Below are positions 1-64,000 of a stretch of 64,000 bases of DNA, piece after piece. The translations under genes and the position numbers were made by a program. The stretch is from Nitrospirota bacterium (GTDB taxonomy: Bacteria; Nitrospirota; Thermodesulfovibrionia; Thermodesulfovibrionales; Dissulfurispiraceae). Numbering within the stretch: position 1 is the stretch's first letter; each line of letters opens with the position of its first letter. Below the pieces are notes generated by a model that had not been told where the DNA came from, ran no database searches, and saw only the letters and a list, made by a program, of their open reading frames with translations. The DNA lies in assembly GCA_963790025.1 (NCBI GenBank), contig CAWBMP010000003.1, positions 192,001 to 256,000 on the forward strand, in the 5' to 3' direction.

Positions 1-937
1 TCGACAGCATTAATAGCATGGCTTCCCCCTCAATAAATTCAACAACAAAGCTCGAATGATGGGGAAGTCTTTTTTCAGGATGCCCTGTAAGATAAACATT
101 CGGCACCTTCAGCACACCCTCGATCAACGCATCCCTCAAGCCCCTGCAATGTTCCATTCTGTCCGGCAGTTCCCGTGCTGCAATCTCTGCCGCTTTGCCC
201 ATCCCGGCTATCGCAGGAACGTTCTCTGTACCGGCCCTTCTGCCGCCTTCCTGAATCCCGCCGTAAATCAGCGGGGCAACACGCAATCCTTCTCTTATAT
301 AAAGCGCACCGGCCCCTTTTGGGCCGTAAAACTGGTGTGCCGCCATGCTGAAAAGATCGACGCCGAGTTTTTTTATTTCAACCGGGATATTGCCGGTAGT
401 TGCCACACCATCCGCATGCATGGTAATCCCCCGCTCCTTTGCAATTATAGCGATCTCGCGAATGGGCTCTATGGTGCCGATTTCACTGCTGGCGTGAGTG
501 ACTGAAATAAGAATAGTCTCTTTGTTTATTGATTTTTTTACTGTATCAGGATCAACAGTCCCGTGTTTGTCAACAGGAAGATAGGTGACAACAAACCCGC
601 TTTTTTCGAGAAAGCGCGCCGAATTCAGAATTGAGTGGTGCTCAACCTTTGAGACAATGACGTGTTTACCCTGGTTCTGACGCGCAAAGGCTATGCCCCT
701 GAGTGCGAAGTTATTGGCTTCTGCGCCGCTTGAAGTAAAAACAACTGTGGAGGGTTTTACACTGATCAGGTTCGCTACCTGTCCCCGCGCCTTTTCTATA
801 GCATCCCTCGCGGTCCCGCCGAGGTCATAAACGCTCAGCGGGTTTCCAAAATCCTCTTTGAAATAAGGCATCATTGCATCCAGCACTTCCGGATGCAACG
901 GATTTGTCGCAACATGATCAAAATAACACCTTCTCAT
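1..937 (-). CDS. iscS: Cysteine desulfurase family protein (IscS/NifS-like), 3'-truncated by the window edge; atypical active site
   Basis: Not in the ORF track. Manual translation from ATG at 937: MRRCYFDHVATNPLHPEVLDAMMPYFKEDFGNPLS...FTSSGAEANN...VEHHS...AAHQFYGPKGAGALY...GGIQEGGRRAGTENVPAIAG...EGEAMLLML. Lies downstream of iscR-like and tusA-like genes. Confidence 0.9.
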   Translation of the reverse strand, partial: MRRCYFDHVATNPLHPEVLDAMMPYFKEDFGNPLSVYDLGGTARDAIEKARGQVANLISVKPSTVVFTSSGAEANNFALRGIAFARQNQGKHVIVSKVEHHSILNSARFLEKSGFVVTYLPVDKHGTVDPDTVKKSINKETILISVTHASSEIGTIEPIREIAIIAKERGITMHADGVATTGNIPVEIKKLGVDLFSMAAHQFYGPKGAGALYIREGLRVAPLIYGGIQEGGRRAGTENVPAIAGMGKAAEIAARELPDRMEHCRGLRDALIEGVLKVPNVYLTGHPEKRLPHHSSFVVEFIEGEAMLLMLS

Positions 938-965
938 AAATAATCTCCCTTAAAAAAGCAAAAAA

Positions 966-1265
966 TTAGCCACTTAATTGGGTCGTCCTCTGTGTCACTG
1001 TGCTCTCTGTGGTTAATTTTGCCGTTTTCCTTACATAAAACTTGTAATAGTCTTCATCCTCATCCAGCCCGATAAATTCGTTCCCTGTCCGTTCGCACCA
1101 TTGCGGAATGTCCTCAAGCGCACCATCATAGTCAGTCAATATCGCGAGCACCTGACCCTGATCAAGCCCTTTGATCATCTCATCGAGTTTGAGCAGATGC
1201 ATCGGACACATCATATATACAATATCAGCAGTAATGTCTGCCTTGACTCCATGGACGAATTTCAT
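966..1265 (-). CDS. tusA: TusA/SirA-family sulfur carrier
   Basis: DIVYMMCPMHLLK (CPxP motif appears as CPMH), GQVLAILTD, DIPQWC..TGNEF and YVRK match the TusA fold. The C-terminal tail runs into a repeat element. Confidence 0.8.
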   Translation of the reverse strand: MKFVHGVKADITADIVYMMCPMHLLKLDEMIKGLDQGQVLAILTDYDGALEDIPQWCERTGNEFIGLDEDEDYYKFYVRKTAKLTTESTVTQRTTQLSG

Positions 1266-1342
1266 ATCATCTTAAGGGCAGACAAAGGTAAAGGTAGAGG
1301 GTAAGATAAATACATGTTCTTAACCGTTGCCTTTATCTATGC

Positions 1343-1789
1343 CTATGCCTTTACCTTTATTTTTTCCTCTTCCTTTATTTTCAGATCGCCTGCCAGCAGG
1401 TTCCCCAATGTAATTGTCTTCAAGAAGGCTTCTATTTGCTCACCTAAAGCTTTCCAGAGCAGGTGAGTGACACAGTTATCCACTCTTATGCAGCCTTCCT
1501 CCGGATTAAGGCATGAAGTTATCGCTACCGGCCCTTCAAGCTCACTCACGATAGAGGCAATGCTGATTCTTTCGGGCCCTTTGCTCAAAAGATACCCTCC
1601 GCCCGGCCCTTTAACGCTTTTTATGAGTCCGGCTTTCCTGAGTTTATTCAATATCTGCTCAAGATAGGCAACAGAGACATCCTGTTTCTCAGATATTTCC
1701 TTGATGGTAACGGGCTGGACCGGGTAACCACGAGCTATTTCGTACATTGCCCTGACGCCATACTGCCCTTTTGTAGATAACCGCAGCAT
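1343..1789 (-). CDS. iscR: Rrf2-family transcriptional regulator, IscR-like
   Basis: MLRLSTKGQYGVRAM, YLEQIL, SVKGPGGGY; three Cys plus His (CLNPEEGCIRVDNCVTH) as in Fe-S-binding IscR. Confidence 0.85.
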   Translation of the reverse strand: MLRLSTKGQYGVRAMYEIARGYPVQPVTIKEISEKQDVSVAYLEQILNKLRKAGLIKSVKGPGGGYLLSKGPERISIASIVSELEGPVAITSCLNPEEGCIRVDNCVTHLLWKALGEQIEAFLKTITLGNLLAGDLKIKEEEKIKVKA

Positions 1790-1795
1790 ACGTCT

Positions 1796-1828
1796 ATGCT
1801 ATAAAACCCTACTGATTTTGTCAAGTAT
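1796..1828 (-). promoter_or_regulatory. Sigma-70 promoter overlapped by an IscR type-1-like operator
   Basis: Minus strand: TTGACA (1824-1819), 17 nt, TAGCAT (1801-1796). ATACTTGACAAAATCAGTAGGGTTT (1828-1804) matches 22/25 positions of the E. coli type-1 consensus ATASYYGACTRWWWYAGTCRRSTAT as I recall it. Confidence 0.7.
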
Positions 1829-1842
1829 TCATACAAAAAAAA

Positions 1843-1950
1843 CAGGCACTGGGTAATGGGCTAGAGGAAAACAAAAAGTGTAAAAACAAATTTACAGGTT
1901 TTTTTTATAATCCTATAGTCCTATAGCCCATTGCCCAGTGCCTGGTGCCT
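1843..1950. repeat. Intergenic inverted-repeat element built of ~7-nt subrepeats
   Basis: caggcactgggtaatgggctagag (1843-1866) pairs with ctatagcccattgcccagtgcctg (1921-1944) around an AT-rich spacer. Confidence 0.7.
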
Positions 1951-1954
1951 GCCT

Positions 1955-2293
1955 TCACCTGCCTTTTTCAGGTCTCAATTCATGCATTCTTCTTTCTTCC
2001 GGGCTCATCCCTATTTCATTCATCATATCCTGGGCTCTTTGGAGTTTCATAGTTGCTTTCTCATCGATACGGCATTGTTCCAGTTCCTCAACTGTTTTAG
2101 CCTGAGACACGCAACTTTTTGTCGTATGCAAACTATGCTCAAACAGTTCGATATTGCTAAGTATTTCTTTTTTGTTCTTCTCAATAGCGGGTTCCTGTTG
2201 AGACGCCTCTTCTGAGATCGCGGAATGAACAGAGAAGAGACATAAGAAAATAAAAGCCGACACCAATAAATAAAAACCTTTTTTAAAAGTCAC
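1955..2293 (-). CDS. Small secreted helical hypothetical protein
   Basis: Signal-peptide-like N-terminus, charged helical body with a Cys pair (SCVSQAKTVEELEQCR), purine-rich SD-like sequence upstream of GTG. Confidence 0.6.
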   Translation of the reverse strand: MTFKKGFYLLVSAFIFLCLFSVHSAISEEASQQEPAIEKNKKEILSNIELFEHSLHTTKSCVSQAKTVEELEQCRIDEKATMKLQRAQDMMNEIGMSPEERRMHELRPEKGR

Positions 2294-2561
2294 TTCCTAC
2301 CCCCTTTTGGGGCTCTCGGGAAAATACCTCAAACCCTCTTTTAACTCCATTTATTCTATAGCAGATTAAACCCGCATTGTCAATTGACACGGTAGTGGGC
2401 CAGTTTGTTTTTGCTCTGGATCACCTGGGTTATCAGTAGCGGTCTGCGGGATGACAAAAATTCGGCCCTGTTGTTTATTATCCTCTTTTTGATATACTAA
2501 TTCTGTTGTCTTGATAATTGCATTGATATGCGTATATAGCGGCCCATAACCCGGAGAATTA

Positions 2562-4400
2562 ATGCAGGGACGTTTCATACATACGATTCAGTTTGTCTTT
2601 GCCGCTTTGTCGGCGGTTGTTGTCATTGCGTCAACAGAAACTCCGTCGTATTCGCAGGAGCAAAGCAACCCTCAACCTACATTAACAACGCCCGACATCC
2701 TGCAAAACCAGCCCGTTCAGCCACCTCCAGCGCAACCACCTGTGCCACCCTCGCCTGTTCAGTTACCGCCCACACCACTTGTTCAGTCGCCTCCGGCACA
2801 ACCACCTGTGCCACCCTCGCCTGTTCAGTTACCGCCCACACCACTTATTAAGGCGCCTCCGGCACAACCACCTGTTGGGCCGCCGACTCTGCCGACGCCT
2901 GTCCGGCCACCTGTATCCGGTCAGCACTCAAGTCTGTTATCGGGAATGAAAAGAGGCGATATCAGTTTCAATTTCGATGATGCAGATATCTATGAAGTCA
3001 TACAGACAGTTTTCGGGGACATCCTGAAGAAGAATTATATGGTGGACCCTTCTGTTAAAGGAAGGATCACCTTCAGAACAGTCAGTGCTGTCCCCAAAGA
3101 CGACGTGCTGTCACTTATGGAGATACTGCTCAAAATGAACGGCGCAGGCTTTATTGAGGAAAACGGACTCTATAAGATACTTCCAGTTGATCAAATACCC
3201 GGCACCACACCCAAAGTTTTTGTCTATCCACTGCAAAACAGCAAGGCAACTCATATAGCGCAGCTCCTGCAATCAATATTCACTGCTGGCAGCAGCACTC
3301 CAGGGTCCACTGTGCCGCCACCGCCCCAGCCATCCCAGGCAACTACAACCGTCACCAAGACAGGCGGCACCGCTTTTTCGCTGGGGTCCGGGCATTTGGT
3401 GGGCCCAAATACAAAGGTGCTTGCCGATGAGATAACCAACTCGCTGATTGTCCTGTCCACGCAGGACGATTATAATTTTATTGAAGAAACTGTGAAGAAA
3501 CTCGACACAACCCCCCGCCAGGTAATGATCGAGGTGCTTATAGCGGAAATAACCCTGACAAACGAATTTCAGTTTGGCCTGGAATGGGTCATGCAAAACG
3601 CAACAAAAATCCATATTCCCGGCATCGCAAGACCTGTAACCGCAGCCGGACCTATAGGACAAAACTCAAATTTGCTGTCGTCGTCATCCGTTAGTTTGCC
3701 GAACGGCATTTCGGGTTTCTCCTGGGCCTTGCAAGATGCTTCGGGCAATGTAAAGACCCTGCTGCAAAGTCTTGCGTCGGAAGATTTGCTAACCGTGCTT
3801 GCCTCTCCCCATATCCTTGCCGCCGATAACCGCGAGGCGCGCATACAGATCGGCAGTCAGGTCCCCATAGCCACATCGCAGGCAACAGCAGTAGGCACAT
3901 CGAACAGCATCCTGTCCACCATCCAGTATAAAGACATCGGCACTATCCTGAAGGTAAAGCCCCAGATCAACGAGAGCGGACTCGTTGCCATGGAAGTGTC
4001 ACAGGAGGTATCCGATTTCTCCACGCAGAATGTGCTCGGCACCTCCCAGTTTATCTTTTCTAAACGAGAGGCAACTACCAACCTTGTAGCTCAGGACGGC
4101 CAGACCATAGTGATCGGGGGTCTTATACAGGACAACATAGACAAGAGCAAGTCAGGCATACCATTTCTGAACAGTATCCCGATACTGGGCTATCTCTTCG
4201 GCACAAATGATAATAAACGGACAAAAACGGAAATCATTGTCCTGCTTACACCGCACGTTATCAAGAACCAGGACGATTCAAACAAAGTATCAACCGATTA
4301 CATAAACAGACTTAAAGGTGATAATAAAACTAATAAAGACTTAAACATCGACAAATATACCCAACAACCCGCTGAAAGTACACCGCAAAATAGCAAATAA
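2562..4400 (+). CDS. gspD: Type II secretion secretin GspD with proline-rich N-terminal linker
   Basis: N0 (ISFNFDDADIYEVI), one N domain (VYPLQNSKATHIAQLL...ADEITNSLIV), secretin core (QVMIEVLIAEI, YKDIGTILKVKPQIN, GIPFLNSIPILGYLF, EIIVLLTPHVI). Confidence 0.95.
   Translation: MQGRFIHTIQFVFAALSAVVVIASTETPSYSQEQSNPQPTLTTPDILQNQPVQPPPAQPPVPPSPVQLPPTPLVQSPPAQPPVPPSPVQLPPTPLIKAPPAQPPVGPPTLPTPVRPPVSGQHSSLLSGMKRGDISFNFDDADIYEVIQTVFGDILKKNYMVDPSVKGRITFRTVSAVPKDDVLSLMEILLKMNGAGFIEENGLYKILPVDQIPGTTPKVFVYPLQNSKATHIAQLLQSIFTAGSSTPGSTVPPPPQPSQATTTVTKTGGTAFSLGSGHLVGPNTKVLADEITNSLIVLSTQDDYNFIEETVKKLDTTPRQVMIEVLIAEITLTNEFQFGLEWVMQNATKIHIPGIARPVTAAGPIGQNSNLLSSSSVSLPNGISGFSWALQDASGNVKTLLQSLASEDLLTVLASPHILAADNREARIQIGSQVPIATSQATAVGTSNSILSTIQYKDIGTILKVKPQINESGLVAMEVSQEVSDFSTQNVLGTSQFIFSKREATTNLVAQDGQTIVIGGLIQDNIDKSKSGIPFLNSIPILGYLFGTNDNKRTKTEIIVLLTPHVIKNQDDSNKVSTDYINRLKGDNKTNKDLNIDKYTQQPAESTPQNSK
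2724..2875 (+). repeat. 66-bp in-frame tandem repeat (~2.3 copies) in gspD
   Basis: Units start at 2724, 2790 and 2856 and encode PPAQPPVPPSPVQLPPTPL(VQS/IKA). Confidence 0.9.
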
Positions 4401-4448
4401 GTGCAAACATGAAAGGACCGGGTAGAAGACTGGTCGGGTCCATACTGT

Positions 4449-5084
4449 TTATCTGTTCATATGCGGCGTGATAGCTCTCCTGCCGAGGTTGGGCGGAGTA
4501 GAACCAGTACTAGAAGCAGGAGCACCAGGCACGGAAGGAACAGCAGCAGCGGTTTTTGCCGCTGTCTCTTTTCCCCTGTCTTTAGGGTCCGCGAGCATGA
4601 CTGTCATGACCTCTTTGTCCCTGACCATAACAACCCTGTCAGGCTCAACGCTTTTCAGCACAAAACCGCTCAATGTTTCTCCTTTTTTAAGCACCCGGGT
4701 CCGATTGCCCCTTCCCGGCGTGCTCACCGGGGCCTTCTTATCAACCATATAGGCCAGACCCGTTTCATCGGTGATCAAGGTGCCGTAAAGCACGAATTCA
4801 GGTATGGGCAGGGGTTTTGCAGCCACCTTTTCAGGTGGTATCTTCCTGTCTGGATGGAAAAGGTTCTGATCAGCGATCAGCGCATAGTCAATGAGAGATT
4901 GAGCAGGTTCGGCCTTCGTCTTCCGGGCATTCTCTGTTACCGGCGCCGCCTTTACAGCTGGTGGCGTAATCCTCAACGTCTTGACAACCGGAGGTGAAAA
5001 AACATACTGGGCTGATGCAACTGCAACTGCCACCAAAAGTATATTAAGCAGATTAATGCTTCTCAAAATATAGCCCGGCATCAT
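4449..5084 (-). CDS. T2SS GspC/GspN-like (PilP/HR-domain) protein
   Basis: N-terminal TM, NLFHPDR, FVLYGTLI, RVLKKGETLSGFVLKSVEPDRVVM; last gene of the gsp run. Confidence 0.65.
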   Translation of the reverse strand: MMPGYILRSINLLNILLVAVAVASAQYVFSPPVVKTLRITPPAVKAAPVTENARKTKAEPAQSLIDYALIADQNLFHPDRKIPPEKVAAKPLPIPEFVLYGTLITDETGLAYMVDKKAPVSTPGRGNRTRVLKKGETLSGFVLKSVEPDRVVMVRDKEVMTVMLADPKDRGKETAAKTAAAVPSVPGAPASSTGSTPPNLGRRAITPHMNR

Positions 5085-5656
5085 CTCCCCCCGGCCAGCG
5101 CCGATACGTCCAGCTTCACCGATAGCTCTCTGGGATCATTGAAATTCTTGATGCGTGCATCAAGTTCCTTTACCACAAGGTACGGGGTCCGCGTCTCGAT
5201 TGCATAAAGGACATCAGCCAGTGCCCGAGTATCAGGAAATGTTACGTCCATGCTGACGTTGATCACCGTGAATTTTCCAAGCGTCTCGGGTTTGCTCACA
5301 CGCTCGCTCGATGTTGTTCCGCCCCTCGCAGTGATCATACCTTTCACCGTTTCACTCAAAGACGCAGCTATAATGGACGGGGTCTGCCCCTCCATTAGTT
5401 TTGAGTTTTCTGTCTTCCTTAATTCTTTAAGTGCCGCAAGCTGTTTTTGCAATTCCGGCTTTTCCGCAACAAGCGCCGTATATTTGGCGAGCGTTCTGCT
5501 CTTGGCCGTCTCTTCTTCCTTCATGACGGCCAACTGCGACTGAACTCTCTGATAGCCGTACTGGTACGCAACAAGAACTAAAAGTATCACGATCAGCGGT
5601 ATCGAAAATAACAGGAGTCTATTTTTTTCCATTTTGACTCTCTGGCCCTTTGACAC
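5081..5656 (-). CDS. gspM: T2SS GspM (PilO-like)
   Basis: TM, coiled coil, then ferredoxin-like C-terminal domain; follows gspL. Confidence 0.75.
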   Translation of the reverse strand: MSKGQRVKMEKNRLLLFSIPLIVILLVLVAYQYGYQRVQSQLAVMKEEETAKSRTLAKYTALVAEKPELQKQLAALKELRKTENSKLMEGQTPSIIAASLSETVKGMITARGGTTSSERVSKPETLGKFTVINVSMDVTFPDTRALADVLYAIETRTPYLVVKELDARIKNFNDPRELSVKLDVSALAGGR

Positions 5657-5670
5657 TCTGACACTGTCTT

Positions 5671-7251
5671 TTATTGCTTTGCATTCGTTTTTCCCTGTGT
5701 CCGGCTTAAAGCACGGCCTGGAGGCCCTGCCTGCTGGCCTCTACTGCCGGCTGCTGTCGGCTGGGTTTGTTTTATTCCCTTGATTTCCATTTTTATACTA
5801 AACCGGTCTGAGTTCATGCGAACGTCCCTGAACGTCGGAGTAGAGAACTCTGCCTTGCCAAAATATTGCGATGCCTCGAGCCTGGACAAGAGTTCAGAGG
5901 CGGATTTTGAATAACCCTCGATCTCTGCCCTCGATTCTATTATCCTGAATCTCGTAAGCCAGGCCGACTTGGGAAGGACCACTGTCAGTTCTTTCAGTAT
6001 AGTTAGCACCAGCGGCCTGCTTTCCTTGAATCCGTTGATTCTTGCTATCTCTCCATTAACAGCTTCTATTTCCTTTTTCAGTGCCTCGGAATTCTTCGCT
6101 TCTGCCTTGCCAAGCTTTATCTGACGATCAATCGCCGCAAGCCTTTGCTCTTCAACCTGTATCGGTGCCAGAAAGTATCCAATGCCCAGGGCCAGCAGGA
6201 TCGCCACAAGGATTGCTGTCAATGCCAGGGGTATCTCTGCCTTTGCACGCCGTCCCCTTGTGAGCAGATCCAGCTTTCCCGACCCAGGGCTCAATGATTC
6301 CATCATTCCGCCTGTCGCCGGATAAGCAGCTTCCTTTTGTTCATCCAGCATTACTACCGGAATTCCCAATCCCGTCCGCACCCTCTCCCTTAAAGCCGGC
6401 CTGCCGTCCCTGAGCAAGGCGTATATATGCCGGTCATTGCTTCCATCCTTTGCTGCGGCCATCAGCGGTTTTATATCAGCCGCTATCCTTTCGGCCCTCG
6501 ATTTGTCGTCTTCAGCTGAAAACCTCCAGCTGACTACTTCATGCAGGGTGCCGCCCAGGAACAGCGCACCTTCGTAGTCATCCCCCTCCGTCCCGATAAA
6601 TAGAAAATCCCCCTGTTTGCTCCCTTTGCTGATAGTCCGGCACAACTCCCCCATACCCGCGATATTCAACGTAACACTGTCCACTATGTACCCCTGTTCT
6701 CCAAGCGCCCCGATGTATTCGTTTATTTGTTCCACTTTCGCTGCTGAGATTACTATTTTTATCTTCCCGGCACTCTCACCTGCTATGGTGAAGTCATAAA
6801 AAGCCTCCTCAGGTTTGAAGGGCAGGAGCCTGTCGAACTCATAAGTTACGGCATTGGATATGTTCTCCCTGACAGCAGCCGGGAATTCGGCAGACCTGAT
6901 TATGGCCCAGGCCTTCGGGATGCTCAGGGTGACGCCTGCTCCCGTAACACCGAGTTCCTTTGCAGCCAATGTTACCGCGGAGGCCACCTCTTTCGGCAGA
7001 GGGTAGGCATGGTCGGCAGACGGGTAATGTTTTACTCCCCTGACCGTAAGGGACGACAGAAAGCGCGTGCCGTATGCTACCGACACGCCGCTCCTTTCAA
7101 CAGCCACGCAGAGGGCCTTCCTCAATGCGATCCGGTCATCCGCAGCGCTGAAAACAAAGATGTCCCTTAGAGGGACGGCAATTCTGCCTATCCACGATAA
7201 TGTATTATCAATAAATGGGCCTATCTTCCTGATAGCTTCTATTTTGTTCAT
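5671..7251 (-). CDS. gspL: T2SS GspL (PilM/PilN-like)
   Basis: Actin-like cytoplasmic domain (YEFDRLLPFKPEEAFYDF), TM, PilN-like domain (ILKELTVVLPKSAWLTRF...IEGYSKSASELL). Confidence 0.8.
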   Translation of the reverse strand: MNKIEAIRKIGPFIDNTLSWIGRIAVPLRDIFVFSAADDRIALRKALCVAVERSGVSVAYGTRFLSSLTVRGVKHYPSADHAYPLPKEVASAVTLAAKELGVTGAGVTLSIPKAWAIIRSAEFPAAVRENISNAVTYEFDRLLPFKPEEAFYDFTIAGESAGKIKIVISAAKVEQINEYIGALGEQGYIVDSVTLNIAGMGELCRTISKGSKQGDFLFIGTEGDDYEGALFLGGTLHEVVSWRFSAEDDKSRAERIAADIKPLMAAAKDGSNDRHIYALLRDGRPALRERVRTGLGIPVVMLDEQKEAAYPATGGMMESLSPGSGKLDLLTRGRRAKAEIPLALTAILVAILLALGIGYFLAPIQVEEQRLAAIDRQIKLGKAEAKNSEALKKEIEAVNGEIARINGFKESRPLVLTILKELTVVLPKSAWLTRFRIIESRAEIEGYSKSASELLSRLEASQYFGKAEFSTPTFRDVRMNSDRFSIKMEIKGIKQTQPTAAGSRGQQAGPPGRALSRTQGKTNAKQ

Positions 7252-7282
7252 CGTACTTTGTATGTGGTCCTTATTCCGTTTT

Positions 7283-8230
7283 TTAGTGTACTCTGTATGC
7301 CGGGCTTTTATAATACACGTATTTGCATTTATTCTGGATGTCGATGATTACAGTCGCTTTGACAGGATAGCCGGCTTTCTCGTCTCCTTTGAGCCCCTGC
7401 GATTCCACAGTGAAGACGTTGGTTTCATCCACAGTAATATAGGGGACAATAAGACTGTAACCGCCTGCGACTATCTGCTGGACTGCATCCAACTTCTTTA
7501 TGGGCTGGTCCTGCCGGGTCTTGATTATCTGATCAGCCAGGTCCGCAGTCATGCCGGGCAGGGCCATTATGACTTCTTTCGATGCATAGTTGAGGTTCAC
7601 AAGAGTACTCTTGGAGTTCACTGTTAGAAAATCAATGATGCCCTTTTGATTGCCGTCTCCGTAAAGTATGGCAGGAGTCACTCCCTTGACGAGCAGAAGT
7701 TCCTCAATAGTGTCGAAATCGGCCTTCTTCGTTTTGTATGGATTTGGCAGCGACATATAATAATCATCTCCTGCGCCATTAAGCCGTGTCAAGCCGCTGG
7801 GGTCTTTGAAGTCCATTATGGAGTCCACAATCTTATCGGCTTCATCGTCCTTTATTCCGATGTTCAGAAGCAAGTTTTTCAGCAATATATCAGGGACCTT
7901 GTTGATGTCCAGTTTGCCAGATTCTCCCATGATACTAACCGAATAACGTCCTTCGCCCACATGATCTGTATATGTAGTGCCGTCGGCCCCCCACACTTCC
8001 ATGCCCGGCAATATTATCTCATTATTCAAATTTTGCCTGCGATAAATGATCTCGAATATTCCCCGCTCGATGCCGGCATCTGCAAGCAATTTTCTTTCCG
8101 CATTGTCCCTGAAAACCATGGAGGCATGCGTTTCCGTCCTGGCAAGAAAAGAAAAAGACAGCACCAGGACCATGAGAATCGCCAGCGCCCACATGACCAC
8201 GAACAGGGCAATGCCGTCATTCCTACCCAT
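7283..8230 (-). CDS. gspK: T2SS minor pseudopilin GspK
   Basis: Likely start MGRNDG|IALFVVMW at 8230; ESGKLDIN, IVDSIMDF, FDTIEELLLVKGVT, VNLNYASKEV. Confidence 0.9.
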   Translation of the reverse strand: MGRNDGIALFVVMWALAILMVLVLSFSFLARTETHASMVFRDNAERKLLADAGIERGIFEIIYRRQNLNNEIILPGMEVWGADGTTYTDHVGEGRYSVSIMGESGKLDINKVPDILLKNLLLNIGIKDDEADKIVDSIMDFKDPSGLTRLNGAGDDYYMSLPNPYKTKKADFDTIEELLLVKGVTPAILYGDGNQKGIIDFLTVNSKSTLVNLNYASKEVIMALPGMTADLADQIIKTRQDQPIKKLDAVQQIVAGGYSLIVPYITVDETNVFTVESQGLKGDEKAGYPVKATVIIDIQNKCKYVYYKSPAYRVH

Positions 8231-8846
8231 TGGTGACATTGGCAATCGACACGGTTGCATCCTGCGGACCCCCTACTTTCATCGGAATTATCAGCAATGT
8301 CTCGCTGCGCCCATTGACAAGATGCAGACGGATTTTATCAGGCATTGTGTCGGTGCCGGACCACTGGTCAGTCCACGTGCCCTTTTCGTCTGTAGGACCT
8401 TTATAGAAATATTCAAAATAGATATGATCCAGGAAGTCAAAAAGCCTCACATCTCCCCTGCCAGGTTCTCCTGTAGCGCTCTCTTCAACATGCAATTCCT
8501 GCTTTCCCCATGCATCGGACATTACCTTATAACTTACCATCACGTATCCGCGCCGGCCGCTCCAAAGGGAATAATTGCTGGGGAACTGCATGGATAAGCC
8601 GTCGCCTTTAAACAAAAAAGTCTGTCCCGCTTCTTCCTGTGTTGCAATTACCAATGCCGATTGTATCTGTGAATCGACGATATTCAAAGATGCCCTGAAC
8701 CTTTCGAGCGATCCTATCCTTCTTTCTCCGGAATCCACAGTCCGCAAGCCGAGCCGCATGGCCAGACCGATAATCACTATAATAATTCCGATCATGGTAA
8801 CGGATATCAGCAGCTCGATAAGCGTATAACCATTATTTTTTTTCAT
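8223..8846 (-). CDS. gspJ: T2SS minor pseudopilin GspJ
   Basis: Class III signal NNG|YTLIELLIS; position between gspI and gspK. Confidence 0.8.
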   Translation of the reverse strand: MKKNNGYTLIELLISVTMIGIIIVIIGLAMRLGLRTVDSGERRIGSLERFRASLNIVDSQIQSALVIATQEEAGQTFLFKGDGLSMQFPSNYSLWSGRRGYVMVSYKVMSDAWGKQELHVEESATGEPGRGDVRLFDFLDHIYFEYFYKGPTDEKGTWTDQWSGTDTMPDKIRLHLVNGRSETLLIIPMKVGGPQDATVSIANVTNG

Positions 8847-8873
8847 TTGTTTCTTAACTCTGACACTGTTGGA

Positions 8874-9404
8874 TTAAATTTCCTTCTTCACTACTTTCAG
8901 GGTCCTGACAGTCAGCCATCTGTCCCATGGTCCTTTTCTCCACAGTACCGTGATTCCTATGTCAAGCATCCTTACCTGCAGGTTATCAGCCTTTTCTTTA
9001 AGCGTCTCTTTTACAGAAGCGTTTATCCGGTAGCCGTCATCGGTAACTTCACTCCAGTCCTTCTCCGCAAGAGCATCGTCGGCAAGCAGTTCCCGCATCC
9101 TGGACTCCGCTTTCACAACTGCGGCAACATAATCCTGAGAGACCGTTATGCCCCTGAGGTCTGCAGAAAAGAGCCGCACTATGATAAGCAAGGCTATGGC
9201 CACAAGTGCAAGCGCCACAAGAATTTCGACTAAGGTGAAACCGGAAACCGGTGCACATCGTTCGACGTTCTTCGTTCTGCGCTCTCGCACCCCAAAAAGT
9301 CTGCAACTTTTCGGGGACCCCCTCTGCACCCCAAAAAGTCTGCAACTTTTCGGGGACCCCGTCTTTGACAGAATATCAGATAACGTGAATTTACAGAGTG
9401 CCAT
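8874..9404 (-). CDS. gspI: T2SS minor pseudopilin GspI with 55-aa repeat-containing leader
   Basis: SG|FTLVEILVALA; ATG overlaps the gspH stop (TAATG). Confidence 0.85.
   Translation of the reverse strand: MALCKFTLSDILSKTGSPKSCRLFGVQRGSPKSCRLFGVRERRTKNVERCAPVSGFTLVEILVALALVAIALLIIVRLFSADLRGITVSQDYVAAVVKAESRMRELLADDALAEKDWSEVTDDGYRINASVKETLKEKADNLQVRMLDIGITVLWRKGPWDRWLTVRTLKVVKKEI
9287..9360. repeat. Two tandem 35-bp palindromic units (39-bp period) in the gspI leader
   Basis: gcaccccaaaaagtctgcaacttttcggggacccc at 9287-9321 and 9326-9360. Confidence 0.95.
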
Positions 9405-9850
9405 TATTTCATCACCACCGATCCGACTACCGGATCAATAATAATTCTGATTTCCTTTTTTTTACCGGCAAGTATGATTGTTCCACCCTGCACCGGACCT
9501 GCCGGCTGAAATGTCAGGGAGTATGTCCCCTTCCTGATCTCACCGGCATAAGGGTCCAGCACCCTTACGGTAATATCCGAATCAATGCTTTTACGGCTGC
9601 GACCATCTATGCCGTACTGTCTTGCATCGAGGTCAATATACAGTTTCTTGCCTGCGCCGTCAATCTGCGTAAGCTGATGGGCATAATGGATAGTTGCAGA
9701 CAACTCACGCGCCGCAGCACTTAGCTTGTTTGCCGTCAATGTATTTGAGAAAAAAAGCGTGGTAAGTCCCATTATGAGCGCGATAAGGACCATGACGATC
9801 AGCATTTCAAGCAGCGTAAAGCCATGTTTGTTCACTATACAGAACCCCAA
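9404..9850 (-). CDS. gspH: T2SS minor pseudopilin GspH
   Basis: HG|FTLLEMLIVM, LSAAARELSATIHYA, TFQPAG...GGTIIL, IIIDPVVG. Confidence 0.85.
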   Translation of the reverse strand: MGFCIVNKHGFTLLEMLIVMVLIALIMGLTTLFFSNTLTANKLSAAARELSATIHYAHQLTQIDGAGKKLYIDLDARQYGIDGRSRKSIDSDITVRVLDPYAGEIRKGTYSLTFQPAGPVQGGTIILAGKKKEIRIIIDPVVGSVVMK

Positions 9851-9856
9851 ATGAAA

Positions 9857-9965
9857 TTAACCAAAGAAGCACCGAGACACAGAGAAAAAATTGTTCATTA
9901 AAAAGGCTTTTCGATTTTTAACTATCATCATCTTTTCTCTGTGCCTCCGTGTCTCTGTGTTTTAC
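9857..9965. repeat. Inverted-repeat element with CACAGAG-type subrepeats
   Basis: ttaaccaaagaagcaccgagacacagag ... ctctgtgcctccgtgtctctgtgtt; a related half copy lies at ~988-1016. Confidence 0.65.
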
Positions 9966-9973
9966 TTTACAGG

Positions 9974-11164
9974 TTAAAACGGAAGGTCCGTTATGCTGAA
10001 TATAGCGGTCAGCATCGAAATAACAATGAACCCGATCACCAGCCCCATCCCGAGGATCAAAGCCGGTTCCAGAAAGCTGATAAGCCTCTTGACCGAAGAC
10101 TTCAGGCTCTTCTCATAAGTAGAGGCAACCCTTATCAGCATCGTATCCAATTGTCCTGTCTCTTCACCAACCTTGACCATCGAGAGTGCCAGTTGCGGAA
10201 ATACCTGCGTGGCGGCAAGAGGTCCTGCTATCCCCTTGCCTTCCTTGGCGCCTCTGGAGACGGCATCAATGGCGGATGCGATGACCTGGTTGCTTATAAT
10301 ATCTTTGGCATTTGAGAGCGCCAGAAGCAGGGGCACCCCGCTCTGAAGCAGCGTTCCCAGTGTCCTGCAGAACCGGGCGGTCTCTATTTTTGTGATTATG
10401 TCACTCAGCAATTTGAGCTTGACGGCGTCGAACCTGTACCTGCCTTCTGCGGTCCTGATATAACCCTTGAATGCCAGCCATATACCAAACACGCCCGCAG
10501 CCATCAGCCACCAGTATGATTTCAAAACGTCGCTTACGGAAAGCAGTATTTGCGTCGAAAGCGGCAGGGCCGTTCCCATCTCTTTAAAAATCACGGCGAA
10601 TTTCGGCAGCACGTATGTGAGGAGGACCCCAATAGATATGCTGCTGGTGAGTATAAGTATCACCGGATAAATCATCGCGGAAACGATATGGTCTTTCAGT
10701 TCTTTTGAAGACTCCAGGAATTCATTTAGCTTGTCAAGTACCACGTCGACAACGCCGCCGGACTCGCCCGCCCGTATCATATTCACGTAAAGTCTCGGAA
10801 AGACCTTCGGATGGCGCTGCAGAGCATCGGAGAAAGAATTGCCCTCGCGCAGTGATTTCGCAATGCCCTGGACCACCCTTTTCATCTCTCCGCTTTCGGA
10901 TATCTCAGCCAATATGCCCAGGCTCCTGTCAAGGGGAAGTCCAGCTCCGAGCAATGCAGAGAGTTCAGCGGTGAAGGTCACGAGGTCGGCCGTGCCGGAC
11001 CTGAGGGAAAACCGTCTTTTCTTCTCTGCCTGGGCACTGATATTCAAAAGAATGACGCCCGACGTCTTGATCCGCTCCAGCGCTGCAGCCTCATCCATGG
11101 CTTCTATAAATCCATCGGTGACCGCACCGTCAGGGGATGCCGCCCTATATGAAAAAATCGCCAT
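9974..11164 (-). CDS. gspF: T2SS inner-membrane platform GspF
   Basis: AGLPLDRSL, FPRLYVNMIRAGESGG, SAMIYP, MVKVGEETGQLD, LEPALI. Confidence 0.95.
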   Translation of the reverse strand: MAIFSYRAASPDGAVTDGFIEAMDEAAALERIKTSGVILLNISAQAEKKRRFSLRSGTADLVTFTAELSALLGAGLPLDRSLGILAEISESGEMKRVVQGIAKSLREGNSFSDALQRHPKVFPRLYVNMIRAGESGGVVDVVLDKLNEFLESSKELKDHIVSAMIYPVILILTSSISIGVLLTYVLPKFAVIFKEMGTALPLSTQILLSVSDVLKSYWWLMAAGVFGIWLAFKGYIRTAEGRYRFDAVKLKLLSDIITKIETARFCRTLGTLLQSGVPLLLALSNAKDIISNQVIASAIDAVSRGAKEGKGIAGPLAATQVFPQLALSMVKVGEETGQLDTMLIRVASTYEKSLKSSVKRLISFLEPALILGMGLVIGFIVISMLTAIFSITDLPF

Positions 11165-12675
11165 CAGCCTTCCTGCGTCACCCTAAGCAGTTCACTCAGA
11201 GTAGTCATGCCGGCCTTTATCTTTTCAACTCCATCTTCAAGCAGGGTCTTCATCCCGTTGCGCCGTGCCAATTCCCTGATCTTGTTTGCATCCACATTGT
11301 GCACGATAAGGTTGCGCAAATCATCGTCCACCACGATCAGCTCGAATATTCCTATCCGGCCGCGGTATCCCGTAAAAGAACACTTATCACATCCGCGCCC
11401 CTTATATGCGTCTGAAATCCGGAGGGCGCCATACTCTGCCGATGCCTGATCGGGCTCTTTGCATGAGGGACAGATTGATCTTACAAGTCTCTGTGCAAGT
11501 ATTCCGCGTATAGTGGATGTCAGCAGGAACTTCTCTACACCCATGTCATGCAGTCTGGTGATGGCGCTTGGGGCGTCATTGGTGTGGAGTGTCGAGAAAA
11601 CAAGGTGGCCCGTGAGGGCCGCCTGGATCGCTATCTCCGCAGTATCGAGGTCTCTCGTTTCTCCTATCATTATGACATCGGGGTCCTGTCTGACTATATG
11701 CCTCAGCGTGTTTGCGAAATTCAGGCCGATTTGCGGCTTTATCTGCATCTGGTTGATCCCTTTGAGCTGGTACTCCACAGGATCTTCAACGGTAATGATC
11801 TTTTTATCAGGGGAGTTTATTTTGTCAAGCGCTCCATAGAGCGTAGTTGTCTTCCCGCTTCCCGTAGGGCCGGTTACAAGTACTATGCCGTTGGGCCTCG
11901 TGATCAACTGCTCAAAAGCAGCGAGTGTTTCCGGGAAAAAGCCGAGACGCTCAAGGTCAACTACAATACTTTCCTTATCCAGGATCCTCATCACCACGCT
12001 TTCACCATGCACGACGGGTATTGTAGAAATGCGCAGGTCAATTTCTTTTTCTCCCACTTTAAGCCGTATGCGGCCATCCTGCGGCAGTCTACGTTCGGCA
12101 ATATTCAGCTTTGCAGTAAGTTTGATTCTCGATACGATAGCAGCCTGCAGCTTTTTGGGCACCGATTCTATATCATGGAGGATGCCGTCAATGCGGTACC
12201 TGACTTTCATCTCATCCTGAAAAGGTTCGATGTGTATATCGCTTGCCCTGTTCTCAACAGCTCTGACTATAAGCATATTGACCAATTTGATTATGGGAGC
12301 CTCAGACGCAAGGTCTTTCAAATGCCCTACGTCCTCTTCATCATTTCTCAGAAACTCAAGCCCGCTCTTGTCGCCTATCTCTTCTATAAGCTTGTTTATG
12401 TCCTGCGATTCCTGTCCGTAGAATTTCGACATGTACTCGTCGAGCACACCGTTATCCACGCCGTATACTTTAATGTCTGCGGAGGTTGCGACACGGAGAG
12501 CATCGATAGTTGACCTGTCAGCAGGATCTGCCATAGCCACACTCAACACATTATTATTGAAATCCAGGAGCACTATCCTGCTCTCGCGGATAAAACGGGA
12601 GTTTATGCCCCCAAAAATAAAGGGGACCCTGGGCATTTCCTCAAGTTTCAGATAGGGTACTTCTTTAGTCATCAT
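11164..12675 (-). CDS. gspE: T2SS ATPase GspE
   Basis: ASDIHIEP, ERRLPQDGR, Walker A GPTGSGKTT, RQDPDVIMIGE, TGHLVFSTLHTN, tetra-Cys Zn motif. Confidence 0.95.
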   Translation of the reverse strand: MMTKEVPYLKLEEMPRVPFIFGGINSRFIRESRIVLLDFNNNVLSVAMADPADRSTIDALRVATSADIKVYGVDNGVLDEYMSKFYGQESQDINKLIEEIGDKSGLEFLRNDEEDVGHLKDLASEAPIIKLVNMLIVRAVENRASDIHIEPFQDEMKVRYRIDGILHDIESVPKKLQAAIVSRIKLTAKLNIAERRLPQDGRIRLKVGEKEIDLRISTIPVVHGESVVMRILDKESIVVDLERLGFFPETLAAFEQLITRPNGIVLVTGPTGSGKTTTLYGALDKINSPDKKIITVEDPVEYQLKGINQMQIKPQIGLNFANTLRHIVRQDPDVIMIGETRDLDTAEIAIQAALTGHLVFSTLHTNDAPSAITRLHDMGVEKFLLTSTIRGILAQRLVRSICPSCKEPDQASAEYGALRISDAYKGRGCDKCSFTGYRGRIGIFELIVVDDDLRNLIVHNVDANKIRELARRNGMKTLLEDGVEKIKAGMTTLSELLRVTQEG

Positions 12676-12741
12676 TGCTTTCTCTCAGTTCTTCAGCTTC
12701 TTGCCTTTCGCCTCGAACCTATAGCCTATTGCCTTGTCTTT

Positions 12742-13248
12742 TCATTCCCAGCTTACAACGTCCTTGTCTTCGCCTTCGCCCCCTGGATTGCCGTCTCTAC
12801 CAAAGGAATAAAGATCAAATTCTCCATGAGTGCCGGGGCAATCGTAGTGGTAAGGTCTTCCCCACGGGTCGTTAGGCACACCCTTTCTCAGATACGGCCC
12901 CTCCCATTTTTCGATTCCGGGATTAGCGACCAGGGCATTCAATCCCTCCTGTGAGGTTGGATATCTGCCGGTATCAAGCCTGAACTGGTCTAACGCTTGT
13001 TCGAACAACTCAATCTGCGCCTTTGCAGCACCTTGCTTCCCCTTTCCCAGTTTTGGAAAAAGCTGGGGCCCCACAAGTGCCGCCAAAAGACCCAAAATAA
13101 CCAGTACGACAAGCAGCTCTACAAGTGTAAATCCCTTCTCTCTCGCCCTAGCCCCAGAAAGTCTGCGACTTTCCGGAGACCCCCTTAGCACCCCAGAAAG
13201 TCTGCGACTTTCCGGAGACCCCGTTTCAATACAAGAGTTTCGCAGCAT
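12742..13248 (-). CDS. gspG: T2SS major pseudopilin GspG with 39-aa repeat-containing leader
   Basis: KG|FTLVELLVVLVILGLLAALVGP, FRLDTGRYPT, W.GPYL...P.DPWGRPY, SFGRDG. GGAGG SD favours a start at 13248/13251 over 13293. Confidence 0.95.
   Translation of the reverse strand: MLRNSCIETGSPESRRLSGVLRGSPESRRLSGARAREKGFTLVELLVVLVILGLLAALVGPQLFPKLGKGKQGAAKAQIELFEQALDQFRLDTGRYPTSQEGLNALVANPGIEKWEGPYLRKGVPNDPWGRPYHYDCPGTHGEFDLYSFGRDGNPGGEGEDKDVVSWE
13149..13222. repeat. Two tandem 35-bp palindromic units (39-bp period) in the gspG leader
   Basis: ccccagaaagtctgcgactttccggagacccc core in both 13149-13183 and 13188-13222; same family as 9287-9360. Confidence 0.95.
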
Positions 13249-13524
13249 CACTTGTTTCCTCCAAATGGCTTTCCAACTTCCATGTTTAGTCATGAATTAT
13301 ATATAGGAGACATTAAAAACATCACTCAATAAAAATAGAATATCTCTCTGTAAAGTATCACTAACAGAGCATACAAGTCAATGCGTTAACAATCCAGGAG
13401 TTCCCCCATTTTTTTAAAACTATAAAAGACCACTTCTTTAAAACTGTATCCGCTTATTCTTTAATGACTTATTTCTTTTATGCCCCTATTTTCGAGGGCA
13501 GTCCTGGTTAACAAACCCTGGATA

Positions 13525-14097
13525 CTAACACTTCTTTCGCCTGAAGCGGTGGACTGCCCAGACAGCGATACCGATACCTGATATCATAAACAACACAACG
13601 ACCTCAAAGTGTTTTACATCATGGATCAGCTTCTCAATGGCGTACCCGAAAAAATATCCCCCTGCGGAGACCACTACCGACCATATGAGCGCCCCTATGG
13701 CATTAAACAGGATAAAACGTTCCGCTTTTACGCCTTTGTTCATACCGAGGACTATCGGAGTCAGAATTCGAATGCCATACACAAATCTGAAGCCTACCAT
13801 TATGAGATCATGATACCGGGCCATAAGGCAGTGCACCTTATCAACGCGTTTTTCCCACAGTTTATGCCGTTCCAGCAATTGCCTGCCCTTGATCCGTCCT
13901 ATAAAGAAGTACAACTGGTCGCCGGAGAAACTCCCTATAAATGCAACCAGCATTACAGCAGACAGGTCAAGATACCCCAAACTGGCTACAACACCGCCTA
14001 TCAGCAATATCGTTTCTCCTTCAATAAACGTTCCTGCAAGCAAGGCATAGTAGCCGTATGTCTCTACAAGTGAGCGAAGCAGCGTACTTTTATCCAT
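13525..14097 (-). CDS. DedA-family membrane protein
   Basis: YGYYALLAGTFIEGET, GDQLYFFIGR, FRFVYGIRIL; start coupled to the nupC stop (TAATG). Confidence 0.9.
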   Translation of the reverse strand: MDKSTLLRSLVETYGYYALLAGTFIEGETILLIGGVVASLGYLDLSAVMLVAFIGSFSGDQLYFFIGRIKGRQLLERHKLWEKRVDKVHCLMARYHDLIMVGFRFVYGIRILTPIVLGMNKGVKAERFILFNAIGALIWSVVVSAGGYFFGYAIEKLIHDVKHFEVVVLFMISGIGIAVWAVHRFRRKKC

Positions 14098-15359
14098 TAC
14101 CTGAGAATCCCGATCACGGCCCCAGTCATGCACGTGGCGAGCGTTCCGGCAATGAGAGACCTGATTCCAAGTCCCACGATCTCGGTGCGGCGCTCAGGTA
14201 CCATGCTGCCGAGCCCGCCGATAAGTATGCCGAGACTGCCGAAATTTGCGAAGCTGCTCAGGGCATAGGTCATGATCAATCTGGACCGGGGACTGAGTGC
14301 TTCAGGCGGAAGCTTGGCCAGATCCAGAAAGGCAAGCAGTTCATTAAGAATTGTCTTCGTGCCCATCAGGGACCCTGCAGTTTGCGCCTCTGACCATGGA
14401 ATGCCGAAAAGCCAGACAACAGGGGCCATAACGAAGCCCAACAATCGCTGCAATGTAACAGGTTCGCCTGCTATGGCCGGCAGGAGACCGAGCACAACAT
14501 TAACAAAATGGACCAGCGCAACCATGACTACCAGCATTGCAACTATGTTTAAAAGAAGCTGGAGGGCATCGATTGTACCTTTCACAATTGCATCCATAGC
14601 GCTTGTGGCCGTTTGACGCGGTATTAGAGAGCCGTTAGTTTGATTTCCGCACTCCGGCACCATGATGCGCGCTATCGTGATCGCCGCCGCCACATGTATA
14701 AAGGAAGCGGTGAGAATATTTCCAAGAGGATCGGGAATAACTCCTTGCAGAATGGTTGAATATAAAACCATTACTGTTCCGGCTATACAGGCCATTCCGC
14801 ATACCATCAGGGAGAAAATCTCGCTCCTTGTCATTTCCTGCAAATACGGCTTTATAACCAGGGGGGACTCCACCATCCCCAAAAAAATCGTTGTCGAAGC
14901 CCCGAGTCCCAGGGCGCCGCCGATATTCAGCGTCTTTTGCAGCACCACCGAAAATGCCCTGACAATATACGGCATAATTTTCCAGTAGAAGAAAAGGGAC
15001 GAAAGAGCTCCAATCACCAATACCAGTGGAAGCGCCTGAAACGCCAGGACGAAGGTAGCGACCGGATCCTTGACAAAAAACGGCGGAGCAGCGCCGCCGA
15101 TATAACCAAACACGAATGAAGTTCCTGCCCTGGTGGATTCCTCAAGGGAAAGGACCAACCCGTTTAGAAACAGGAAAAAACTTTTGAAGAACGGGACGTA
15201 AAGCAGGAGTGCCGCAATACTTATCTGAACAATAATTCCGGCAAGCACTCCCCGGTAATTGACCTTCCCCCTGTTTTCGCTGATAGTCCAGGCAATGCAT
15301 GTAAGTACCAGCAGCCCGGCCATTCCCTGAAAGTGCATCAGCCGCTCCTCGTCGATCAC
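14097..15359 (-). CDS. nupC: Concentrative Na+/H+:nucleoside transporter (NupC/CNT)
   Basis: AGTSFVFG, IFLGMVESPL, GTKTILNELLAF, YALSSFANFGSLGI. Confidence 0.9.
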   Translation of the reverse strand: MIDEERLMHFQGMAGLLVLTCIAWTISENRGKVNYRGVLAGIIVQISIAALLLYVPFFKSFFLFLNGLVLSLEESTRAGTSFVFGYIGGAAPPFFVKDPVATFVLAFQALPLVLVIGALSSLFFYWKIMPYIVRAFSVVLQKTLNIGGALGLGASTTIFLGMVESPLVIKPYLQEMTRSEIFSLMVCGMACIAGTVMVLYSTILQGVIPDPLGNILTASFIHVAAAITIARIMVPECGNQTNGSLIPRQTATSAMDAIVKGTIDALQLLLNIVAMLVVMVALVHFVNVVLGLLPAIAGEPVTLQRLLGFVMAPVVWLFGIPWSEAQTAGSLMGTKTILNELLAFLDLAKLPPEALSPRSRLIMTYALSSFANFGSLGILIGGLGSMVPERRTEIVGLGIRSLIAGTLATCMTGAVIGILR

Positions 15360-15470
15360 AATATTATTCTCGGATAGCGCTGATTATTTTACCATGTCAG
15401 CTTTTTTTCCGTACAATGAGCACGCGGCGCAGAGGACTACTTCACCAGGTCTTTCAGATTGGAGCAGGGG

Positions 15471-16148
15471 TTAGACGAACTCTATCCCTGCCCTGAACAT
15501 ATTATTATCTATCAGAACTGTGTTCCTGACGAAGCCCGCCACATAATCGATTCCATCCATGATTGCATCGAAGCTGATCAAAGAGCCGGGTTTGACCGGG
15601 TAAGCGGTATTAATGCCCATTCCTGCCTTGCTCACATCAACTATATACCCGTTGTGATAGAGTATTTCAATATCATCCGGGCAGTTTACCCTGAACATGA
15701 TCGCCTTGAAACATGCCGTGCGCTCAATGCGCCTCCACTCATTTACAGGTGGTATGGTACCGGCGGCGGAATCAGGGAAGGCCATGCCGTTTTCCATGAG
15801 TTGTTGTGTGATTGCTTTTACATATGCCAGTTCAAAGGGTTTGGGAATGAAAAGATAGGAATTTTTTTCTATCAGTTCCTTTGTTGCATCGTCAATGCAT
15901 GAGGCTGACATAACGAGTATCTTGGATTCAGGAGAGTGTTGTTTGATTTTCAGCATCACATCGAGGCCGTTCATATCCGGGAGACGCAAATCGAGAAAAC
16001 AGAGCTGATAAAAACAGCGGCGGCTCTCTTCTACGGCATCAGAGCCATTGTTGACGGTTTTTACTTCCAATCCATCGCCCTTGAGCGCCTTTGCCAACGA
16101 AAAGAGAATCAGCGGCTCGTCATCTACTATCAATATCTTCTTCATCAC
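15471..16148 (-). CDS. Response regulator receiver fused to PilZ domain
   Basis: ILIVDDE, FLDLRLPDMNG, KPF; C-terminal RRIER (RxxxR) and DVSKAG (DxSxxG). Confidence 0.85.
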   Translation of the reverse strand: MMKKILIVDDEPLILFSLAKALKGDGLEVKTVNNGSDAVEESRRCFYQLCFLDLRLPDMNGLDVMLKIKQHSPESKILVMSASCIDDATKELIEKNSYLFIPKPFELAYVKAITQQLMENGMAFPDSAAGTIPPVNEWRRIERTACFKAIMFRVNCPDDIEILYHNGYIVDVSKAGMGINTAYPVKPGSLISFDAIMDGIDYVAGFVRNTVLIDNNMFRAGIEFV

Positions 16149-16158
16149 GGTTTATTAA

Positions 16159-16174
16159 TGCAAGTGTGATACCG
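16159..16174 (-). promoter_or_regulatory. Candidate sigma-54 promoter for the REC-PilZ gene
   Basis: Minus strand CGGTAT-CACAC-TTGCA (GG-N10-GC). Confidence 0.5.
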
Positions 16175-16398
16175 CATTTGCCGGGAGGTCCAATACTTGC
16201 ATAATGCTACTGAAATTCGTTGTTTATAAATGAGTTCCAGTGACGGTTGCCTTTTGAAGCGGCTAACTGCGGTGCTACGAATATGGTCAAATAGCTATAT
16301 GCTCCTGTGATATGACCTATTGGCATCACTTCTTTTGTCTGTTTTTTTTGTGTTAAAATAGAATCGCGTTTAAAGACGAAGTTTAGCAGGAGTTTATT

Positions 16399-17751
16399 GT
16401 GCAAGAAAAAAACCGGAAAAAGATATCGTGTGTTCAGTGCATCATGGGAATAGTTTTACTCTTGACAATGTTAGTTGCTTCAGGCGCTAAAGTCTTTGCT
16501 GAAGAGGGCTGCGTAACTGGAAAATGCCACACTTCGATAACATCGGGGGCGGTCGTGCACGCTGTGGCCTCGTCCTGTGATTCCTGCCATGAAGCGGTCA
16601 GCAAGCAGCATCCGCAAAAATCGGTAAAGACATTCAAGCTTGTGCAGGAACCACCCGGGCTCTGCGCAACATGCCATGCGCCGTTCGGCTCCAAAAAATA
16701 TGTCCATACCGCGGTTAAAAACGGCATGTGCACCTCGTGCCATGACCCGCACTCCTCCGCCCAGCAGAAGCTGCTTGTGAAAAAGCCGGACGAACTTTGC
16801 GGAATGTGCCATCCGGACAAGACGGAGTTCAAATATATGCACGGACCGGCAGCGGCCGGCGATTGTTTGATGTGCCACAATCCGCATGAATCCGACAATA
16901 AAGCGCAGACCGTGAAATCCGGCGCCGACATATGCTTCAGCTGCCACGTAGATATGCAAAAAGAATTGAAAAAGGCGCACGTCCACCCTGCAATGGAAAA
17001 CGGCTGTACCTCCTGTCACAATCCGCACGGCTCCTCATTCAGAAAGTTTTTCGCCGCGGAAGGCAACGAACTTTGCTTCCAGTGCCATCCGGAGATCGAA
17101 GAAAAGATAAAAGGGGCGGCGATCGTGCATGCTCCCATAAAGAGCGCATCGGGTTGCGTTTCGTGCCATTCTCCGCATGCAAGCGATGCAGAAAAGCTCC
17201 TTCCGAAATCTGGCAAGGATTTATGCCTTTCGTGCCACACCAAGCTGCTGAAAAAAACAGACACGGTGCTTCACGGTCCTATTAAAGAGGGCAAATGCAC
17301 GCCCTGCCATGATCCGCACGGGTCTGTTAATGCAAGGCTTCTGATAAAGGAGTTCCCAACGGACATGTACGTGCCGTACACCGAGAATGAGTATGCTCTC
17401 TGTTTCTCCTGCCACAAAAGGGACCTCCTTCTCTTTCCCGAGACCTCTTTTGCCACGGGCTTCAGGGACGGTGACAGAAACCTCCATTATCTCCATGTGA
17501 ACAGGAAGGAAAAAGGCAGGAGTTGCGTGATATGCCATGCGCTTCACGGAGGCACACTGCCGAAGTTGATAAACGAGAATGCCAAGTTCGGGAATTGGAA
17601 CTTGCCAATCAAATTTGAGAAAACGGAAAACGGAGGGGGTTGTTCTCCGGGATGCCATAGTCCGTTCGGCTATGACAGGAAGAATCCGGTAAAAGGAGGT
17701 CAGCCGGTGCCGACAAAAGAGAAAGAAAAGGAAAAAGGGAAAAAACAGTAA
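16399..17751 (+). CDS. Periplasmic multiheme cytochrome c (13 CXXCH plus CX4CH and CX3CH), paired-CXXCH type
   Basis: Signal peptide; repeated H-x-P...CxxCHxPH...LL...LCxxCH units; AGGAG SD before GTG. Confidence 0.9.
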   Translation: MQEKNRKKISCVQCIMGIVLLLTMLVASGAKVFAEEGCVTGKCHTSITSGAVVHAVASSCDSCHEAVSKQHPQKSVKTFKLVQEPPGLCATCHAPFGSKKYVHTAVKNGMCTSCHDPHSSAQQKLLVKKPDELCGMCHPDKTEFKYMHGPAAAGDCLMCHNPHESDNKAQTVKSGADICFSCHVDMQKELKKAHVHPAMENGCTSCHNPHGSSFRKFFAAEGNELCFQCHPEIEEKIKGAAIVHAPIKSASGCVSCHSPHASDAEKLLPKSGKDLCLSCHTKLLKKTDTVLHGPIKEGKCTPCHDPHGSVNARLLIKEFPTDMYVPYTENEYALCFSCHKRDLLLFPETSFATGFRDGDRNLHYLHVNRKEKGRSCVICHALHGGTLPKLINENAKFGNWNLPIKFEKTENGGGCSPGCHSPFGYDRKNPVKGGQPVPTKEKEKEKGKKQ

Positions 17752-18335
17752 TGGAACAGCACCAGTCAAACGAAACGGTTGAACGGTCTTATCCTTACCG
17801 GGTCGCGGTCCAATGCACGGTCACCTTTCTGTCCGGGCTGCTCCTGACCTCGCTTGTCATCTGGCTTTATTCCTACAGGGTACCGGCTGCGTCCTATGCG
17901 GAGAATTACAAAATTCTTTCGCAGCTCAGAAACGAGATTGTCTGCTCATCGCTTGTTATTTACACGGTAACGTCACTCTTCATTATTGGAAGTATCGCTG
18001 TACTTTCCCTGCTTTATTCCCATAGAGTAGCGGGTCCGCTCTATAAACTCGGCTTGTTCGTGCGCAAGACAGCTCTTGGAGATTTTACCGGGAGCGTAAC
18101 ATTCAGGCAGACGGACGTTATTCATCCGCTTGCCGAGGATGTCAATGAACTCATCGCTTTCTACCGTGCAACAGTTACTCAACTGGAAACCAAGGCACAT
18201 GAACTGGACAGCGCCGCCCGGGTGATAAGCGACGCCGCCCTGCCGCCCTCCCGCGATGAACTGCAGAAGGTGATCGTTGATATCTGCGGAAAAGCCGATG
18301 AAATCGGGGACATACTGAGCCATTTCAGGTTATGA
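17751..18335 (+). CDS. Two-TM HAMP-domain protein without output domain
   Basis: Two hydrophobic helices, SHRVAGPLYKL...GDFT..VTFRQTD HAMP, short coiled coil. Confidence 0.75.
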   Translation: MEQHQSNETVERSYPYRVAVQCTVTFLSGLLLTSLVIWLYSYRVPAASYAENYKILSQLRNEIVCSSLVIYTVTSLFIIGSIAVLSLLYSHRVAGPLYKLGLFVRKTALGDFTGSVTFRQTDVIHPLAEDVNELIAFYRATVTQLETKAHELDSAARVISDAALPPSRDELQKVIVDICGKADEIGDILSHFRL

Positions 18336-19150
18336 GCCGCGAGAAAGTTCTTTTCCTGACTTTTTTGCTGCTCTCTGGTGCATTAGTTTATAGTATGGGA
18401 AAAGACCCGCATTCATTCCCGCAGTCTGAATGTTTGAATTGCCATTCAGTGGACGCGTCCGGAACGGTCGCCAAACATACGAGGGAGCCTGTTACAATAG
18501 TCTGTAAAAAATGCCATGAAGACGTTTTTTCAAAAGGGTACATTCACCCCGTTAACGTCCGGCCCGGTTCTGTTAAAGTTCCCAGAGACATGCCGCTATC
18601 TGCATCCGGTGAAATCACTTGCAGCACATGCCATAATATGCACACGCCGGGTCTTACGCCGTTCGGAACAAAATCATACTATCTGCGGCGCTTTGAATCC
18701 GGGAAAAAATTCTGCGAGGCGTGTCACAAGAGAGGGCCCGGAACAGAATCACACCAGGCGGCCCTTGGGGAGGCCCACTTCAGCGCAAAATATATTATTA
18801 CCGACCCTTCGCAAAAGCTAGATTCCATGTCGAAGGACTGCATCTCCTGCCACGACGGTTCATTCTCGTCATCGGTCATGGCCGCAGGGACGTGGCAGCA
18901 TGGCAGGGACTTCTTAAGGTTCGACAAGGGAGGGCATCCCATCGGTGTCGATTATGAAGAGGCAAGGACACGTAGAGGGTCGAAGTCGGACCTTAAGCCT
19001 ATCGGTGCGGTTGACCGTCGGCTGCGTTTTTTTAACGGCAGGGTCGGGTGCGGTACCTGTCACAATCCCTACTCGACAATAGAAAAACAACTTGTGATGA
19101 GCGACAGGGAAAGCAGGCTCTGCTTTTCATGCCATTCCATGGGGAGGTAG
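18332..19150 (+). CDS. Heptaheme cytochrome c
   Basis: 7 CXXCH (CLNCH, CKKCH, CSTCH, CEACH, CISCH, CGTCH, CFSCH); N-terminal hydrophobic segment. Confidence 0.9.
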   Translation: MSREKVLFLTFLLLSGALVYSMGKDPHSFPQSECLNCHSVDASGTVAKHTREPVTIVCKKCHEDVFSKGYIHPVNVRPGSVKVPRDMPLSASGEITCSTCHNMHTPGLTPFGTKSYYLRRFESGKKFCEACHKRGPGTESHQAALGEAHFSAKYIITDPSQKLDSMSKDCISCHDGSFSSSVMAAGTWQHGRDFLRFDKGGHPIGVDYEEARTRRGSKSDLKPIGAVDRRLRFFNGRVGCGTCHNPYSTIEKQLVMSDRESRLCFSCHSMGR

Positions 19151-19152
19151 CG

Positions 19153-19731
19153 ATGGACAAAGGATATAAAAGAAGGCATTATTTCATCAATAAGGATTTT
19201 CAGGGGAAATTCATTATACAGCTTCTGGCGATATCGTCTGTGGGCAGCATTTTTGCCGTATTGCTTTTCATTTTCTTTGCCAACAGGAAGATAGACAGCT
19301 TGCTCTATTCGATGATGATCCCCTCCTCCATATTCAGGGGCAATATCCTGCTGAAGGAGGCCCTTTGGGCCAATGGCATCGCAGTGGTCATCATTGCAAT
19401 CATATTTATGGCTGTCGTGAGGAGGATTTTAGGGAAAATTACCGGTCCTCTGCATGATATCAGGAACGGTATAGTAAATATCGGCAGCGGCAATCTGACG
19501 TCCAGGATTGTCCTGCGCAGTAAAGATGAATTCCAGGACTTTGCGGACGGAGTGAACAACCTAAGCACTGAGATCCATAGCAGGTTCTCCGCAATTGACA
19601 GGAGGGCGGAAAAGATCGCCGCACTGGCGGAAGAGCTTGGGAAGTTTGGTGATGCTGAAAGCGAACGCATTGCCGGTTTGATGAGGGAGATAAGCGAGCT
19701 CGATCAGGAAATAGGAGCGTTCAGGAAATGA
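19153..19731 (+). CDS. Second two-TM HAMP-domain protein without output domain
   Basis: Start MDKGYKRRHYFINKDFQGKF after GGAGG; KITGPL...GNLTSRIVLRSKDEF HAMP. Confidence 0.75.
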   Translation: MDKGYKRRHYFINKDFQGKFIIQLLAISSVGSIFAVLLFIFFANRKIDSLLYSMMIPSSIFRGNILLKEALWANGIAVVIIAIIFMAVVRRILGKITGPLHDIRNGIVNIGSGNLTSRIVLRSKDEFQDFADGVNNLSTEIHSRFSAIDRRAEKIAALAEELGKFGDAESERIAGLMREISELDQEIGAFRK

Positions 19732-20147
19732 CTGCTGAAAAGTCAAAGGGCGCAGGGCACATGGCGGCAGTGTCATTTTTTCTGGTCTTTGCCTTTACCT
19801 TTTTCCCTGCAACCCTTTATGCGGTCCATGATACTATTGAGGCGATGCGGTGCCTCGATTGCCATTTACGGCTTCCTTTTGATGAAAACCGGGCGTACCT
19901 GTTCAATGAAGAAATTGCCGCGGTTTGCAATACATGCCATAAGCGTTTTGTGCATACACATCCTGTCGAAATCATTCCTTCGATGTCGATTCCCCCTGAT
20001 ATGCCGCTTGACGGCAAAGGGAGGATGACCTGTATAACCTGCCACTTATTTCATAGCCGCGATATCCCTGCGGACGGGGAAAAGACATTTCTTCTGAGAC
20101 ACGAAAATGGAAAAACGTTTTGCTGCATCTGCCATACGAAATTGTAA
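19728..20147 (+). CDS. Tetraheme cytochrome c
   Basis: Signal peptide; CLDCH, CNTCH, CITCH, CCICH; HPVEIIPSMSIPPDMPL resembles the N-half of 18332..19150. Confidence 0.85.
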   Translation: MTAEKSKGAGHMAAVSFFLVFAFTFFPATLYAVHDTIEAMRCLDCHLRLPFDENRAYLFNEEIAAVCNTCHKRFVHTHPVEIIPSMSIPPDMPLDGKGRMTCITCHLFHSRDIPADGEKTFLLRHENGKTFCCICHTKL

Positions 20148-20178
20148 AAAGGCGGGCGGGACGTCCCGCCTGCCTTTT
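20146..20178. terminator. Bidirectional intrinsic terminator
   Basis: aaaaaggcgggcgggacgtcccgcctgcctttt between convergent genes. Confidence 0.85.
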
Positions 20179-20705
20179 GCGCTCATATCAACCTTATGTT
20201 GCTAGTTGGAAGAGCTGATAGCTACTCCTGTTACTGCGCCGGTTGTCACCGGAACAGTGGCCGCCGGGTTTGCAAATGTATACCCCGACTTGGTCACCGT
20301 AATAGTATAGGTGCCTGGCACTACGTTTGTGAAGGTGAAGGCCCCACTGGCGTTGGTGCTGGTGATACCCTTGGTCACGCCACTGAGCTTAAGGGTAAGA
20401 GATGCTGCCGAAAGCGGGGTGCCCGCCAGGTTAGTCACTGTGCCGCTGACCGTGTATTTGGCCGGCACCGTTACTGTCTGGCTGGAGGTTGCACTTATGC
20501 CTGAAACAGTAGCCGTGTCAATAATATTAAAGGTGTTGTTTGTAGTATAGGTGTGGGTAAACACACCGCCTGCACTGCCTGTTGAAAGACCAGTGCCGTC
20601 ACCCCAGTTGATGGATACCGAGGAACCTGAGGTTGAGCTGTCTGTCAGGGTAACGGTCGAGCCGGTTACACTGAGAGCAAAGTTGTCGGTGGGCGGGATG
20701 TTCAC
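20146..20705. repeat. ~560-bp direct repeat, copy 1 (copy 2 at 22833-23392)
   Basis: Offset 2687 bp; about 15 mismatches by eye; covers the terminator and the last ~168 codons. Confidence 0.95.
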
Positions 20706-22763
20706 TGTTACGGCTTTAGTTATCGATTCGGGCCGTAGTTCTGCACCGTTGGTGTTTGTGACGGTCAGAGTAACAGAATAGGGATTTACACCGAAGGATG
20801 CAGAGGTATAGCTATGGTTGATCTTGATGCTGTTGCTGTTGTCGGTTGCGCCGTCCCCAAAGACCCAACTATAGGTACAGATGCCGCCGACAGGGCAGAC
20901 AGTAGATGAGGCATCGAAGCTGACGGTATTGGTGCTGCCTGACTGCGCCCAGGTAAAGTTAGGCGTCGGGAAAGTAAGGTGGATGTTGTTTGCATCTCCC
21001 GCAAGCTCGATCTTTGCTTTGTATGGAGCATTGCTTTGCGTAGGATTCATGGTTACGACAGCATTATTTACCGTTGATCCCGCAGCATCGACCAGCGTGA
21101 TTGTATTGCCCGATACCGCAGCTATGTACGTGAAAAGATCGGCTCCTCCACCCCCGGCCCCGGCTATCTTGATCCTTTGTCCTTCGCCAAGACCTGTTCC
21201 GTTGGCAACGGTTAGAGTGACAGGGTTAGAAAGCGTCAGGGAGCCGTTCGTAGTAATCTGAGCTGTCCCGCCTCCGTGGCACTGACCGCAGGCCAGATCC
21301 AAATCCACCCAAACCGAATTCTTGCCGGGAAACGTGCTGCCGTCATCAGCAGTGTTGGGAAATATCTGCCCTCCGTTAAATTGGGAGGGTGCAGGGAAAG
21401 TAGTATAGGCTGCACTGACACTGATCCTGAAGAGGTGCAATCTGACAGCTTTGCCGTTGTTGGGCCTCACCATGTGGCAGACTTCGCACGAATTACTGTA
21501 AAGCGACGTATCAAACGGTGTGCCGGCCGACTGCGGATGGGCGGTATTGGACACAACGATTTCAGTATGACAAACGTCACATGTGACCAGTATCGGCTGG
21601 GCGCCGGTTGCAGCCTTGACAGCATCCACAGTCGATTGGTGCGGGTCATGGCATGCAGCAGTACAGCCCAGATTGTTATAGCCGTCATTGAACTGGCTGG
21701 CATAGTAAGCCGGATTGTTTATCTGACCGGTGTTTGTCAGTCCGTTGTTGTTCTGTCCTGCAGTGCCGGAGAACCTGCCATGCGGGCTGTTCAGAAACTC
21801 CTGGGTCACCGGGTAGCCGGCAAAAGCAGGCACATACACCCCATTATTGCCGACAGGCAGGTAGAGAGCAGGAGAAAAGTTGTTGGGTGTTGCAGGGTTG
21901 CCGGCCATATCAACGGTATTCTGGCCGGGCGGGTTCTGGTGGCAGTTATAGCAAAGCGCTGTACCGTCCTGGTTTGAGGGGCCGGGGGCGAAATCGACAT
22001 CATCGCCCGAGTATTGCGGCGTCACATCATGACAGCGTGTACAGGTAACTCCGTCAAACACCCATGAATTGCCCGTATAGCCAATCTGAGAAGAGACGGT
22101 AGGACCGGGCTGAGCAGCTGTCAGCAATAAAGGGTCCGGGTTGGATTTCAGAATGCCCGGCCTCGGGTTGTAGAGAAAGGTATTGGCTACAGTGATATTG
22201 TTGGTGGGGCTATTGTATGGAACGAAGGCAGTTGCCGTAACTGCGCCATAGCCTGTAGTGTGGCACTTTGCACACGTATACCCGCTTCCTGGTTGTGTAC
22301 CCTGTGAGTTCAGATATGATCCGTAGATAACATTTGGATTGGCAGCCGTTGACATCCAATCGCCATAAATATAATATAGCGGGGCTTTTGACCCGTCAGC
22401 CATGGTAAGCAATCCATTAAAAAAGTCTATTGCCCTCCCCGACGTGTCGGTCTGATATACCTGCCCGCCTGCCCCTACCCAGTATGCTGCCGACACGCCT
22501 GCCGTGACCTTACGCAGCACGTTCTTGTGTCCTGTCAGGAGATAGCCGGTTTTGTCCGAATCAGGCATTATGTTAGGATTATGGCAGGCCAAACATTGTT
22601 TGTTTGCAGCAGAGGCTTGCGACCAATCCCATCCGCCGTTGCCGTTCGGAACGGCGCCGTCGCCTACGAATGACCACGCCCCGGCAGTGTGAGGCAACAT
22701 AAGAAGCAACAGTGTGAATGCAATCAGCAATAATAGAACATAAGCACTGGTTTTTCGAATCAT
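20202..22763 (-). CDS. Secreted octaheme cytochrome c with C-terminal PKD and carboxypeptidase-regulatory-like Ig domains
   Basis: Signal peptide; 7 CXXCH plus CTAACH; PKD motifs YSWVFGDG and INWGDG; VSGTVTN...GAFTFTNVVPGTYTITVTKSGYTF. Confidence 0.85.
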   Translation of the reverse strand: MIRKTSAYVLLLLIAFTLLLLMLPHTAGAWSFVGDGAVPNGNGGWDWSQASAANKQCLACHNPNIMPDSDKTGYLLTGHKNVLRKVTAGVSAAYWVGAGGQVYQTDTSGRAIDFFNGLLTMADGSKAPLYYIYGDWMSTAANPNVIYGSYLNSQGTQPGSGYTCAKCHTTGYGAVTATAFVPYNSPTNNITVANTFLYNPRPGILKSNPDPLLLTAAQPGPTVSSQIGYTGNSWVFDGVTCTRCHDVTPQYSGDDVDFAPGPSNQDGTALCYNCHQNPPGQNTVDMAGNPATPNNFSPALYLPVGNNGVYVPAFAGYPVTQEFLNSPHGRFSGTAGQNNNGLTNTGQINNPAYYASQFNDGYNNLGCTAACHDPHQSTVDAVKAATGAQPILVTCDVCHTEIVVSNTAHPQSAGTPFDTSLYSNSCEVCHMVRPNNGKAVRLHLFRISVSAAYTTFPAPSQFNGGQIFPNTADDGSTFPGKNSVWVDLDLACGQCHGGGTAQITTNGSLTLSNPVTLTVANGTGLGEGQRIKIAGAGGGGADLFTYIAAVSGNTITLVDAAGSTVNNAVVTMNPTQSNAPYKAKIELAGDANNIHLTFPTPNFTWAQSGSTNTVSFDASSTVCPVGGICTYSWVFGDGATDNSNSIKINHSYTSASFGVNPYSVTLTVTNTNGAELRPESITKAVTVNIPPTDNFALSVTGSTVTLTDSSTSGSSVSINWGDGTGLSTGSAGGVFTHTYTTNNTFNIIDTATVSGISATSSQTVTVPAKYTVSGTVTNLAGTPLSAASLTLKLSGVTKGITSTNASGAFTFTNVVPGTYTITVTKSGYTFANPAATVPVTTGAVTGVAISSSN

Positions 22764-22832
22764 TCGGGTAACCCTCCTCGAACGTTTTACGAAGTATCGC
22801 GTTGTCGAACTTTGCTCACTATTCCAGTATGC

Positions 22833-22865
22833 AAAAAGGCAGGCGGGACGTCCCGCCTGCCTTTT
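22833..22865. terminator. Intrinsic terminator (perfect 32-bp palindrome)
   Basis: aaaaggcaggcgggacgtcccgcctgcctttt. Confidence 0.85.
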
Positions 22866-23392
22866 GCGCTCATATCAACCTTGTGTTGCTAGTTGGAAGA
22901 GCTGATAGCTACTCCTGTTACTGCGCCGGTTGTCACCGGAACAGTGGCCGCCGGGTTTGCAAATGTATACCCCGACTTGGTCACCGTAATAGTATAGGTG
23001 CCTGGCACTACGTTTGTGAAGGTGAAGGCCCCACTGGCGTTGGTGCTGGTGATACCCTTGGTCACGCCACTGAGCTTAAGGGTAAGAGATGCTGCCGAAA
23101 GCGGGGTGCCAGCCAGGTTAGTCACTGTGCCGCTGACCGCGTATTTGGCCGGCACCGTTACCTTCTGGCTGGAGGTTGCGCTTATGCCCGAAACAGTAGC
23201 GGTGTCAACAATCGTAAAGGTGTTGTTTGTAGTATAGGTGTGGGTAAACACACCGCCTGCACTGCCTGTTGAAAGACCGGTGCCGTCACCCCAGTTGATG
23301 GATACCGAGGAACCTGAGGTTGAGCTGTCTGTCAGGGTAACGGTCGAGCCGGTTACACTGAGAGCAAAGTTGTCGGTGGGAGCGATGTTCAC
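22833..23392. repeat. ~560-bp direct repeat, copy 2
   Basis: Matches 20146-20705. Confidence 0.95.
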
Positions 23393-26389
23393 AGCCACCG
23401 TGCTGGTCTGGAAATCGTACATTTCATTAGTCGTGTCGTAAACCATCAGCTGAACAGTGTACTGATTGGAACCGACGGTTGGAGTGAACACATGCTGACC
23501 TGAAGTGCTGGTATTAAGGATGCTTGTGTTGTTGGCACCGCTTGCGGGATCACCGAAATTCCAGTCGTACACACAGTTGCCGCTAGGACAGGTCGCGGAA
23601 GAGGCATCGAAGTTTACTGTACCGGTCTTGTCCTGTGTCTGCTGCCAGGTGAATTGGGCTGCAGGAGTACCACTGTGCATGTTCCTTGCGTCTGCTGCCA
23701 GCTCAGTTTTGGATTTGTAAGGAGCATTATTGGTGACGTAATTGGATCCGAAGCTTCCGCCGTGGCACTGGCCGCAAGCCATATCAAGGTCGACCCAGAC
23801 AGCATTGTTATATAACACTGTGGCATCTTTCTTGAATTCCGGTGCGGTTTGTGCGTCTCTATCCATCAGGGTTCCGGCGGGCAAGGCACTCCATGTGCCG
23901 CTGTTCGCGGTACAATTGGCGGAACTGGTATCAGACTGGTACACAACAGGTAAACTCGGAGCATTCTGGACCGGACCGGCATGTACGCTGCACGTTCCGT
24001 TGTAGAACTGGCCCGTTGTCGGGAAGGTACTGTAAGTTGAACTTGAATTGATTCTCCATACATGGACCGGCATCGAATTCTGATTGCCGTTTGCCAAGGC
24101 CTGTGTAGCCATGTGGCAGACTTCGCACGAACCATTGGGATAGAGAGTGGTATCGAACGGAGTACCGGGAGTCTGAGGATGATTAAACGATGCTACCTGC
24201 GGTGTAGCAGTGTCGGTAGCGCCGGTCGAAGCATTGTTCACGTGGCAATCTGCACACGTTTTTCTGATGGCCGCCCCTGCCTGGCTGTCTACAAAGAGGC
24301 TGTTGTGAACATCATGACAGGTGGTGCATGTACCCTGGTAGCCGGACTGAGTTGTGGCTCCACCTACATCATCTCTCCAAGCGTAGCCTGATATGGCAGT
24401 ACATTGTGCCTGGGTTGTAATCGGCGAGCCGTTGCTCTGGGTCGTTGCCAGACTGCTGCTGGTGCTGCCCTGGAAGCAGGAGTAGCCTTTGAATATACTG
24501 TTATATTCTGCTGCCACGGCTGTGCCTGCAGAATCATAAAGATCATTTTCACCAAGGGGGTTCGGCGTAATGGAGCCGTTGCCGGTCTGTGCGCCGAGGT
24601 ATCTGGCATGAACGCTGTTCAGGAACGAGTTGCCGAGAACATGGCCGTTGAAGTCGCGGCCTGCTGCTGCCCCGTGGCTGACACCTGTCGGGATTATTGT
24701 CGGATCAAACTGTGATGTTCCGCTTGTTGAACCGCCCTCGGCTGGATACAACTTTGCGATACTCTGGTGGCAGCCGAAGCAGAGATTATTCCTGCCTACT
24801 CCATCAGCGAGATTGCCCATTCCACTACTTGTAGGATATGTTGAAGGGAAGGACGATGCGGCAATCTGAGCCGCAGTTACCGAAGGAACAGTTGCATTGT
24901 GACATCTTGAGCAGTTGATGCCTTCGAGGTCCCAAGCATAGCCGGCTTTAACAGCACTGGCATAACCTGCGCCGGCGGCAGTGGGCTGTTGCCCAACGTA
25001 TCCAGGGGTGCCGACTGACTGCACACCTGGTGTTGCGGCAGTGCCGCCACTAAAGCCGGTCGAATGGCAGTTTGCACAACTGTAATTGCTGCCTGCAATA
25101 GCAACGCTCGGAAGCGCAGCCATCCAGTCACCATAGATGTAATACATAGGATTCGAGCCGTCCAAAGCACTTCCGGCGGCCCCAAGAACTCCAAATGTCA
25201 TCGCATTTGTGCCGTCGGTAGTATAAACAACGCCGTTAGCACCTGCCCACGCGAGGCCGGGTGTGACCTTCCTCAGCATGTTTTTATGGCCGGTCTGAAG
25301 ATACGAATCTTTGTATCTGTTGAACGGGCCGTTATACTGCACTAAAGTGCTGTGGCAGTGGAGACAACCATTATCGCCATTTACAGCCTGCTGGGTGAGG
25401 TCAAAAACGACACCCTTGGTAATGGAGGTATCAACAAGCGTAACCTGATATCCCGGACCCATGGGAATCCAGTTGGACCAGGAGCCGCCATTTGCAAGAC
25501 ATGCTCCCTGGGTGGTAAGAGTGCTCAGATCAACAGTTGCGCCTGCTGCTGCGGTTACTCCGCCGATTACGGCAGTACTTCCAGTTACAGCCGTTAAGGC
25601 ACTGTTAAGCGGTCCGGCGACACCATAAGCATAAACGCAGTTGCCTGAGCTAACAGACCAACCAAATGATGTCGTGGCGTTGGTGCTTGTGGATGGGCAG
25701 GTCGATGAAGTGTAACCAGTCGCTCTCATACTTGTATAGCAGAAACCTGTGTTGGACGCTTGAGTGGTACCTTGCGCCCCAAAAGTCAGAGGATTTCCGC
25801 TGCCATCCTGTCCCCTGAACTGCCAGCCATAGGCTATACACATGGCCGAAGTGCCGTTAGCTTTATTGTTGACGCCCGTGGCATTGGCTAATACGCCCCC
25901 CAAGGCATTACACATTTGAGAGTCCCTGTCCAGGTTCTTCAAAGAAATGCCGGTTAGAATGTTCCCGCTTCCATCAATTGTCACGCAGGTGCTGCTGCCC
26001 GGTGCGGCATACTTGAGGCCTGATGTGTTGCTTCCTGTCTTTCCGCATACATTGGCCAAAGTGTCGTTGGAAGTGATCGCAGTCACGGAAACAAGCCTCG
26101 CATCGCAATCTCTCTTGGTGAGAATAGTAGGATCAGTAACCATATTGCCGCTAGCGTCTATGCTGAGAACGCATATGCCGTCACTGGGTGCTATCCAGTT
26201 GCTGAATGTAACACCACCAGTTGTCCCGTTAGCATTAGTAGCGGTAAGATGTATGCCGTCAGCGGCTACCACACCATTCTGAACCGCACCGTCACTTTGG
26301 TACATTGCCCCGGCATTTCCTATCATCATAAATGAAGAAATGACAAGGGCAACGATCGACATGAGAATCATCAAACGTTTTTGCTTCAT
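22889..26389 (-). CDS. Large secreted octaheme cytochrome c with Cys-rich N-terminal region, PKD and Ig-like tail
   Basis: Signal peptide; 8 CXXCH (CLHCH, CANCH, CSRCH, CFGCH, CTTCH, CADCH, CEVCH, CGQCH); paralogous to 20202..22763. Confidence 0.85.
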   Translation of the reverse strand: MKQKRLMILMSIVALVISSFMMIGNAGAMYQSDGAVQNGVVAADGIHLTATNANGTTGGVTFSNWIAPSDGICVLSIDASGNMVTDPTILTKRDCDARLVSVTAITSNDTLANVCGKTGSNTSGLKYAAPGSSTCVTIDGSGNILTGISLKNLDRDSQMCNALGGVLANATGVNNKANGTSAMCIAYGWQFRGQDGSGNPLTFGAQGTTQASNTGFCYTSMRATGYTSSTCPSTSTNATTSFGWSVSSGNCVYAYGVAGPLNSALTAVTGSTAVIGGVTAAAGATVDLSTLTTQGACLANGGSWSNWIPMGPGYQVTLVDTSITKGVVFDLTQQAVNGDNGCLHCHSTLVQYNGPFNRYKDSYLQTGHKNMLRKVTPGLAWAGANGVVYTTDGTNAMTFGVLGAAGSALDGSNPMYYIYGDWMAALPSVAIAGSNYSCANCHSTGFSGGTAATPGVQSVGTPGYVGQQPTAAGAGYASAVKAGYAWDLEGINCSRCHNATVPSVTAAQIAASSFPSTYPTSSGMGNLADGVGRNNLCFGCHQSIAKLYPAEGGSTSGTSQFDPTIIPTGVSHGAAAGRDFNGHVLGNSFLNSVHARYLGAQTGNGSITPNPLGENDLYDSAGTAVAAEYNSIFKGYSCFQGSTSSSLATTQSNGSPITTQAQCTAISGYAWRDDVGGATTQSGYQGTCTTCHDVHNSLFVDSQAGAAIRKTCADCHVNNASTGATDTATPQVASFNHPQTPGTPFDTTLYPNGSCEVCHMATQALANGNQNSMPVHVWRINSSSTYSTFPTTGQFYNGTCSVHAGPVQNAPSLPVVYQSDTSSANCTANSGTWSALPAGTLMDRDAQTAPEFKKDATVLYNNAVWVDLDMACGQCHGGSFGSNYVTNNAPYKSKTELAADARNMHSGTPAAQFTWQQTQDKTGTVNFDASSATCPSGNCVYDWNFGDPASGANNTSILNTSTSGQHVFTPTVGSNQYTVQLMVYDTTNEMYDFQTSTVAVNIAPTDNFALSVTGSTVTLTDSSTSGSSVSINWGDGTGLSTGSAGGVFTHTYTTNNTFTIVDTATVSGISATSSQKVTVPAKYAVSGTVTNLAGTPLSAASLTLKLSGVTKGITSTNASGAFTFTNVVPGTYTITVTKSGYTFANPAATVPVTTGAVTGVAISSSN

Positions 26390-26571
26390 TAAAGCCCCCT
26401 TTTAAATAGGTATTTATACGCAAGTCATATGCAACGCATTGCCTTCTATTTGTTCACTACGTCTTCTCTTTTGAACGACACTCTGTCTTCTGCGATCACC
26501 TCCTCGTTATTCCAATGCTGCCATGTGGTAATCCTGCTACGCGGTAAAAAATTTGGGGGTACAATATGATT

Positions 26572-26587
26572 AGCATAAACTGTACCA
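26572..26587 (-). promoter_or_regulatory. Sigma-54 promoter for the octaheme-PKD genes
   Basis: Minus strand TGGTAC-AGTTT-ATGCT (GG-N10-GC), ~180 bp upstream of the ATG at 26389. Confidence 0.6.
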
Positions 26588-26973
26588 AGCCATTGAAATG
26601 ACATATCCAACAGGGGAGCTTTGCTATAACTTATTATTATAAAAGGAGGATTTGTAGATAGTCCGACCGGGGTCCTAATAATGGGTGCACCTTTCCGGCA
26701 GCGCGTAATTGGTGAAATAGCGAGGTCGGGTACAGCAATTTCACGGAAAACGAAAAAGGCAAAGGGTGTCAGGCCAAAACCTGAGGACTGAAGGGCGGCA
26801 GAAAGAACGGCCGCGCTTCATTTTTATATAGAAGACGTCCCAGAAAACTTTTAAGGACGTTCCGCGTTTTCACCGGAAGCTCCGGCCATATCACCAGTCT
26901 TTTTGCTGTTGTGATGCACTTCAATTCCGGATTTTTCCTTATTTTAAAACGAGATAGCTATGGTTAATGATTG

Positions 26974-26989
26974 TGGCACACAGCTTGCT
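26974..26989 (+). promoter_or_regulatory. Sigma-54 promoter for the OmcE-like gene
   Basis: TGGCAC-ACAGC-TTGCT, consensus -24/-12. Confidence 0.85.
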
Positions 26990-27155
26990 TCTACAAAGGA
27001 TAAGATTTCGGAGATTACCTGCCGGTAAAAAGTTTTAGGAAGTGCCCTTTCTTTAGATGGGGGTCCGAAGAGGGGCGAGAGAAAATCTGCTTTAAGCAGA
27101 ATGAAATCAGCAGGAACTGTAAGACTAAAAAATACTGATCTAGGAGGAATTAGCA

Positions 27156-28010
27156 ATGAAGAAACAATTGGTTTTAGTGCTGGCACTGATGCTGGCGATG
27201 TTTTTGGTAGGTAATGCATATGGTTATACGCCCGGCGCAGGTATTAAGACAAGCCCGCATGACCTCAGTAAGGCAGGCGGCAGCATAGGCAAGCCCTACG
27301 GCGGGGCAACTGAACAGGCCGGCCTGGACAGAATTTGCGTGTACTGCCATGCCCCTCACCATACGATAAAGCCAAGCGATGCGTCAACTTTAGCTTATAG
27401 TTATGTGCCGCTATGGAACCATGATTTAACCACACAGACATTTACTATGTATACAAACAATTCTGGTAATGTCTCTGGTGATCCTACCCGCCAGGCTCCC
27501 GGCTCCGGCGGTCAGGTGAATAATCTTGCGGCTACTGCGGGGAGCCCCTCAACGCTTTGCCTCAGCTGCCACGATGGAACAGTAGCAACTGACGCATACG
27601 GCAACGGAGGCGGTCCCAGCAGTTCAGGCTACGGCAGCTACAACTGGTCGCCTTCCAAAAGTTCCGGCACCCAGTTCATCCAGAATAACGCATACCAGAT
27701 CGGCGCAGGCGGAGACCTTAGCAATCATCATCCCATCGGATTCGACTATATCAAAGCATACAATAACAGCCAGAGCAGCCAAAACGGAGATTACGCACTT
27801 GCGAACATCAGCACACCCATGGGAACCGGCAGGACAATAGGCCAGCTTCTGTGGAATGCAACATGGAATACTAATAGGACGACTCAGACGGGCGGCACTA
27901 TGGAGTGCACCACATGCCATTCCGTGCACAACAAGGCCAACACCGGCCAGAGACTCCTGTGGGTAGAAGACACAAACAGCGCCTTCTGTATGACCTGTCA
28001 CCTTAAATAA
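27156..28010 (+). CDS. omcE: OmcE-like tetraheme cytochrome c (candidate nanowire subunit)
   Basis: Signal peptide, then IKTSPHDLS / ICVYCHAPH / PLWNH / TFTMY / STLCLSCHDG / DLSNHHPIGF / MECTTCHSVH / SAFCMTCHLK. These are collinear with G. sulfurreducens OmcE motifs as I recall them (IKNTKHDLS / ICVFCHTPH / PLWNR / TFTLY / SLFCMSCHDG / DLSNDHPVNF / LECGSCHKVH / SKLCLGCHKK). Confidence 0.85.
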   Translation: MKKQLVLVLALMLAMFLVGNAYGYTPGAGIKTSPHDLSKAGGSIGKPYGGATEQAGLDRICVYCHAPHHTIKPSDASTLAYSYVPLWNHDLTTQTFTMYTNNSGNVSGDPTRQAPGSGGQVNNLAATAGSPSTLCLSCHDGTVATDAYGNGGGPSSSGYGSYNWSPSKSSGTQFIQNNAYQIGAGGDLSNHHPIGFDYIKAYNNSQSSQNGDYALANISTPMGTGRTIGQLLWNATWNTNRTTQTGGTMECTTCHSVHNKANTGQRLLWVEDTNSAFCMTCHLK

Positions 28011-28029
28011 GTTTCATCTCTATTCGTAC

Positions 28030-28065
28030 AAAAAGGGGGGGATGGTCAGCCATTCCCCCCTTTTT
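28030..28065 (+). terminator. Intrinsic terminator after the OmcE-like gene
   Basis: A-tract, G-run stem (gggggggatgg...ccattcccccc) and T-tract. Confidence 0.85.
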
Positions 28066-28078
28066 AATGGAAAAACAA

Positions 28079-28170
28079 AAGGAAGTATCTGAGTGTCTGA
28101 GCATCAAAGCAGGGTCTTCAAAAGTCTTTTACTTTAATGCTGTGACACTCTGATACTCTGACACTTCCTT
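28079..28170. repeat. Inverted-repeat element with 8-nt subrepeats
   Basis: aaggaagtatctgagtgtctgagcatcaaagca ... tgctgtgacactctgatactctgacacttcctt. Confidence 0.7.
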
Positions 28171-28266
28171 CTGGTGGTTAAATGATAAAACTGTCAGTTA
28201 TGTGGTATTCTAAAATTGTTTCTCCCTGCTATGGAAGAGAACGATATTACGTAAAGAGGTGTTGTA

Positions 28267-29454
28267 ATGAAAAAGCTGTTTATTTTCTGCACAGCATTTG
28301 TGTTTGCCGTGGCGGTCGGTTGCGCCATGCCCGAGAAAAAAGAGGAAACCAAGGTTTTCTACCCGGAACCTCCTGAATTGCCACGCATTCAGTTTCTCGC
28401 GTCGTTTACAGGGTCAAAGGACATTGAGCCCGAGAAGTCGGCCCTGGATGTCTTTCTGACCGGCAAGGAATCGGGCAGACTCCTGCAAAAGCCGTATGGA
28501 GTTGCCATTTACAATGGGAAGATGTATGTCTGCGACACAATGCAGGGCGTTATGATCTTCGATTTTCAGAAGAGGATGTTAAGGCCCCTGCAGGGCGACC
28601 GCGGGCCCGGCAAGCTGGTGCAGCCGATCAACATCAGCATAGACAGGGCCGGAAATAAATATGTGGCCGACCCTGCCCGCGGACAGGTGGTTGAATACGA
28701 TAAGGACGATTTCTACGTAAGGGCGATCGGGACGCCCGGCGGGTGGAGGCCGGTGGATGCCGCAGTATACGAGGACAGCGTTTATGTGGCCGATATAAAA
28801 AACGCCGAAATAAAGGTGTTTGACAGAGAGACCGGAGCTCCCGTCCGGCAGTTCGGCCAGACAGGAGAACCGAAAGACCGTCTGTCGCTGCCGGCCAACA
28901 TCGCATTTGACCCTGAAGGAGACCTCTATGTTTCGGACATAGGGAGATTTCAGATCGTAAAGTTCGACCGGGACGGCCATGTCAGGGGGACGTTCGGTGA
29001 GCTCGGCTCCGAAGCGGGGCACTTTGCCCGGCCCAAGGGAATCTCTGTCGACCGGAACGGCAATCTGTATGCGGTAGATTCCGCATTCGACGTGGTGCAG
29101 ATGTTCGATAAAGATGCGCATCTCCTGCTTTTCTTCGGCAAGGCTGGGACAGGTCCGGGCGACCTCCAGCTCCCCGCAAAGGTCACTGTGGATTACGACA
29201 ACGTAAAGTATTTTGCAAACTATGCAGACCCAAAGTTCGATATCCAACATATAATTATCGTGACGAACCAGATGGGCGACCGCATGGTCAATGTGTATGC
29301 TTTCGGCAAAGAGAAGGGGAAGAAATACCCCAGCAATGAGGAATTGGAAGCACAGGTAAAAGAGAAGTTCGACAAGCTCAGGAAAGAGCAAGAGGGAAAA
29401 AACAAAGGCAAGGCGGAGGAAGGAACAGACGAGGGCACAAAAAAGTCCGAATAA
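28267..29454 (+). CDS. NHL-repeat beta-propeller lipoprotein
   Basis: Lipobox AVGC; FYPEPPELPRIQFL; NHL units such as GHFARPKGISVDRNGNLYAVD. Confidence 0.9.
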   Translation: MKKLFIFCTAFVFAVAVGCAMPEKKEETKVFYPEPPELPRIQFLASFTGSKDIEPEKSALDVFLTGKESGRLLQKPYGVAIYNGKMYVCDTMQGVMIFDFQKRMLRPLQGDRGPGKLVQPINISIDRAGNKYVADPARGQVVEYDKDDFYVRAIGTPGGWRPVDAAVYEDSVYVADIKNAEIKVFDRETGAPVRQFGQTGEPKDRLSLPANIAFDPEGDLYVSDIGRFQIVKFDRDGHVRGTFGELGSEAGHFARPKGISVDRNGNLYAVDSAFDVVQMFDKDAHLLLFFGKAGTGPGDLQLPAKVTVDYDNVKYFANYADPKFDIQHIIIVTNQMGDRMVNVYAFGKEKGKKYPSNEELEAQVKEKFDKLRKEQEGKNKGKAEEGTDEGTKKSE

Positions 29455-29471
29455 CGGCAGTTTCAAGAACA

Positions 29472-30068
29472 ATGGCAATATGGACAAAAACGGTGTTGCT
29501 GCTCTTCCTTCTGCTCATTGCGGCGGGATGCTCCCGACAGCAAGTGTTGCCTGACCAGTCAGAAAACGTACCGAGCGCGACGAACGGACTATATCGCGTG
29601 TTGGGCTTTTTTATCGATGGATTGACACCGCCTGAAAAGGATAAAGACGCGGGGGGCAAAGTAAGCGCTGAAGCGCCGGGATCGAAGAAAGAGGCGCTAG
29701 GGTACAGGGAACATGGCCCCTATGCAGCTAACCTCTGCGGAGCTTGCCATGTACAGACCGGAAGCAATCAGCTTATTATGCCCGTTGAGGAGCTTTGCCA
29801 GAATTGCCACGTCTTGAATCTCAAAAAGAAAAAGGTCCACGGCCCGGTCGTGACAGGCGGGTGCAAAGTTTGCCATGATCCGCATGCCTCGCCGTACCGC
29901 TTTTTACTTGTGTCCGAATCGAAGGACTTTTGTTATTATTGCCACTCCCGGACGGATATCGAAAAAAGGGAGGTGCACAGGAAAACCGATGTTGGGTGTA
30001 CTTATTGTCACGAGGCCCACGCATCAGACAATGAATACTTGCTGCGAACAGAAGAGGTCGGGAAATGA
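29472..30068 (+). CDS. Pentaheme cytochrome c lipoprotein
   Basis: Lipobox IAAGC; LGFFIDG; CGACH, CQNCH, CKVCH, CYYCH, CTYCH; overlaps the start of the porin gene. Confidence 0.9.
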   Translation: MAIWTKTVLLLFLLLIAAGCSRQQVLPDQSENVPSATNGLYRVLGFFIDGLTPPEKDKDAGGKVSAEAPGSKKEALGYREHGPYAANLCGACHVQTGSNQLIMPVEELCQNCHVLNLKKKKVHGPVVTGGCKVCHDPHASPYRFLLVSESKDFCYYCHSRTDIEKREVHRKTDVGCTYCHEAHASDNEYLLRTEEVGK

Positions 30069-32101
30069 AGCGCATACTGTGGCTTTTCTTTCTGACTGCG
30101 GCAGCGGTTGCGTCCCCCTCCGTTGCCATGTGCGACATGCAGCAGTTCATACCGAGGATCATAGATTACAGCGGGGAGTTCGACATCTATATGCTGCGTC
30201 AGGCAAACGACAATAAAACGACAAGTGCAAGGACATCGACAGTCGATACTTCCGCCATCGAACAGTTCAGGCTTTCTTCGGCCGGGTATATATACCACCC
30301 GGCATTAATAACGTTTCTCGCGAGCGGATCTTTTGGCCTGCTCCAGGACCAGTTCAAAAACAACGGTACTGCGGCTCCCTGGAGCAACACCGATGCCAAC
30401 GAGTATAACCTGACGCTTCATGTTCTCCCTGAAAAACAGTATTCCCTCGACCTGCTCACCTCGCGTTCGGAGCCTTTTGCGAGTACAGGAGCATTCACCA
30501 ATATTCGGCCGGTCACTTACGTCAACAGTGCGACTTTTTACTATCGTGGAAGTCCCATAAACTTTTCCACCGGCTACACCGATACCAGGACCGTATCTGA
30601 CACAACGACAGACTCACGCTTGCTCAACTTTCAGGCCCAACATGGCGTGCAGCACAGCTTCACTTCTGTCGGATATAGCCGCAGCGACAGCACATCCAGT
30701 GCGGGGACCGATTATTCCAGGGACTATTATCTCCTGTCTAATCAGCTGCAGTTCGAGCGGCTGCTCCTGCGCAGCGAGCTCAAGTATGATGACTATAATA
30801 ACAAAGACCTTTTTCAAACCACTGACGGCACCGACAACTCATGGACCGAATATCTGCACCTGAAACTTCCCTGGCGTTTCGAATCGGACCTCACTTACAG
30901 CCGGACATACAGCGATTCAAAGTCCGTGCCCATCGCCAACTCCGCTGCTTCGGCGCCGCAGAAGCAGTCCAATACGAACGATTCGCTCAATGAGGTTTTA
31001 TCGCATCGCCTCGGTGAGAGCCTGTTCACATCATACGCGTACAATGACACTACCAACAAATCTTCGGGTGGACAGTCCGACAACAATAGCAATTCGGTGA
31101 GTGTCTTATACACGAAAAAGATCCCCTGGGGAACATTTACAGCAGGGACCGGCTACACCGTTATGAAGACAGACAATATCGGGTCTGTCATTACGCTGAA
31201 CGAGGTACATACGTCAAAGGCCGATGGAATAGATTCCTTCACCCTGCAGCCCGGCTTGATCGACCCTGCTACGATCGTTGTAGATCTCGTCGCACCCGGG
31301 ACCGGGATCATCTATCCGTTGGTCAATAACGTAAATTACCTGATCGACCATATCGGCAATACGTTCAGGATCACGGTCCAGTCGTTCTTTCTCTTCCCTG
31401 TCCCCGGGTTTACCCCCAATCCGGACATCAATTTTGCATACACCTATAATGTGACCTATAGAAGCACGCAGGGGACATTCGGCCTCCAGACAAACACCAT
31501 CGCCTACAACGCCGGTCTTGCGCTCTTCGCGAACCTTCTCAACCCATATTATAGCCATCAGCAGTCTGACCAGACCTTGGTGTCGGGTTTTTTTCCGGGA
31601 GAGTTATCGAGCTTTACAGTGGACACGGAGGGCATCGTGGTCCAGAAAGCGCCTTTCAGGCTTTCGACAGAATACCAGAAGTATGACTCCGCAAGCAACC
31701 CGAGCAGGACCTGGAGGTCGCGGTTCGACTTCTGGGAGAACATGATGCGCTCGCTGTCCCTTTCGGCAGGGGTTTTCTATAACAAGAGCAACTTTTTGCA
31801 GAGCCAGTCCGGTGCCGGACTGACAAGCCCTTATTCCCAAACAGTGCGCGGGGTGAATGTCTCTGTACAGAAAATATTCCCATGGAACCTGAACCTATCG
31901 GGATCAGGCTATTTTGCGCAAACGACCGGACGCACCGAGTCAAACAACTATTCACTGAACGGGGTGCTAACATGGCGGGTGGGCAGGCTGTCTGTTGATT
32001 TGCAGACGACATATCAACTCGTTGATTCGGTAATTAGTGGTGCAAAACAAACGACTGCCTCAACCATGTACCTGCTCAGGATACGAAGACAGTTGTTTTA
32101 G
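30065..32101 (+). CDS. Large outer-membrane beta-barrel (porin-cytochrome conduit type)
   Basis: Signal peptide, amphipathic Ser/Thr/Tyr-rich strands, GYIYHP near the N-terminus, internal beta-sandwich-like insert, C-terminal YLLRIRRQLF. Confidence 0.8.
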   Translation: MKRILWLFFLTAAAVASPSVAMCDMQQFIPRIIDYSGEFDIYMLRQANDNKTTSARTSTVDTSAIEQFRLSSAGYIYHPALITFLASGSFGLLQDQFKNNGTAAPWSNTDANEYNLTLHVLPEKQYSLDLLTSRSEPFASTGAFTNIRPVTYVNSATFYYRGSPINFSTGYTDTRTVSDTTTDSRLLNFQAQHGVQHSFTSVGYSRSDSTSSAGTDYSRDYYLLSNQLQFERLLLRSELKYDDYNNKDLFQTTDGTDNSWTEYLHLKLPWRFESDLTYSRTYSDSKSVPIANSAASAPQKQSNTNDSLNEVLSHRLGESLFTSYAYNDTTNKSSGGQSDNNSNSVSVLYTKKIPWGTFTAGTGYTVMKTDNIGSVITLNEVHTSKADGIDSFTLQPGLIDPATIVVDLVAPGTGIIYPLVNNVNYLIDHIGNTFRITVQSFFLFPVPGFTPNPDINFAYTYNVTYRSTQGTFGLQTNTIAYNAGLALFANLLNPYYSHQQSDQTLVSGFFPGELSSFTVDTEGIVVQKAPFRLSTEYQKYDSASNPSRTWRSRFDFWENMMRSLSLSAGVFYNKSNFLQSQSGAGLTSPYSQTVRGVNVSVQKIFPWNLNLSGSGYFAQTTGRTESNNYSLNGVLTWRVGRLSVDLQTTYQLVDSVISGAKQTTASTMYLLRIRRQLF

Positions 32102-32153
32102 CGGGTAAACTGCTTCATTTTGTTGGAAGTTTAAATTAAGGAGGAGGAAAAAT

Positions 32154-33209
32154 ATGAGAGCGGTAATTTTGGCGGTTGCACTGGTGCTGTGGGCTTTATC
32201 GGCGCTCGCGGGCATCACGTTTGCGGAAGAAAAAGAGGTGAAGCCGGAGACGCCTGCGGCTGCGGGGGAAAAGAAACAGCCGGTCAGGCTGTCTCAGGAG
32301 GAAGCCGGAAAGATTGTTGCAGCCAGGGTCAACGGAGTCGACATTATGCTCGATTCGGTGATGGCGATGGCGGCCCAGCTCAGCTCACAACTGCCGGCTG
32401 GTCACGGACCTCACGGTCCCGGCCAGGGGCCTGATATTGAAACAGTTCAGAAAGAGGCGCTCAACAGGCTCATATTGCAGGAACTGGCATATCAAAAGGC
32501 AAAGACAGAGGGTATCCAGGTGGAACAGAGCGCCATCGATGAAGTTTTTATGACGATCAAAGAGAAATCAGGCGGTGCAGATGCATTCAAACAGATCATG
32601 GCAAATGAAAAGCTGACAGAAGATGCGCTCAGGGGGCAGATTGCAAGGAACCTTGCGATCGAACGCATTTATGCCAGAGAGATACGGGATAAGAACTTCA
32701 GCGTGCCGCAAGACAAAATGAAAGAAGAATACGAGAAAAACAAGGCCCAGTTCATTCAGCGGGAAAAGATCAGCCTTGTCGACGTCGTTCTTTTCCTGGA
32801 TGTTGCAGACAAGGGGTCTGCCGCAAAGGCGGAAGAGGTCCTTAAAAAAATAAGTGAAAATAATAATGACCCTACGAAATTGGTCCAGGACGGCACCTTT
32901 GCCGTGAGGGACTATGAGCCGAAGAAAGACAGGGACAAGGAGCTGATCGAGGCGGCAAGAAAGCTGAAACCGGGCGACATTTCTGGTATTATAACTACTG
33001 GCGACAGCATGCACATAATAAAGCTGATCGATTATAAGCCCGAAAAACAACTTTCGTATGAGGAAGTGAAGTCTCTTATAGAGCGCAAGCTTGCCGCGGA
33101 TGAGCAGAACCGGAGGGCAAAGGAATGGTTCGAGGGACTGAAGAAGGATGCGAAGATAGAGGTGCTGGTTCATCCGGCAGACGAAAAGAAAGCCGGGCAG
33201 ACGAAATAG
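32154..33209 (+). CDS. SurA/PpiC-type periplasmic chaperone (peptidyl-prolyl isomerase family)
   Basis: IVAARVNGVDI, ALNRLILQELAYQKAK, LKPGDISGIITTGDSMHIIKL, WFEGLKKDAKIE. Confidence 0.85.
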   Translation: MRAVILAVALVLWALSALAGITFAEEKEVKPETPAAAGEKKQPVRLSQEEAGKIVAARVNGVDIMLDSVMAMAAQLSSQLPAGHGPHGPGQGPDIETVQKEALNRLILQELAYQKAKTEGIQVEQSAIDEVFMTIKEKSGGADAFKQIMANEKLTEDALRGQIARNLAIERIYAREIRDKNFSVPQDKMKEEYEKNKAQFIQREKISLVDVVLFLDVADKGSAAKAEEVLKKISENNNDPTKLVQDGTFAVRDYEPKKDRDKELIEAARKLKPGDISGIITTGDSMHIIKLIDYKPEKQLSYEEVKSLIERKLAADEQNRRAKEWFEGLKKDAKIEVLVHPADEKKAGQTK

Positions 33210-33239
33210 TATAAACGCAATACGGAGAATACTGACCGG

Positions 33240-34274
33240 ATGACGAAAATAGGAAAAAAGGGTCCTCTCATACTACTTTTTCTGGCCTTTTTAGCTACGG
33301 CAGGGTGTGCCTCTTCCAAATGGGCGCTCGACAGCCAGGTTTCTGAGAAGCAGCTCTACTGGATGGAGGCGCCAGGGGTGGGAAAGGTCAAGCACTTTAT
33401 GTCCATAAAGGGGTTCGGAGAGACGAACTCTTCGATCCGGACATTTCTCTTCGGCACTGGAAAAAGCGTGCTGGAGCGTCCTGTCGCCTTTGCCTCGGCC
33501 AGTGACGGCAGATTTGCCATTGCCGACGCAGGCGCCCGCTGCGTACATTATTATGTCCCGGCTGAGCAGCGGTATTTGAAGCTGTCGACGCTGGGACAAG
33601 CGGACATTGCTTCTCCAGTGGGTGTTGCGTTCGACGACGAGCTCAGATTGTATATAGCCGATTCTGCACTGGGGAATATCTTCGTTGTCGACAAAAACGG
33701 GGCCTATGTTTCTTCGATTTCCACTGCACTCGGCGTACCGTTGAAACGGCCCACAGGCCTGGCCTTCGATGTCGACAATAAGCTGCTTTACGCAGTAGAC
33801 ACTCTTGCCAACGCGGTCTATGCATTCGATAAAAAAGGCGTGGCCGTATCTTCTTTCGGCCACAGAGGGGACAAGGAGGGAGAGTTTAATTTCCCGACGC
33901 ATCTGTTCTGGTCTCCCGCTGACCTGCTGTATGTCACCGACTCCATGAACTTCAGGATACAGGTGTTCACAACTGCCGGCAAGCTGGTGGCTACCTTCGG
34001 GCACCACGGCGATGGCTCAGGTGATTTTGCCTCTCCGAAAGGGGTGGCTGTCGACAGGAAAGGAGTGATCTATGTCGCTGATATGCTCTTCGATAATATC
34101 CAGTTGTTCGATGAAAGAGGTACTTTCCTTTTGACCCTCGGCAGTCAGGGTATTGAAGAGGGCGAGTTCTGGCTCCCTTCCGGGCTGTATATGGATGATC
34201 ATGAAACATTGTATGTTTGCGACACCTTTAACGCAAGGGTGCAGGTCTTCAAGATCATGGAGGAATTGCCATGA
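33240..34274 (+). CDS. Second NHL-repeat beta-propeller lipoprotein
   Basis: Lipobox TAGC; GEFNFPTH, GDFASPKGVAVD, GEFWLPSGL, DTFNARVQVF. Confidence 0.9.
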   Translation: MTKIGKKGPLILLFLAFLATAGCASSKWALDSQVSEKQLYWMEAPGVGKVKHFMSIKGFGETNSSIRTFLFGTGKSVLERPVAFASASDGRFAIADAGARCVHYYVPAEQRYLKLSTLGQADIASPVGVAFDDELRLYIADSALGNIFVVDKNGAYVSSISTALGVPLKRPTGLAFDVDNKLLYAVDTLANAVYAFDKKGVAVSSFGHRGDKEGEFNFPTHLFWSPADLLYVTDSMNFRIQVFTTAGKLVATFGHHGDGSGDFASPKGVAVDRKGVIYVADMLFDNIQLFDERGTFLLTLGSQGIEEGEFWLPSGLYMDDHETLYVCDTFNARVQVFKIMEELP

Positions 34275-36070
34275 GTACTGATATGGCCGAAGTATTTGAA
34301 ACGCGCAAAAGCCGGCAAGCCGGCATAGCTGCAGGCTTTATCACCCTGTCTCTGTGTTTACTGCTATTGTCCCCCGCTTATGGAGCCAGGCCGAGCATTA
34401 TAAGCACCAAACACAACCTTTCCGTATCAGGTCCCGGCGAGATTAAGGCGCTTACCGAGACGCGCATATGCGTGTTCTGCCATACGCCGCATAATGCCGC
34501 CCCAAAGACGCCGCTTTGGAACAAGGCCATTCAGCCGGTGACTTATGTATTATATGAGAGCGCAACGCTCCGCGCAAAGCTGAAGCAGCCCTTTGGCCCT
34601 ACACGGCTCTGCCTGAGCTGCCACGACGGGACTGTGGCATTGGGCGCGGTCTTGCAGCCTTCCGGGTCAATAGCGATGACATCGGCAACTATTCCCACTG
34701 GAAGGGCCTCGTATATCGGGACATATCTGAGGGGAGATCATCCGGTGGCTTTTTCCTATTACGATTCCCTCAGCAACGCGGAAATCAATCCCAGACTGCC
34801 GTCGTCCCTCGTGTTCTATTACGGCGGCACCGTCCACTGCACGACCTGCCACGATCCTCATGAAGACAGGTACAAGTCTCCCGACAAAACGGGGTTTCTT
34901 ACCGGTAAGTTCCTGCTTGTGAACAACAGATACACTGCCTTGTGCACAATGTGCCACACAAAAAATGGGTGGAGTGCCGGCACCCACGCATTATCAGGCG
35001 CCCAGATAAACGGGGTGCTGCCGGTTGCGCCCAGAAAATGGCCTGCCTGGATGACTGTGGGCGAGTGGGGGTGTGAGGGCTGCCACGTATCGCATAGCGG
35101 CGGCAGCCAGCAATGGCTTCTTTATAATGCCCGGGAAGAGGACAACTGCTATGCATGCCACAAGGGGAATGTGGCCAAAAAGAACATTTATGCGCAGTTC
35201 CAAAAAAGCTCACACCACGCGGTCGAGTATGCGGCCGACGTCCATAGCCCTGTAGAATCTCCGCTTATGATTACCAACCATGTCGAGTGCGACGACTGCC
35301 ATAATCCTCATTCGGTATCGGGCGCCACGGCGAGCGCGCCCTATATCTCCGGACGGCTCACCTGGGTCAGCGGCGTGGATCTTAACGGCGCAGCGGTGAC
35401 TCCGGCTTCATATGAATATCAGATATGCTTTAAATGCCACGCGGATTCTACTCCGTCCATTCTGTTTTCTCCGGGGTACCCCATTCCGCGGGCCATCAGT
35501 ACAACAAACCTGAGAACAAAGTTTAATACCATCAACCCGTCATACCACCCGGTTGAGGGGATAGGCAAGGTCATGAGCGTCCCGAGCATCCCCAGTCCTT
35601 ATACTCCGACGCTTACCGCGACGAGCTCAATTTATTGCACTGATTGTCATGACAGTGACGAAAGCAGTTCGGCAGGTGGATCGGGCCCAAGGGGGCCTCA
35701 CGGCTCGGTCTATCCGCCGATTCTCTTGATGCAGTATACAACGTATGACAATACTATAGAGAGTTTTCAGAATTATGCGCTGTGCTACCGCTGCCACAAC
35801 AGGGACACGGTCCTCTCAAGCCGGAGCTTCAAGAAGCACCAGACGCATGTTATAAACGACCAGGCGCCCTGCTCGGTCTGCCATGACCCTCACGGCGTGC
35901 CGTCTGACGCAGGGGTGACCGGCAGCCATACGCATCTTATCAATTTTAATACCAGCATTGCCAGGCCTGTTTCGGGCCAGGTCTATCCCCTTTATACGGA
36001 CAATGGAAATGGGACAGGCAGTTGCACCCTTATCTGCCACGGCATGACGCATGTGAACCTGTCGTATTGA
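34271..36070 (+). CDS. Multiheme cytochrome c (11 CXXCH plus CX3CH) with N-terminal OmcE-like module
   Basis: SIISTKHNLS / ICVFCHTPHNA / PLWNK / LCLSCHDG / DHPVAF / HCTTCHDPH / LCTMCH, followed by 8 more heme motifs. Confidence 0.9.
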   Translation: MSTDMAEVFETRKSRQAGIAAGFITLSLCLLLLSPAYGARPSIISTKHNLSVSGPGEIKALTETRICVFCHTPHNAAPKTPLWNKAIQPVTYVLYESATLRAKLKQPFGPTRLCLSCHDGTVALGAVLQPSGSIAMTSATIPTGRASYIGTYLRGDHPVAFSYYDSLSNAEINPRLPSSLVFYYGGTVHCTTCHDPHEDRYKSPDKTGFLTGKFLLVNNRYTALCTMCHTKNGWSAGTHALSGAQINGVLPVAPRKWPAWMTVGEWGCEGCHVSHSGGSQQWLLYNAREEDNCYACHKGNVAKKNIYAQFQKSSHHAVEYAADVHSPVESPLMITNHVECDDCHNPHSVSGATASAPYISGRLTWVSGVDLNGAAVTPASYEYQICFKCHADSTPSILFSPGYPIPRAISTTNLRTKFNTINPSYHPVEGIGKVMSVPSIPSPYTPTLTATSSIYCTDCHDSDESSSAGGSGPRGPHGSVYPPILLMQYTTYDNTIESFQNYALCYRCHNRDTVLSSRSFKKHQTHVINDQAPCSVCHDPHGVPSDAGVTGSHTHLINFNTSIARPVSGQVYPLYTDNGNGTGSCTLICHGMTHVNLSY

Positions 36071-36125
36071 AGATTAGATGGAACTGTTTGCCGAATACTT
36101 GCACACATTAAACAAAGGAGTCATT

Positions 36126-36866
36126 ATGAAAAAATCTTTGGTAGTTTTTGCCGCATTGTCTTTTATCGTATTGCCGTTTGCGGGCAGGAGCGCATACGCC
36201 ACTTCTGACGGCGCTTCGGCAGCGCAGCCCGCATCACAACCTTCACAGCCGCAGAGACAGGAGGACTCCTCCCTTTCCGGCAAAGTAGTAGAAACCATGA
36301 CCAGCGGCGGTTACACATACGCCCTTATTGAGAAGAACGGCAAAAAAACCTGGGTGGCAGTGCCTGCAACAAAAATATCGGTCGGTCAGCAGGTATCGTT
36401 CAGGCCGGGAGTGGCCATGGGTAATTTTGAGAGCAAGACGCTTAATCGCAAGTTCGACAACATAATTTTTTCTACGGGGCTGCTTGGCCAGGCGCCTATG
36501 GCCCATGGCACTGAAATTTCTTCGGACAAGCAGACTGCCGGGACCGCTACCGCTAAAAAAATAAAGATAGAGAAGGCCCAGGGGCCGAATGCTTACACTA
36601 TAAATCAGCTCGTCAAAGACAGTGCCAGACTTGACAAGCATCCGGTAATCGTCAGGGGGGAGGTAGTCAAGGTTTCCCAGAAAATAATGGGAAAAAACTG
36701 GGTCCATATAGTTGACAACAGCGCCACGGACCATCTTGTTGTCACCTCGCAGGATTTGCCCAAGGTGGGAGATGTCGTTACCGTAAGCGGCACTCTTCAT
36801 AGAGATAAGGATTTTGGCAGCGGCTATAAGTATGCGGTGATCATCGAAGATGCGTCGATTAAATAG
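36126..36866 (+). CDS. Periplasmic tandem OB-fold protein (NrfJ-like)
   Basis: Start MKKSLVV after AAGGAG; LSGKVVETMTSGGYTY...WVAVP, IMGKNWVHI, DKDFGSGYKY. Confidence 0.65.
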   Translation: MKKSLVVFAALSFIVLPFAGRSAYATSDGASAAQPASQPSQPQRQEDSSLSGKVVETMTSGGYTYALIEKNGKKTWVAVPATKISVGQQVSFRPGVAMGNFESKTLNRKFDNIIFSTGLLGQAPMAHGTEISSDKQTAGTATAKKIKIEKAQGPNAYTINQLVKDSARLDKHPVIVRGEVVKVSQKIMGKNWVHIVDNSATDHLVVTSQDLPKVGDVVTVSGTLHRDKDFGSGYKYAVIIEDASIK

Positions 36867-36873
36867 CTCTATT

Positions 36874-37662
36874 CTAAAACTGTTTCATGGCAGGATGACA
36901 TCGTACACAATCGTCCAGGGGAAAGGCGACTCTGAGATGGCAAACTCCACAAGACTCCCCCCTGATCATGTAACTCATCCGCAGGCTTTCAGTCGTCTTT
37001 TTCTTTATGTTGAAAAGATCGGGATGGCAGCTGGAACAATCGAGCCATAACTCGTGTGTCTTATGGGGGAAGATCGCGGAAGATATACCGCTCATCTCTG
37101 CCTGAAGCGTAAGGGTCTTGATGTTGACCAGCTCCTTTTTTCTGTCTGAAAGGCTGTCGGCCGGTTTTATGACGCCATCTTCCAGGGCCCTGGACCAGTT
37201 AATCTCATTGCCGTATTTAGCGGGGGGCAGCGTTTTCTGGAGTGCCCTGAATTTTGTCCATTCAGAGCTTGCATTGAACCCATGGCAACCGGTGCAATTT
37301 ATACCGGTCGCATCTTTTGGAGCAAAAGAAATCTTTCCGTTATGGCAGGTTACGCAGTACTTACCGCCCATCCGTCCGTTGTCGCAGACGATAGGGGTCT
37401 CTTTGGCCCTCATCGAGAACTCAAGCTCATAATGGCAGACCCTGCAGGTATATTTGATCCTGTGTATCCAGTGAGGAAATCTAACGGCCCCCAGGTTTTC
37501 GGCAGCAGAGGCCCCACCCATAAAAATATCGCCATAAGTTTCAGGAGACGGCATTGGGGGGAGTCCAAACATACTCTGCCCAAAGGAGCTACCCGATTGG
37601 GCGCACAATAGTTGCACAGGAAGGACGATAACTGCTAATACGAGGAAAAGAGATTGCTTCAT
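36874..37662 (-). CDS. Hexaheme cytochrome with two c7-type triheme domains
   Basis: FPHWIH..CRVCH, CVTCH, CTGCH; FPHKTH..CSSCH, CGVCH, CVRCH. Confidence 0.9.
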   Translation of the reverse strand: MKQSLFLVLAVIVLPVQLLCAQSGSSFGQSMFGLPPMPSPETYGDIFMGGASAAENLGAVRFPHWIHRIKYTCRVCHYELEFSMRAKETPIVCDNGRMGGKYCVTCHNGKISFAPKDATGINCTGCHGFNASSEWTKFRALQKTLPPAKYGNEINWSRALEDGVIKPADSLSDRKKELVNIKTLTLQAEMSGISSAIFPHKTHELWLDCSSCHPDLFNIKKKTTESLRMSYMIRGESCGVCHLRVAFPLDDCVRCHPAMKQF

Positions 37663-37724
37663 CTTTAATAATTATACATGATTTTGCAGATATGTGTTGT
37701 CCCCACTTTAGGCTCACGCCCTGC

Positions 37725-38366
37725 TTACTTTGGAACGAATACGCCATGCCTGTCGAGTATCTTCCTGAACTCCGTATTCTTCCGGATATTGTTTAGATCG
37801 GGATCCGTGCGCAGATAATCGTAATCTTTGAAACCAAGCACAAGGGCCTTGTCAAGGTATTCGAGGGCGGGCGCGGACTGCTTCTGAAGGGCATAGAGTG
37901 CAGCAGTATTATAGTACGTAATCGGGTTGTGGGGATTAATTGCCAAAGCCTTGTTAAGGTCATCCTTCGCCTTGTCGAACTTGTTCTGCCGTATGTATGC
38001 CGCGGCCCTGTCGTTATAAGCCATAACGTACTGCGGATATTGTGCGATTGCTTCAGTGAATTCCCTGATTGCAATATCGTACTCGTGAGAACGCACATGT
38101 CCTATCCCATTCTGCACATTCCGCAGCGCCTCCTGCGGAATCGCCTCCGGTACATTGCTCCCCTTCTCCGCCGGTGCGGACGGCCGTGCAAGTGAGGAAG
38201 GGGCAGGTACTTTCGGTTGAGTTTTATTGCATCCTGACGAAAGAAACGCGGACTCCAGAAGTGCAGCAGTGACAAGCATAACGGTTGCCGCGTTACGTAT
38301 TCCAAGCATGTATTGCTCCTCCTTGCATATTGTTTTTCGGGAACGCGCATCCATCGCTATCTTCAT
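37725..38366 (-). CDS. TPR-repeat (lipo)protein
   Basis: LSSGC possible lipobox; TPR units; LGFKDYDYLRTDPDLNNIR C-terminal cap. Confidence 0.8.
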   Translation of the reverse strand: MKIAMDARSRKTICKEEQYMLGIRNAATVMLVTAALLESAFLSSGCNKTQPKVPAPSSLARPSAPAEKGSNVPEAIPQEALRNVQNGIGHVRSHEYDIAIREFTEAIAQYPQYVMAYNDRAAAYIRQNKFDKAKDDLNKALAINPHNPITYYNTAALYALQKQSAPALEYLDKALVLGFKDYDYLRTDPDLNNIRKNTEFRKILDRHGVFVPK

Positions 38367-38683
38367 GGCTTGTCCTTCGATTCAAGCACAAACTTGTAAA
38401 GGGAGCGGCAGTTCTCCAGCCTTTTCAGATATACCTTTTTTGTAATTTCGTCCTGCTTTTCGATAACCGGCCTCAACCTGTCACACCTTTCCACCAACTG
38501 TGTCAACTGTTCCTTTGTCATGTCCATAGCGTCATCGGTCTGTGAGCATACGGCCTCAAATTCCTTCAGCCATGCATCTTCCGGGCGGGCAATACCGGGA
38601 CACAGCAAGGCAGCCGTCAGACTTATGGCCAGCAATATGAGACCGATTGTCCAGGCTGCCTCACTATCCTTCGCTGCCTTCAT
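38363..38683 (-). CDS. Small secreted Cys-containing helical protein
   Basis: Signal-like segment; WLKEFEAVCSQT, LVERCDRL, LENCRSLY; ATGA-coupled to both neighbours. Confidence 0.7.
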   Translation of the reverse strand: MKAAKDSEAAWTIGLILLAISLTAALLCPGIARPEDAWLKEFEAVCSQTDDAMDMTKEQLTQLVERCDRLRPVIEKQDEITKKVYLKRLENCRSLYKFVLESKDKP

Positions 38684-39519
38684 CTCTTCACTCCTTGTTC
38701 GGGTTGCTGTTCAGACGTTTCTTCAACTGGTTTTGAATGGCATCTCTGACAATCAAGCAATGGAAAAGCGACCTTCCCATGGCATACGCCACAGTATTTG
38801 CCCTCAAATATCTCCGGCATGGAGTACTTGGTCAACCCTTTTTTAACTCCTGCGAATATCTCCGGATGGCACAATTCACAACCGTTCCAGACAATATGTT
38901 TCTTGTGTGAAAAAATGATCTGAGGCATGCCCTGGACCTTGGGGTCGAGGGAAAAATCTTTCTGGATTTTGAGCGGCGGTCTCTTCACTGATATTCCCGG
39001 CAGAAAACCAATTGGTTTGATTAACCCATCAGCTTCAGCTTTTTCCCAGTTTATACCGTTACCGAACCGTTCCTTAGGCAGGTTCTCGGCAAACTTGTTG
39101 AAGTCGTATTCTTTTTTTACGTCTTTGCCCAGGGAATGGCATCTCTCACACCTGTTGATATCTTTATGACCATATTCCTTTGAACATGCCTCGAAGACCT
39201 TCCTGTCCCGCCACTGCATTCTCCCATTATGGCAAGAGCCGCAATAATAGCCTTTCATGTTGTCTTCTGCCCTGATGCCTGTTTCACCGGCCTTCATCGC
39301 AAACGCGATGTCAACATGGCAGAGCCTGCAGGTGAAATTGGACCTGTGAAGCCAGTGGTCAAATACTACAGGGGCCAGATAGGCCTTGACCGAGTAGTTG
39401 TTTATTACCACTCTTCCGTATTCGTAAGGCAAGGGTCTTCTTTTCTTGACGCCTGACTGGGCCAATGCCAGTCCAACAAAAACCAGGCTAAGCACAATCA
39501 TAAAGAACAATTTCTTCAT
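38680..39519 (-). CDS. Hexaheme cytochrome with two c7-type triheme domains (paralog of 36874..37662)
   Basis: FDHWLH..CRLCH, CGSCH, CERCH; FSHKKH..CELCH, CGVCH, CQRCH. Confidence 0.9.
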   Translation of the reverse strand: MKKLFFMIVLSLVFVGLALAQSGVKKRRPLPYEYGRVVINNYSVKAYLAPVVFDHWLHRSNFTCRLCHVDIAFAMKAGETGIRAEDNMKGYYCGSCHNGRMQWRDRKVFEACSKEYGHKDINRCERCHSLGKDVKKEYDFNKFAENLPKERFGNGINWEKAEADGLIKPIGFLPGISVKRPPLKIQKDFSLDPKVQGMPQIIFSHKKHIVWNGCELCHPEIFAGVKKGLTKYSMPEIFEGKYCGVCHGKVAFPLLDCQRCHSKPVEETSEQQPEQGVKR

Positions 39520-39645
39520 TCAGTCCCTCCTCAATGCAAAGGCCTCGTTTGACATCGCCGGCATTCATTAATCCCTAATTATGGAATTCTAACACATTAT
39601 ACGTCGCTAAACAATTCTGTTGTCTCACCGAAGGATTGAAGGACA

Positions 39646-41022
39646 TTATTCGAGGCTGAATTTCTTGATTTGATAACGAAGACTATCGTAGCTGACGCCC
39701 AGCAATTTTGCTGCCGCTGTCTTGTTCCCGCTTGTCTTCTTCAGTGCCTGGCTGGTAAGGTTTTTCTCCAGTTCTTCAAGGTCTATGCCTTTATCGGGAA
39801 GCACGAATTCTTCGGAAAAGGCCGCAGCAGGATTTGGCTGCTGGATTATCTCTTTGGGGAGATGCTCCGGCAATATCACATCCGTGCTCTCAAGCACGAC
39901 AATTCGTTCTATAGTATTCCTGAGTTCCCGCACATTCCCGGGCCACCGGTAAGAAACCATGAGTCTTTCCGTTTCCGGGGAAAAACCCGATAACATTGTT
40001 TTGTTGTACTTTGCAGAAAGACGGGAGAGATAATATCTGGCCAGCAGAAGTATGTCCTCCCCTCTGTCCCTCAGTGAAGGCAAATGCATCGAAAAAGCGT
40101 TCAATCTGTAAAAAAGGTCCAGTCGAAATTCTCCCCGATCGACAGCGTCCTGAAGGTCCTTGTTGGTCGTCGATATAATGACGACATCGATCGGGAGTTC
40201 GTCCTTGCCGCCGACACGGCGTACCGATCTTTCCTCGATGACTCTCAGCAATTTGCTCTGGAGGGAAATTTTCATCTCTCCTATTTCATCTAACAGTATC
40301 GATCCTCCGTCAGCAGTCTCGAAAAGGCCTTTTTTGTCCGTTACAGCATTCGTAAAGGCCCCCTTCTCGGAACCAAAGAGCTCGGCTTCGAGGAGAGTTT
40401 CGGGCAAAGCTGCGCAATTGACGCGTACAAAAGGTGAATAAGCTTCATTGCTGTGCATCTGGCGATGAATATACCGTGCAACGAGTTCCTTGCCCGTACC
40501 GCTCTCTCCGGTGATCAGAATAGTCGGTACATGTGCCTCTATGAGCTTCCCTGCCTTTGCCTTCAATTCCTGCATACATGTCGAATTGCCGATTATCTCT
40601 TTTTCGAACAGTTCGTGATTGACCTTTCTAAGGTAATTGACCTCGTGCCTGAGCCTGATTTTATCCATAGTGTTGCCGATTACGATTTTCACCTCATCCA
40701 TACTGAAGGGTTTGGTGATATAGTCGGCAGCACCCAGTTTCATCGCCTTGACAGCGGTTTCGGCTGTTTCGTCTGCCGTGAGCATCACGACCTCGGCAGA
40801 TAGCTTCGCTTTCACTTCCTGGAGCATATCTATTCCGTTCAGTCCAGGCATATTGATATCGAGCATAATAATATCCGGGACGCGGGAGCTTATTTGGGCC
40901 ATCACATCCCTGGAACCCGTGTCGGAATAGACTTCATATCCGTCTCCCTTAAGCGCCCTCGACAGCATCATGACAATGAGTTCATCATCATCTACAAGAA
41001 AAATCTTTCCCTTCCTCTTCAT
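39646..41022 (-). CDS. Sigma-54-dependent response regulator (NtrC family: REC-AAA-HTH)
   Basis: LVDDD, GESGTGKE, NCAAL, ELFGSEKGAFTNA, LLDEIGEM, WPGNVREL, C-terminal Fis-type HTH. Confidence 0.95.
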   Translation of the reverse strand: MKRKGKIFLVDDDELIVMMLSRALKGDGYEVYSDTGSRDVMAQISSRVPDIIMLDINMPGLNGIDMLQEVKAKLSAEVVMLTADETAETAVKAMKLGAADYITKPFSMDEVKIVIGNTMDKIRLRHEVNYLRKVNHELFEKEIIGNSTCMQELKAKAGKLIEAHVPTILITGESGTGKELVARYIHRQMHSNEAYSPFVRVNCAALPETLLEAELFGSEKGAFTNAVTDKKGLFETADGGSILLDEIGEMKISLQSKLLRVIEERSVRRVGGKDELPIDVVIISTTNKDLQDAVDRGEFRLDLFYRLNAFSMHLPSLRDRGEDILLLARYYLSRLSAKYNKTMLSGFSPETERLMVSYRWPGNVRELRNTIERIVVLESTDVILPEHLPKEIIQQPNPAAAFSEEFVLPDKGIDLEELEKNLTSQALKKTSGNKTAAAKLLGVSYDSLRYQIKKFSLE

Positions 41023-43220
41023 GTCCCAACCTGTATGTAATGCCCGACGGGAATCCTGATAGTAAAGGCAGTGCCGCCGTCAGGCATGTTGTTAACCGTT
41101 ATCGTGCCTCGATGTTCTTCAATAAGCCGTTTGGAGATCGCCAATCCCATGCCCGTGCCTTTTGCTTTTGTCGTAAAAAAAGGCTGGAAAACCCTGTTCA
41201 TCGCATAAGCATCTATGCCCTTGCCGCTATCTGCAACTTCTATTTTGACTGAAGAAGCCCCCTTTTCATAACTTGTTCTTATTGTAAGCGTGCCGCCATT
41301 GGGCATCGCCTCGACCGCATTCAGAAATAAATTAACAAACACTTGCTTCATCTGCATGCCGTCCACAAGCACGGGCGGCAGGCCGTCTTCGAAATCCCTG
41401 ACAACGGCTATCCCCGATCGGGACGCCATACTGGCCTTGTCCACTGAAAGCTCCAGGGTAGCATCAAGTAAAGAGTTGATATCGACCATACCAAACTGCG
41501 GTTTAGGAGGTCGCGCAAAATTGAGCAGGTCCTTGAGCAGCATTTCTATCCGGCGAATCTCATTGATAACTTTCAAAAGTATCTCGTTTCCATCCTCCGA
41601 ACAGGCGCCCTCTGCATGCATCACCTCCATAGACGACTTAATGCCGGCAAGGGGATTTTTTATCTCATGGGCAAGGCCGACCGCAATTTCGGCGACTGCC
41701 TTCATCTGCTCTGCCCGCTGGAGCATTATCTCGGTCTTCCTCCGCTCTGTGATATCGTGAGTCACCGATATAATGCACCGCATCCCGCTATAGTCGATGG
41801 CTTGCGAGGACCTCAACATAGTCAGGACATTGCCTGATCGCATACGAAGATGGACTTCCTTGTTCCATACTGCTCCCTCCTTCACCAATAGAGTCACCAT
41901 TTCTTCACGCTCGCTGGGATCAGCCCAGATGCCCAACTCCTTTGAAGTTCGTCCTATAACCTCTTCTCTGCTGAAGCCGCTGATCCGCATGAAAGCGTCG
42001 TTTACCTCTATGTACCGTCCCTCATCAATAGTGCTGATCGTAATCCAGTCAGGGCTGGCCCGGAATGCCTTCGAAAATTTTTCCTCAGACAGGCGCAAGG
42101 CCTTTTCCACCTCCTTGCGCTGAGTGATGTCCCGGTCAAAAGCGAGAACATATTTATGCTCGTCAAGCTCAAGCAAGCCAGCACTGATTTCAACAGGGAA
42201 AACAGTGCCATCTTTCCTGACATGGGCTATTTCTTCGTTGATCCATTCTCCCCTGAGCATTCTCGCGATACGGTCAGGCATTTCCCTGGCCACATCAGGG
42301 GTGTCAAGGTCACCCATGCTCATACCCACTAATTCCTCTACGGCATACCCATGCATACTTGTGGCCGCCTTATTTGCGGCCACTATCCGCCCGGCATTCT
42401 CGCCTGTCTCGATTATAAAAATCGCATCATTGGCGCTTTCAAAGAGCATACGGTAGCGTTTCTCGCTCTCTTCCACTTTCTTCATATGGGTGGTGAGAGC
42501 ACCTGCCATTTCATTAAAGGAATCGGCAAGCTCTCCGAACTCGTCCTTCAAGGGCTCTATCCGGTAGTCCAGATTGCCGCCCTTCAGTTTTCTGGTTGCG
42601 TCAAGCAATGCCCTGATCGGTCTGGTAAACCCCTTTATAAAGATAAATGCCAAACAAAAGGCGAGCATGGGACTCAGTGCGGCAAGCGTATAAAGAACAT
42701 TCCTTGTGTGTTGAATGCTTATAACAGACTTGTCCGTCTCCTTTTGAAGACTGCTGGTAGCCAGGGCAATCATAGAGTTGACCTTGCCCACCAATTCTTC
42801 ACCTATTTTGTAGGTATTGTCCTCCTCCCTGTCCAGCCTGCCGACGTCTGCCCGCATAGTCAGCACCCGGCTCAGGGCATTTTTATACAGTCCGATCTGT
42901 TGTTCCATGTCCCGCAGCCTCTTAGTCACCACTTCCGTGTGATGGCAGCTAAAACATTTCTGGGATACCTGGTCCATATGCTGCACATCATTTACAAAGG
43001 TATCAACGGTCCTGGCATAACGGGTATTTTTCAAATTTAGATCAGCCTGCACCTTCCTGATTTCTATCAACAGGTGCTCCCTCAGGATTTCGACCTGATG
43101 AAGCAGGATCAGCCGGTCGAGCAACGCTGTCCCCTTGCTGATAGAAAAGACTATATATATTCCTCCGAGACAAAAAATCATTGCGAAGCAAGTGAGGCCT
43201 ATAACAATTCGTTTTTTCAT
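41019..43220 (-). CDS. Sensor histidine kinase with periplasmic heme-c motif, HAMP and two PAS domains
   Basis: CFSCH between two TMs; LAHEIKNPL H-box; NLFLNAVEAM, DSGKG, PFFTTKAKGTGMGL. Confidence 0.9.
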   Translation of the reverse strand: MKKRIVIGLTCFAMIFCLGGIYIVFSISKGTALLDRLILLHQVEILREHLLIEIRKVQADLNLKNTRYARTVDTFVNDVQHMDQVSQKCFSCHHTEVVTKRLRDMEQQIGLYKNALSRVLTMRADVGRLDREEDNTYKIGEELVGKVNSMIALATSSLQKETDKSVISIQHTRNVLYTLAALSPMLAFCLAFIFIKGFTRPIRALLDATRKLKGGNLDYRIEPLKDEFGELADSFNEMAGALTTHMKKVEESEKRYRMLFESANDAIFIIETGENAGRIVAANKAATSMHGYAVEELVGMSMGDLDTPDVAREMPDRIARMLRGEWINEEIAHVRKDGTVFPVEISAGLLELDEHKYVLAFDRDITQRKEVEKALRLSEEKFSKAFRASPDWITISTIDEGRYIEVNDAFMRISGFSREEVIGRTSKELGIWADPSEREEMVTLLVKEGAVWNKEVHLRMRSGNVLTMLRSSQAIDYSGMRCIISVTHDITERRKTEIMLQRAEQMKAVAEIAVGLAHEIKNPLAGIKSSMEVMHAEGACSEDGNEILLKVINEIRRIEMLLKDLLNFARPPKPQFGMVDINSLLDATLELSVDKASMASRSGIAVVRDFEDGLPPVLVDGMQMKQVFVNLFLNAVEAMPNGGTLTIRTSYEKGASSVKIEVADSGKGIDAYAMNRVFQPFFTTKAKGTGMGLAISKRLIEEHRGTITVNNMPDGGTAFTIRIPVGHYIQVGT

Positions 43221-44128
43221 TTCTTGCCAGCGTAGTCGAAGGTCTGAACGTCAATGCCGAGTTCCCGGGCATATTCGTAAACCGCTTTATAATCATGGTC
43301 GGTAGTTTCGATAAACCTTCTCGCTCCGAACTGCTCGAGAACGTTCTGTCCTTCCGGATCCTTGTACATATCAAGCAATACCTGCTTGAGTTTTTTCTTA
43401 AGTGTTACGTCAAGTCCCTTTCTGACGGCAAGGCCGCTTTCAGGCACCTCGGCAGATCTTTCAAGAATATCCAGTTCGTTCTTTATGCGGCTGTCAGTGG
43501 TTTCAACTTTCTCTAAAACAGTGGTCTTGGTAGCGCCGATATCAGCCTTCCTGGTCAGCACATCATAAATTGCGTCTGTATAAGTTCCAGTGAAGTAACC
43601 CTCTTTCAGGTATGCCGTGTAGTCCTCTACACCCATTTTTTTGAAATATACCAGAGGCAACAAGTATCCACCAGTCGTTGCTCTGTCCACAAAGGCAAAA
43701 CGTTTACCTTTCATGTCCTTTATCGATTTAATTCCGCTGTCCCTTCGCACAATAATAAGACCGCGATACGTAGACCTGCCGCTGAGGTCCTCGGCGCGCA
43801 CCAGGACCTCAGCGCCTTCTCTTGCGTGAACAAGCACATAGCTGAAACTCCCCAAAAAAGCCCCGTCAACTTCGGAAGCGCGAAAATTATCGATTATGCT
43901 GCCATAATGGGGCACTACCCGCCAGCGGATCGGCCTGCCGATCCGGGCAGAAAGATAGTCAGAAAGTTGCTGGTACCGGTCCATCTGGGTGAAGATGTTT
44001 TGCTCCGGAATAAGTCCGATAACGATCTCCGGACCTGGCGATACCTTCTTTGCAGAAATATCTTCCCCTTTTTTGCACCCAGGAAGGGCAGAGAGAATGA
44101 GACAAAGAATAATGATTAATTTTCTCAT
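43217..44128 (-). CDS. PhnD-family periplasmic substrate-binding lipoprotein
   Basis: Start MRKLIIILCLILSALPGC at 44128 (ATGA overlap with upstream stop); IGLIPEQ, YRGLIIVRRDSGI, KRFAFVDRATTGGYLLP. Confidence 0.85.
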   Translation of the reverse strand: MRKLIIILCLILSALPGCKKGEDISAKKVSPGPEIVIGLIPEQNIFTQMDRYQQLSDYLSARIGRPIRWRVVPHYGSIIDNFRASEVDGAFLGSFSYVLVHAREGAEVLVRAEDLSGRSTYRGLIIVRRDSGIKSIKDMKGKRFAFVDRATTGGYLLPLVYFKKMGVEDYTAYLKEGYFTGTYTDAIYDVLTRKADIGATKTTVLEKVETTDSRIKNELDILERSAEVPESGLAVRKGLDVTLKKKLKQVLLDMYKDPEGQNVLEQFGARRFIETTDHDYKAVYEYARELGIDVQTFDYAGKK

Positions 44129-44952
44129 TTTACCATCACGAGCCTGAACCCGAGTGCATGATGGCCGAAATCCGGCGTCAGTGGAACGCGATGAGAAACC
44201 CTCACACCCAAAGGCCCGTTGCTCCAGCCGCCGCCCCGCATGACGCGATACTCGCCGGGACCCTCGTACACCGGGTTGTACTTCGGAAGCTTGGTATATG
44301 CTTGTCTGTTGTATACGTCCTCCACCCACTGCCAGACATTGCCGAGCATGTCGTAAAGCCCGTAGCCGTTCGGCAGAAAACTGCCGACAGGAGAAGAAAC
44401 AAGAAACTTGTCATCACAGTTGAAGATAGTCCACTTTTTCCAGCGTGTCTTTGCGCTCAGATCAGCCACATTTGCATATTTACAGGCATCATCAGGGTTG
44501 TTCCCCCAGAAATATATAGTCTTTGTTCCGGCACGCGCGGCATACTCCCACTCGGCCTCGGTCGGCAGCCTGTAAGTCCGCCCGCTTTTTTGTGACAGCC
44601 ATTCGGCATAAGCCACTGCATCCTCCCAGGTAACATTCACAACCGGCTGCCTGTCATCATTCAGTGACATACCCTCAAATTTTCCACTATTGTGATCCGG
44701 CCTGAATTTTCTGAACTGCTCATTTGTAACATCGTTCTTACAAATGTAAAAATCATTGACGCATACCTCATGAAGCGGCCTGTCGTTGCTGTCACCGGCC
44801 GGGTCTCCCATTTGATAACAGCCCCCTTTAATAAAAATAAACTCCATTCCTGTGACAGCATTTGTAACCGGGGGTTCAGCATCGGCAGCGGCAGAAAATA
44901 CATGCACGGCAAGGACAAGCACAAAAGCAACCAATGGAGTTTTTAAGGCCAT
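44125..44952 (-). CDS. Secreted formylglycine-generating-enzyme (FGE/SUMF1) domain protein
   Basis: PVVNVTWEDA, YRLPTEAEWEYAARAG, NGYGLYDMLGNVWQW, RVMRGGGW, GFRLV. Confidence 0.9.
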   Translation of the reverse strand: MALKTPLVAFVLVLAVHVFSAAADAEPPVTNAVTGMEFIFIKGGCYQMGDPAGDSNDRPLHEVCVNDFYICKNDVTNEQFRKFRPDHNSGKFEGMSLNDDRQPVVNVTWEDAVAYAEWLSQKSGRTYRLPTEAEWEYAARAGTKTIYFWGNNPDDACKYANVADLSAKTRWKKWTIFNCDDKFLVSSPVGSFLPNGYGLYDMLGNVWQWVEDVYNRQAYTKLPKYNPVYEGPGEYRVMRGGGWSNGPLGVRVSHRVPLTPDFGHHALGFRLVMVK

Positions 44953-45016
44953 CTCACGCCTCCTCCCTTGACCCGCAAATTACATACATCAACATACAAA
45001 CCTCTTGACCGTAATG

Positions 45017-46018
45017 TCACAGCGGCAAATAAGCCCTGGGATTCAAATCCAGTCCTGCAATGTCGCCTGCAATATAATGATGATATCCGGCAGATGCGAT
45101 CATCGCGGCATTGTCCGTGCAAAGATCAAGTGAGGGCAGAAAAACCCTGGCCTCCCTTTCATCAGCCATCTCTTTGATCTTCTTCCTGAGCCACGAGTTG
45201 GCGGCAACTCCACCTGACAACACTATGTTACGGATGCCTGTTTTTGCTATGGCCCATCGCACCTTTCTCACAAGCACATCCACTACTGCCGACTGAAAAG
45301 AAGCAGCGATATCAGCCAGAAAACCGTGGTCTCCCAGCATTGCAACGTTCTTCCCGACAACCAGTTTTACTGCTGTCTTGAGACCGCTGAAGCTGAAATC
45401 AAATGATTCTGGCATATATGCACGCGGAAAGTCGAACGCTGCGGTATTTCCCTGACGTGCCAATACGTCTATAAGAGGTCCACCCGGATAACCCAGTCCC
45501 AGGAGCTTTGAAACCTTGTCATAAGCCTCTCCCGCCGCATCATCTCTGGTTCTGCCCAGTTCTTCATATTGACCGAAATCCCGGATAACATATAGGCTTG
45601 TATGTCCCCCTGACGCGATGAGCGACAAGAAAGGAAATCCAGGCTTCTTCTGTTCAAGAAAGGCTGAGAAGATGTGGCCTTCGAGATGGTTCACCGCAAC
45701 AAGAGGAATGTTTCGCGCATACCCCACAGCTTTTGCAAACCCGCACCCTACCAGCAGTGAACCAATCAGGCCGGGACCGCAGCATACTGCAATGGCGGCA
45801 ACTGCATCAAAAGAGATGTTTGCAGCGCCGATGGACTCATCGACTACAGGCCATATCATTTCGATATGCCTCCGTGAAGCCAGTTCAGGCACAATTCCCC
45901 CGTACTTTTGGTGTATCTCTGTCTGGGAAGAAACTATGGAAGACAGAACCAACTCACCATCGCTGACTACCGCAGCCGACGTATCGTCACAAGAAGTATC
46001 AATACCGAGAATGTTCAG
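45017..46018 (-). CDS. tsaD: tRNA N6-threonylcarbamoyltransferase TsaD
   Basis: Frame extends upstream of the ORF-track start to CTG-AAC-ATT-CTC-GGT-ATT-GAT-ACT-TCT-TGT-GAC-GAT (xNILGIDTSCDD); GGIVPELASRRH, NHLEGH, SGGHT, TDNAAMIA. Confidence 0.95.
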   Translation of the reverse strand: MNILGIDTSCDDTSAAVVSDGELVLSSIVSSQTEIHQKYGGIVPELASRRHIEMIWPVVDESIGAANISFDAVAAIAVCCGPGLIGSLLVGCGFAKAVGYARNIPLVAVNHLEGHIFSAFLEQKKPGFPFLSLIASGGHTSLYVIRDFGQYEELGRTRDDAAGEAYDKVSKLLGLGYPGGPLIDVLARQGNTAAFDFPRAYMPESFDFSFSGLKTAVKLVVGKNVAMLGDHGFLADIAASFQSAVVDVLVRKVRWAIAKTGIRNIVLSGGVAANSWLRKKIKEMADEREARVFLPSLDLCTDNAAMIASAGYHHYIAGDIAGLDLNPRAYLPL

Positions 46019-46021
46019 CCC

Positions 46022-47107
46022 CTATCCTCCTCCTCCATAAGAATGAAGGCCGCTTAGCAGCAAGTTGACGCCGAGGTACGTAAAGACCGTGCTGACAAAT
46101 CCAATAACGGCCATAACCGATATCTTTGTGCCCCTCCATCCCCTCAAAAATCTCGCATGGAGATAAAAAGCATATATAAACCAGGTTATCAGCGACCAGG
46201 TCTCCTTCGGGTCCCAACTCCAGTATTTACCCCAGGCCTGGTCAGCCCAGACAGCGCCAAAAATGAGACCGCCAAGGGTAAAAATCGGAAAGCCCACTGC
46301 AATGCACCTGTAAGTCAGATCATCCAGCAATTCAGGAGATATGGCAAGCGAGATTATTATTCGTCTGAGTATATGGCCGTATTTCCAGATTACGAAGATA
46401 AACGCAGCGACTGCGGCATAGCTAATGAACGATACCACTCCCGAACTATTCAGGAACGTCGCTTTGAATAAATAACTCTTTATGAAAGATTCGGGTGAGC
46501 CGGCAACCTTGAAGACGAAGAAATCAATGCCCATTGCAACAAGCACGGAAACAAATATGCCGAGGGTAATGGTCCAAAAAAGATAGGGAGCACTCTTCTT
46601 GTTATCTGCAGTAATGATCAGATACATCAATGCCATTGCAAAGGAAATAGCAAATGCTGCATAGGCGGTAAAACTCATAGTCACATGAGCCAAAAGCCAG
46701 TTGCTCTGAAGCGCCGGGATCAGGGGGTGTATGCTCTTATCCATCCCGGATATATCGATAAATGCCAGCGCCATTCCCGCAATCGGAGTTATAAAAGCAC
46801 CGAACGAGCGGTTCTTGTACTTCCATTCTATTACCAGATATCCAAGAATGAGGCACCAGACAAAGAATATCAGGGATTCATAGAGATTTGTAAGGGGAAT
46901 GGCCCTGAGTATCCCCATCCTGCCGATTTCATAAAATTCTTCCCAGCGCATGATGAATGCAATCGTATGCGACAAGAAGCCAACAGCTGTTATCGTTGTT
47001 GCGATAATACCTATGGCAGATTTTTTAAAAGCCAGGTACATGATATAGGCAACCATTGCAAGTATATATGCAATGCTGGCTATACCGAAAAATTGAGAAC
47101 TGTCCAT
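46022..47107 (-). CDS. ccsA: System II cytochrome c biogenesis protein CcsA/ResC
   Basis: PLTNLYESL, ALQSNWLLAHV, WADQAWGKYWSWDPKETW (WWD domain), YLH, GLHSY. Confidence 0.95.
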   Translation of the reverse strand: MDSSQFFGIASIAYILAMVAYIMYLAFKKSAIGIIATTITAVGFLSHTIAFIMRWEEFYEIGRMGILRAIPLTNLYESLIFFVWCLILGYLVIEWKYKNRSFGAFITPIAGMALAFIDISGMDKSIHPLIPALQSNWLLAHVTMSFTAYAAFAISFAMALMYLIITADNKKSAPYLFWTITLGIFVSVLVAMGIDFFVFKVAGSPESFIKSYLFKATFLNSSGVVSFISYAAVAAFIFVIWKYGHILRRIIISLAISPELLDDLTYRCIAVGFPIFTLGGLIFGAVWADQAWGKYWSWDPKETWSLITWFIYAFYLHARFLRGWRGTKISVMAVIGFVSTVFTYLGVNLLLSGLHSYGGGG

Positions 47108-47140
47108 ATAAAACCTCCCTTAACCTCTTACCTTTTACCT

Positions 47141-48559
47141 TTAACCTTGTTTTTTTAGTAACTCTGTTATTTTATCTATCTTCTGTTCAAATGATAACTT
47201 GTTTTTATTCACTGTCGCGGCGATTACAATCCTTGCGCCGCTTTTCTCATCCCTGAGCCGGACCCATATCCTTGCATGGCCCATGAAGAATGTGGCATAG
47301 AGACCCAATGCCATAACCAGGCAACCCAGATACACGACCCACACCCCCGGGTCTCTCCTTACCTGCAAGCCCGTATATTGAGCGCCCCAAAGATGTGTAA
47401 ACTCCACAGTACCTTCAGTCACCTTCCAAGTCTGGGGGGACCTCACCAGTATCCACTGCCGGTATTTCAGGGAGCCGTGCTCTGTAAATTCAACAAAGAC
47501 TGCCGGGTTAATCATCATGTTTGCATATGTATAGAGCTTACCGGACTCGTCCACCCCGAGGGCAGGACTGAAGTCAACAATTCTGCCGCTTATCTCAGTG
47601 CCGGGAATGGTAAATGATTCTCCGAATTTAAGATTGACCTCTTCTTTTTTCCCGGCAGTCGATGTTACGGTAAATTGAAATATCGCATTCCTGTTCGGAG
47701 CGTAGCCGTAATTGGCCTGATAAAAAGCAATGCCCCTGAAGCGTAATGGGTTATTGACATCTATTTCTTTTCTTACTATTTCTCTGCCCCCCTCCAAAAT
47801 GCTCAGACGGCTCTTGAAGGCCTTGGGGGTGTCCGTATTATCATAAAATTCCGCATTAAATTCGTCGCACCTTATTTCAAACCCGAGGGGGACAGGAGTG
47901 CCATCGCTTTTATAGGCATCTCTGGAGGTGCTCCCTTCCGGCAACTGTAACGATGCATTGAAACCAAAAAACATACCTATAACTGCACCGCCCAGTATCA
48001 GCAGGATACTTAAGTGAGTGACATAAACGCCGAGCCTGCTGAATCTGCCTTTCTCCGCATATAACTGTACAGCGTTATCTTCCTTCCGGACTGCCGCACG
48101 AAACCCATATTTCTTCAAGATATCGCCCGCGTGTTCCGAGGCTTTCCCCATTTGCCCTTTTAAAACGATCTCTCTCTTTATCGACATGACCTTCATTTGT
48201 TCAGGAGTAAGCGGCTTTATAGGCTCCCTGACAACTTTCAGTATTTTGGGAAGCCTGTCAATGGAACAGACAACAAGGTTTGCAGTAAAGATAAACAGAA
48301 GCGCCAGGAACCACCATGAACGGTACATATCAGTAAACCCGAGCGCATCCAATACGCGAAAAGCCGCAGGTGCAAGGCCTTCGCCTACGAATTTTGACAG
48401 CAACTTTATGTTTCGCTCCGGTTCTGTCTGCTGTTCAAGTATAGTGCCCACAACAGAGGTAAGCGCAATTGTGGAGAAAACCACTACCGCAAGCTTTATG
48501 GATGAGAACAACTTCCAGATCTTGTCGACCAAGCCCTTATTTTCTTTATCGCCGCTCAC
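47141..48559 (-). CDS. resB: System II cytochrome c biogenesis protein ResB/CcsB
   Basis: SVVGTILEQ, YRSWWF, NLVVCSIDR, GVYVTHLS, VNNPL, TGLQVRRDPGVWVVYLG. Confidence 0.95.
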   Translation of the reverse strand: MSGDKENKGLVDKIWKLFSSIKLAVVVFSTIALTSVVGTILEQQTEPERNIKLLSKFVGEGLAPAAFRVLDALGFTDMYRSWWFLALLFIFTANLVVCSIDRLPKILKVVREPIKPLTPEQMKVMSIKREIVLKGQMGKASEHAGDILKKYGFRAAVRKEDNAVQLYAEKGRFSRLGVYVTHLSILLILGGAVIGMFFGFNASLQLPEGSTSRDAYKSDGTPVPLGFEIRCDEFNAEFYDNTDTPKAFKSRLSILEGGREIVRKEIDVNNPLRFRGIAFYQANYGYAPNRNAIFQFTVTSTAGKKEEVNLKFGESFTIPGTEISGRIVDFSPALGVDESGKLYTYANMMINPAVFVEFTEHGSLKYRQWILVRSPQTWKVTEGTVEFTHLWGAQYTGLQVRRDPGVWVVYLGCLVMALGLYATFFMGHARIWVRLRDEKSGARIVIAATVNKNKLSFEQKIDKITELLKKQG

Positions 48560-48582
48560 TTTTAATCATTACCCCCTTACTG

Positions 48583-50397
48583 TCAGTAAAGAATCGCTTT
48601 AATCGGAATGATCGCGGTAAAAACCGAACCCTTGCCGGCCCTGCTCTCGACTTGAAGACTGCCCCCAAGAATTTCAGCCATTTTCTTTGAGATTATCAGT
48701 CCCAACGACGAATGGGGAGAAGCTATATCTTCGAATAAATGCTCCATTTCATGGCTGCTTAACCCTTTTCCGGTATCGGCGACCGAGATCTCGATATACT
48801 CCACCCCTTCCTTTAACCTTTCAGTGGCCAATATGGTGATAGTTCCAACACCCGTATTTTTCACTGCATTGCTTGCAAGGTTCAACAGCAGCTTTTTGAG
48901 CAGGGACCTGTCCGTATGCACCATCTTGGTAATAAATACTTCCTGACAATCGACAACCACTTCTATTTCTTTCATGCCTGCAAGTTCCTTCACACTCGAC
49001 GCAATCTCATCAAAGAGCTCGCACAGATTAAACGGTTCAGAGGCAAACACTTGTTTCCCTTGAGTCAATTGGGCATAGTCATGGAGATTATCCACAAGGA
49101 GCAGAAGGGCCTTCGAAGAAGAAAGCATGTCATAGAGCGCCTTTCTGCTCTGATCATTGAGGTGTTTTTCGCTCTTGATCACGCCTTCCGCCGCCCCGCT
49201 AATAGAATATAAAGGGGTCCTTAATTCAGAAGAAATATTTACAAAAGGGGCCGTGGGCACAATTACCGATGACTTGAGGCTTGCCCCCTGCATCGCCTCC
49301 TTAGCCATCAATTCTTCGATCATCGACTCGAAGGCCTTTTTCAACTCGAGCAATTCCCCTTTGTAATCTTTACCCAAATTGATATTATCTAGACCGCCTT
49401 CGGCAACAGCTTTAGTTGCATTTATTAACCTGGCAACCGGCTTTGAAATGAGTTTCGACCCTGAATAAGAGGTCTTAAACACCAGGACGATAATGATCAA
49501 ACCGGAGAATATCGCACACAGGACCAAAACAATTATTAACGGCTGCAGAACCTCTTGCTTATCAATCGTTGCAATAAGCCGGAAAGGGGCGTTTTCGAGT
49601 GCAACAACGCAGAAAAACAGGTTATCTCTTAACCGGACCACGTTTCCAGTTTCATTTTTTGGTAAATTGTATTTTACTAGTTTATCGGGAAAACCTTTTC
49701 GCGTCAGGACCAGGTTTCCTTCACTATCGAGCATCTCGATTTTTTCTGTTTTATATACGCCTCTCTCCACGCGCAGAAGTCCGGCAAGCTTGTCATCATT
49801 TGGAACACCATAAATGAGGCCTATCATATTTTTCTCGTTATCAAAGACAGGAGCCAGGAAAACCACGCGTCTGTCGGCGCCATATAACACACGTACTGAC
49901 GGGGATTGCAATTCTGTTATTGTGCTCGCGACAAAGTCTCTGTCCGACCAGTCACTGCCTATCAGTTCTTTCTGTGTGCTCGAAATAATTGTCCCATTCT
50001 TTAATAAGAGAGCGAACATTTTCCATGGGGAAGAAAGCACCATATCATCAAGCAATCGCAGCGTCGCTGCCCCGGCCGTCTGCCTCATCGCATCAGCTGC
50101 TTCCCTGCGCTTTTTTGTTACAGTTTCAGGGGCCGTATATGTGAAAACTGCCTCTCTGATAATATCGTTTTTTGAAAGATATTCAATGCTCTGTTTTCCC
50201 TGCTCAAACCACATATCAATGGGCAGTTTTTTCTCGGAGACAAGATTTATCAGATGTTCTTCAGGCAAATCCCTGAAAGGGTTCTGGGGACCCAGGTAAT
50301 AAAACCCGGCACAAAAGGCGGAGAACACCATCAGCATGAAAAGGAAGGGGAAAAAAAGCAGTTTAGTCGCAATTTTCTTTAAAAATGGCACTTTCAT
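48583..50397 (-). CDS. Membrane sensor histidine-kinase-like protein with degenerate H-box
   Basis: TM, Cache-like region, TM, HAMP; ISSELRTPL; NLASNAVKNT, VADTGKG, SSLGLIIS, GKGSVF. Confidence 0.85.
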   Translation of the reverse strand: MKVPFLKKIATKLLFFPFLFMLMVFSAFCAGFYYLGPQNPFRDLPEEHLINLVSEKKLPIDMWFEQGKQSIEYLSKNDIIREAVFTYTAPETVTKKRREAADAMRQTAGAATLRLLDDMVLSSPWKMFALLLKNGTIISSTQKELIGSDWSDRDFVASTITELQSPSVRVLYGADRRVVFLAPVFDNEKNMIGLIYGVPNDDKLAGLLRVERGVYKTEKIEMLDSEGNLVLTRKGFPDKLVKYNLPKNETGNVVRLRDNLFFCVVALENAPFRLIATIDKQEVLQPLIIVLVLCAIFSGLIIIVLVFKTSYSGSKLISKPVARLINATKAVAEGGLDNINLGKDYKGELLELKKAFESMIEELMAKEAMQGASLKSSVIVPTAPFVNISSELRTPLYSISGAAEGVIKSEKHLNDQSRKALYDMLSSSKALLLLVDNLHDYAQLTQGKQVFASEPFNLCELFDEIASSVKELAGMKEIEVVVDCQEVFITKMVHTDRSLLKKLLLNLASNAVKNTGVGTITILATERLKEGVEYIEISVADTGKGLSSHEMEHLFEDIASPHSSLGLIISKKMAEILGGSLQVESRAGKGSVFTAIIPIKAILY

Positions 50398-50487
50398 ATA
50401 TATCCCAGGTTTTGTCTATTATTAATATTAAAAAACAGCAATATTGTTAAGATTACACTATTATCTACTGATGATGCAATAATGAAG

Positions 50488-52008
50488 CTACAGGGATTCG
50501 AGGGTTTTTATCAATGCCTCAGCCTTTTTCAGCGTTTCGTAATACTCTCTTTCAGGGTCCGAATCCGCAACAATACCTGCTCCAGCCTGGACATAGGCAT
50601 ATTTATCTTTGATTACAAAAGACCGTATGATGATATTCAGGTCCATAGCGCCTGAAAACCCGATATATCCAAGAGAGCCGGTATAAGGTCCTCTGGCAAC
50701 AGGCTCAAGTTCGTCGATTATTTCCATACACCTTACTTTCGGCACGCCGGTAATTGTGCCGCCGGGGAATGTGGCCCTTACGAGATCGAAACATGTTTTA
50801 TCGCTTTTTAGGAGGCCCTTGATATTTGAGACGATATGCATGACGTGCGAGTAGTCCTCTGTTATCATCAGTTCGTCTACCACGACGCTACCGAACTCGG
50901 ATACCCTTCCGATATCATTTCTCTCGAGGTCAATCAGCATTATGTGCTCTGCCCGTTCTTTTTCATTGAGCAGCAAATCCGATCTCATCCTGGCGTCCTC
51001 GGTAACGCCGTGGCCCCGCGGCCTCGTTCCTGCAATCGGCCGCGTTTCAATAATGCGGTCTGTAACCTTAACAAGCCGTTCAGGCGAAGAACTGACAACG
51101 CTATAGCTGCCGAAATCGGCAAAGGCCGCAAAGGGGGACGGATTTATCCGTCTCAGCATTTTATAAATATCCCAGGGGTTGACAGCATCAACAAATGACG
51201 AAAGCCTCTGGGAGAGATTCGCCTGAAATATGTCCCCTGCGGCGATGTATTCTTTCGCTTTTCGGACCATGTCCATATAACGGCCCTTGGTCAGCTCATA
51301 CTGCAACCCTGAAGTGCGGAAATGCGGAAGTGCAGAAGCAGACTTCCGCGTTTCCATATTGTGTTGTCCTTCAGTGGCCAATAAGTCCTTCAGCTTATAA
51401 ATTGTCTCATCCGCTTCTTCATAAGCACTGTTCCAATCGATGTCTGCGGCATCCCTGTATCCGGCTTCCGTCTGCCTGGCGCCGGGGGCCATTATAATCC
51501 ATGTCTTCTTTTCAAAATGATCAAAGGCTATTACCCTGTCGGCCATCATAAAATGGACATCCGGAATATGGAGGTCGTCAACGGCGTTTCCAGGAATATC
51601 TTCCAGATATCTGACAAAATCATATGAAAGCAACCCGATAGCGCCACCCTGGAAAGGAGGAAGTTCAGGGACAGCACGCTGGGGATATGCGGAAACAAGC
51701 TCGCTCAGTCGTTCCAGCGGGGGCCTGAATGAAACGGAACTCTTTTCTTTGTATGCGGAATGGATGTGCACTTCACCGTTTTTGGCTTCGAGCAGCAAAT
51801 ATGGTTCAAATGCTATGAATGAATAACGCGCGATTTTGAATGAGCCCCTTACGCTTTCAAGGAGAATGCCACGATGCAGTTGCAGGGATGATGAAAGCAG
51901 TTCATAAAAGAGATAAGGTTCATTATAAGGCACCTCGACAAAGAGCGGCGGGATGCTTCCACTTCCGGCGAGATCCAAAAAATCTGTTTTGGTCAGGTTT
52001 AATTTCAC
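50488..52008 (-). CDS. Chorismate-binding enzyme component I (PabB/TrpE family)
   Basis: LLES, FQGGAIG, GDIFQANLSQR, NPSPF, SSSPERL, PIAGTRPRG, AEHIMLIDLERND, FPGGTITGVPK. PabB versus TrpE not resolved. Confidence 0.9.
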   Translation of the reverse strand: MKLNLTKTDFLDLAGSGSIPPLFVEVPYNEPYLFYELLSSSLQLHRGILLESVRGSFKIARYSFIAFEPYLLLEAKNGEVHIHSAYKEKSSVSFRPPLERLSELVSAYPQRAVPELPPFQGGAIGLLSYDFVRYLEDIPGNAVDDLHIPDVHFMMADRVIAFDHFEKKTWIIMAPGARQTEAGYRDAADIDWNSAYEEADETIYKLKDLLATEGQHNMETRKSASALPHFRTSGLQYELTKGRYMDMVRKAKEYIAAGDIFQANLSQRLSSFVDAVNPWDIYKMLRRINPSPFAAFADFGSYSVVSSSPERLVKVTDRIIETRPIAGTRPRGHGVTEDARMRSDLLLNEKERAEHIMLIDLERNDIGRVSEFGSVVVDELMITEDYSHVMHIVSNIKGLLKSDKTCFDLVRATFPGGTITGVPKVRCMEIIDELEPVARGPYTGSLGYIGFSGAMDLNIIIRSFVIKDKYAYVQAGAGIVADSDPEREYYETLKKAEALIKTLESL

Positions 52009-52017
52009 TACCTGGTA

Positions 52018-52743
52018 TTACGCGGTCAGCATTTCAAGAGAAATAAGCTCCAACGCCTTTTCCGGGTCCTCCTGCTTTAGTATACCCCTGCCCATTACAA
52101 TGTAGTCTGCTCCGTCCCGCAGCGCCTGTCTGGGGGTTGCCGTCCTCTTCTGATCGTCAGGAGGGACCCAGGACGGTCTGATACCAGGGGTAACTACAAG
52201 AAAATCCTTTCCGCATTGGCGTTTTATCATACCGATTTCATGGGGCGAGGCGACAACGCCGTCAAGACCCGCGTCAAATGCAAGCAGGGCCAGGTTTTTT
52301 ACGTGGGTTTTAAGACTGTAATGGATCCCCAGTTCACTCTTAAGGATTTCGGTATCAAGGCTTGTGAGGGCTGTTACACCTATAATCCTTGGTCTCTGGA
52401 TGTTTTCCTTCATGCACAACTCGCCAACTGCATCCCTGCACTGCTTCATCATAGCAAGTCCGCCGGAGGCATGAACATTGAACATATACACACCGAGTCT
52501 CACGGCGGCCAGAGCAGCCCTTGTAACAGTATTGGGTATGTCATGGAACTTTAGATCTAGGAAAACCTTCTTGCCTTTTTTCTGTATCTCCCCGACAATA
52601 CCGGGACCTGCAGTGACAAAGAGCTCAAAGCCGACTTTGAATACCGCTGCCTGGTCGCCGAGCCTGTCAACAATATCGAGTGCCTTCCCGGGATCGGATA
52701 CATCGAGTGCCACAATGAGCTTATTTTTCCAGGAGAGTTGCAT
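52018..52743 (-). CDS. pyrF: Orotidine-5'-phosphate decarboxylase
   Basis: LIVALD, FKVG, VFLDLKFHDIPNT, VTPGIRP, DDQKR. Confidence 0.97.
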   Translation of the reverse strand: MQLSWKNKLIVALDVSDPGKALDIVDRLGDQAAVFKVGFELFVTAGPGIVGEIQKKGKKVFLDLKFHDIPNTVTRAALAAVRLGVYMFNVHASGGLAMMKQCRDAVGELCMKENIQRPRIIGVTALTSLDTEILKSELGIHYSLKTHVKNLALLAFDAGLDGVVASPHEIGMIKRQCGKDFLVVTPGIRPSWVPPDDQKRTATPRQALRDGADYIVMGRGILKQEDPEKALELISLEMLTA

Positions 52744-53291
52744 TATAATTTCGGTAATGTAATCCCGGTCTGCGCCTGATATTTCCCGGACTTATCCTTG
52801 TATGATGTCCTGCAAACTTCCGCCGCCTGTAAAAAAATCAGCTGTGCAATGCCTTCATTTGCATAAATCTTTGCCGGGAGCGGTGTTGTATTGGATATCT
52901 CGATCGTGACATACCCCTCCCATTCAGGCTCCAGGGGGGTGACATTGACTACAACACCGCACCGAGCATAGGTTGATTTGCCTAGACATATCACCAGCAC
53001 ATCCCTTGGGATTTTGAAATACTCCAGGGAGCTGGCCAGAGCAAAAGAATTCGGCGGCACAATACATACGTCGCCTTTGAAATCGACAAAACTTCTCGGA
53101 TCAAATTCTTTGGGGTCTATAACTGTCGAATTAATATTGGTAAAAATCTTGAACTCATCGCCGGTCCGCATATCGTATCCGTAAGAGCTGACGCCGTAGG
53201 AGATGACACCTTCTCTGACCTGAATTTCATGAAACGGTTCAATCATGCCGCGCTGCGCCATATCATGAATCCATCTGTCGTTTTTGACCAT
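52743..53291 (-). CDS. dcd: dCTP deaminase
   Basis: [38 protein letters not shown]. Confidence 0.97.
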
Positions 53292-53536
53292 TTAAGCTAT
53301 TCCTTCCCCGTCAATGTAAGTTATAAAATAGCACAGGGACACAGCGACAAGCAAACATATAAGGAAGGGACCGGCAGGGGCAGGCTCTTTCTCTGCGCGC
53401 TAAAACTACTTCAGTTGCCATCACTATATTTTCAAATTGCGTTATTCGTGCACATTCTCGGCTGGGGCTCGGCTCACTCACCCGTTCGCGTCCGCAAAAA
53501 ATCAAAGATTGTTTTGCGGACCAGTGCTGGCCCCTG

Positions 53537-53737
53537 TCACAGTACACCCGTGCTATCGCTCCGATAAAGAGTCTGCCCCTGAGAGGAAAAGGAGAAGCTT
53601 TTGACCTCAAATGGATAGGAGTAACCCAATAGATCGGCATCATAGGCAGGGCCTTGGTCAACAGCCTGGACCTTCCAAGCAGACAAAAGTAGCAGTCCCA
53701 AGATTATTAAAAAAAGCAGATCGGTATGCTTCTTCAT
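53537..53737 (-). pseudogene. Truncated 5' fragment of a secreted alpha/beta-hydrolase-like gene
   Basis: Signal peptide then YDADLLGYSYPFEVKSFSFSSQGQTLY, resembling from memory the N-terminus of a secreted alpha/beta hydrolase family; breaks off beside a hairpin at 53490-53521. Confidence 0.45.
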
Positions 53738-54020
53738 GGAAAGCCTCCCGGATAAGGCGAGGTAATCGCCTAACATTATTTTTTTGCTGTATGCGGTCTT
53801 TTTGATGAATTATAGGGGCGAAGAAGGAGAGTGTCAAGGGTTCAAGTTACTTCCTGTAAGCCTCGACAGTTGCAATTTTCTGAATATGTTTATTTCGCTA
53901 GAAACTATCAAAAAAAGGTATCGCCTGATCCTACTTATACTGGACTGTTTAGGATTCACGCAACTGCACGACAGTTACGACCAGAATTAGTAGCCCGTCA
54001 ACACTCGATTCAATACCAAG

Positions 54021-54050
54021 TTGACAAGAGTTCCACTTAAATAGTATAAA
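54021..54050 (+). promoter_or_regulatory. Sigma-70 promoter upstream of the riboswitch
   Basis: TTGACA (54021-54026), 18 nt, TATAAA (54045-54050). Confidence 0.6.
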
Positions 54051-54054
54051 AGAT

Positions 54055-54222
54055 AATCTCAAGGTGCCGTAAGGATTAATAGGGAATCCCGTGAGGCGGA
54101 AACGCTGATTCGGGAGCGGGCCCGCCGCTGTAACCGGGGACGAAAGCCGACTGAGCCACTGGAGTTAAACTCTGGGAAGGCCGGCAAGTAGGGCGATCCG
54201 GGAGCCAGAAGACCTGCCTGTG
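54055..54222 (+). ncRNA. Cobalamin riboswitch
   Basis: AGGTGC...AATAGGGAA...CCCGCCGCTGTAA...GCCACTG...GGGAAGGC...GAGCCAGAAGACCTGCC (B12 box), upstream of cbiZ/btu genes. Confidence 0.95.
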
Positions 54223-54362
54223 AGACTCAGTGATATGTTGCTGGTGACGGGACGTTCTTACAGGCAATGCCATAGAATACCTCCCTTTTTCCACTCAACA
54301 TTTCACCCATTACCACTCCTTGCCGTGGCTGGAAGGAAAGAGGATGAAGTAAATCAGGGTGC

Positions 54363-54402
54363 AATCCTCAGGGCATTTTTGCCTTGGGGATTTTTTTATT
54401 TT
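54363..54402 (+). terminator. Intrinsic terminator, probable riboswitch attenuator
   Basis: aatcctcagggca-loop-tgccttggggatt followed by a T-tract, between the riboswitch and the first gene. Confidence 0.7.
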
Positions 54403-54562
54403 CAGGAGAAAGAGAAAATGAAACAATTACACAATGCTGCTTCACTATTGCCGCTCACCTCTCTTTTTTTACTGTCATTTGGTTTGCTTATTGCGCAACT
54501 CCGGGACGATAGTGGACTGATCTTGCGATAATTTTTAAGGGTTATACATAAGGAGGTATAAC

Positions 54563-55387
54563 ATGAAGAAGTTAATTGTATCCTTAATGCTTTTTTTATT
54601 AATCCCCGTAATGGCTCGGGCGGTGGATATCCCCCTGCCTCTCGGCCTCAATGCAACGGCATACGTCATCAAGGCAGAGCGGGACGGCTTGTGGGAAAAG
54701 ACTCTGATTGTTCGCTTTCCCGAACAGCGCCGGACTCTTACCACCACTGATGGTTTCGTTGACGCAATGGCTGCCATAAATCACGCTGCCGATCCGTTGT
54801 TATGGGAAAAGCTAAGTAAGGAGTGCACGACGACAGAAAGTTGTAGCGGGAAGGAGTATGTCATGAAGGTTCAGGAAAAGATCGCAAAAGATTTCGGACT
54901 GAAAAGCACGGAACTGGCGCAGATGGCAACAGCTGCTGATATGGATAACCTTGCAGTCGTCACAAAAGAGTATAAGCCGTTTATTGTTACCGCACTAGTT
55001 ACCGCAGGAGCGAAAACGAATGCCATCAGAACCGGCGTTGACGAGGGCAAGAATATTGAGGTAGCGGAGCCGCACGGCACTGTGAATATCATGATCTTGA
55101 CCAATGCGCGTCTCACCGATGGGGCTATGGCGCGGGCGATAGTTACTGTAACCGAGGCCAAGACGGCCGCCTTTGAGGATTTGAAGGTTCCTAGCAGTTA
55201 CACCAAAACAGTCCAGGCGACTGGAACCGGCACGGACAGCGTCATTGTCGTTTCGGGAACTGCAGGCCCGAAGGCAACCTACACGGGTGGACACAGTCGG
55301 ATCGGCGAACTGATCGGCAAAGCGGTTTATGAGGCCGTGGTCGAGGCGCTGGGTAAACAGAACGGATTCAAAAAAGCGGACAGGTGA
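54563..55387 (+). CDS. cbiZ: Adenosylcobinamide amidohydrolase CbiZ family, with signal peptide
   Basis: MATAADMDN, VTAGAKTNA, GTVNIMI, TEAKTAAF, ATGTGTDSVIV; AGGAGG SD. Confidence 0.85.
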   Translation: MKKLIVSLMLFLLIPVMARAVDIPLPLGLNATAYVIKAERDGLWEKTLIVRFPEQRRTLTTTDGFVDAMAAINHAADPLLWEKLSKECTTTESCSGKEYVMKVQEKIAKDFGLKSTELAQMATAADMDNLAVVTKEYKPFIVTALVTAGAKTNAIRTGVDEGKNIEVAEPHGTVNIMILTNARLTDGAMARAIVTVTEAKTAAFEDLKVPSSYTKTVQATGTGTDSVIVVSGTAGPKATYTGGHSRIGELIGKAVYEAVVEALGKQNGFKKADR

Positions 55388-55550
55388 CTAGATGATGAAT
55401 GTCCTGAAATTATTGTTGTTCAAAGGAAAACGGCGTAGGAATAAGATGTGTGTTTATACTGGTGCCACTACTTAGACTATATCGGAATATGATTTATTGT
55501 TACGCTTTATATGCGCAAGCTATTAAATGTGATTTAATTGCGGGAGACAG

Positions 55551-56384
55551 GTGAAAAAATATAGTGTTCTGCTTGTTTTGCTTTTTAGTCTTAACTCCTT
55601 TCTGTTGACAAATGCTGCAGCCGAAAGTCCAAAACGAATCATTTTGCTCGCACCTAGTATAACGGAGATACTATTCGCCCTGGGGCTGGGCAACAATATA
55701 GTTGGAGTCTCCAGTTTCTCTGATTATCCTCCAGAGGCAAAAAAGAAGCCGACGGTCGGTGGCATGTCGAACCCTTCGATAGAGGCAGTGATCTCATTGA
55801 AACCCGATATAGTCATCATGGCGCTTGACGGTAACCCGAAAGAATTCGAAGAGAGGCTCCGCTCCCTCAAGATAAAAACCTATGTGTTCAGGGCAAAGCG
55901 GATTTCTGAATTGCCACAAGGTATCAGGGACCTTGGAGCCGCCCTTGGACAAAAAGAAAGAGCGGAGGCGCTGGCGGAGCATATTGAGACAGACATGAGG
56001 GCGATAAGTGTCAAAAGAGGAAACACAAAAAAAAGAAAGATCCTGTTTATTGTTTGGCCCGAACCTCTGATTGTTGCAGGCCCCGGCAGTATAGCGGATG
56101 ATGCGATCACTATCCTAGGCGGACAAAACATCGCAAAGGAAGCAAAGATTGCTTACCCAAAGTTTTCGATAGAAGAAGTCATCAGGAGATCTCCGGATGT
56201 CATATTCATCGGCAAGGGAGCTGGAATGATGGAAAGACTATCGCAGGGTCTTCTTGAAAAGCTGAATAAGGTCCCGGCTGTGAGAGACAAAAGGGTTTAT
56301 TACGTCGATGATTACCTCTACAGGCTCGGCCCCAGGACCGTAAAGGGAGTCGAGGAACTGGCGCGATACCTGGAGGCACGATGA
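55551..56384 (+). CDS. btuF: Cobalamin ABC transporter periplasmic binding protein
   Basis: RIILLAPSITEILFALG, DYPPEA, NPSIEAVISLKPD, RLGPR. Confidence 0.9.
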   Translation: MKKYSVLLVLLFSLNSFLLTNAAAESPKRIILLAPSITEILFALGLGNNIVGVSSFSDYPPEAKKKPTVGGMSNPSIEAVISLKPDIVIMALDGNPKEFEERLRSLKIKTYVFRAKRISELPQGIRDLGAALGQKERAEALAEHIETDMRAISVKRGNTKKRKILFIVWPEPLIVAGPGSIADDAITILGGQNIAKEAKIAYPKFSIEEVIRRSPDVIFIGKGAGMMERLSQGLLEKLNKVPAVRDKRVYYVDDYLYRLGPRTVKGVEELARYLEAR

Positions 56385-57343
56385 AGGCGAGGATGGCAAT
56401 TATTGTATTAGTTGCTGTGACTATCTTCTGTCTCTCCGTTGTCGTCGGCCCGCATATTATAAACCCCTTTGCATTGGATGAGATCTCGAAAGAGATTCTT
56501 TTTTCTATCCGAGTGCCGAGAAGCATCGTTGCTGTGCTCATGGGCATGGCGCTCGGTGCGTCTGGTGCGGTACTCCAGGGTATGCTAAGGAATCCGCTGG
56601 CTGACCCGTACGTACTTGGTATCTCCGGCGGAGCGTCCCTAGCAGCCGCATGTGGCATAATTGGGGGATTTTCTTTTCTTGGAACTTTCACTGTACCTGT
56701 ACTTTCATTTGGGGGTGCGGTTGTTACTGGAGGAATGGTCGGAATAATAGGCTGGAAGAGAGGAGGTCTTTGGCCTGAGAGACTCCTCCTTGCCGGAGTT
56801 GGCCTCAGTTTCCTTTTTTCCGCTCTTCTCATGCTTCTCATGAGTCTTTCGAGCGATGATGGGCTTAGAAAGGCAATGCTCTGGATTTTCGGAGATCTCT
56901 CAATGTCTGATTGGTCAAAGATGCCTTTTGGCTGTTTCTTTATCGCAATCGGGATTGTGGTCGCAACAATACGCGCAAAAGCTTTGAATGCGCTGATTCT
57001 CGGTGATGAATTTGCACACAGCCTCGGCTTCGCACCGCACCGTGAGAGGGCCTTGCTCTTTGTCTCGGTTGCCCTCATGACTGCTGCATCCGTCTCTCTT
57101 GGCGGCATGATAGGATTTATCGGCCTGCTCGTCCCTCATATTGTGAGGAGCTTTGTAGGCTCTGATAGCAGGCTGCTCATACCTGCGTCTGCTTTTGGCG
57201 GCGGGGCACTTCTCTGTATCGCAGACGTGATCAGTCGGACGATCATGCCTCCCATGGAACTGCCTGCCGGTGTCGTGACGGCAATAATCGGAGCGCCCTA
57301 TTTCCTTTACCTGCTTGGAGGTAAGAATGTCCTTACTCGCTAA
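56381..57343 (+). CDS. btuC: Cobalamin ABC transporter permease
   Basis: RVPR, QGMLRNPLADPYVLGISGGA, GMIGFIGLLVPH, ELPAGVVTAIIGAPYF. Confidence 0.9.
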   Translation: MKARMAIIVLVAVTIFCLSVVVGPHIINPFALDEISKEILFSIRVPRSIVAVLMGMALGASGAVLQGMLRNPLADPYVLGISGGASLAAACGIIGGFSFLGTFTVPVLSFGGAVVTGGMVGIIGWKRGGLWPERLLLAGVGLSFLFSALLMLLMSLSSDDGLRKAMLWIFGDLSMSDWSKMPFGCFFIAIGIVVATIRAKALNALILGDEFAHSLGFAPHRERALLFVSVALMTAASVSLGGMIGFIGLLVPHIVRSFVGSDSRLLIPASAFGGGALLCIADVISRTIMPPMELPAGVVTAIIGAPYFLYLLGGKNVLTR

Positions 57344-58103
57344 CCCCACGATACTCGAAGCGAAAGGAATAAGTTTCTCTTATGGGAAAGATTCCGAATT
57401 TATTGAAAACCTATCATTTACTTTAGGAGAAGGAGAATTCATCGGACTTCTTGGTGCAAACGGCTCCGGCAAATCGACAATTCTCAAGCTCGGTACCGGT
57501 ATACTGAAGCCTCAGTCAGGCGAACTCAGACTCTGGGGGAAGCCTTTTAGTTCTTACAAAGACCGAGACAGGGCGAAACTCATCAGCTACCTTCCGCAGG
57601 CGCTCGATCTCAGTATCCCATTTAGAATCAGGGAACTCGTAGGCATGGGACTTTATCCCTATGACATCCCTCCTTTGATAAGCATCGACTATGCGCTGGA
57701 TATGGTCGGTCTAGGCAACAGGGGAGACTCCTATCTTTCCGATCTGAGCGGCGGAGAAAGAAGGCGGGCTTTTATAGCGATGACCCTTTTACAAGGAGCA
57801 GGGTTACTCCTTCTTGACGAGCCGCTTGCAAATCTGGACATAAAGTATCAGATAGAACTGATCAGACTCCTAATGAGGCTGAGGGACGAGAGGAACATAT
57901 CGGTCGTCATGGCATTGCACGATATCAATATTGCGATGAGATTTGAGAAAGTAATGGTAATCAAAAGCGGTATGGTGCTCGGCTTCGGCAGCCCAGACTC
58001 GGTGCTGACCGTACCGGTTATTAATGAGGCCTTTGGCGTGTTGGGCAAAATTAAAAACGCAGGTAAAAGAGAGGCCTACATAAGTTTCGAGGAGAATTAT
58101 TAG
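57327..58103 (+). CDS. btuD: Cobalamin ABC transporter ATPase
   Basis: GANGSGKST, LSGGE, LLLDEP, LHDIN. Confidence 0.9.
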   Translation: MSLLANPTILEAKGISFSYGKDSEFIENLSFTLGEGEFIGLLGANGSGKSTILKLGTGILKPQSGELRLWGKPFSSYKDRDRAKLISYLPQALDLSIPFRIRELVGMGLYPYDIPPLISIDYALDMVGLGNRGDSYLSDLSGGERRRAFIAMTLLQGAGLLLLDEPLANLDIKYQIELIRLLMRLRDERNISVVMALHDINIAMRFEKVMVIKSGMVLGFGSPDSVLTVPVINEAFGVLGKIKNAGKREAYISFEENY

Positions 58104-58266
58104 ATATGGTGGAGCTTGCTGTACTCAAGAGTAAGGTGCAGCAATTCGCGCTATATGTCGGCGTTCCTTCATTTCTAATGCATCCGGATAACAGAAATGC
58201 TTTTGCTATACACTTGCGAACAAATGTTTTACGAATAAAAGAAATATTTAGAATGGAGGCCATTTT

Positions 58267-60246
58267 ATGAGACATGGATGGATACTATTATTCGTACTGG
58301 TTATACTCCTATCACTATGGCAGGAAGTCAAGGCAGAAGAAGTTGCCACACTTCAAGAAGTGGTTGTCACAGCCACAAGATATGATGAAAATACGGCCGA
58401 TATCCCCGCCAACGTTTCGATCATAACAGAAAAAGACATTAAGGAGTCGAATGCTCAGAATATCCCCGATCTCCTGAGGAATCAGGTCGGAGTTCTGGTA
58501 AACGATATCACTGGAAGCGGGAGGTTCTACACGGTAGATCTTCGCGGTTTTGGCGAAACGGCCCCACTGAACACTCTGGTGCTTGTAGACGGCAGACGTA
58601 TAAACCAGGCTGATCTAAGCGGAGTGGACTGGATGCTTATTCCACTGGAAGATGTAGAAAGGATCGAGATTGTTCGTGGCGCCCAAGGTAGTGTTCTTTA
58701 TGGGGATAACGCTGCGGGCGGGGTCATCAACATCATCACTAAAGCAGGACTTGGCGGATTGAAAGCCGGGGCTAATCTAGCAGGAGGCAGCTATGGAACC
58801 TTCAAGGCTGGTTCGTATGTTTCCGGGAATCTGAAGGACCTATCGCTGCGACTGTCAGGGAATTATCTTACATCCGACGGCTACAGGGACAACAGCAAAA
58901 CCGACCATAAAGACACTGATTTTCATACTACCTATTCTGTTAAGGATTTCTTGAAGATAGACTTCAGCGGCGGATATCACTGGGACAATACGGGGCTTCC
59001 CGGGGCACTGACAGATAGTGATTTCGCAGCGGGATTTTCGAGAAAAGCTTCCCAATTCCCAAATGATTTTGCGAAGACTAGTGATTACTATCTTCGGCTT
59101 GTGCCAGAGTTGTATTTTTATGGTAGCGACATTTTCCGACTCGACGCATCTTTCAGAAGAAGGGATGCGCTTTCATTCAGTTCCGGAGACTGGGGGAATT
59201 TCACAGGAGACAGTGTGATTAAGACTGCTAACGTTTCTCCTCAGGTCATTATAAAAAATACTTTAGGCTCTATGAAAAACAGCGTGACGGCGGGCATTGA
59301 CTATCAAAGCGTAGACGAAAACGTCGTTGATGATTCAATCTTCTTCGGGTCGGAATCACTCGGGACCTTCAAGCTGACAGAGGATACTGTGGGGGGGTAC
59401 GTTCACGACGAGCTTGCCATCATCGATGGGTTGATCTTTTCCTCAGGATATAGGCATGAGATTGCGAACTACAGCTTCAACCCCAGCACACCTAGCAATA
59501 TCTCCATGTCGACAGACTCATATTCAGCAGGCATCAATTATACATACTCCAAGCAGTCCTATGTCTATGGAAGTTACTCAAAAAGTTTCAGGTTTCCGGT
59601 TCTTGACGAACTCTATAGCTACATTACCAATACGATAAATACCAACCTTCTCTCTCAGACAGCCGATAATTACGAGATCGGCATCAAACATTCTTTCAGC
59701 GATATATTCTCCGCACATTTAAATGTTTTCAAAATAGTTACAGATCGGGAGATTATTTACAATCCGGTGCTCTACGAGAATGAAAACCTGGATGGTATCA
59801 CTCACAGGGAAGGTGCAGAAATATCCTTTGAATCTAAAGCCACTAATTGGCTTGCGGTAAGGGGCGGATATACATTCTTGAGAGCTAAGATTGCAGGGGG
59901 CATGTTTGATGGAAGCAATGTTCCCAATGTCCCGATGCACAAGGCAACTATGGATTTGGTATGCCATGTCACAAAACAAGCGGACGCAATACTCAATGGA
60001 GTCTATATAGGGGAAAGGCCTTTTATCAGCGACTGGTCAAATAGCTTCAGTAATCAGGACGCGTATGTTCTTTTGAATGCAAAGTTCAATTATCGGTGGA
60101 AGTCTGTCAAGGCGTTTCTGAATATCAATAATCTGACAAACAAAAAATATTCTGAATACGGTGTCATAGGCGGGGTGCCTCTACAAAGGGCTTATTATCC
60201 ATCACCAACTAGGAATTTTCTGCTGGGTCTTTCTTTTGATCTCTAA
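58267..60246 (+). CDS. btuB: TonB-dependent receptor, BtuB-like
   Basis: TonB box EVVVTATR, LRGFG, LVLVDGRR, ERIEIVRG..SVLYG...GGVINIIT, C-terminal NNLTNKKY; last large gene of the B12-regulated operon. Confidence 0.85.
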   Translation: MRHGWILLFVLVILLSLWQEVKAEEVATLQEVVVTATRYDENTADIPANVSIITEKDIKESNAQNIPDLLRNQVGVLVNDITGSGRFYTVDLRGFGETAPLNTLVLVDGRRINQADLSGVDWMLIPLEDVERIEIVRGAQGSVLYGDNAAGGVINIITKAGLGGLKAGANLAGGSYGTFKAGSYVSGNLKDLSLRLSGNYLTSDGYRDNSKTDHKDTDFHTTYSVKDFLKIDFSGGYHWDNTGLPGALTDSDFAAGFSRKASQFPNDFAKTSDYYLRLVPELYFYGSDIFRLDASFRRRDALSFSSGDWGNFTGDSVIKTANVSPQVIIKNTLGSMKNSVTAGIDYQSVDENVVDDSIFFGSESLGTFKLTEDTVGGYVHDELAIIDGLIFSSGYRHEIANYSFNPSTPSNISMSTDSYSAGINYTYSKQSYVYGSYSKSFRFPVLDELYSYITNTINTNLLSQTADNYEIGIKHSFSDIFSAHLNVFKIVTDREIIYNPVLYENENLDGITHREGAEISFESKATNWLAVRGGYTFLRAKIAGGMFDGSNVPNVPMHKATMDLVCHVTKQADAILNGVYIGERPFISDWSNSFSNQDAYVLLNAKFNYRWKSVKAFLNINNLTNKKYSEYGVIGGVPLQRAYYPSPTRNFLLGLSFDL

Positions 60247-60278
60247 AAAAAGGGCAGGTTATTAACAGGAGGTTAATT

Positions 60279-60449
60279 ATGTGCTGGAAAATGCCTTTGG
60301 CTTCTAATCTGGTTGTAATTCAGAACAACGGTAAATTCTGCCCATTTGCGCTGAAAGAGGATGTACCTGAAGGGACTGTCCCCGAGTTTTGGGACTCCAG
60401 TCAGCGGTTTGTTCCGCATGTTTGGGTAAAGAGACCCAGCTTCAATTAA
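60279..60449 (+). CDS. 56-aa hypothetical small protein
   Basis: AGGAGG shortly upstream of ATG; MCWKMPLASNLVVIQNNGKFCPFALKEDVPEGTVPEFWDSSQRFVPHVWVKRPSFN; below the ORF-track cutoff. Confidence 0.45.
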   Translation: MCWKMPLASNLVVIQNNGKFCPFALKEDVPEGTVPEFWDSSQRFVPHVWVKRPSFN

Positions 60450-60750
60450 TCCTAACTTGTTTCCCGGCATGCCTTTCGACAGCGTTCATTTCCAGTCGAA
60501 CTGTCGAGAAAGTTGCGCCTTTCTGAAACTATCGATTGGTCGGTGAAACGAAGGACCGGAAAAAGTCGCCTTTCTCGCTTAATTCTTGGTTTTATCGAGA
60601 ACCTACCTCTGAGAAATCTCGGTTGAAAGTGGGTGTGACAATCGTTGAGGCTGACCTTTCGACTTTTTGTGAGCATCCGTGCGTTTCAGAAGAGTACAGG
60701 GTGCTCCCCTCTTTCTGCTATTGATTAGCCTGCCCCTGCCGGTCCCTTCC

Positions 60751-63153
60751 TTAATCAGACAGCGGCAGCCCCGCCTTCAGCCTCTCTCTTAGCAGGAACG
60801 CCTGCCCCAAAGATATGCATGCGTCATTACAGGGCACATTAATATTTGTCAGCACATTGAACCCCTGCGACACTAGCCTGTCATAAGTTCTCTCCAATAT
60901 ATAGGAGTTCTGAAAAACACCGCCGCTCAAAGCCACATTCCTGATTCCGCATTCACCGCTGATACGCGCAACAACTGTCGCAATGACTTCAATCACAGTA
61001 TTATGAAATCTGGCAGCTATCCGACCTTTTAATTCTCCTCGTTTTATGTCTTCAATTATCTGAAGGACAGTCTTGGAGAAATCGATACTTGAAGGCCCTT
61101 CACCCTCCACAGTAAAGGGATAACTGTCAGAAACACCTTCTTCAATCTCATTTTCCAGCGCTATGGCTGCTTCACCTTCAAAAGTATTCCTGTCACTGAC
61201 ACCTGCAAGCGCCGATACCGCATCAAAAAGTCTGCCGGCGCCTGATGATAGCGGCGAAAAGTTCCGGTTGCCGGTCAGCTTAACAATGGCATCGAGCCGC
61301 TGCAGCCCGTATCTATCGATGAAACCGATATCATTGAGAGATTCCATAACAGCAGCTTTAAGGGTTACAGGGTCGTTCAGACAGCGGCCAAATGCCGTGA
61401 CAATCGCGCCGATTGCGCTTCTCCAGCATTGCTTGATTGCCATTTCTCCTCCCGGCAAGGGAATATAGCCGAAATGCGCAGCCCTCACAAAACCATCTTT
61501 ACCGCATAAAAGGAATTCTCCGCCCCAGAGATTCCCGTCCGTCCCATATCCCGTTCCGTCCAGTGCAATACCAATGACCCTCTCTTTGAGGCCGCTTTCA
61601 GCAAGTATAGCTGCTATATGAGCATAGTGGTGCTGCACGGCATATCCCTTAATTTTTTGCCGCCTCATTTGCTCCAACGCCCATTGTGACGACAAATAAC
61701 CCGGGTGCAGGTCATAGGCAACGGCAACAGGTTGCGACCGGTATACCTGCTTCAGGTTTGTAAGGGTCTCCTCAAAGAAACGCAGCGTTTCGAGGTTTTC
61801 CATATCGCCTATATGCTGGCTTGTTACTGCGTAATTGCCTTTCGTCAGAGTAAAACTGTTCTTTACATCAGCCCCGCATCCGAGCACATCCGGGCCTTCT
61901 TCTTCAAGCAAAACGGGTTGGGGGGCATATCCCCTGGAGCGGCGGATAAAAAAGAATGCAGGACGCCTATAGCCTGCCTTTATCACCGAATCGTCGACTC
62001 TCATAAAGATGCCTCTGTTATGGAAAAGAAATGCGTCGGCAATGCCGGAAAGCTTGTCCAAGGCTTCGTTGTTATCGATAACGATAGGTTCCTCCGAAAT
62101 GTTTCCGCTCGTCATCACTAATGCGTCAAAGTGAGGAGAAAAAATAGGAGCTGTCCCTATTTTTTCTACAGGCTGATAAAACAAAAGATAGTGAAGCGGG
62201 GTATAGGGCAGCATAAACCCGATATATTTATTTTTCGGTGCAACGCCCCCCGAAAGCCCTTCAGCTGATGTTTCCTGCCTCACGTCCTTTTTTTTCAGAA
62301 GTACTATTGGCCTTCTCATGTCCTTCAACAGCACTTCTTCCTCTTTGGACATTTCGCAGAATTTACGGATAGCAGTGCAGTCGGGGGCCATTAAGGCGAA
62401 AGGTTTGTTGCTCTTCCTCTTTTTATCTCTAAGCAATGCGACTGCCTGTTCATTCGATGCATCGCAGCAGAGATGGAAACCCCCGAGTCCCTTGACCGCT
62501 ACAATTGCTCCTTGCCTCAGGAGAGCAATCGTTCCTGATATCGGATTCCCGGCCCTGGCGGCCGCTATATCCACGAACTGCGGATTGCTTACTGTAAGAG
62601 ATACCTGTGGTCCGCATATCGGGCAGGCATTAGGCTGGGCATGAAACCTGCGATTCGCGGGGTCATTGTACTCGCTCAGGCATTGAGGGCACATCTTGAA
62701 TTCCGCCATAGTCGTATTAGGCCGGTCATACGGCACTCTTTGGGTGATAGAATATCTCGGACCGCAATTTGTGCAGTTGATGAACGGATACAGATGGCGC
62801 CTGTCAAGCGGGTCGAACAATTCTTTCAGGCATGCGTCGCATACGGAGACATCGGGAGAAACGAGTGTGAAACCGCCTCCATCAACGCTGCTGATAATGA
62901 CGAAATCATCGTAGCCTTTTGCCGGGAGTTCCTGAACATCGATACTGTCGATCTTTGACAGCGGTGGTTGCAGTCGCTGAAGGGCATCTATAAATTCAGC
63001 GCTGTTGCAGCCTTCAGCCTCAATCACAACCCCGCCTGACGTATTTTTTATATATCCCTTGATGCCCAAATCTTTTGCTAGATTAAAAACAAAGGGCCTG
63101 AAGCCCACGCCCTGGACGATGCCTTTAACGGATAGAAGGAAACACTTCATCAA
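60751..63153 (-). CDS. hypF: [NiFe]-hydrogenase maturation carbamoyltransferase HypF
   Basis: GIVQGVGFRPF, Zn fingers (CDAC/CTNC, CPQC/CPIC), KGLGGFHL, QHHYAH, DGTGYG, SGGVFQN. Confidence 0.97.
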   Translation of the reverse strand: MMKCFLLSVKGIVQGVGFRPFVFNLAKDLGIKGYIKNTSGGVVIEAEGCNSAEFIDALQRLQPPLSKIDSIDVQELPAKGYDDFVIISSVDGGGFTLVSPDVSVCDACLKELFDPLDRRHLYPFINCTNCGPRYSITQRVPYDRPNTTMAEFKMCPQCLSEYNDPANRRFHAQPNACPICGPQVSLTVSNPQFVDIAAARAGNPISGTIALLRQGAIVAVKGLGGFHLCCDASNEQAVALLRDKKRKSNKPFALMAPDCTAIRKFCEMSKEEEVLLKDMRRPIVLLKKKDVRQETSAEGLSGGVAPKNKYIGFMLPYTPLHYLLFYQPVEKIGTAPIFSPHFDALVMTSGNISEEPIVIDNNEALDKLSGIADAFLFHNRGIFMRVDDSVIKAGYRRPAFFFIRRSRGYAPQPVLLEEEGPDVLGCGADVKNSFTLTKGNYAVTSQHIGDMENLETLRFFEETLTNLKQVYRSQPVAVAYDLHPGYLSSQWALEQMRRQKIKGYAVQHHYAHIAAILAESGLKERVIGIALDGTGYGTDGNLWGGEFLLCGKDGFVRAAHFGYIPLPGGEMAIKQCWRSAIGAIVTAFGRCLNDPVTLKAAVMESLNDIGFIDRYGLQRLDAIVKLTGNRNFSPLSSGAGRLFDAVSALAGVSDRNTFEGEAAIALENEIEEGVSDSYPFTVEGEGPSSIDFSKTVLQIIEDIKRGELKGRIAARFHNTVIEVIATVVARISGECGIRNVALSGGVFQNSYILERTYDRLVSQGFNVLTNINVPCNDACISLGQAFLLRERLKAGLPLSD

Positions 63154-63743
63154 ATAAATAATTTCATTTGGCGGACAGGTGCGTAGGTCCTGCGGTGAAT
63201 CAGACAGGGGCCATGTTTGTGTAACGCTTCCATGTGCTCCCTTGTGAAATATCCTTTGTGTACATCAAAGCCATACTCCGGATATAGCCGATGGTATTCA
63301 AGCATCGCATGGTCCCTCGCAACTTTTGCAAGTATTGAGGCCGCACTTATTGCGGGGACTCTGTCGTCACCCTTTACAATCGCCTCTATCGGGATATCAA
63401 GAATGGGAGCATGGTTCCCATCAACCAAGACCTTTTGAGGCCTGATCTCCAAACCTTCCACAGCACGTTTCATGGCAAGGAGGGTGGCATGAAGAACATT
63501 AAGTCTTTCGATTTCTTCCAGACTGGCCTTGCTTATGCACCAGCTCAGTGCGTAAAGCTTTATTTCTTCACTCAGTGCCTCGCGCCTGCCGGCTGTCAAT
63601 TTCTTTGAATCGGCAAGTCCTTCAATGGGACGATCCGGATTCAGGATCACCGCGCCGACATAGACTTCGGCTGCCCCGGATCCACGCCCCGCCTCGTCTA
63701 CTCCTGCTATCCTAACCGCCGCATCAACGGCATAAGGATCCAT
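63150..63743 (-). CDS. rnhB: Ribonuclease HII
   Basis: GVDEAGRG, LADSKKL, LVDGN, VKGD, ISAASILAKVARD, HKGY, IHRRTY. Confidence 0.93.
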   Translation of the reverse strand: MDPYAVDAAVRIAGVDEAGRGSGAAEVYVGAVILNPDRPIEGLADSKKLTAGRREALSEEIKLYALSWCISKASLEEIERLNVLHATLLAMKRAVEGLEIRPQKVLVDGNHAPILDIPIEAIVKGDDRVPAISAASILAKVARDHAMLEYHRLYPEYGFDVHKGYFTREHMEALHKHGPCLIHRRTYAPVRQMKLFI

Positions 63744-63750
63744 GAAAGCG

Positions 63751-64000
63751 CTATTTTGCTTCCCTGGATTTTTCCCTGATTTTTGCCTCTTTGCCCTTTT
63801 TGTCCCTGATGTAGTAAAGTTTTGCCTTCCTTATACGGCCCCGTTTTATGGTCTCTATCTTGTCTATGGAAGGCGAATGCACAGGGAATATCCTTTCTAC
63901 TCCTACACCGAAAGACATCTTCCGCACCATAAAGGTTTCCCTTACACCGCTGCCTTTGCGGGCGATTACTGTTCCCTCAAATGGCTGGAGCCGCTCTTTG
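63751..64000 (-). CDS. rplS: 50S ribosomal protein L19, 5'-truncated by the window edge
   Basis: Manual translation: [43 protein letters not shown]...[29 protein letters not shown]. Confidence 0.97.

Follow-up and report, generated by a model that had tools for sequence, protein, structure and literature searches.

The eight co-directional open reading frames at positions 27156-36866 of the window (the whole 64-kb stretch of DNA that was analyzed), all on the + strand, most probably constitute a copy of the omcE cytochrome-nanowire/porin gene cluster of Geobacter and Desulfuromonas that resides in a member of the class Thermodesulfovibrionia (Nitrospirota). This assignment follows from the homology of the first gene product, ORF1, to two OmcE proteins of known filament structure, from the conservation of its heme ligands and from a gene order that recurs across many phyla. 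We infer from these sequences that the cluster would serve filament formation and export. In addition, the 12-heme cytochrome encoded late in the block (C12) is tentatively proposed to anchor the filament. The initial annotation, made from the sequence alone, had described the eight-gene set and placed it in a non-Geobacter host, and both points held: all reading frames are present as described, the nearest homologue of ORF1 (76% identity) is labelled Dissulfurispiraceae, and the best named matches of TsaD, which had been suggested as a phylogenetic marker, were Nitrospirota MAGs (75-83%) and Dissulfurispira thermophila (72%).

Table 1. Features of the omcE-type cluster and its flanks (positions in the window).
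Feature	Position	Strand	Remarks
13-heme secreted cytochrome (W450)	16399..17751	+	13 CXXCH; in other omcE clusters often a seventh member, here apart from the cluster, 9.4 kb upstream
Two giant multiheme cytochromes (853 and 1166 aa), PKD / CarboxypepD_reg ends	20202..26389	-	Divergent from ORF1; 7+1 and 8 heme motifs
Sigma-54 type promoter consensus TGGCAC-N5-TTGC	26974..26988	+	168 nt upstream of ORF1 start
OmcE-family tetraheme cytochrome (ORF1, E), putative filament subunit, Sec signal peptide	27156..28010	+	284 aa; 4 CXXCH
Intrinsic-terminator-like hairpin 3' of the subunit gene	28030..28065 (about)	+	16-bp G+C-rich stem, U tract
NHL beta-propeller lipoprotein 1 (N1)	28267..29454	+	Pfam NHL E 4e-11; homologue adjoins E gene in 59/80 loci
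Pentaheme lipoprotein cytochrome (C5)	29472..30068	+	5 CXXCH, 10 His, ...AAGC signal end; Paired_CXXCH_1 3e-24; 43/80 loci
Putative outer-membrane beta-barrel, 678 aa (BB)	30065..32101	+	Iterated HMM: homologues in 55/80 loci
Periplasmic SurA-like parvulin PPIase/chaperone (PPI)	32154..33209	+	Pfam SurA_N_3 5e-12, Rotamase_2 2e-16
NHL beta-propeller lipoprotein 2 (N2)	33240..34274	+	Pfam NHL E 6e-24; homologue in 52/80 loci
Dodecaheme cytochrome (C12), OmcE-like tetraheme N-domain (about residues 38-231) and octaheme C-domain; candidate filament anchor/adapter	34271..36070	+	
Secreted protein, 262 aa (O8), final gene of transcription unit	36078..36866	+	Homologue in 5/80 loci, never adjacent
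Two hexaheme c7-type cytochromes (36874-37662, 38680-39519) around TPR protein	36874..39519	-	6 CXXCH each
Sigma-54 response regulator and PAS/HAMP histidine kinase, candidate regulators	39646..43220	-	Sigma54_activat 4.7e-63; HATPase_c, PAS, HisKA

In phmmer searches, ORF1 alone matched G. sulfurreducens OmcE (7tfs_A) with an E-value of 1.3e-13 (residues 16-284 against 14-232) and 9YUQ, the OmcE bundle of D. soudanensis (PMC13712944), with an E-value of 1.5e-8. The family profile A1 raised these matches to 1.7e-47 for 7tfs_A (over 6-246 / 6-232) and 4.5e-38 for 9yuq_N. By this HMM comparison, which the initial annotation had proposed as a check, ORF1 is a member of the OmcE family. Against OmcS, the E profile matched over about 38 positions only (E-value 3.4e-4), so that ORF1 was not classed as an OmcS-family hexaheme subunit. 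The four CXXCH motifs of ORF1 aligned, in conserved order, to the four motifs of 7tfs_A. The four extra His already pointed out from the sequence, H35 (in PHDLS), H68 (APH), H192 (NHHP) and H258 (SVH), occupy invariant columns of a 17-sequence alignment and each aligns to a His of G. sulfurreducens OmcE; all eight heme-ligand His are invariant. In the same alignment the invariant columns comprise H35, C61xxCH65, P67-H68, PLWN85-88, C135xxCH139, H192-P193, C251xxCH255, H258 and C278xxCH282. H35, in the HDLS motif, is the N-terminal His that corresponds to the subunit-bridging His of solved wires (inter-subunit His described in PMC12307469). The Ser/Gly/Asn-rich stretches of ORF1, also correctly recognized beforehand, are insertions relative to both 7TFS and most homologues, and these long loops could alter the polymer interface.

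The gene neighborhood was compared across 80 loci collected with the E profile. A short E was found in 76 loci, N1 in 59, BB in 55, N2 in 52, C5 in 43 and a long C12 in 41; all six core genes were present together in 28 of the 80 loci, which belong to many phyla. Among the 34 loci that measure 18 kb or more, 21 have all six. The order E, NHL1, 5-heme, barrel, (PPIase), NHL2, 12-heme is conserved across many phyla, and two relatives (G012 and G032) have an order identical to ours, PPIase included. As had been anticipated, the accessory genes and omcE homologues thus co-occur across phyla. The distribution is patchy within the genus, where E or BB was matched in only 3 of 10 genomes, and of the 201 genomes sampled from the phylum, 21 gave a full-length C12 match (E-value ≤ 1e-100).

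The classes assigned at the outset to most accessory genes, namely two NHL lipoproteins, a pentaheme lipoprotein and a SurA/PpiC chaperone, are supported by the domain matches and signal ends given in Table 1, by the lipobox-like signal ends of N1 and N2 (...VGC and ...AGC) and by the conserved positions of these two genes. The PPIase, found in 9 of the 80 loci, is a lineage-variable extra of omcE clusters. BB matched no Pfam or NCBIfam family (no Pfam at E ≤ 0.01), its profile matched no PDB sequence, and the beta-amphipathic-moment score did not separate it from controls or shuffles. Its homologues end in Phe in 34 of 39 cases and match Porin_4 in 2 of 39, and its nearest named Atlas neighbors are porin clusters (0.85-0.89), which suggests that BB may be an outer-membrane beta-barrel; the conserved gene, coding for 650-700 aa, is present in the 55 loci. 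The last gene, O8, had been counted in the cluster as an OB-fold protein. It has no Pfam or NCBIfam match, a weak match to the RPA14 OB subunit (E-value 0.04) and Atlas neighbors named “NrfJ family protein” (0.96); homologues were not found in the two syntenic relatives, and O8 is not a conserved cluster member.

The sequence TGGCAC-N5-TTGC, which we take to be the sigma-54 consensus, has its sole perfect match in the 64-kb window upstream of ORF1 (shuffled sequences contained 0.12 on average). Sites with one mismatch numbered eight against five expected and revealed no additional promoter within the cluster. Downstream of ORF1, region 28005-28270 folds with an MFE of -87.4 kcal/mol (z -5.9), and none of 200 shuffles folded as well. 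Since this region carries a hairpin with a U tract, and since ORF1 is separated from the next gene by 256 nt whereas the following seven genes are spaced by -4 to 52 nt, the data point to at least two transcription units. The genes of the presumed single operon are indeed co-directional, but they probably do not form one unit. The sigma-54 activator gene of the window (39646-41022) and its neighboring histidine kinase gene may encode the regulators that act on the promoter at 26974.

C12 had been described as an OmcE-fusion 12-heme protein, and its N-domain bears this out: residues 25-163 matched OmcE 7TFS with an E-value of 4e-23, and residues 31-231 matched 9YUQ with an E-value of 3.5e-18. 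The N-domain is closer to OmcE than ORF1 itself is (4e-23 versus 1.3e-13 for 7TFS), and the same pattern is seen in a Geomonas locus, where the C12 N-domain gives 5.3e-24 and the subunit 1.3e-14. Hallmark residues of OmcE are at least 90% conserved across 42 C12 sequences, those of Geobacter-lineage loci included. C12 has 11 CXXCH motifs and one CXXXCH motif, and 24 invariant His for its 12 hemes. In a tree, one group (UFBoot 96 / SH-aLRT 98) comprises the 42 C12 N-domains and three short sequences. The C12 N-domain forms an old paralogue clade of OmcE. In several relatives C12 is split, with an OmcE-like tetraheme reading frame directly upstream of an octaheme reading frame (G013, G025, G029, two loci of G035, G037 and G040). 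The octaheme gene of these split forms adjoins barrel and propeller genes, and the C12 linker (residues 230-266) aligns to neither gene. The invariant H239 of C12 is a possible “ninth histidine” for an anchor.

By median identity and coverage (C12, 46% and 91%; E, 44% and 71%; BB identity, 25%), C12 is the best-conserved component. This fits with the slower evolution described for cytochromes inside porin complexes, as opposed to exposed ones, which evolve fastest (PMC12977616). The C-domain matched no PDB sequence. The predicted structure of the whole protein resembles MtrA, a porin-inserted wire, in a model of mediocre quality (mean pLDDT 68.9; N-domain mostly 40-68). Because C12 is the best conserved, carries an N-domain that is an old OmcE paralogue and occurs as separate tetraheme and octaheme genes in relatives, three points that may be new, we regard it as a candidate filament anchor. 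In its specific form the proposal, to which we give somewhat less than an even chance, is that C12 is an adapter, with an MtrA-like linear heme wire in the barrel and the OmcE-like N-module docking on the cell-proximal filament end. The mBio 2026 paper of Petersen et al. states that omcE operons encode no OmcE-like anchor or tip candidate. In the accessible literature on omcE clusters, from a search that was not aimed at the 12-heme protein, we found no description of that protein as OmcE-like; Wang et al. 2022 and Shen et al. 2025 may describe it.

One can envisage the following scheme. The tetraheme would be exported by Sec and would polymerize extracellularly through a bond between a His and the heme of the neighboring subunit, as in solved OmcE filaments. 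Transcription of the subunit gene from the sigma-54 promoter, together with the strong terminator behind it, would set an excess of subunit over the products of the machinery genes. The 678-aa protein would form the outer-membrane pore, and the two NHL lipoproteins and the SurA-like PPIase would be assembly helpers. Periplasmic electrons would be delivered by the 5-heme lipoprotein, the displaced 13-heme cytochrome and the c7-type hexahemes. C12, seated in the barrel, would dock its OmcE-like N-module on the filament base by a homotypic interface, both anchoring and feeding the wire; its outer end, as an ancient OmcE paralogue, may serve to nucleate the filament or to cap it, again by way of the His-heme interface.

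Several other explanations can be weighed against this scheme. The barrel, the 5-heme and 12-heme cytochromes and the tetraheme might form a compact trans-outer-membrane complex similar to MtrCAB or Geobacter Pcc, with the tetraheme as a surface monomer or small oligomer and with electron uptake possible as well as export. The MtrA-like model of C12 and the context of a putative barrel and a lipoprotein cytochrome agree with such a conduit without a wire; comparable NHL and cytochrome clusters of D. ferrophilus have been read as an outer-membrane electron-uptake complex (PMC5815863), and, as Petersen et al. point out, the widespread OmcE-like tetrahemes are not all necessarily wires. The number of His does not tell monomer from polymer, for the eight conserved His are equally compatible with a bis-His tetraheme that stays monomeric. 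However, both experimentally examined members with such a gene context form filaments (7TFS and 9YUQ), the N-terminal His through which subunits are linked in solved wires is invariant in the alignment, and the subunit gene has its own promoter and a strong terminator, as one would expect of a protein produced in large excess. We therefore consider the wireless conduit unlikely. A purely periplasmic electron carrier in a coincidental neighborhood, for which the tetraheme's Sec signal and the lack of an evident secretion motif might speak, is far less probable still, given the homology to two extracellular filament proteins and a gene order that recurs in dozens of loci of many phyla.

C12 might instead be the distal tip of the wire, incorporated first, with its eight additional hemes facing minerals or partner cells. 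Its gene is late in the unit, with O8 following, and tip adhesin genes stand last in chaperone-usher operons; moreover, an OmcE-like module could cap either filament end. A tip that is OmcE-like and has more exposed hemes is what the mBio paper asks for. Against this stand the conservation of C12, the highest among the components, whereas exposed cytochromes evolve fastest (PMC12977616), the resemblance of the whole protein to the porin-inserted MtrA, and the split-form octaheme, which has its own gene beside barrel and propeller genes. On balance, the tip explanation has a rather small chance of being right.

If C12 is indeed an adapter, cytochrome nanowires would be polymeric extensions of a porin-cytochrome conduit, and the split tetraheme and octaheme genes of some Thermodesulfovibrionales would show the two modules as they were either before they fused or afterwards. 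This bears on the field's question of how nanowires are attached to the cell and loaded with electrons; according to one review, their anchoring is “still speculative” (PMC12307469). Since C12 is also present in Geobacter-lineage loci, the adapter idea is directly testable in genetically tractable Geobacter. Against the nanowire reading as a whole count the patchy distribution of the cluster and the dispute over whether Geobacter needs OmcE physiologically (PMC13194489).

The cluster itself is one more Nitrospirota example of a published system and is ordinary on that ground. It had been put forward as an undescribed system, but Petersen et al. (bioRxiv 2025, mBio 2026) already define the omcE cluster and name Nitrospirota among five phyla. 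The parts found here agree with their definition and with the clusters of Desulfuromonadia (G. sulfurreducens, 7TFS; D. soudanensis WTL, 9YUQ): an OmcE subunit that shares its heme motifs and distal His with theirs, a pair of beta-propeller lipoproteins, two multiheme cytochromes (5-heme and 12-heme) and a large putative barrel. Homologues of N1, C5, BB, N2 and C12 are present in Geobacter-lineage loci L047, L073, L079 and L081. Apart from its Nitrospirota host, our cluster differs from those of Desulfuromonadia in the SurA-like PPIase between barrel and NHL2, in a subunit that is 52 aa longer, with Ser/Gly/Asn-rich loops, in the distance of the 13-heme partner and in having no glycosylation gene block; the subunit gene is first here, whereas it is last in L079 and L081.

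The osc (OmcS companion) cluster of G. sulfurreducens is reported to have the same helper classes (folding factor OscH; secretion components OscE, F and G), and its operon also holds a paralogue of the subunit, the OmcS-like OscC (PMC13194489). This likeness is one of class descriptions only, and the filament subunit family is different. The osc cluster (Shen et al. 2025) is described here after PMC13194489 and PMC13712944, and a porin-mounted model is cited as well. Unlike in MtrCAB of Shewanella (PDB 6R2Q), the putative barrel here is without a Pfam match, C12 combines 12 hemes with an OmcE module, and no MtrC-type partner is found inside the unit. Chaperone-usher pili, an analogy raised by Petersen et al., also have a first major subunit gene with its own terminator, periplasmic helpers, an outer-membrane barrel and a subunit-like minor protein; there is no homology, and subunits here would be joined by His-heme coordination and not by donor-strand exchange.

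The block is less self-contained than initially thought: regulators and giant cytochromes flank it, and homologues of the displaced 13-heme cytochrome W450 (E-value ≤ 1e-50) adjoin the cluster in 31 of the 80 loci. The hexahemes match NCBIfam TIGR04257 nanowire_3heme (6.5e-30 and 6.5e-31) and are likely periplasmic carriers. Homologues of the giant cytochromes were found directly upstream of E in L015, L017, L018, L020, L021, L022, L093 and L095.

The eight co-directional ORFs that the initial annotation placed at 27156-36866 are all present as described (see the table). From the second gene on, intergenic distances range from -4 to 52 nt, while ORF1, the OmcE-like tetraheme gene, is followed by 256 nt that carry a 16-bp G+C hairpin with a U tract (folding z of the region, -5.9). 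A perfect TGGCAC-N5-TTGC element, the sigma-54 type promoter consensus, is located 168 nt upstream of ORF1 and is the sole such site within the 64-kb window. Taking the spacing, the hairpin-containing gap and the upstream site together, we read ORF1 as a putative subunit gene that would be expressed separately and highly, with a seven-gene machinery unit behind it.

Features of the omcE-type block and its surroundings (window coordinates)
Feature	Coordinates	Strand	Description
Type II secretion-like set	2562-13293		secretin GspD, M, PilN/PilM-like, K, pseudopilins, F, E ATPase, G
13-heme cytochrome gene	16399-17751		
194-aa protein and 7-heme cytochrome	17751-19150		194-aa protein with hydrophobic segment, without family hit
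15-mer, two copies	20316-20330; 23003-23017	opposite to giant cytochrome genes	TGGCACTACGTTTGT
ORF1	27156-28010	+	284 aa, four CXXCH motifs, Sec signal peptide
NHL1, NHL2			NHL beta-propeller proteins, lipobox-like signal ends
C5			pentaheme lipoprotein, 198 aa, exactly ten His
BB			putative barrel, 678 aa, without family match
PPIase			SurA_N and parvulin domains
C12			12-heme protein, 599 aa, 11 CXXCH and 1 CXXXCH
O8			final gene of block, 262 aa, without family match
Sigma-54 activator and histidine kinase	39646-43220		
tsaD	45017-45952	-	311 aa, TTG start
System II cytochrome c maturation genes	46022-48559		ResB, CcsA-type

A phmmer search of all PDB chains matched ORF1 end to end with G. 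sulfurreducens OmcE (7tfs_A, E 1.3e-13) and also with 9yuq_N (E 1.5e-8); 9YUQ is described as the D. soudanensis OmcE bundle (PMC13712944). With a 17-member profile of the ORF1 family, which comprises 1076 proteins at E <= 1e-3 in a word-indexed search, these values became 1.7e-47 and 4.5e-38. As had been noticed from the sequence, ORF1 has four heme motifs and four extra histidines; all are invariant in the family alignment, as is a PLWN motif, and the Ser/Gly/Asn-rich loops are indeed insertions relative to 7TFS. By homology, ORF1 is predicted to have the OmcE fold. Seven N-X-S/T sequons (at 101, 105, 163, 203, 217, 234 and 240) all lie within the inserted loops. Putative glycans have been reported on G. 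sulfurreducens OmcE (Petersen et al.); a glycosyltransferase block is absent from the 64-kb window.

The host was expected not to be Geobacter, and tsaD had been proposed as a check. The closest relatives of the window TsaD are from Nitrospirota MAGs (75-83%) and Dissulfurispira thermophila (72%), and the homologue closest to ORF1, at 76% identity, carries the label Dissulfurispiraceae, in agreement with that expectation. The TsaD ORF (311 aa) falls short of its homologues, which are mostly 333 aa, and the sequence collection's entry for the window protein is shorter still (280 aa); the true start is uncertain.

A scan with the ORF1 profile, using one genome per species, retrieved 580 confirmed stretches. 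The window proteins were scored against ORFs of the best 80 loci (the barrel by iterated HMM), which are labelled Desulfobacterota, Acidobacteriota, Nitrospirota, Binatia, Gammaproteobacteria, Verrucomicrobia, Gemmatimonadota, Bacteroidota, Calditrichota, Planctomycetota, Campylobacterota and others. Among these best 80 of 580, a short OmcE-like gene was found in 76, and homologues of NHL1 in 59, the barrel in 55, NHL2 in 52, the pentaheme protein in 43 and the long 12-heme gene in 41. The full six-gene set occurs in 28 of the 80. Of the 34 loci that reach 18 kb or more, 21 have it and 13 lack one or more genes. The accessory genes travel with omcE homologues across phyla. The PPIase was detected in nine of the 80 loci. 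The O8 family, annotated initially as an OB-fold protein of the block, occurs in five and is adjacent in none; it is not a conserved member of the cluster.

Closer to the host, ORF1 was matched in 16 and the barrel in 11 of the 41 nearest genomes, and a full-length 12-heme gene (E <= 1e-100) is present in 21 genomes of a 201-genome phylum sample. The exact gene order, PPIase included, is common to relatives G012 and G032; in G009 the cluster is interrupted by a contig end. In G006, a congeneric genome, the subunit gene occurs as two lone paralogues (52-53% identity; G006:C12 and G006:C4, loci L095 and L096). The machinery is absent within 9 kb of either copy, one of which adjoins a giant cytochrome gene. 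The same contig does carry a barrel gene and a 12-heme homologue of 757 aa, at a distance of about 10-16 kb.

The recognition of an OmcE-type system was correct, and the system is well conserved. It had also been considered undescribed; however, Petersen et al. (bioRxiv 2025, mBio 2026) already report cluster-bearing omcE homologues in five phyla, Nitrospirota among them. The window cluster is a further example of this system. For OmcS, too, a companion cluster has been described (PMC13194489); it includes an OmcS-like paralogue besides factors for folding, secretion and morphology.

Nor is the system self-contained within the eight-gene block. Homologues of the 13-heme cytochrome (E <= 1e-50) adjoin the cluster in 31 of the 80 loci, and this gene, outside the block, is therefore part of the system. 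Homologues of the 194-aa protein and the 7-heme cytochrome downstream of it were seen in few loci only (L016, L024, L025 and L095). The two giant cytochromes share a PKD/CarboxypepD_reg C-terminal architecture, and their genes are probably paralogues; the identical copies of TGGCACTACGTTTGT fall in the 3' (C-terminal) part of both. The type II secretion-like set is complete, and 14 kb separate it from the cytochrome island downstream; in Shewanella, surface cytochromes are secreted by the T2SS. The cytochrome c maturation genes lie, with tsaD, about 9 kb downstream, and the Desulfuromonadia omcE cluster is reported to be inserted beside resB/ccsB and a tRNA-modification gene (Petersen et al.).

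What may be new is the OmcE-like 12-heme protein, C12, although the literature may already describe it. Residues 25-163 match OmcE at E 4e-23, more strongly than ORF1 itself, and at a Geomonas locus the N-domain of the 12-heme protein is likewise nearer OmcE than the short subunit is. Across 42 homologues, which span many phyla and include Geobacter-lineage loci, conservation of the OmcE hallmarks (N-terminal H-N-L-S, four CXXCH, PLWN, CLSCHDG and DHP) is 90% or higher, and 33 aligned sequences contain 24 invariant histidines for 12 hemes. In a maximum-likelihood tree of 118 sequences, from which one long-branch fragment was left out, a single branch (support 96/98) separates all 42 N-domains, together with three short sequences, from the rest.

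The mBio paper raises the question of an OmcE-like "anchor", or of a tip that exposes more hemes, and states that none is apparent in omcE operons (Petersen et al.). C12 fits the description of such an anchor or tip candidate. Between the two, a base or adapter role is favoured over a tip, because the conservation of C12, the best-conserved component in the 28 full loci, resembles that of porin-complex cytochromes (PMC12977616), and because the protein is MtrA-like overall. In Foldseek its AF2 model (pLDDT 68.9, pTM 0.67, N-domain weak) matched 7TFS at E 8.5e-4 and MtrA at 0.059. The candidate 12-heme adapter is one testable lead from the cluster.

At E <= 1e-30 the C12 family comprises 2888 representatives, and among the 150 best of these most span the full fused length. 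A split form, an OmcE-like tetraheme ORF (about 230-275 aa) with, immediately behind it, an octaheme ORF (about 370-445 aa), is found in G013, G025, G029, G035 (twice), G037 and G040; the tetraheme stops a few residues past the fourth heme motif, and the octaheme gene encodes an N-terminal leader of its own. The adjacent-gene form also occurs in loci L098, L099 and L054. Differently arranged, octaheme-only ORFs occur in G023, G026, G028 and G038.
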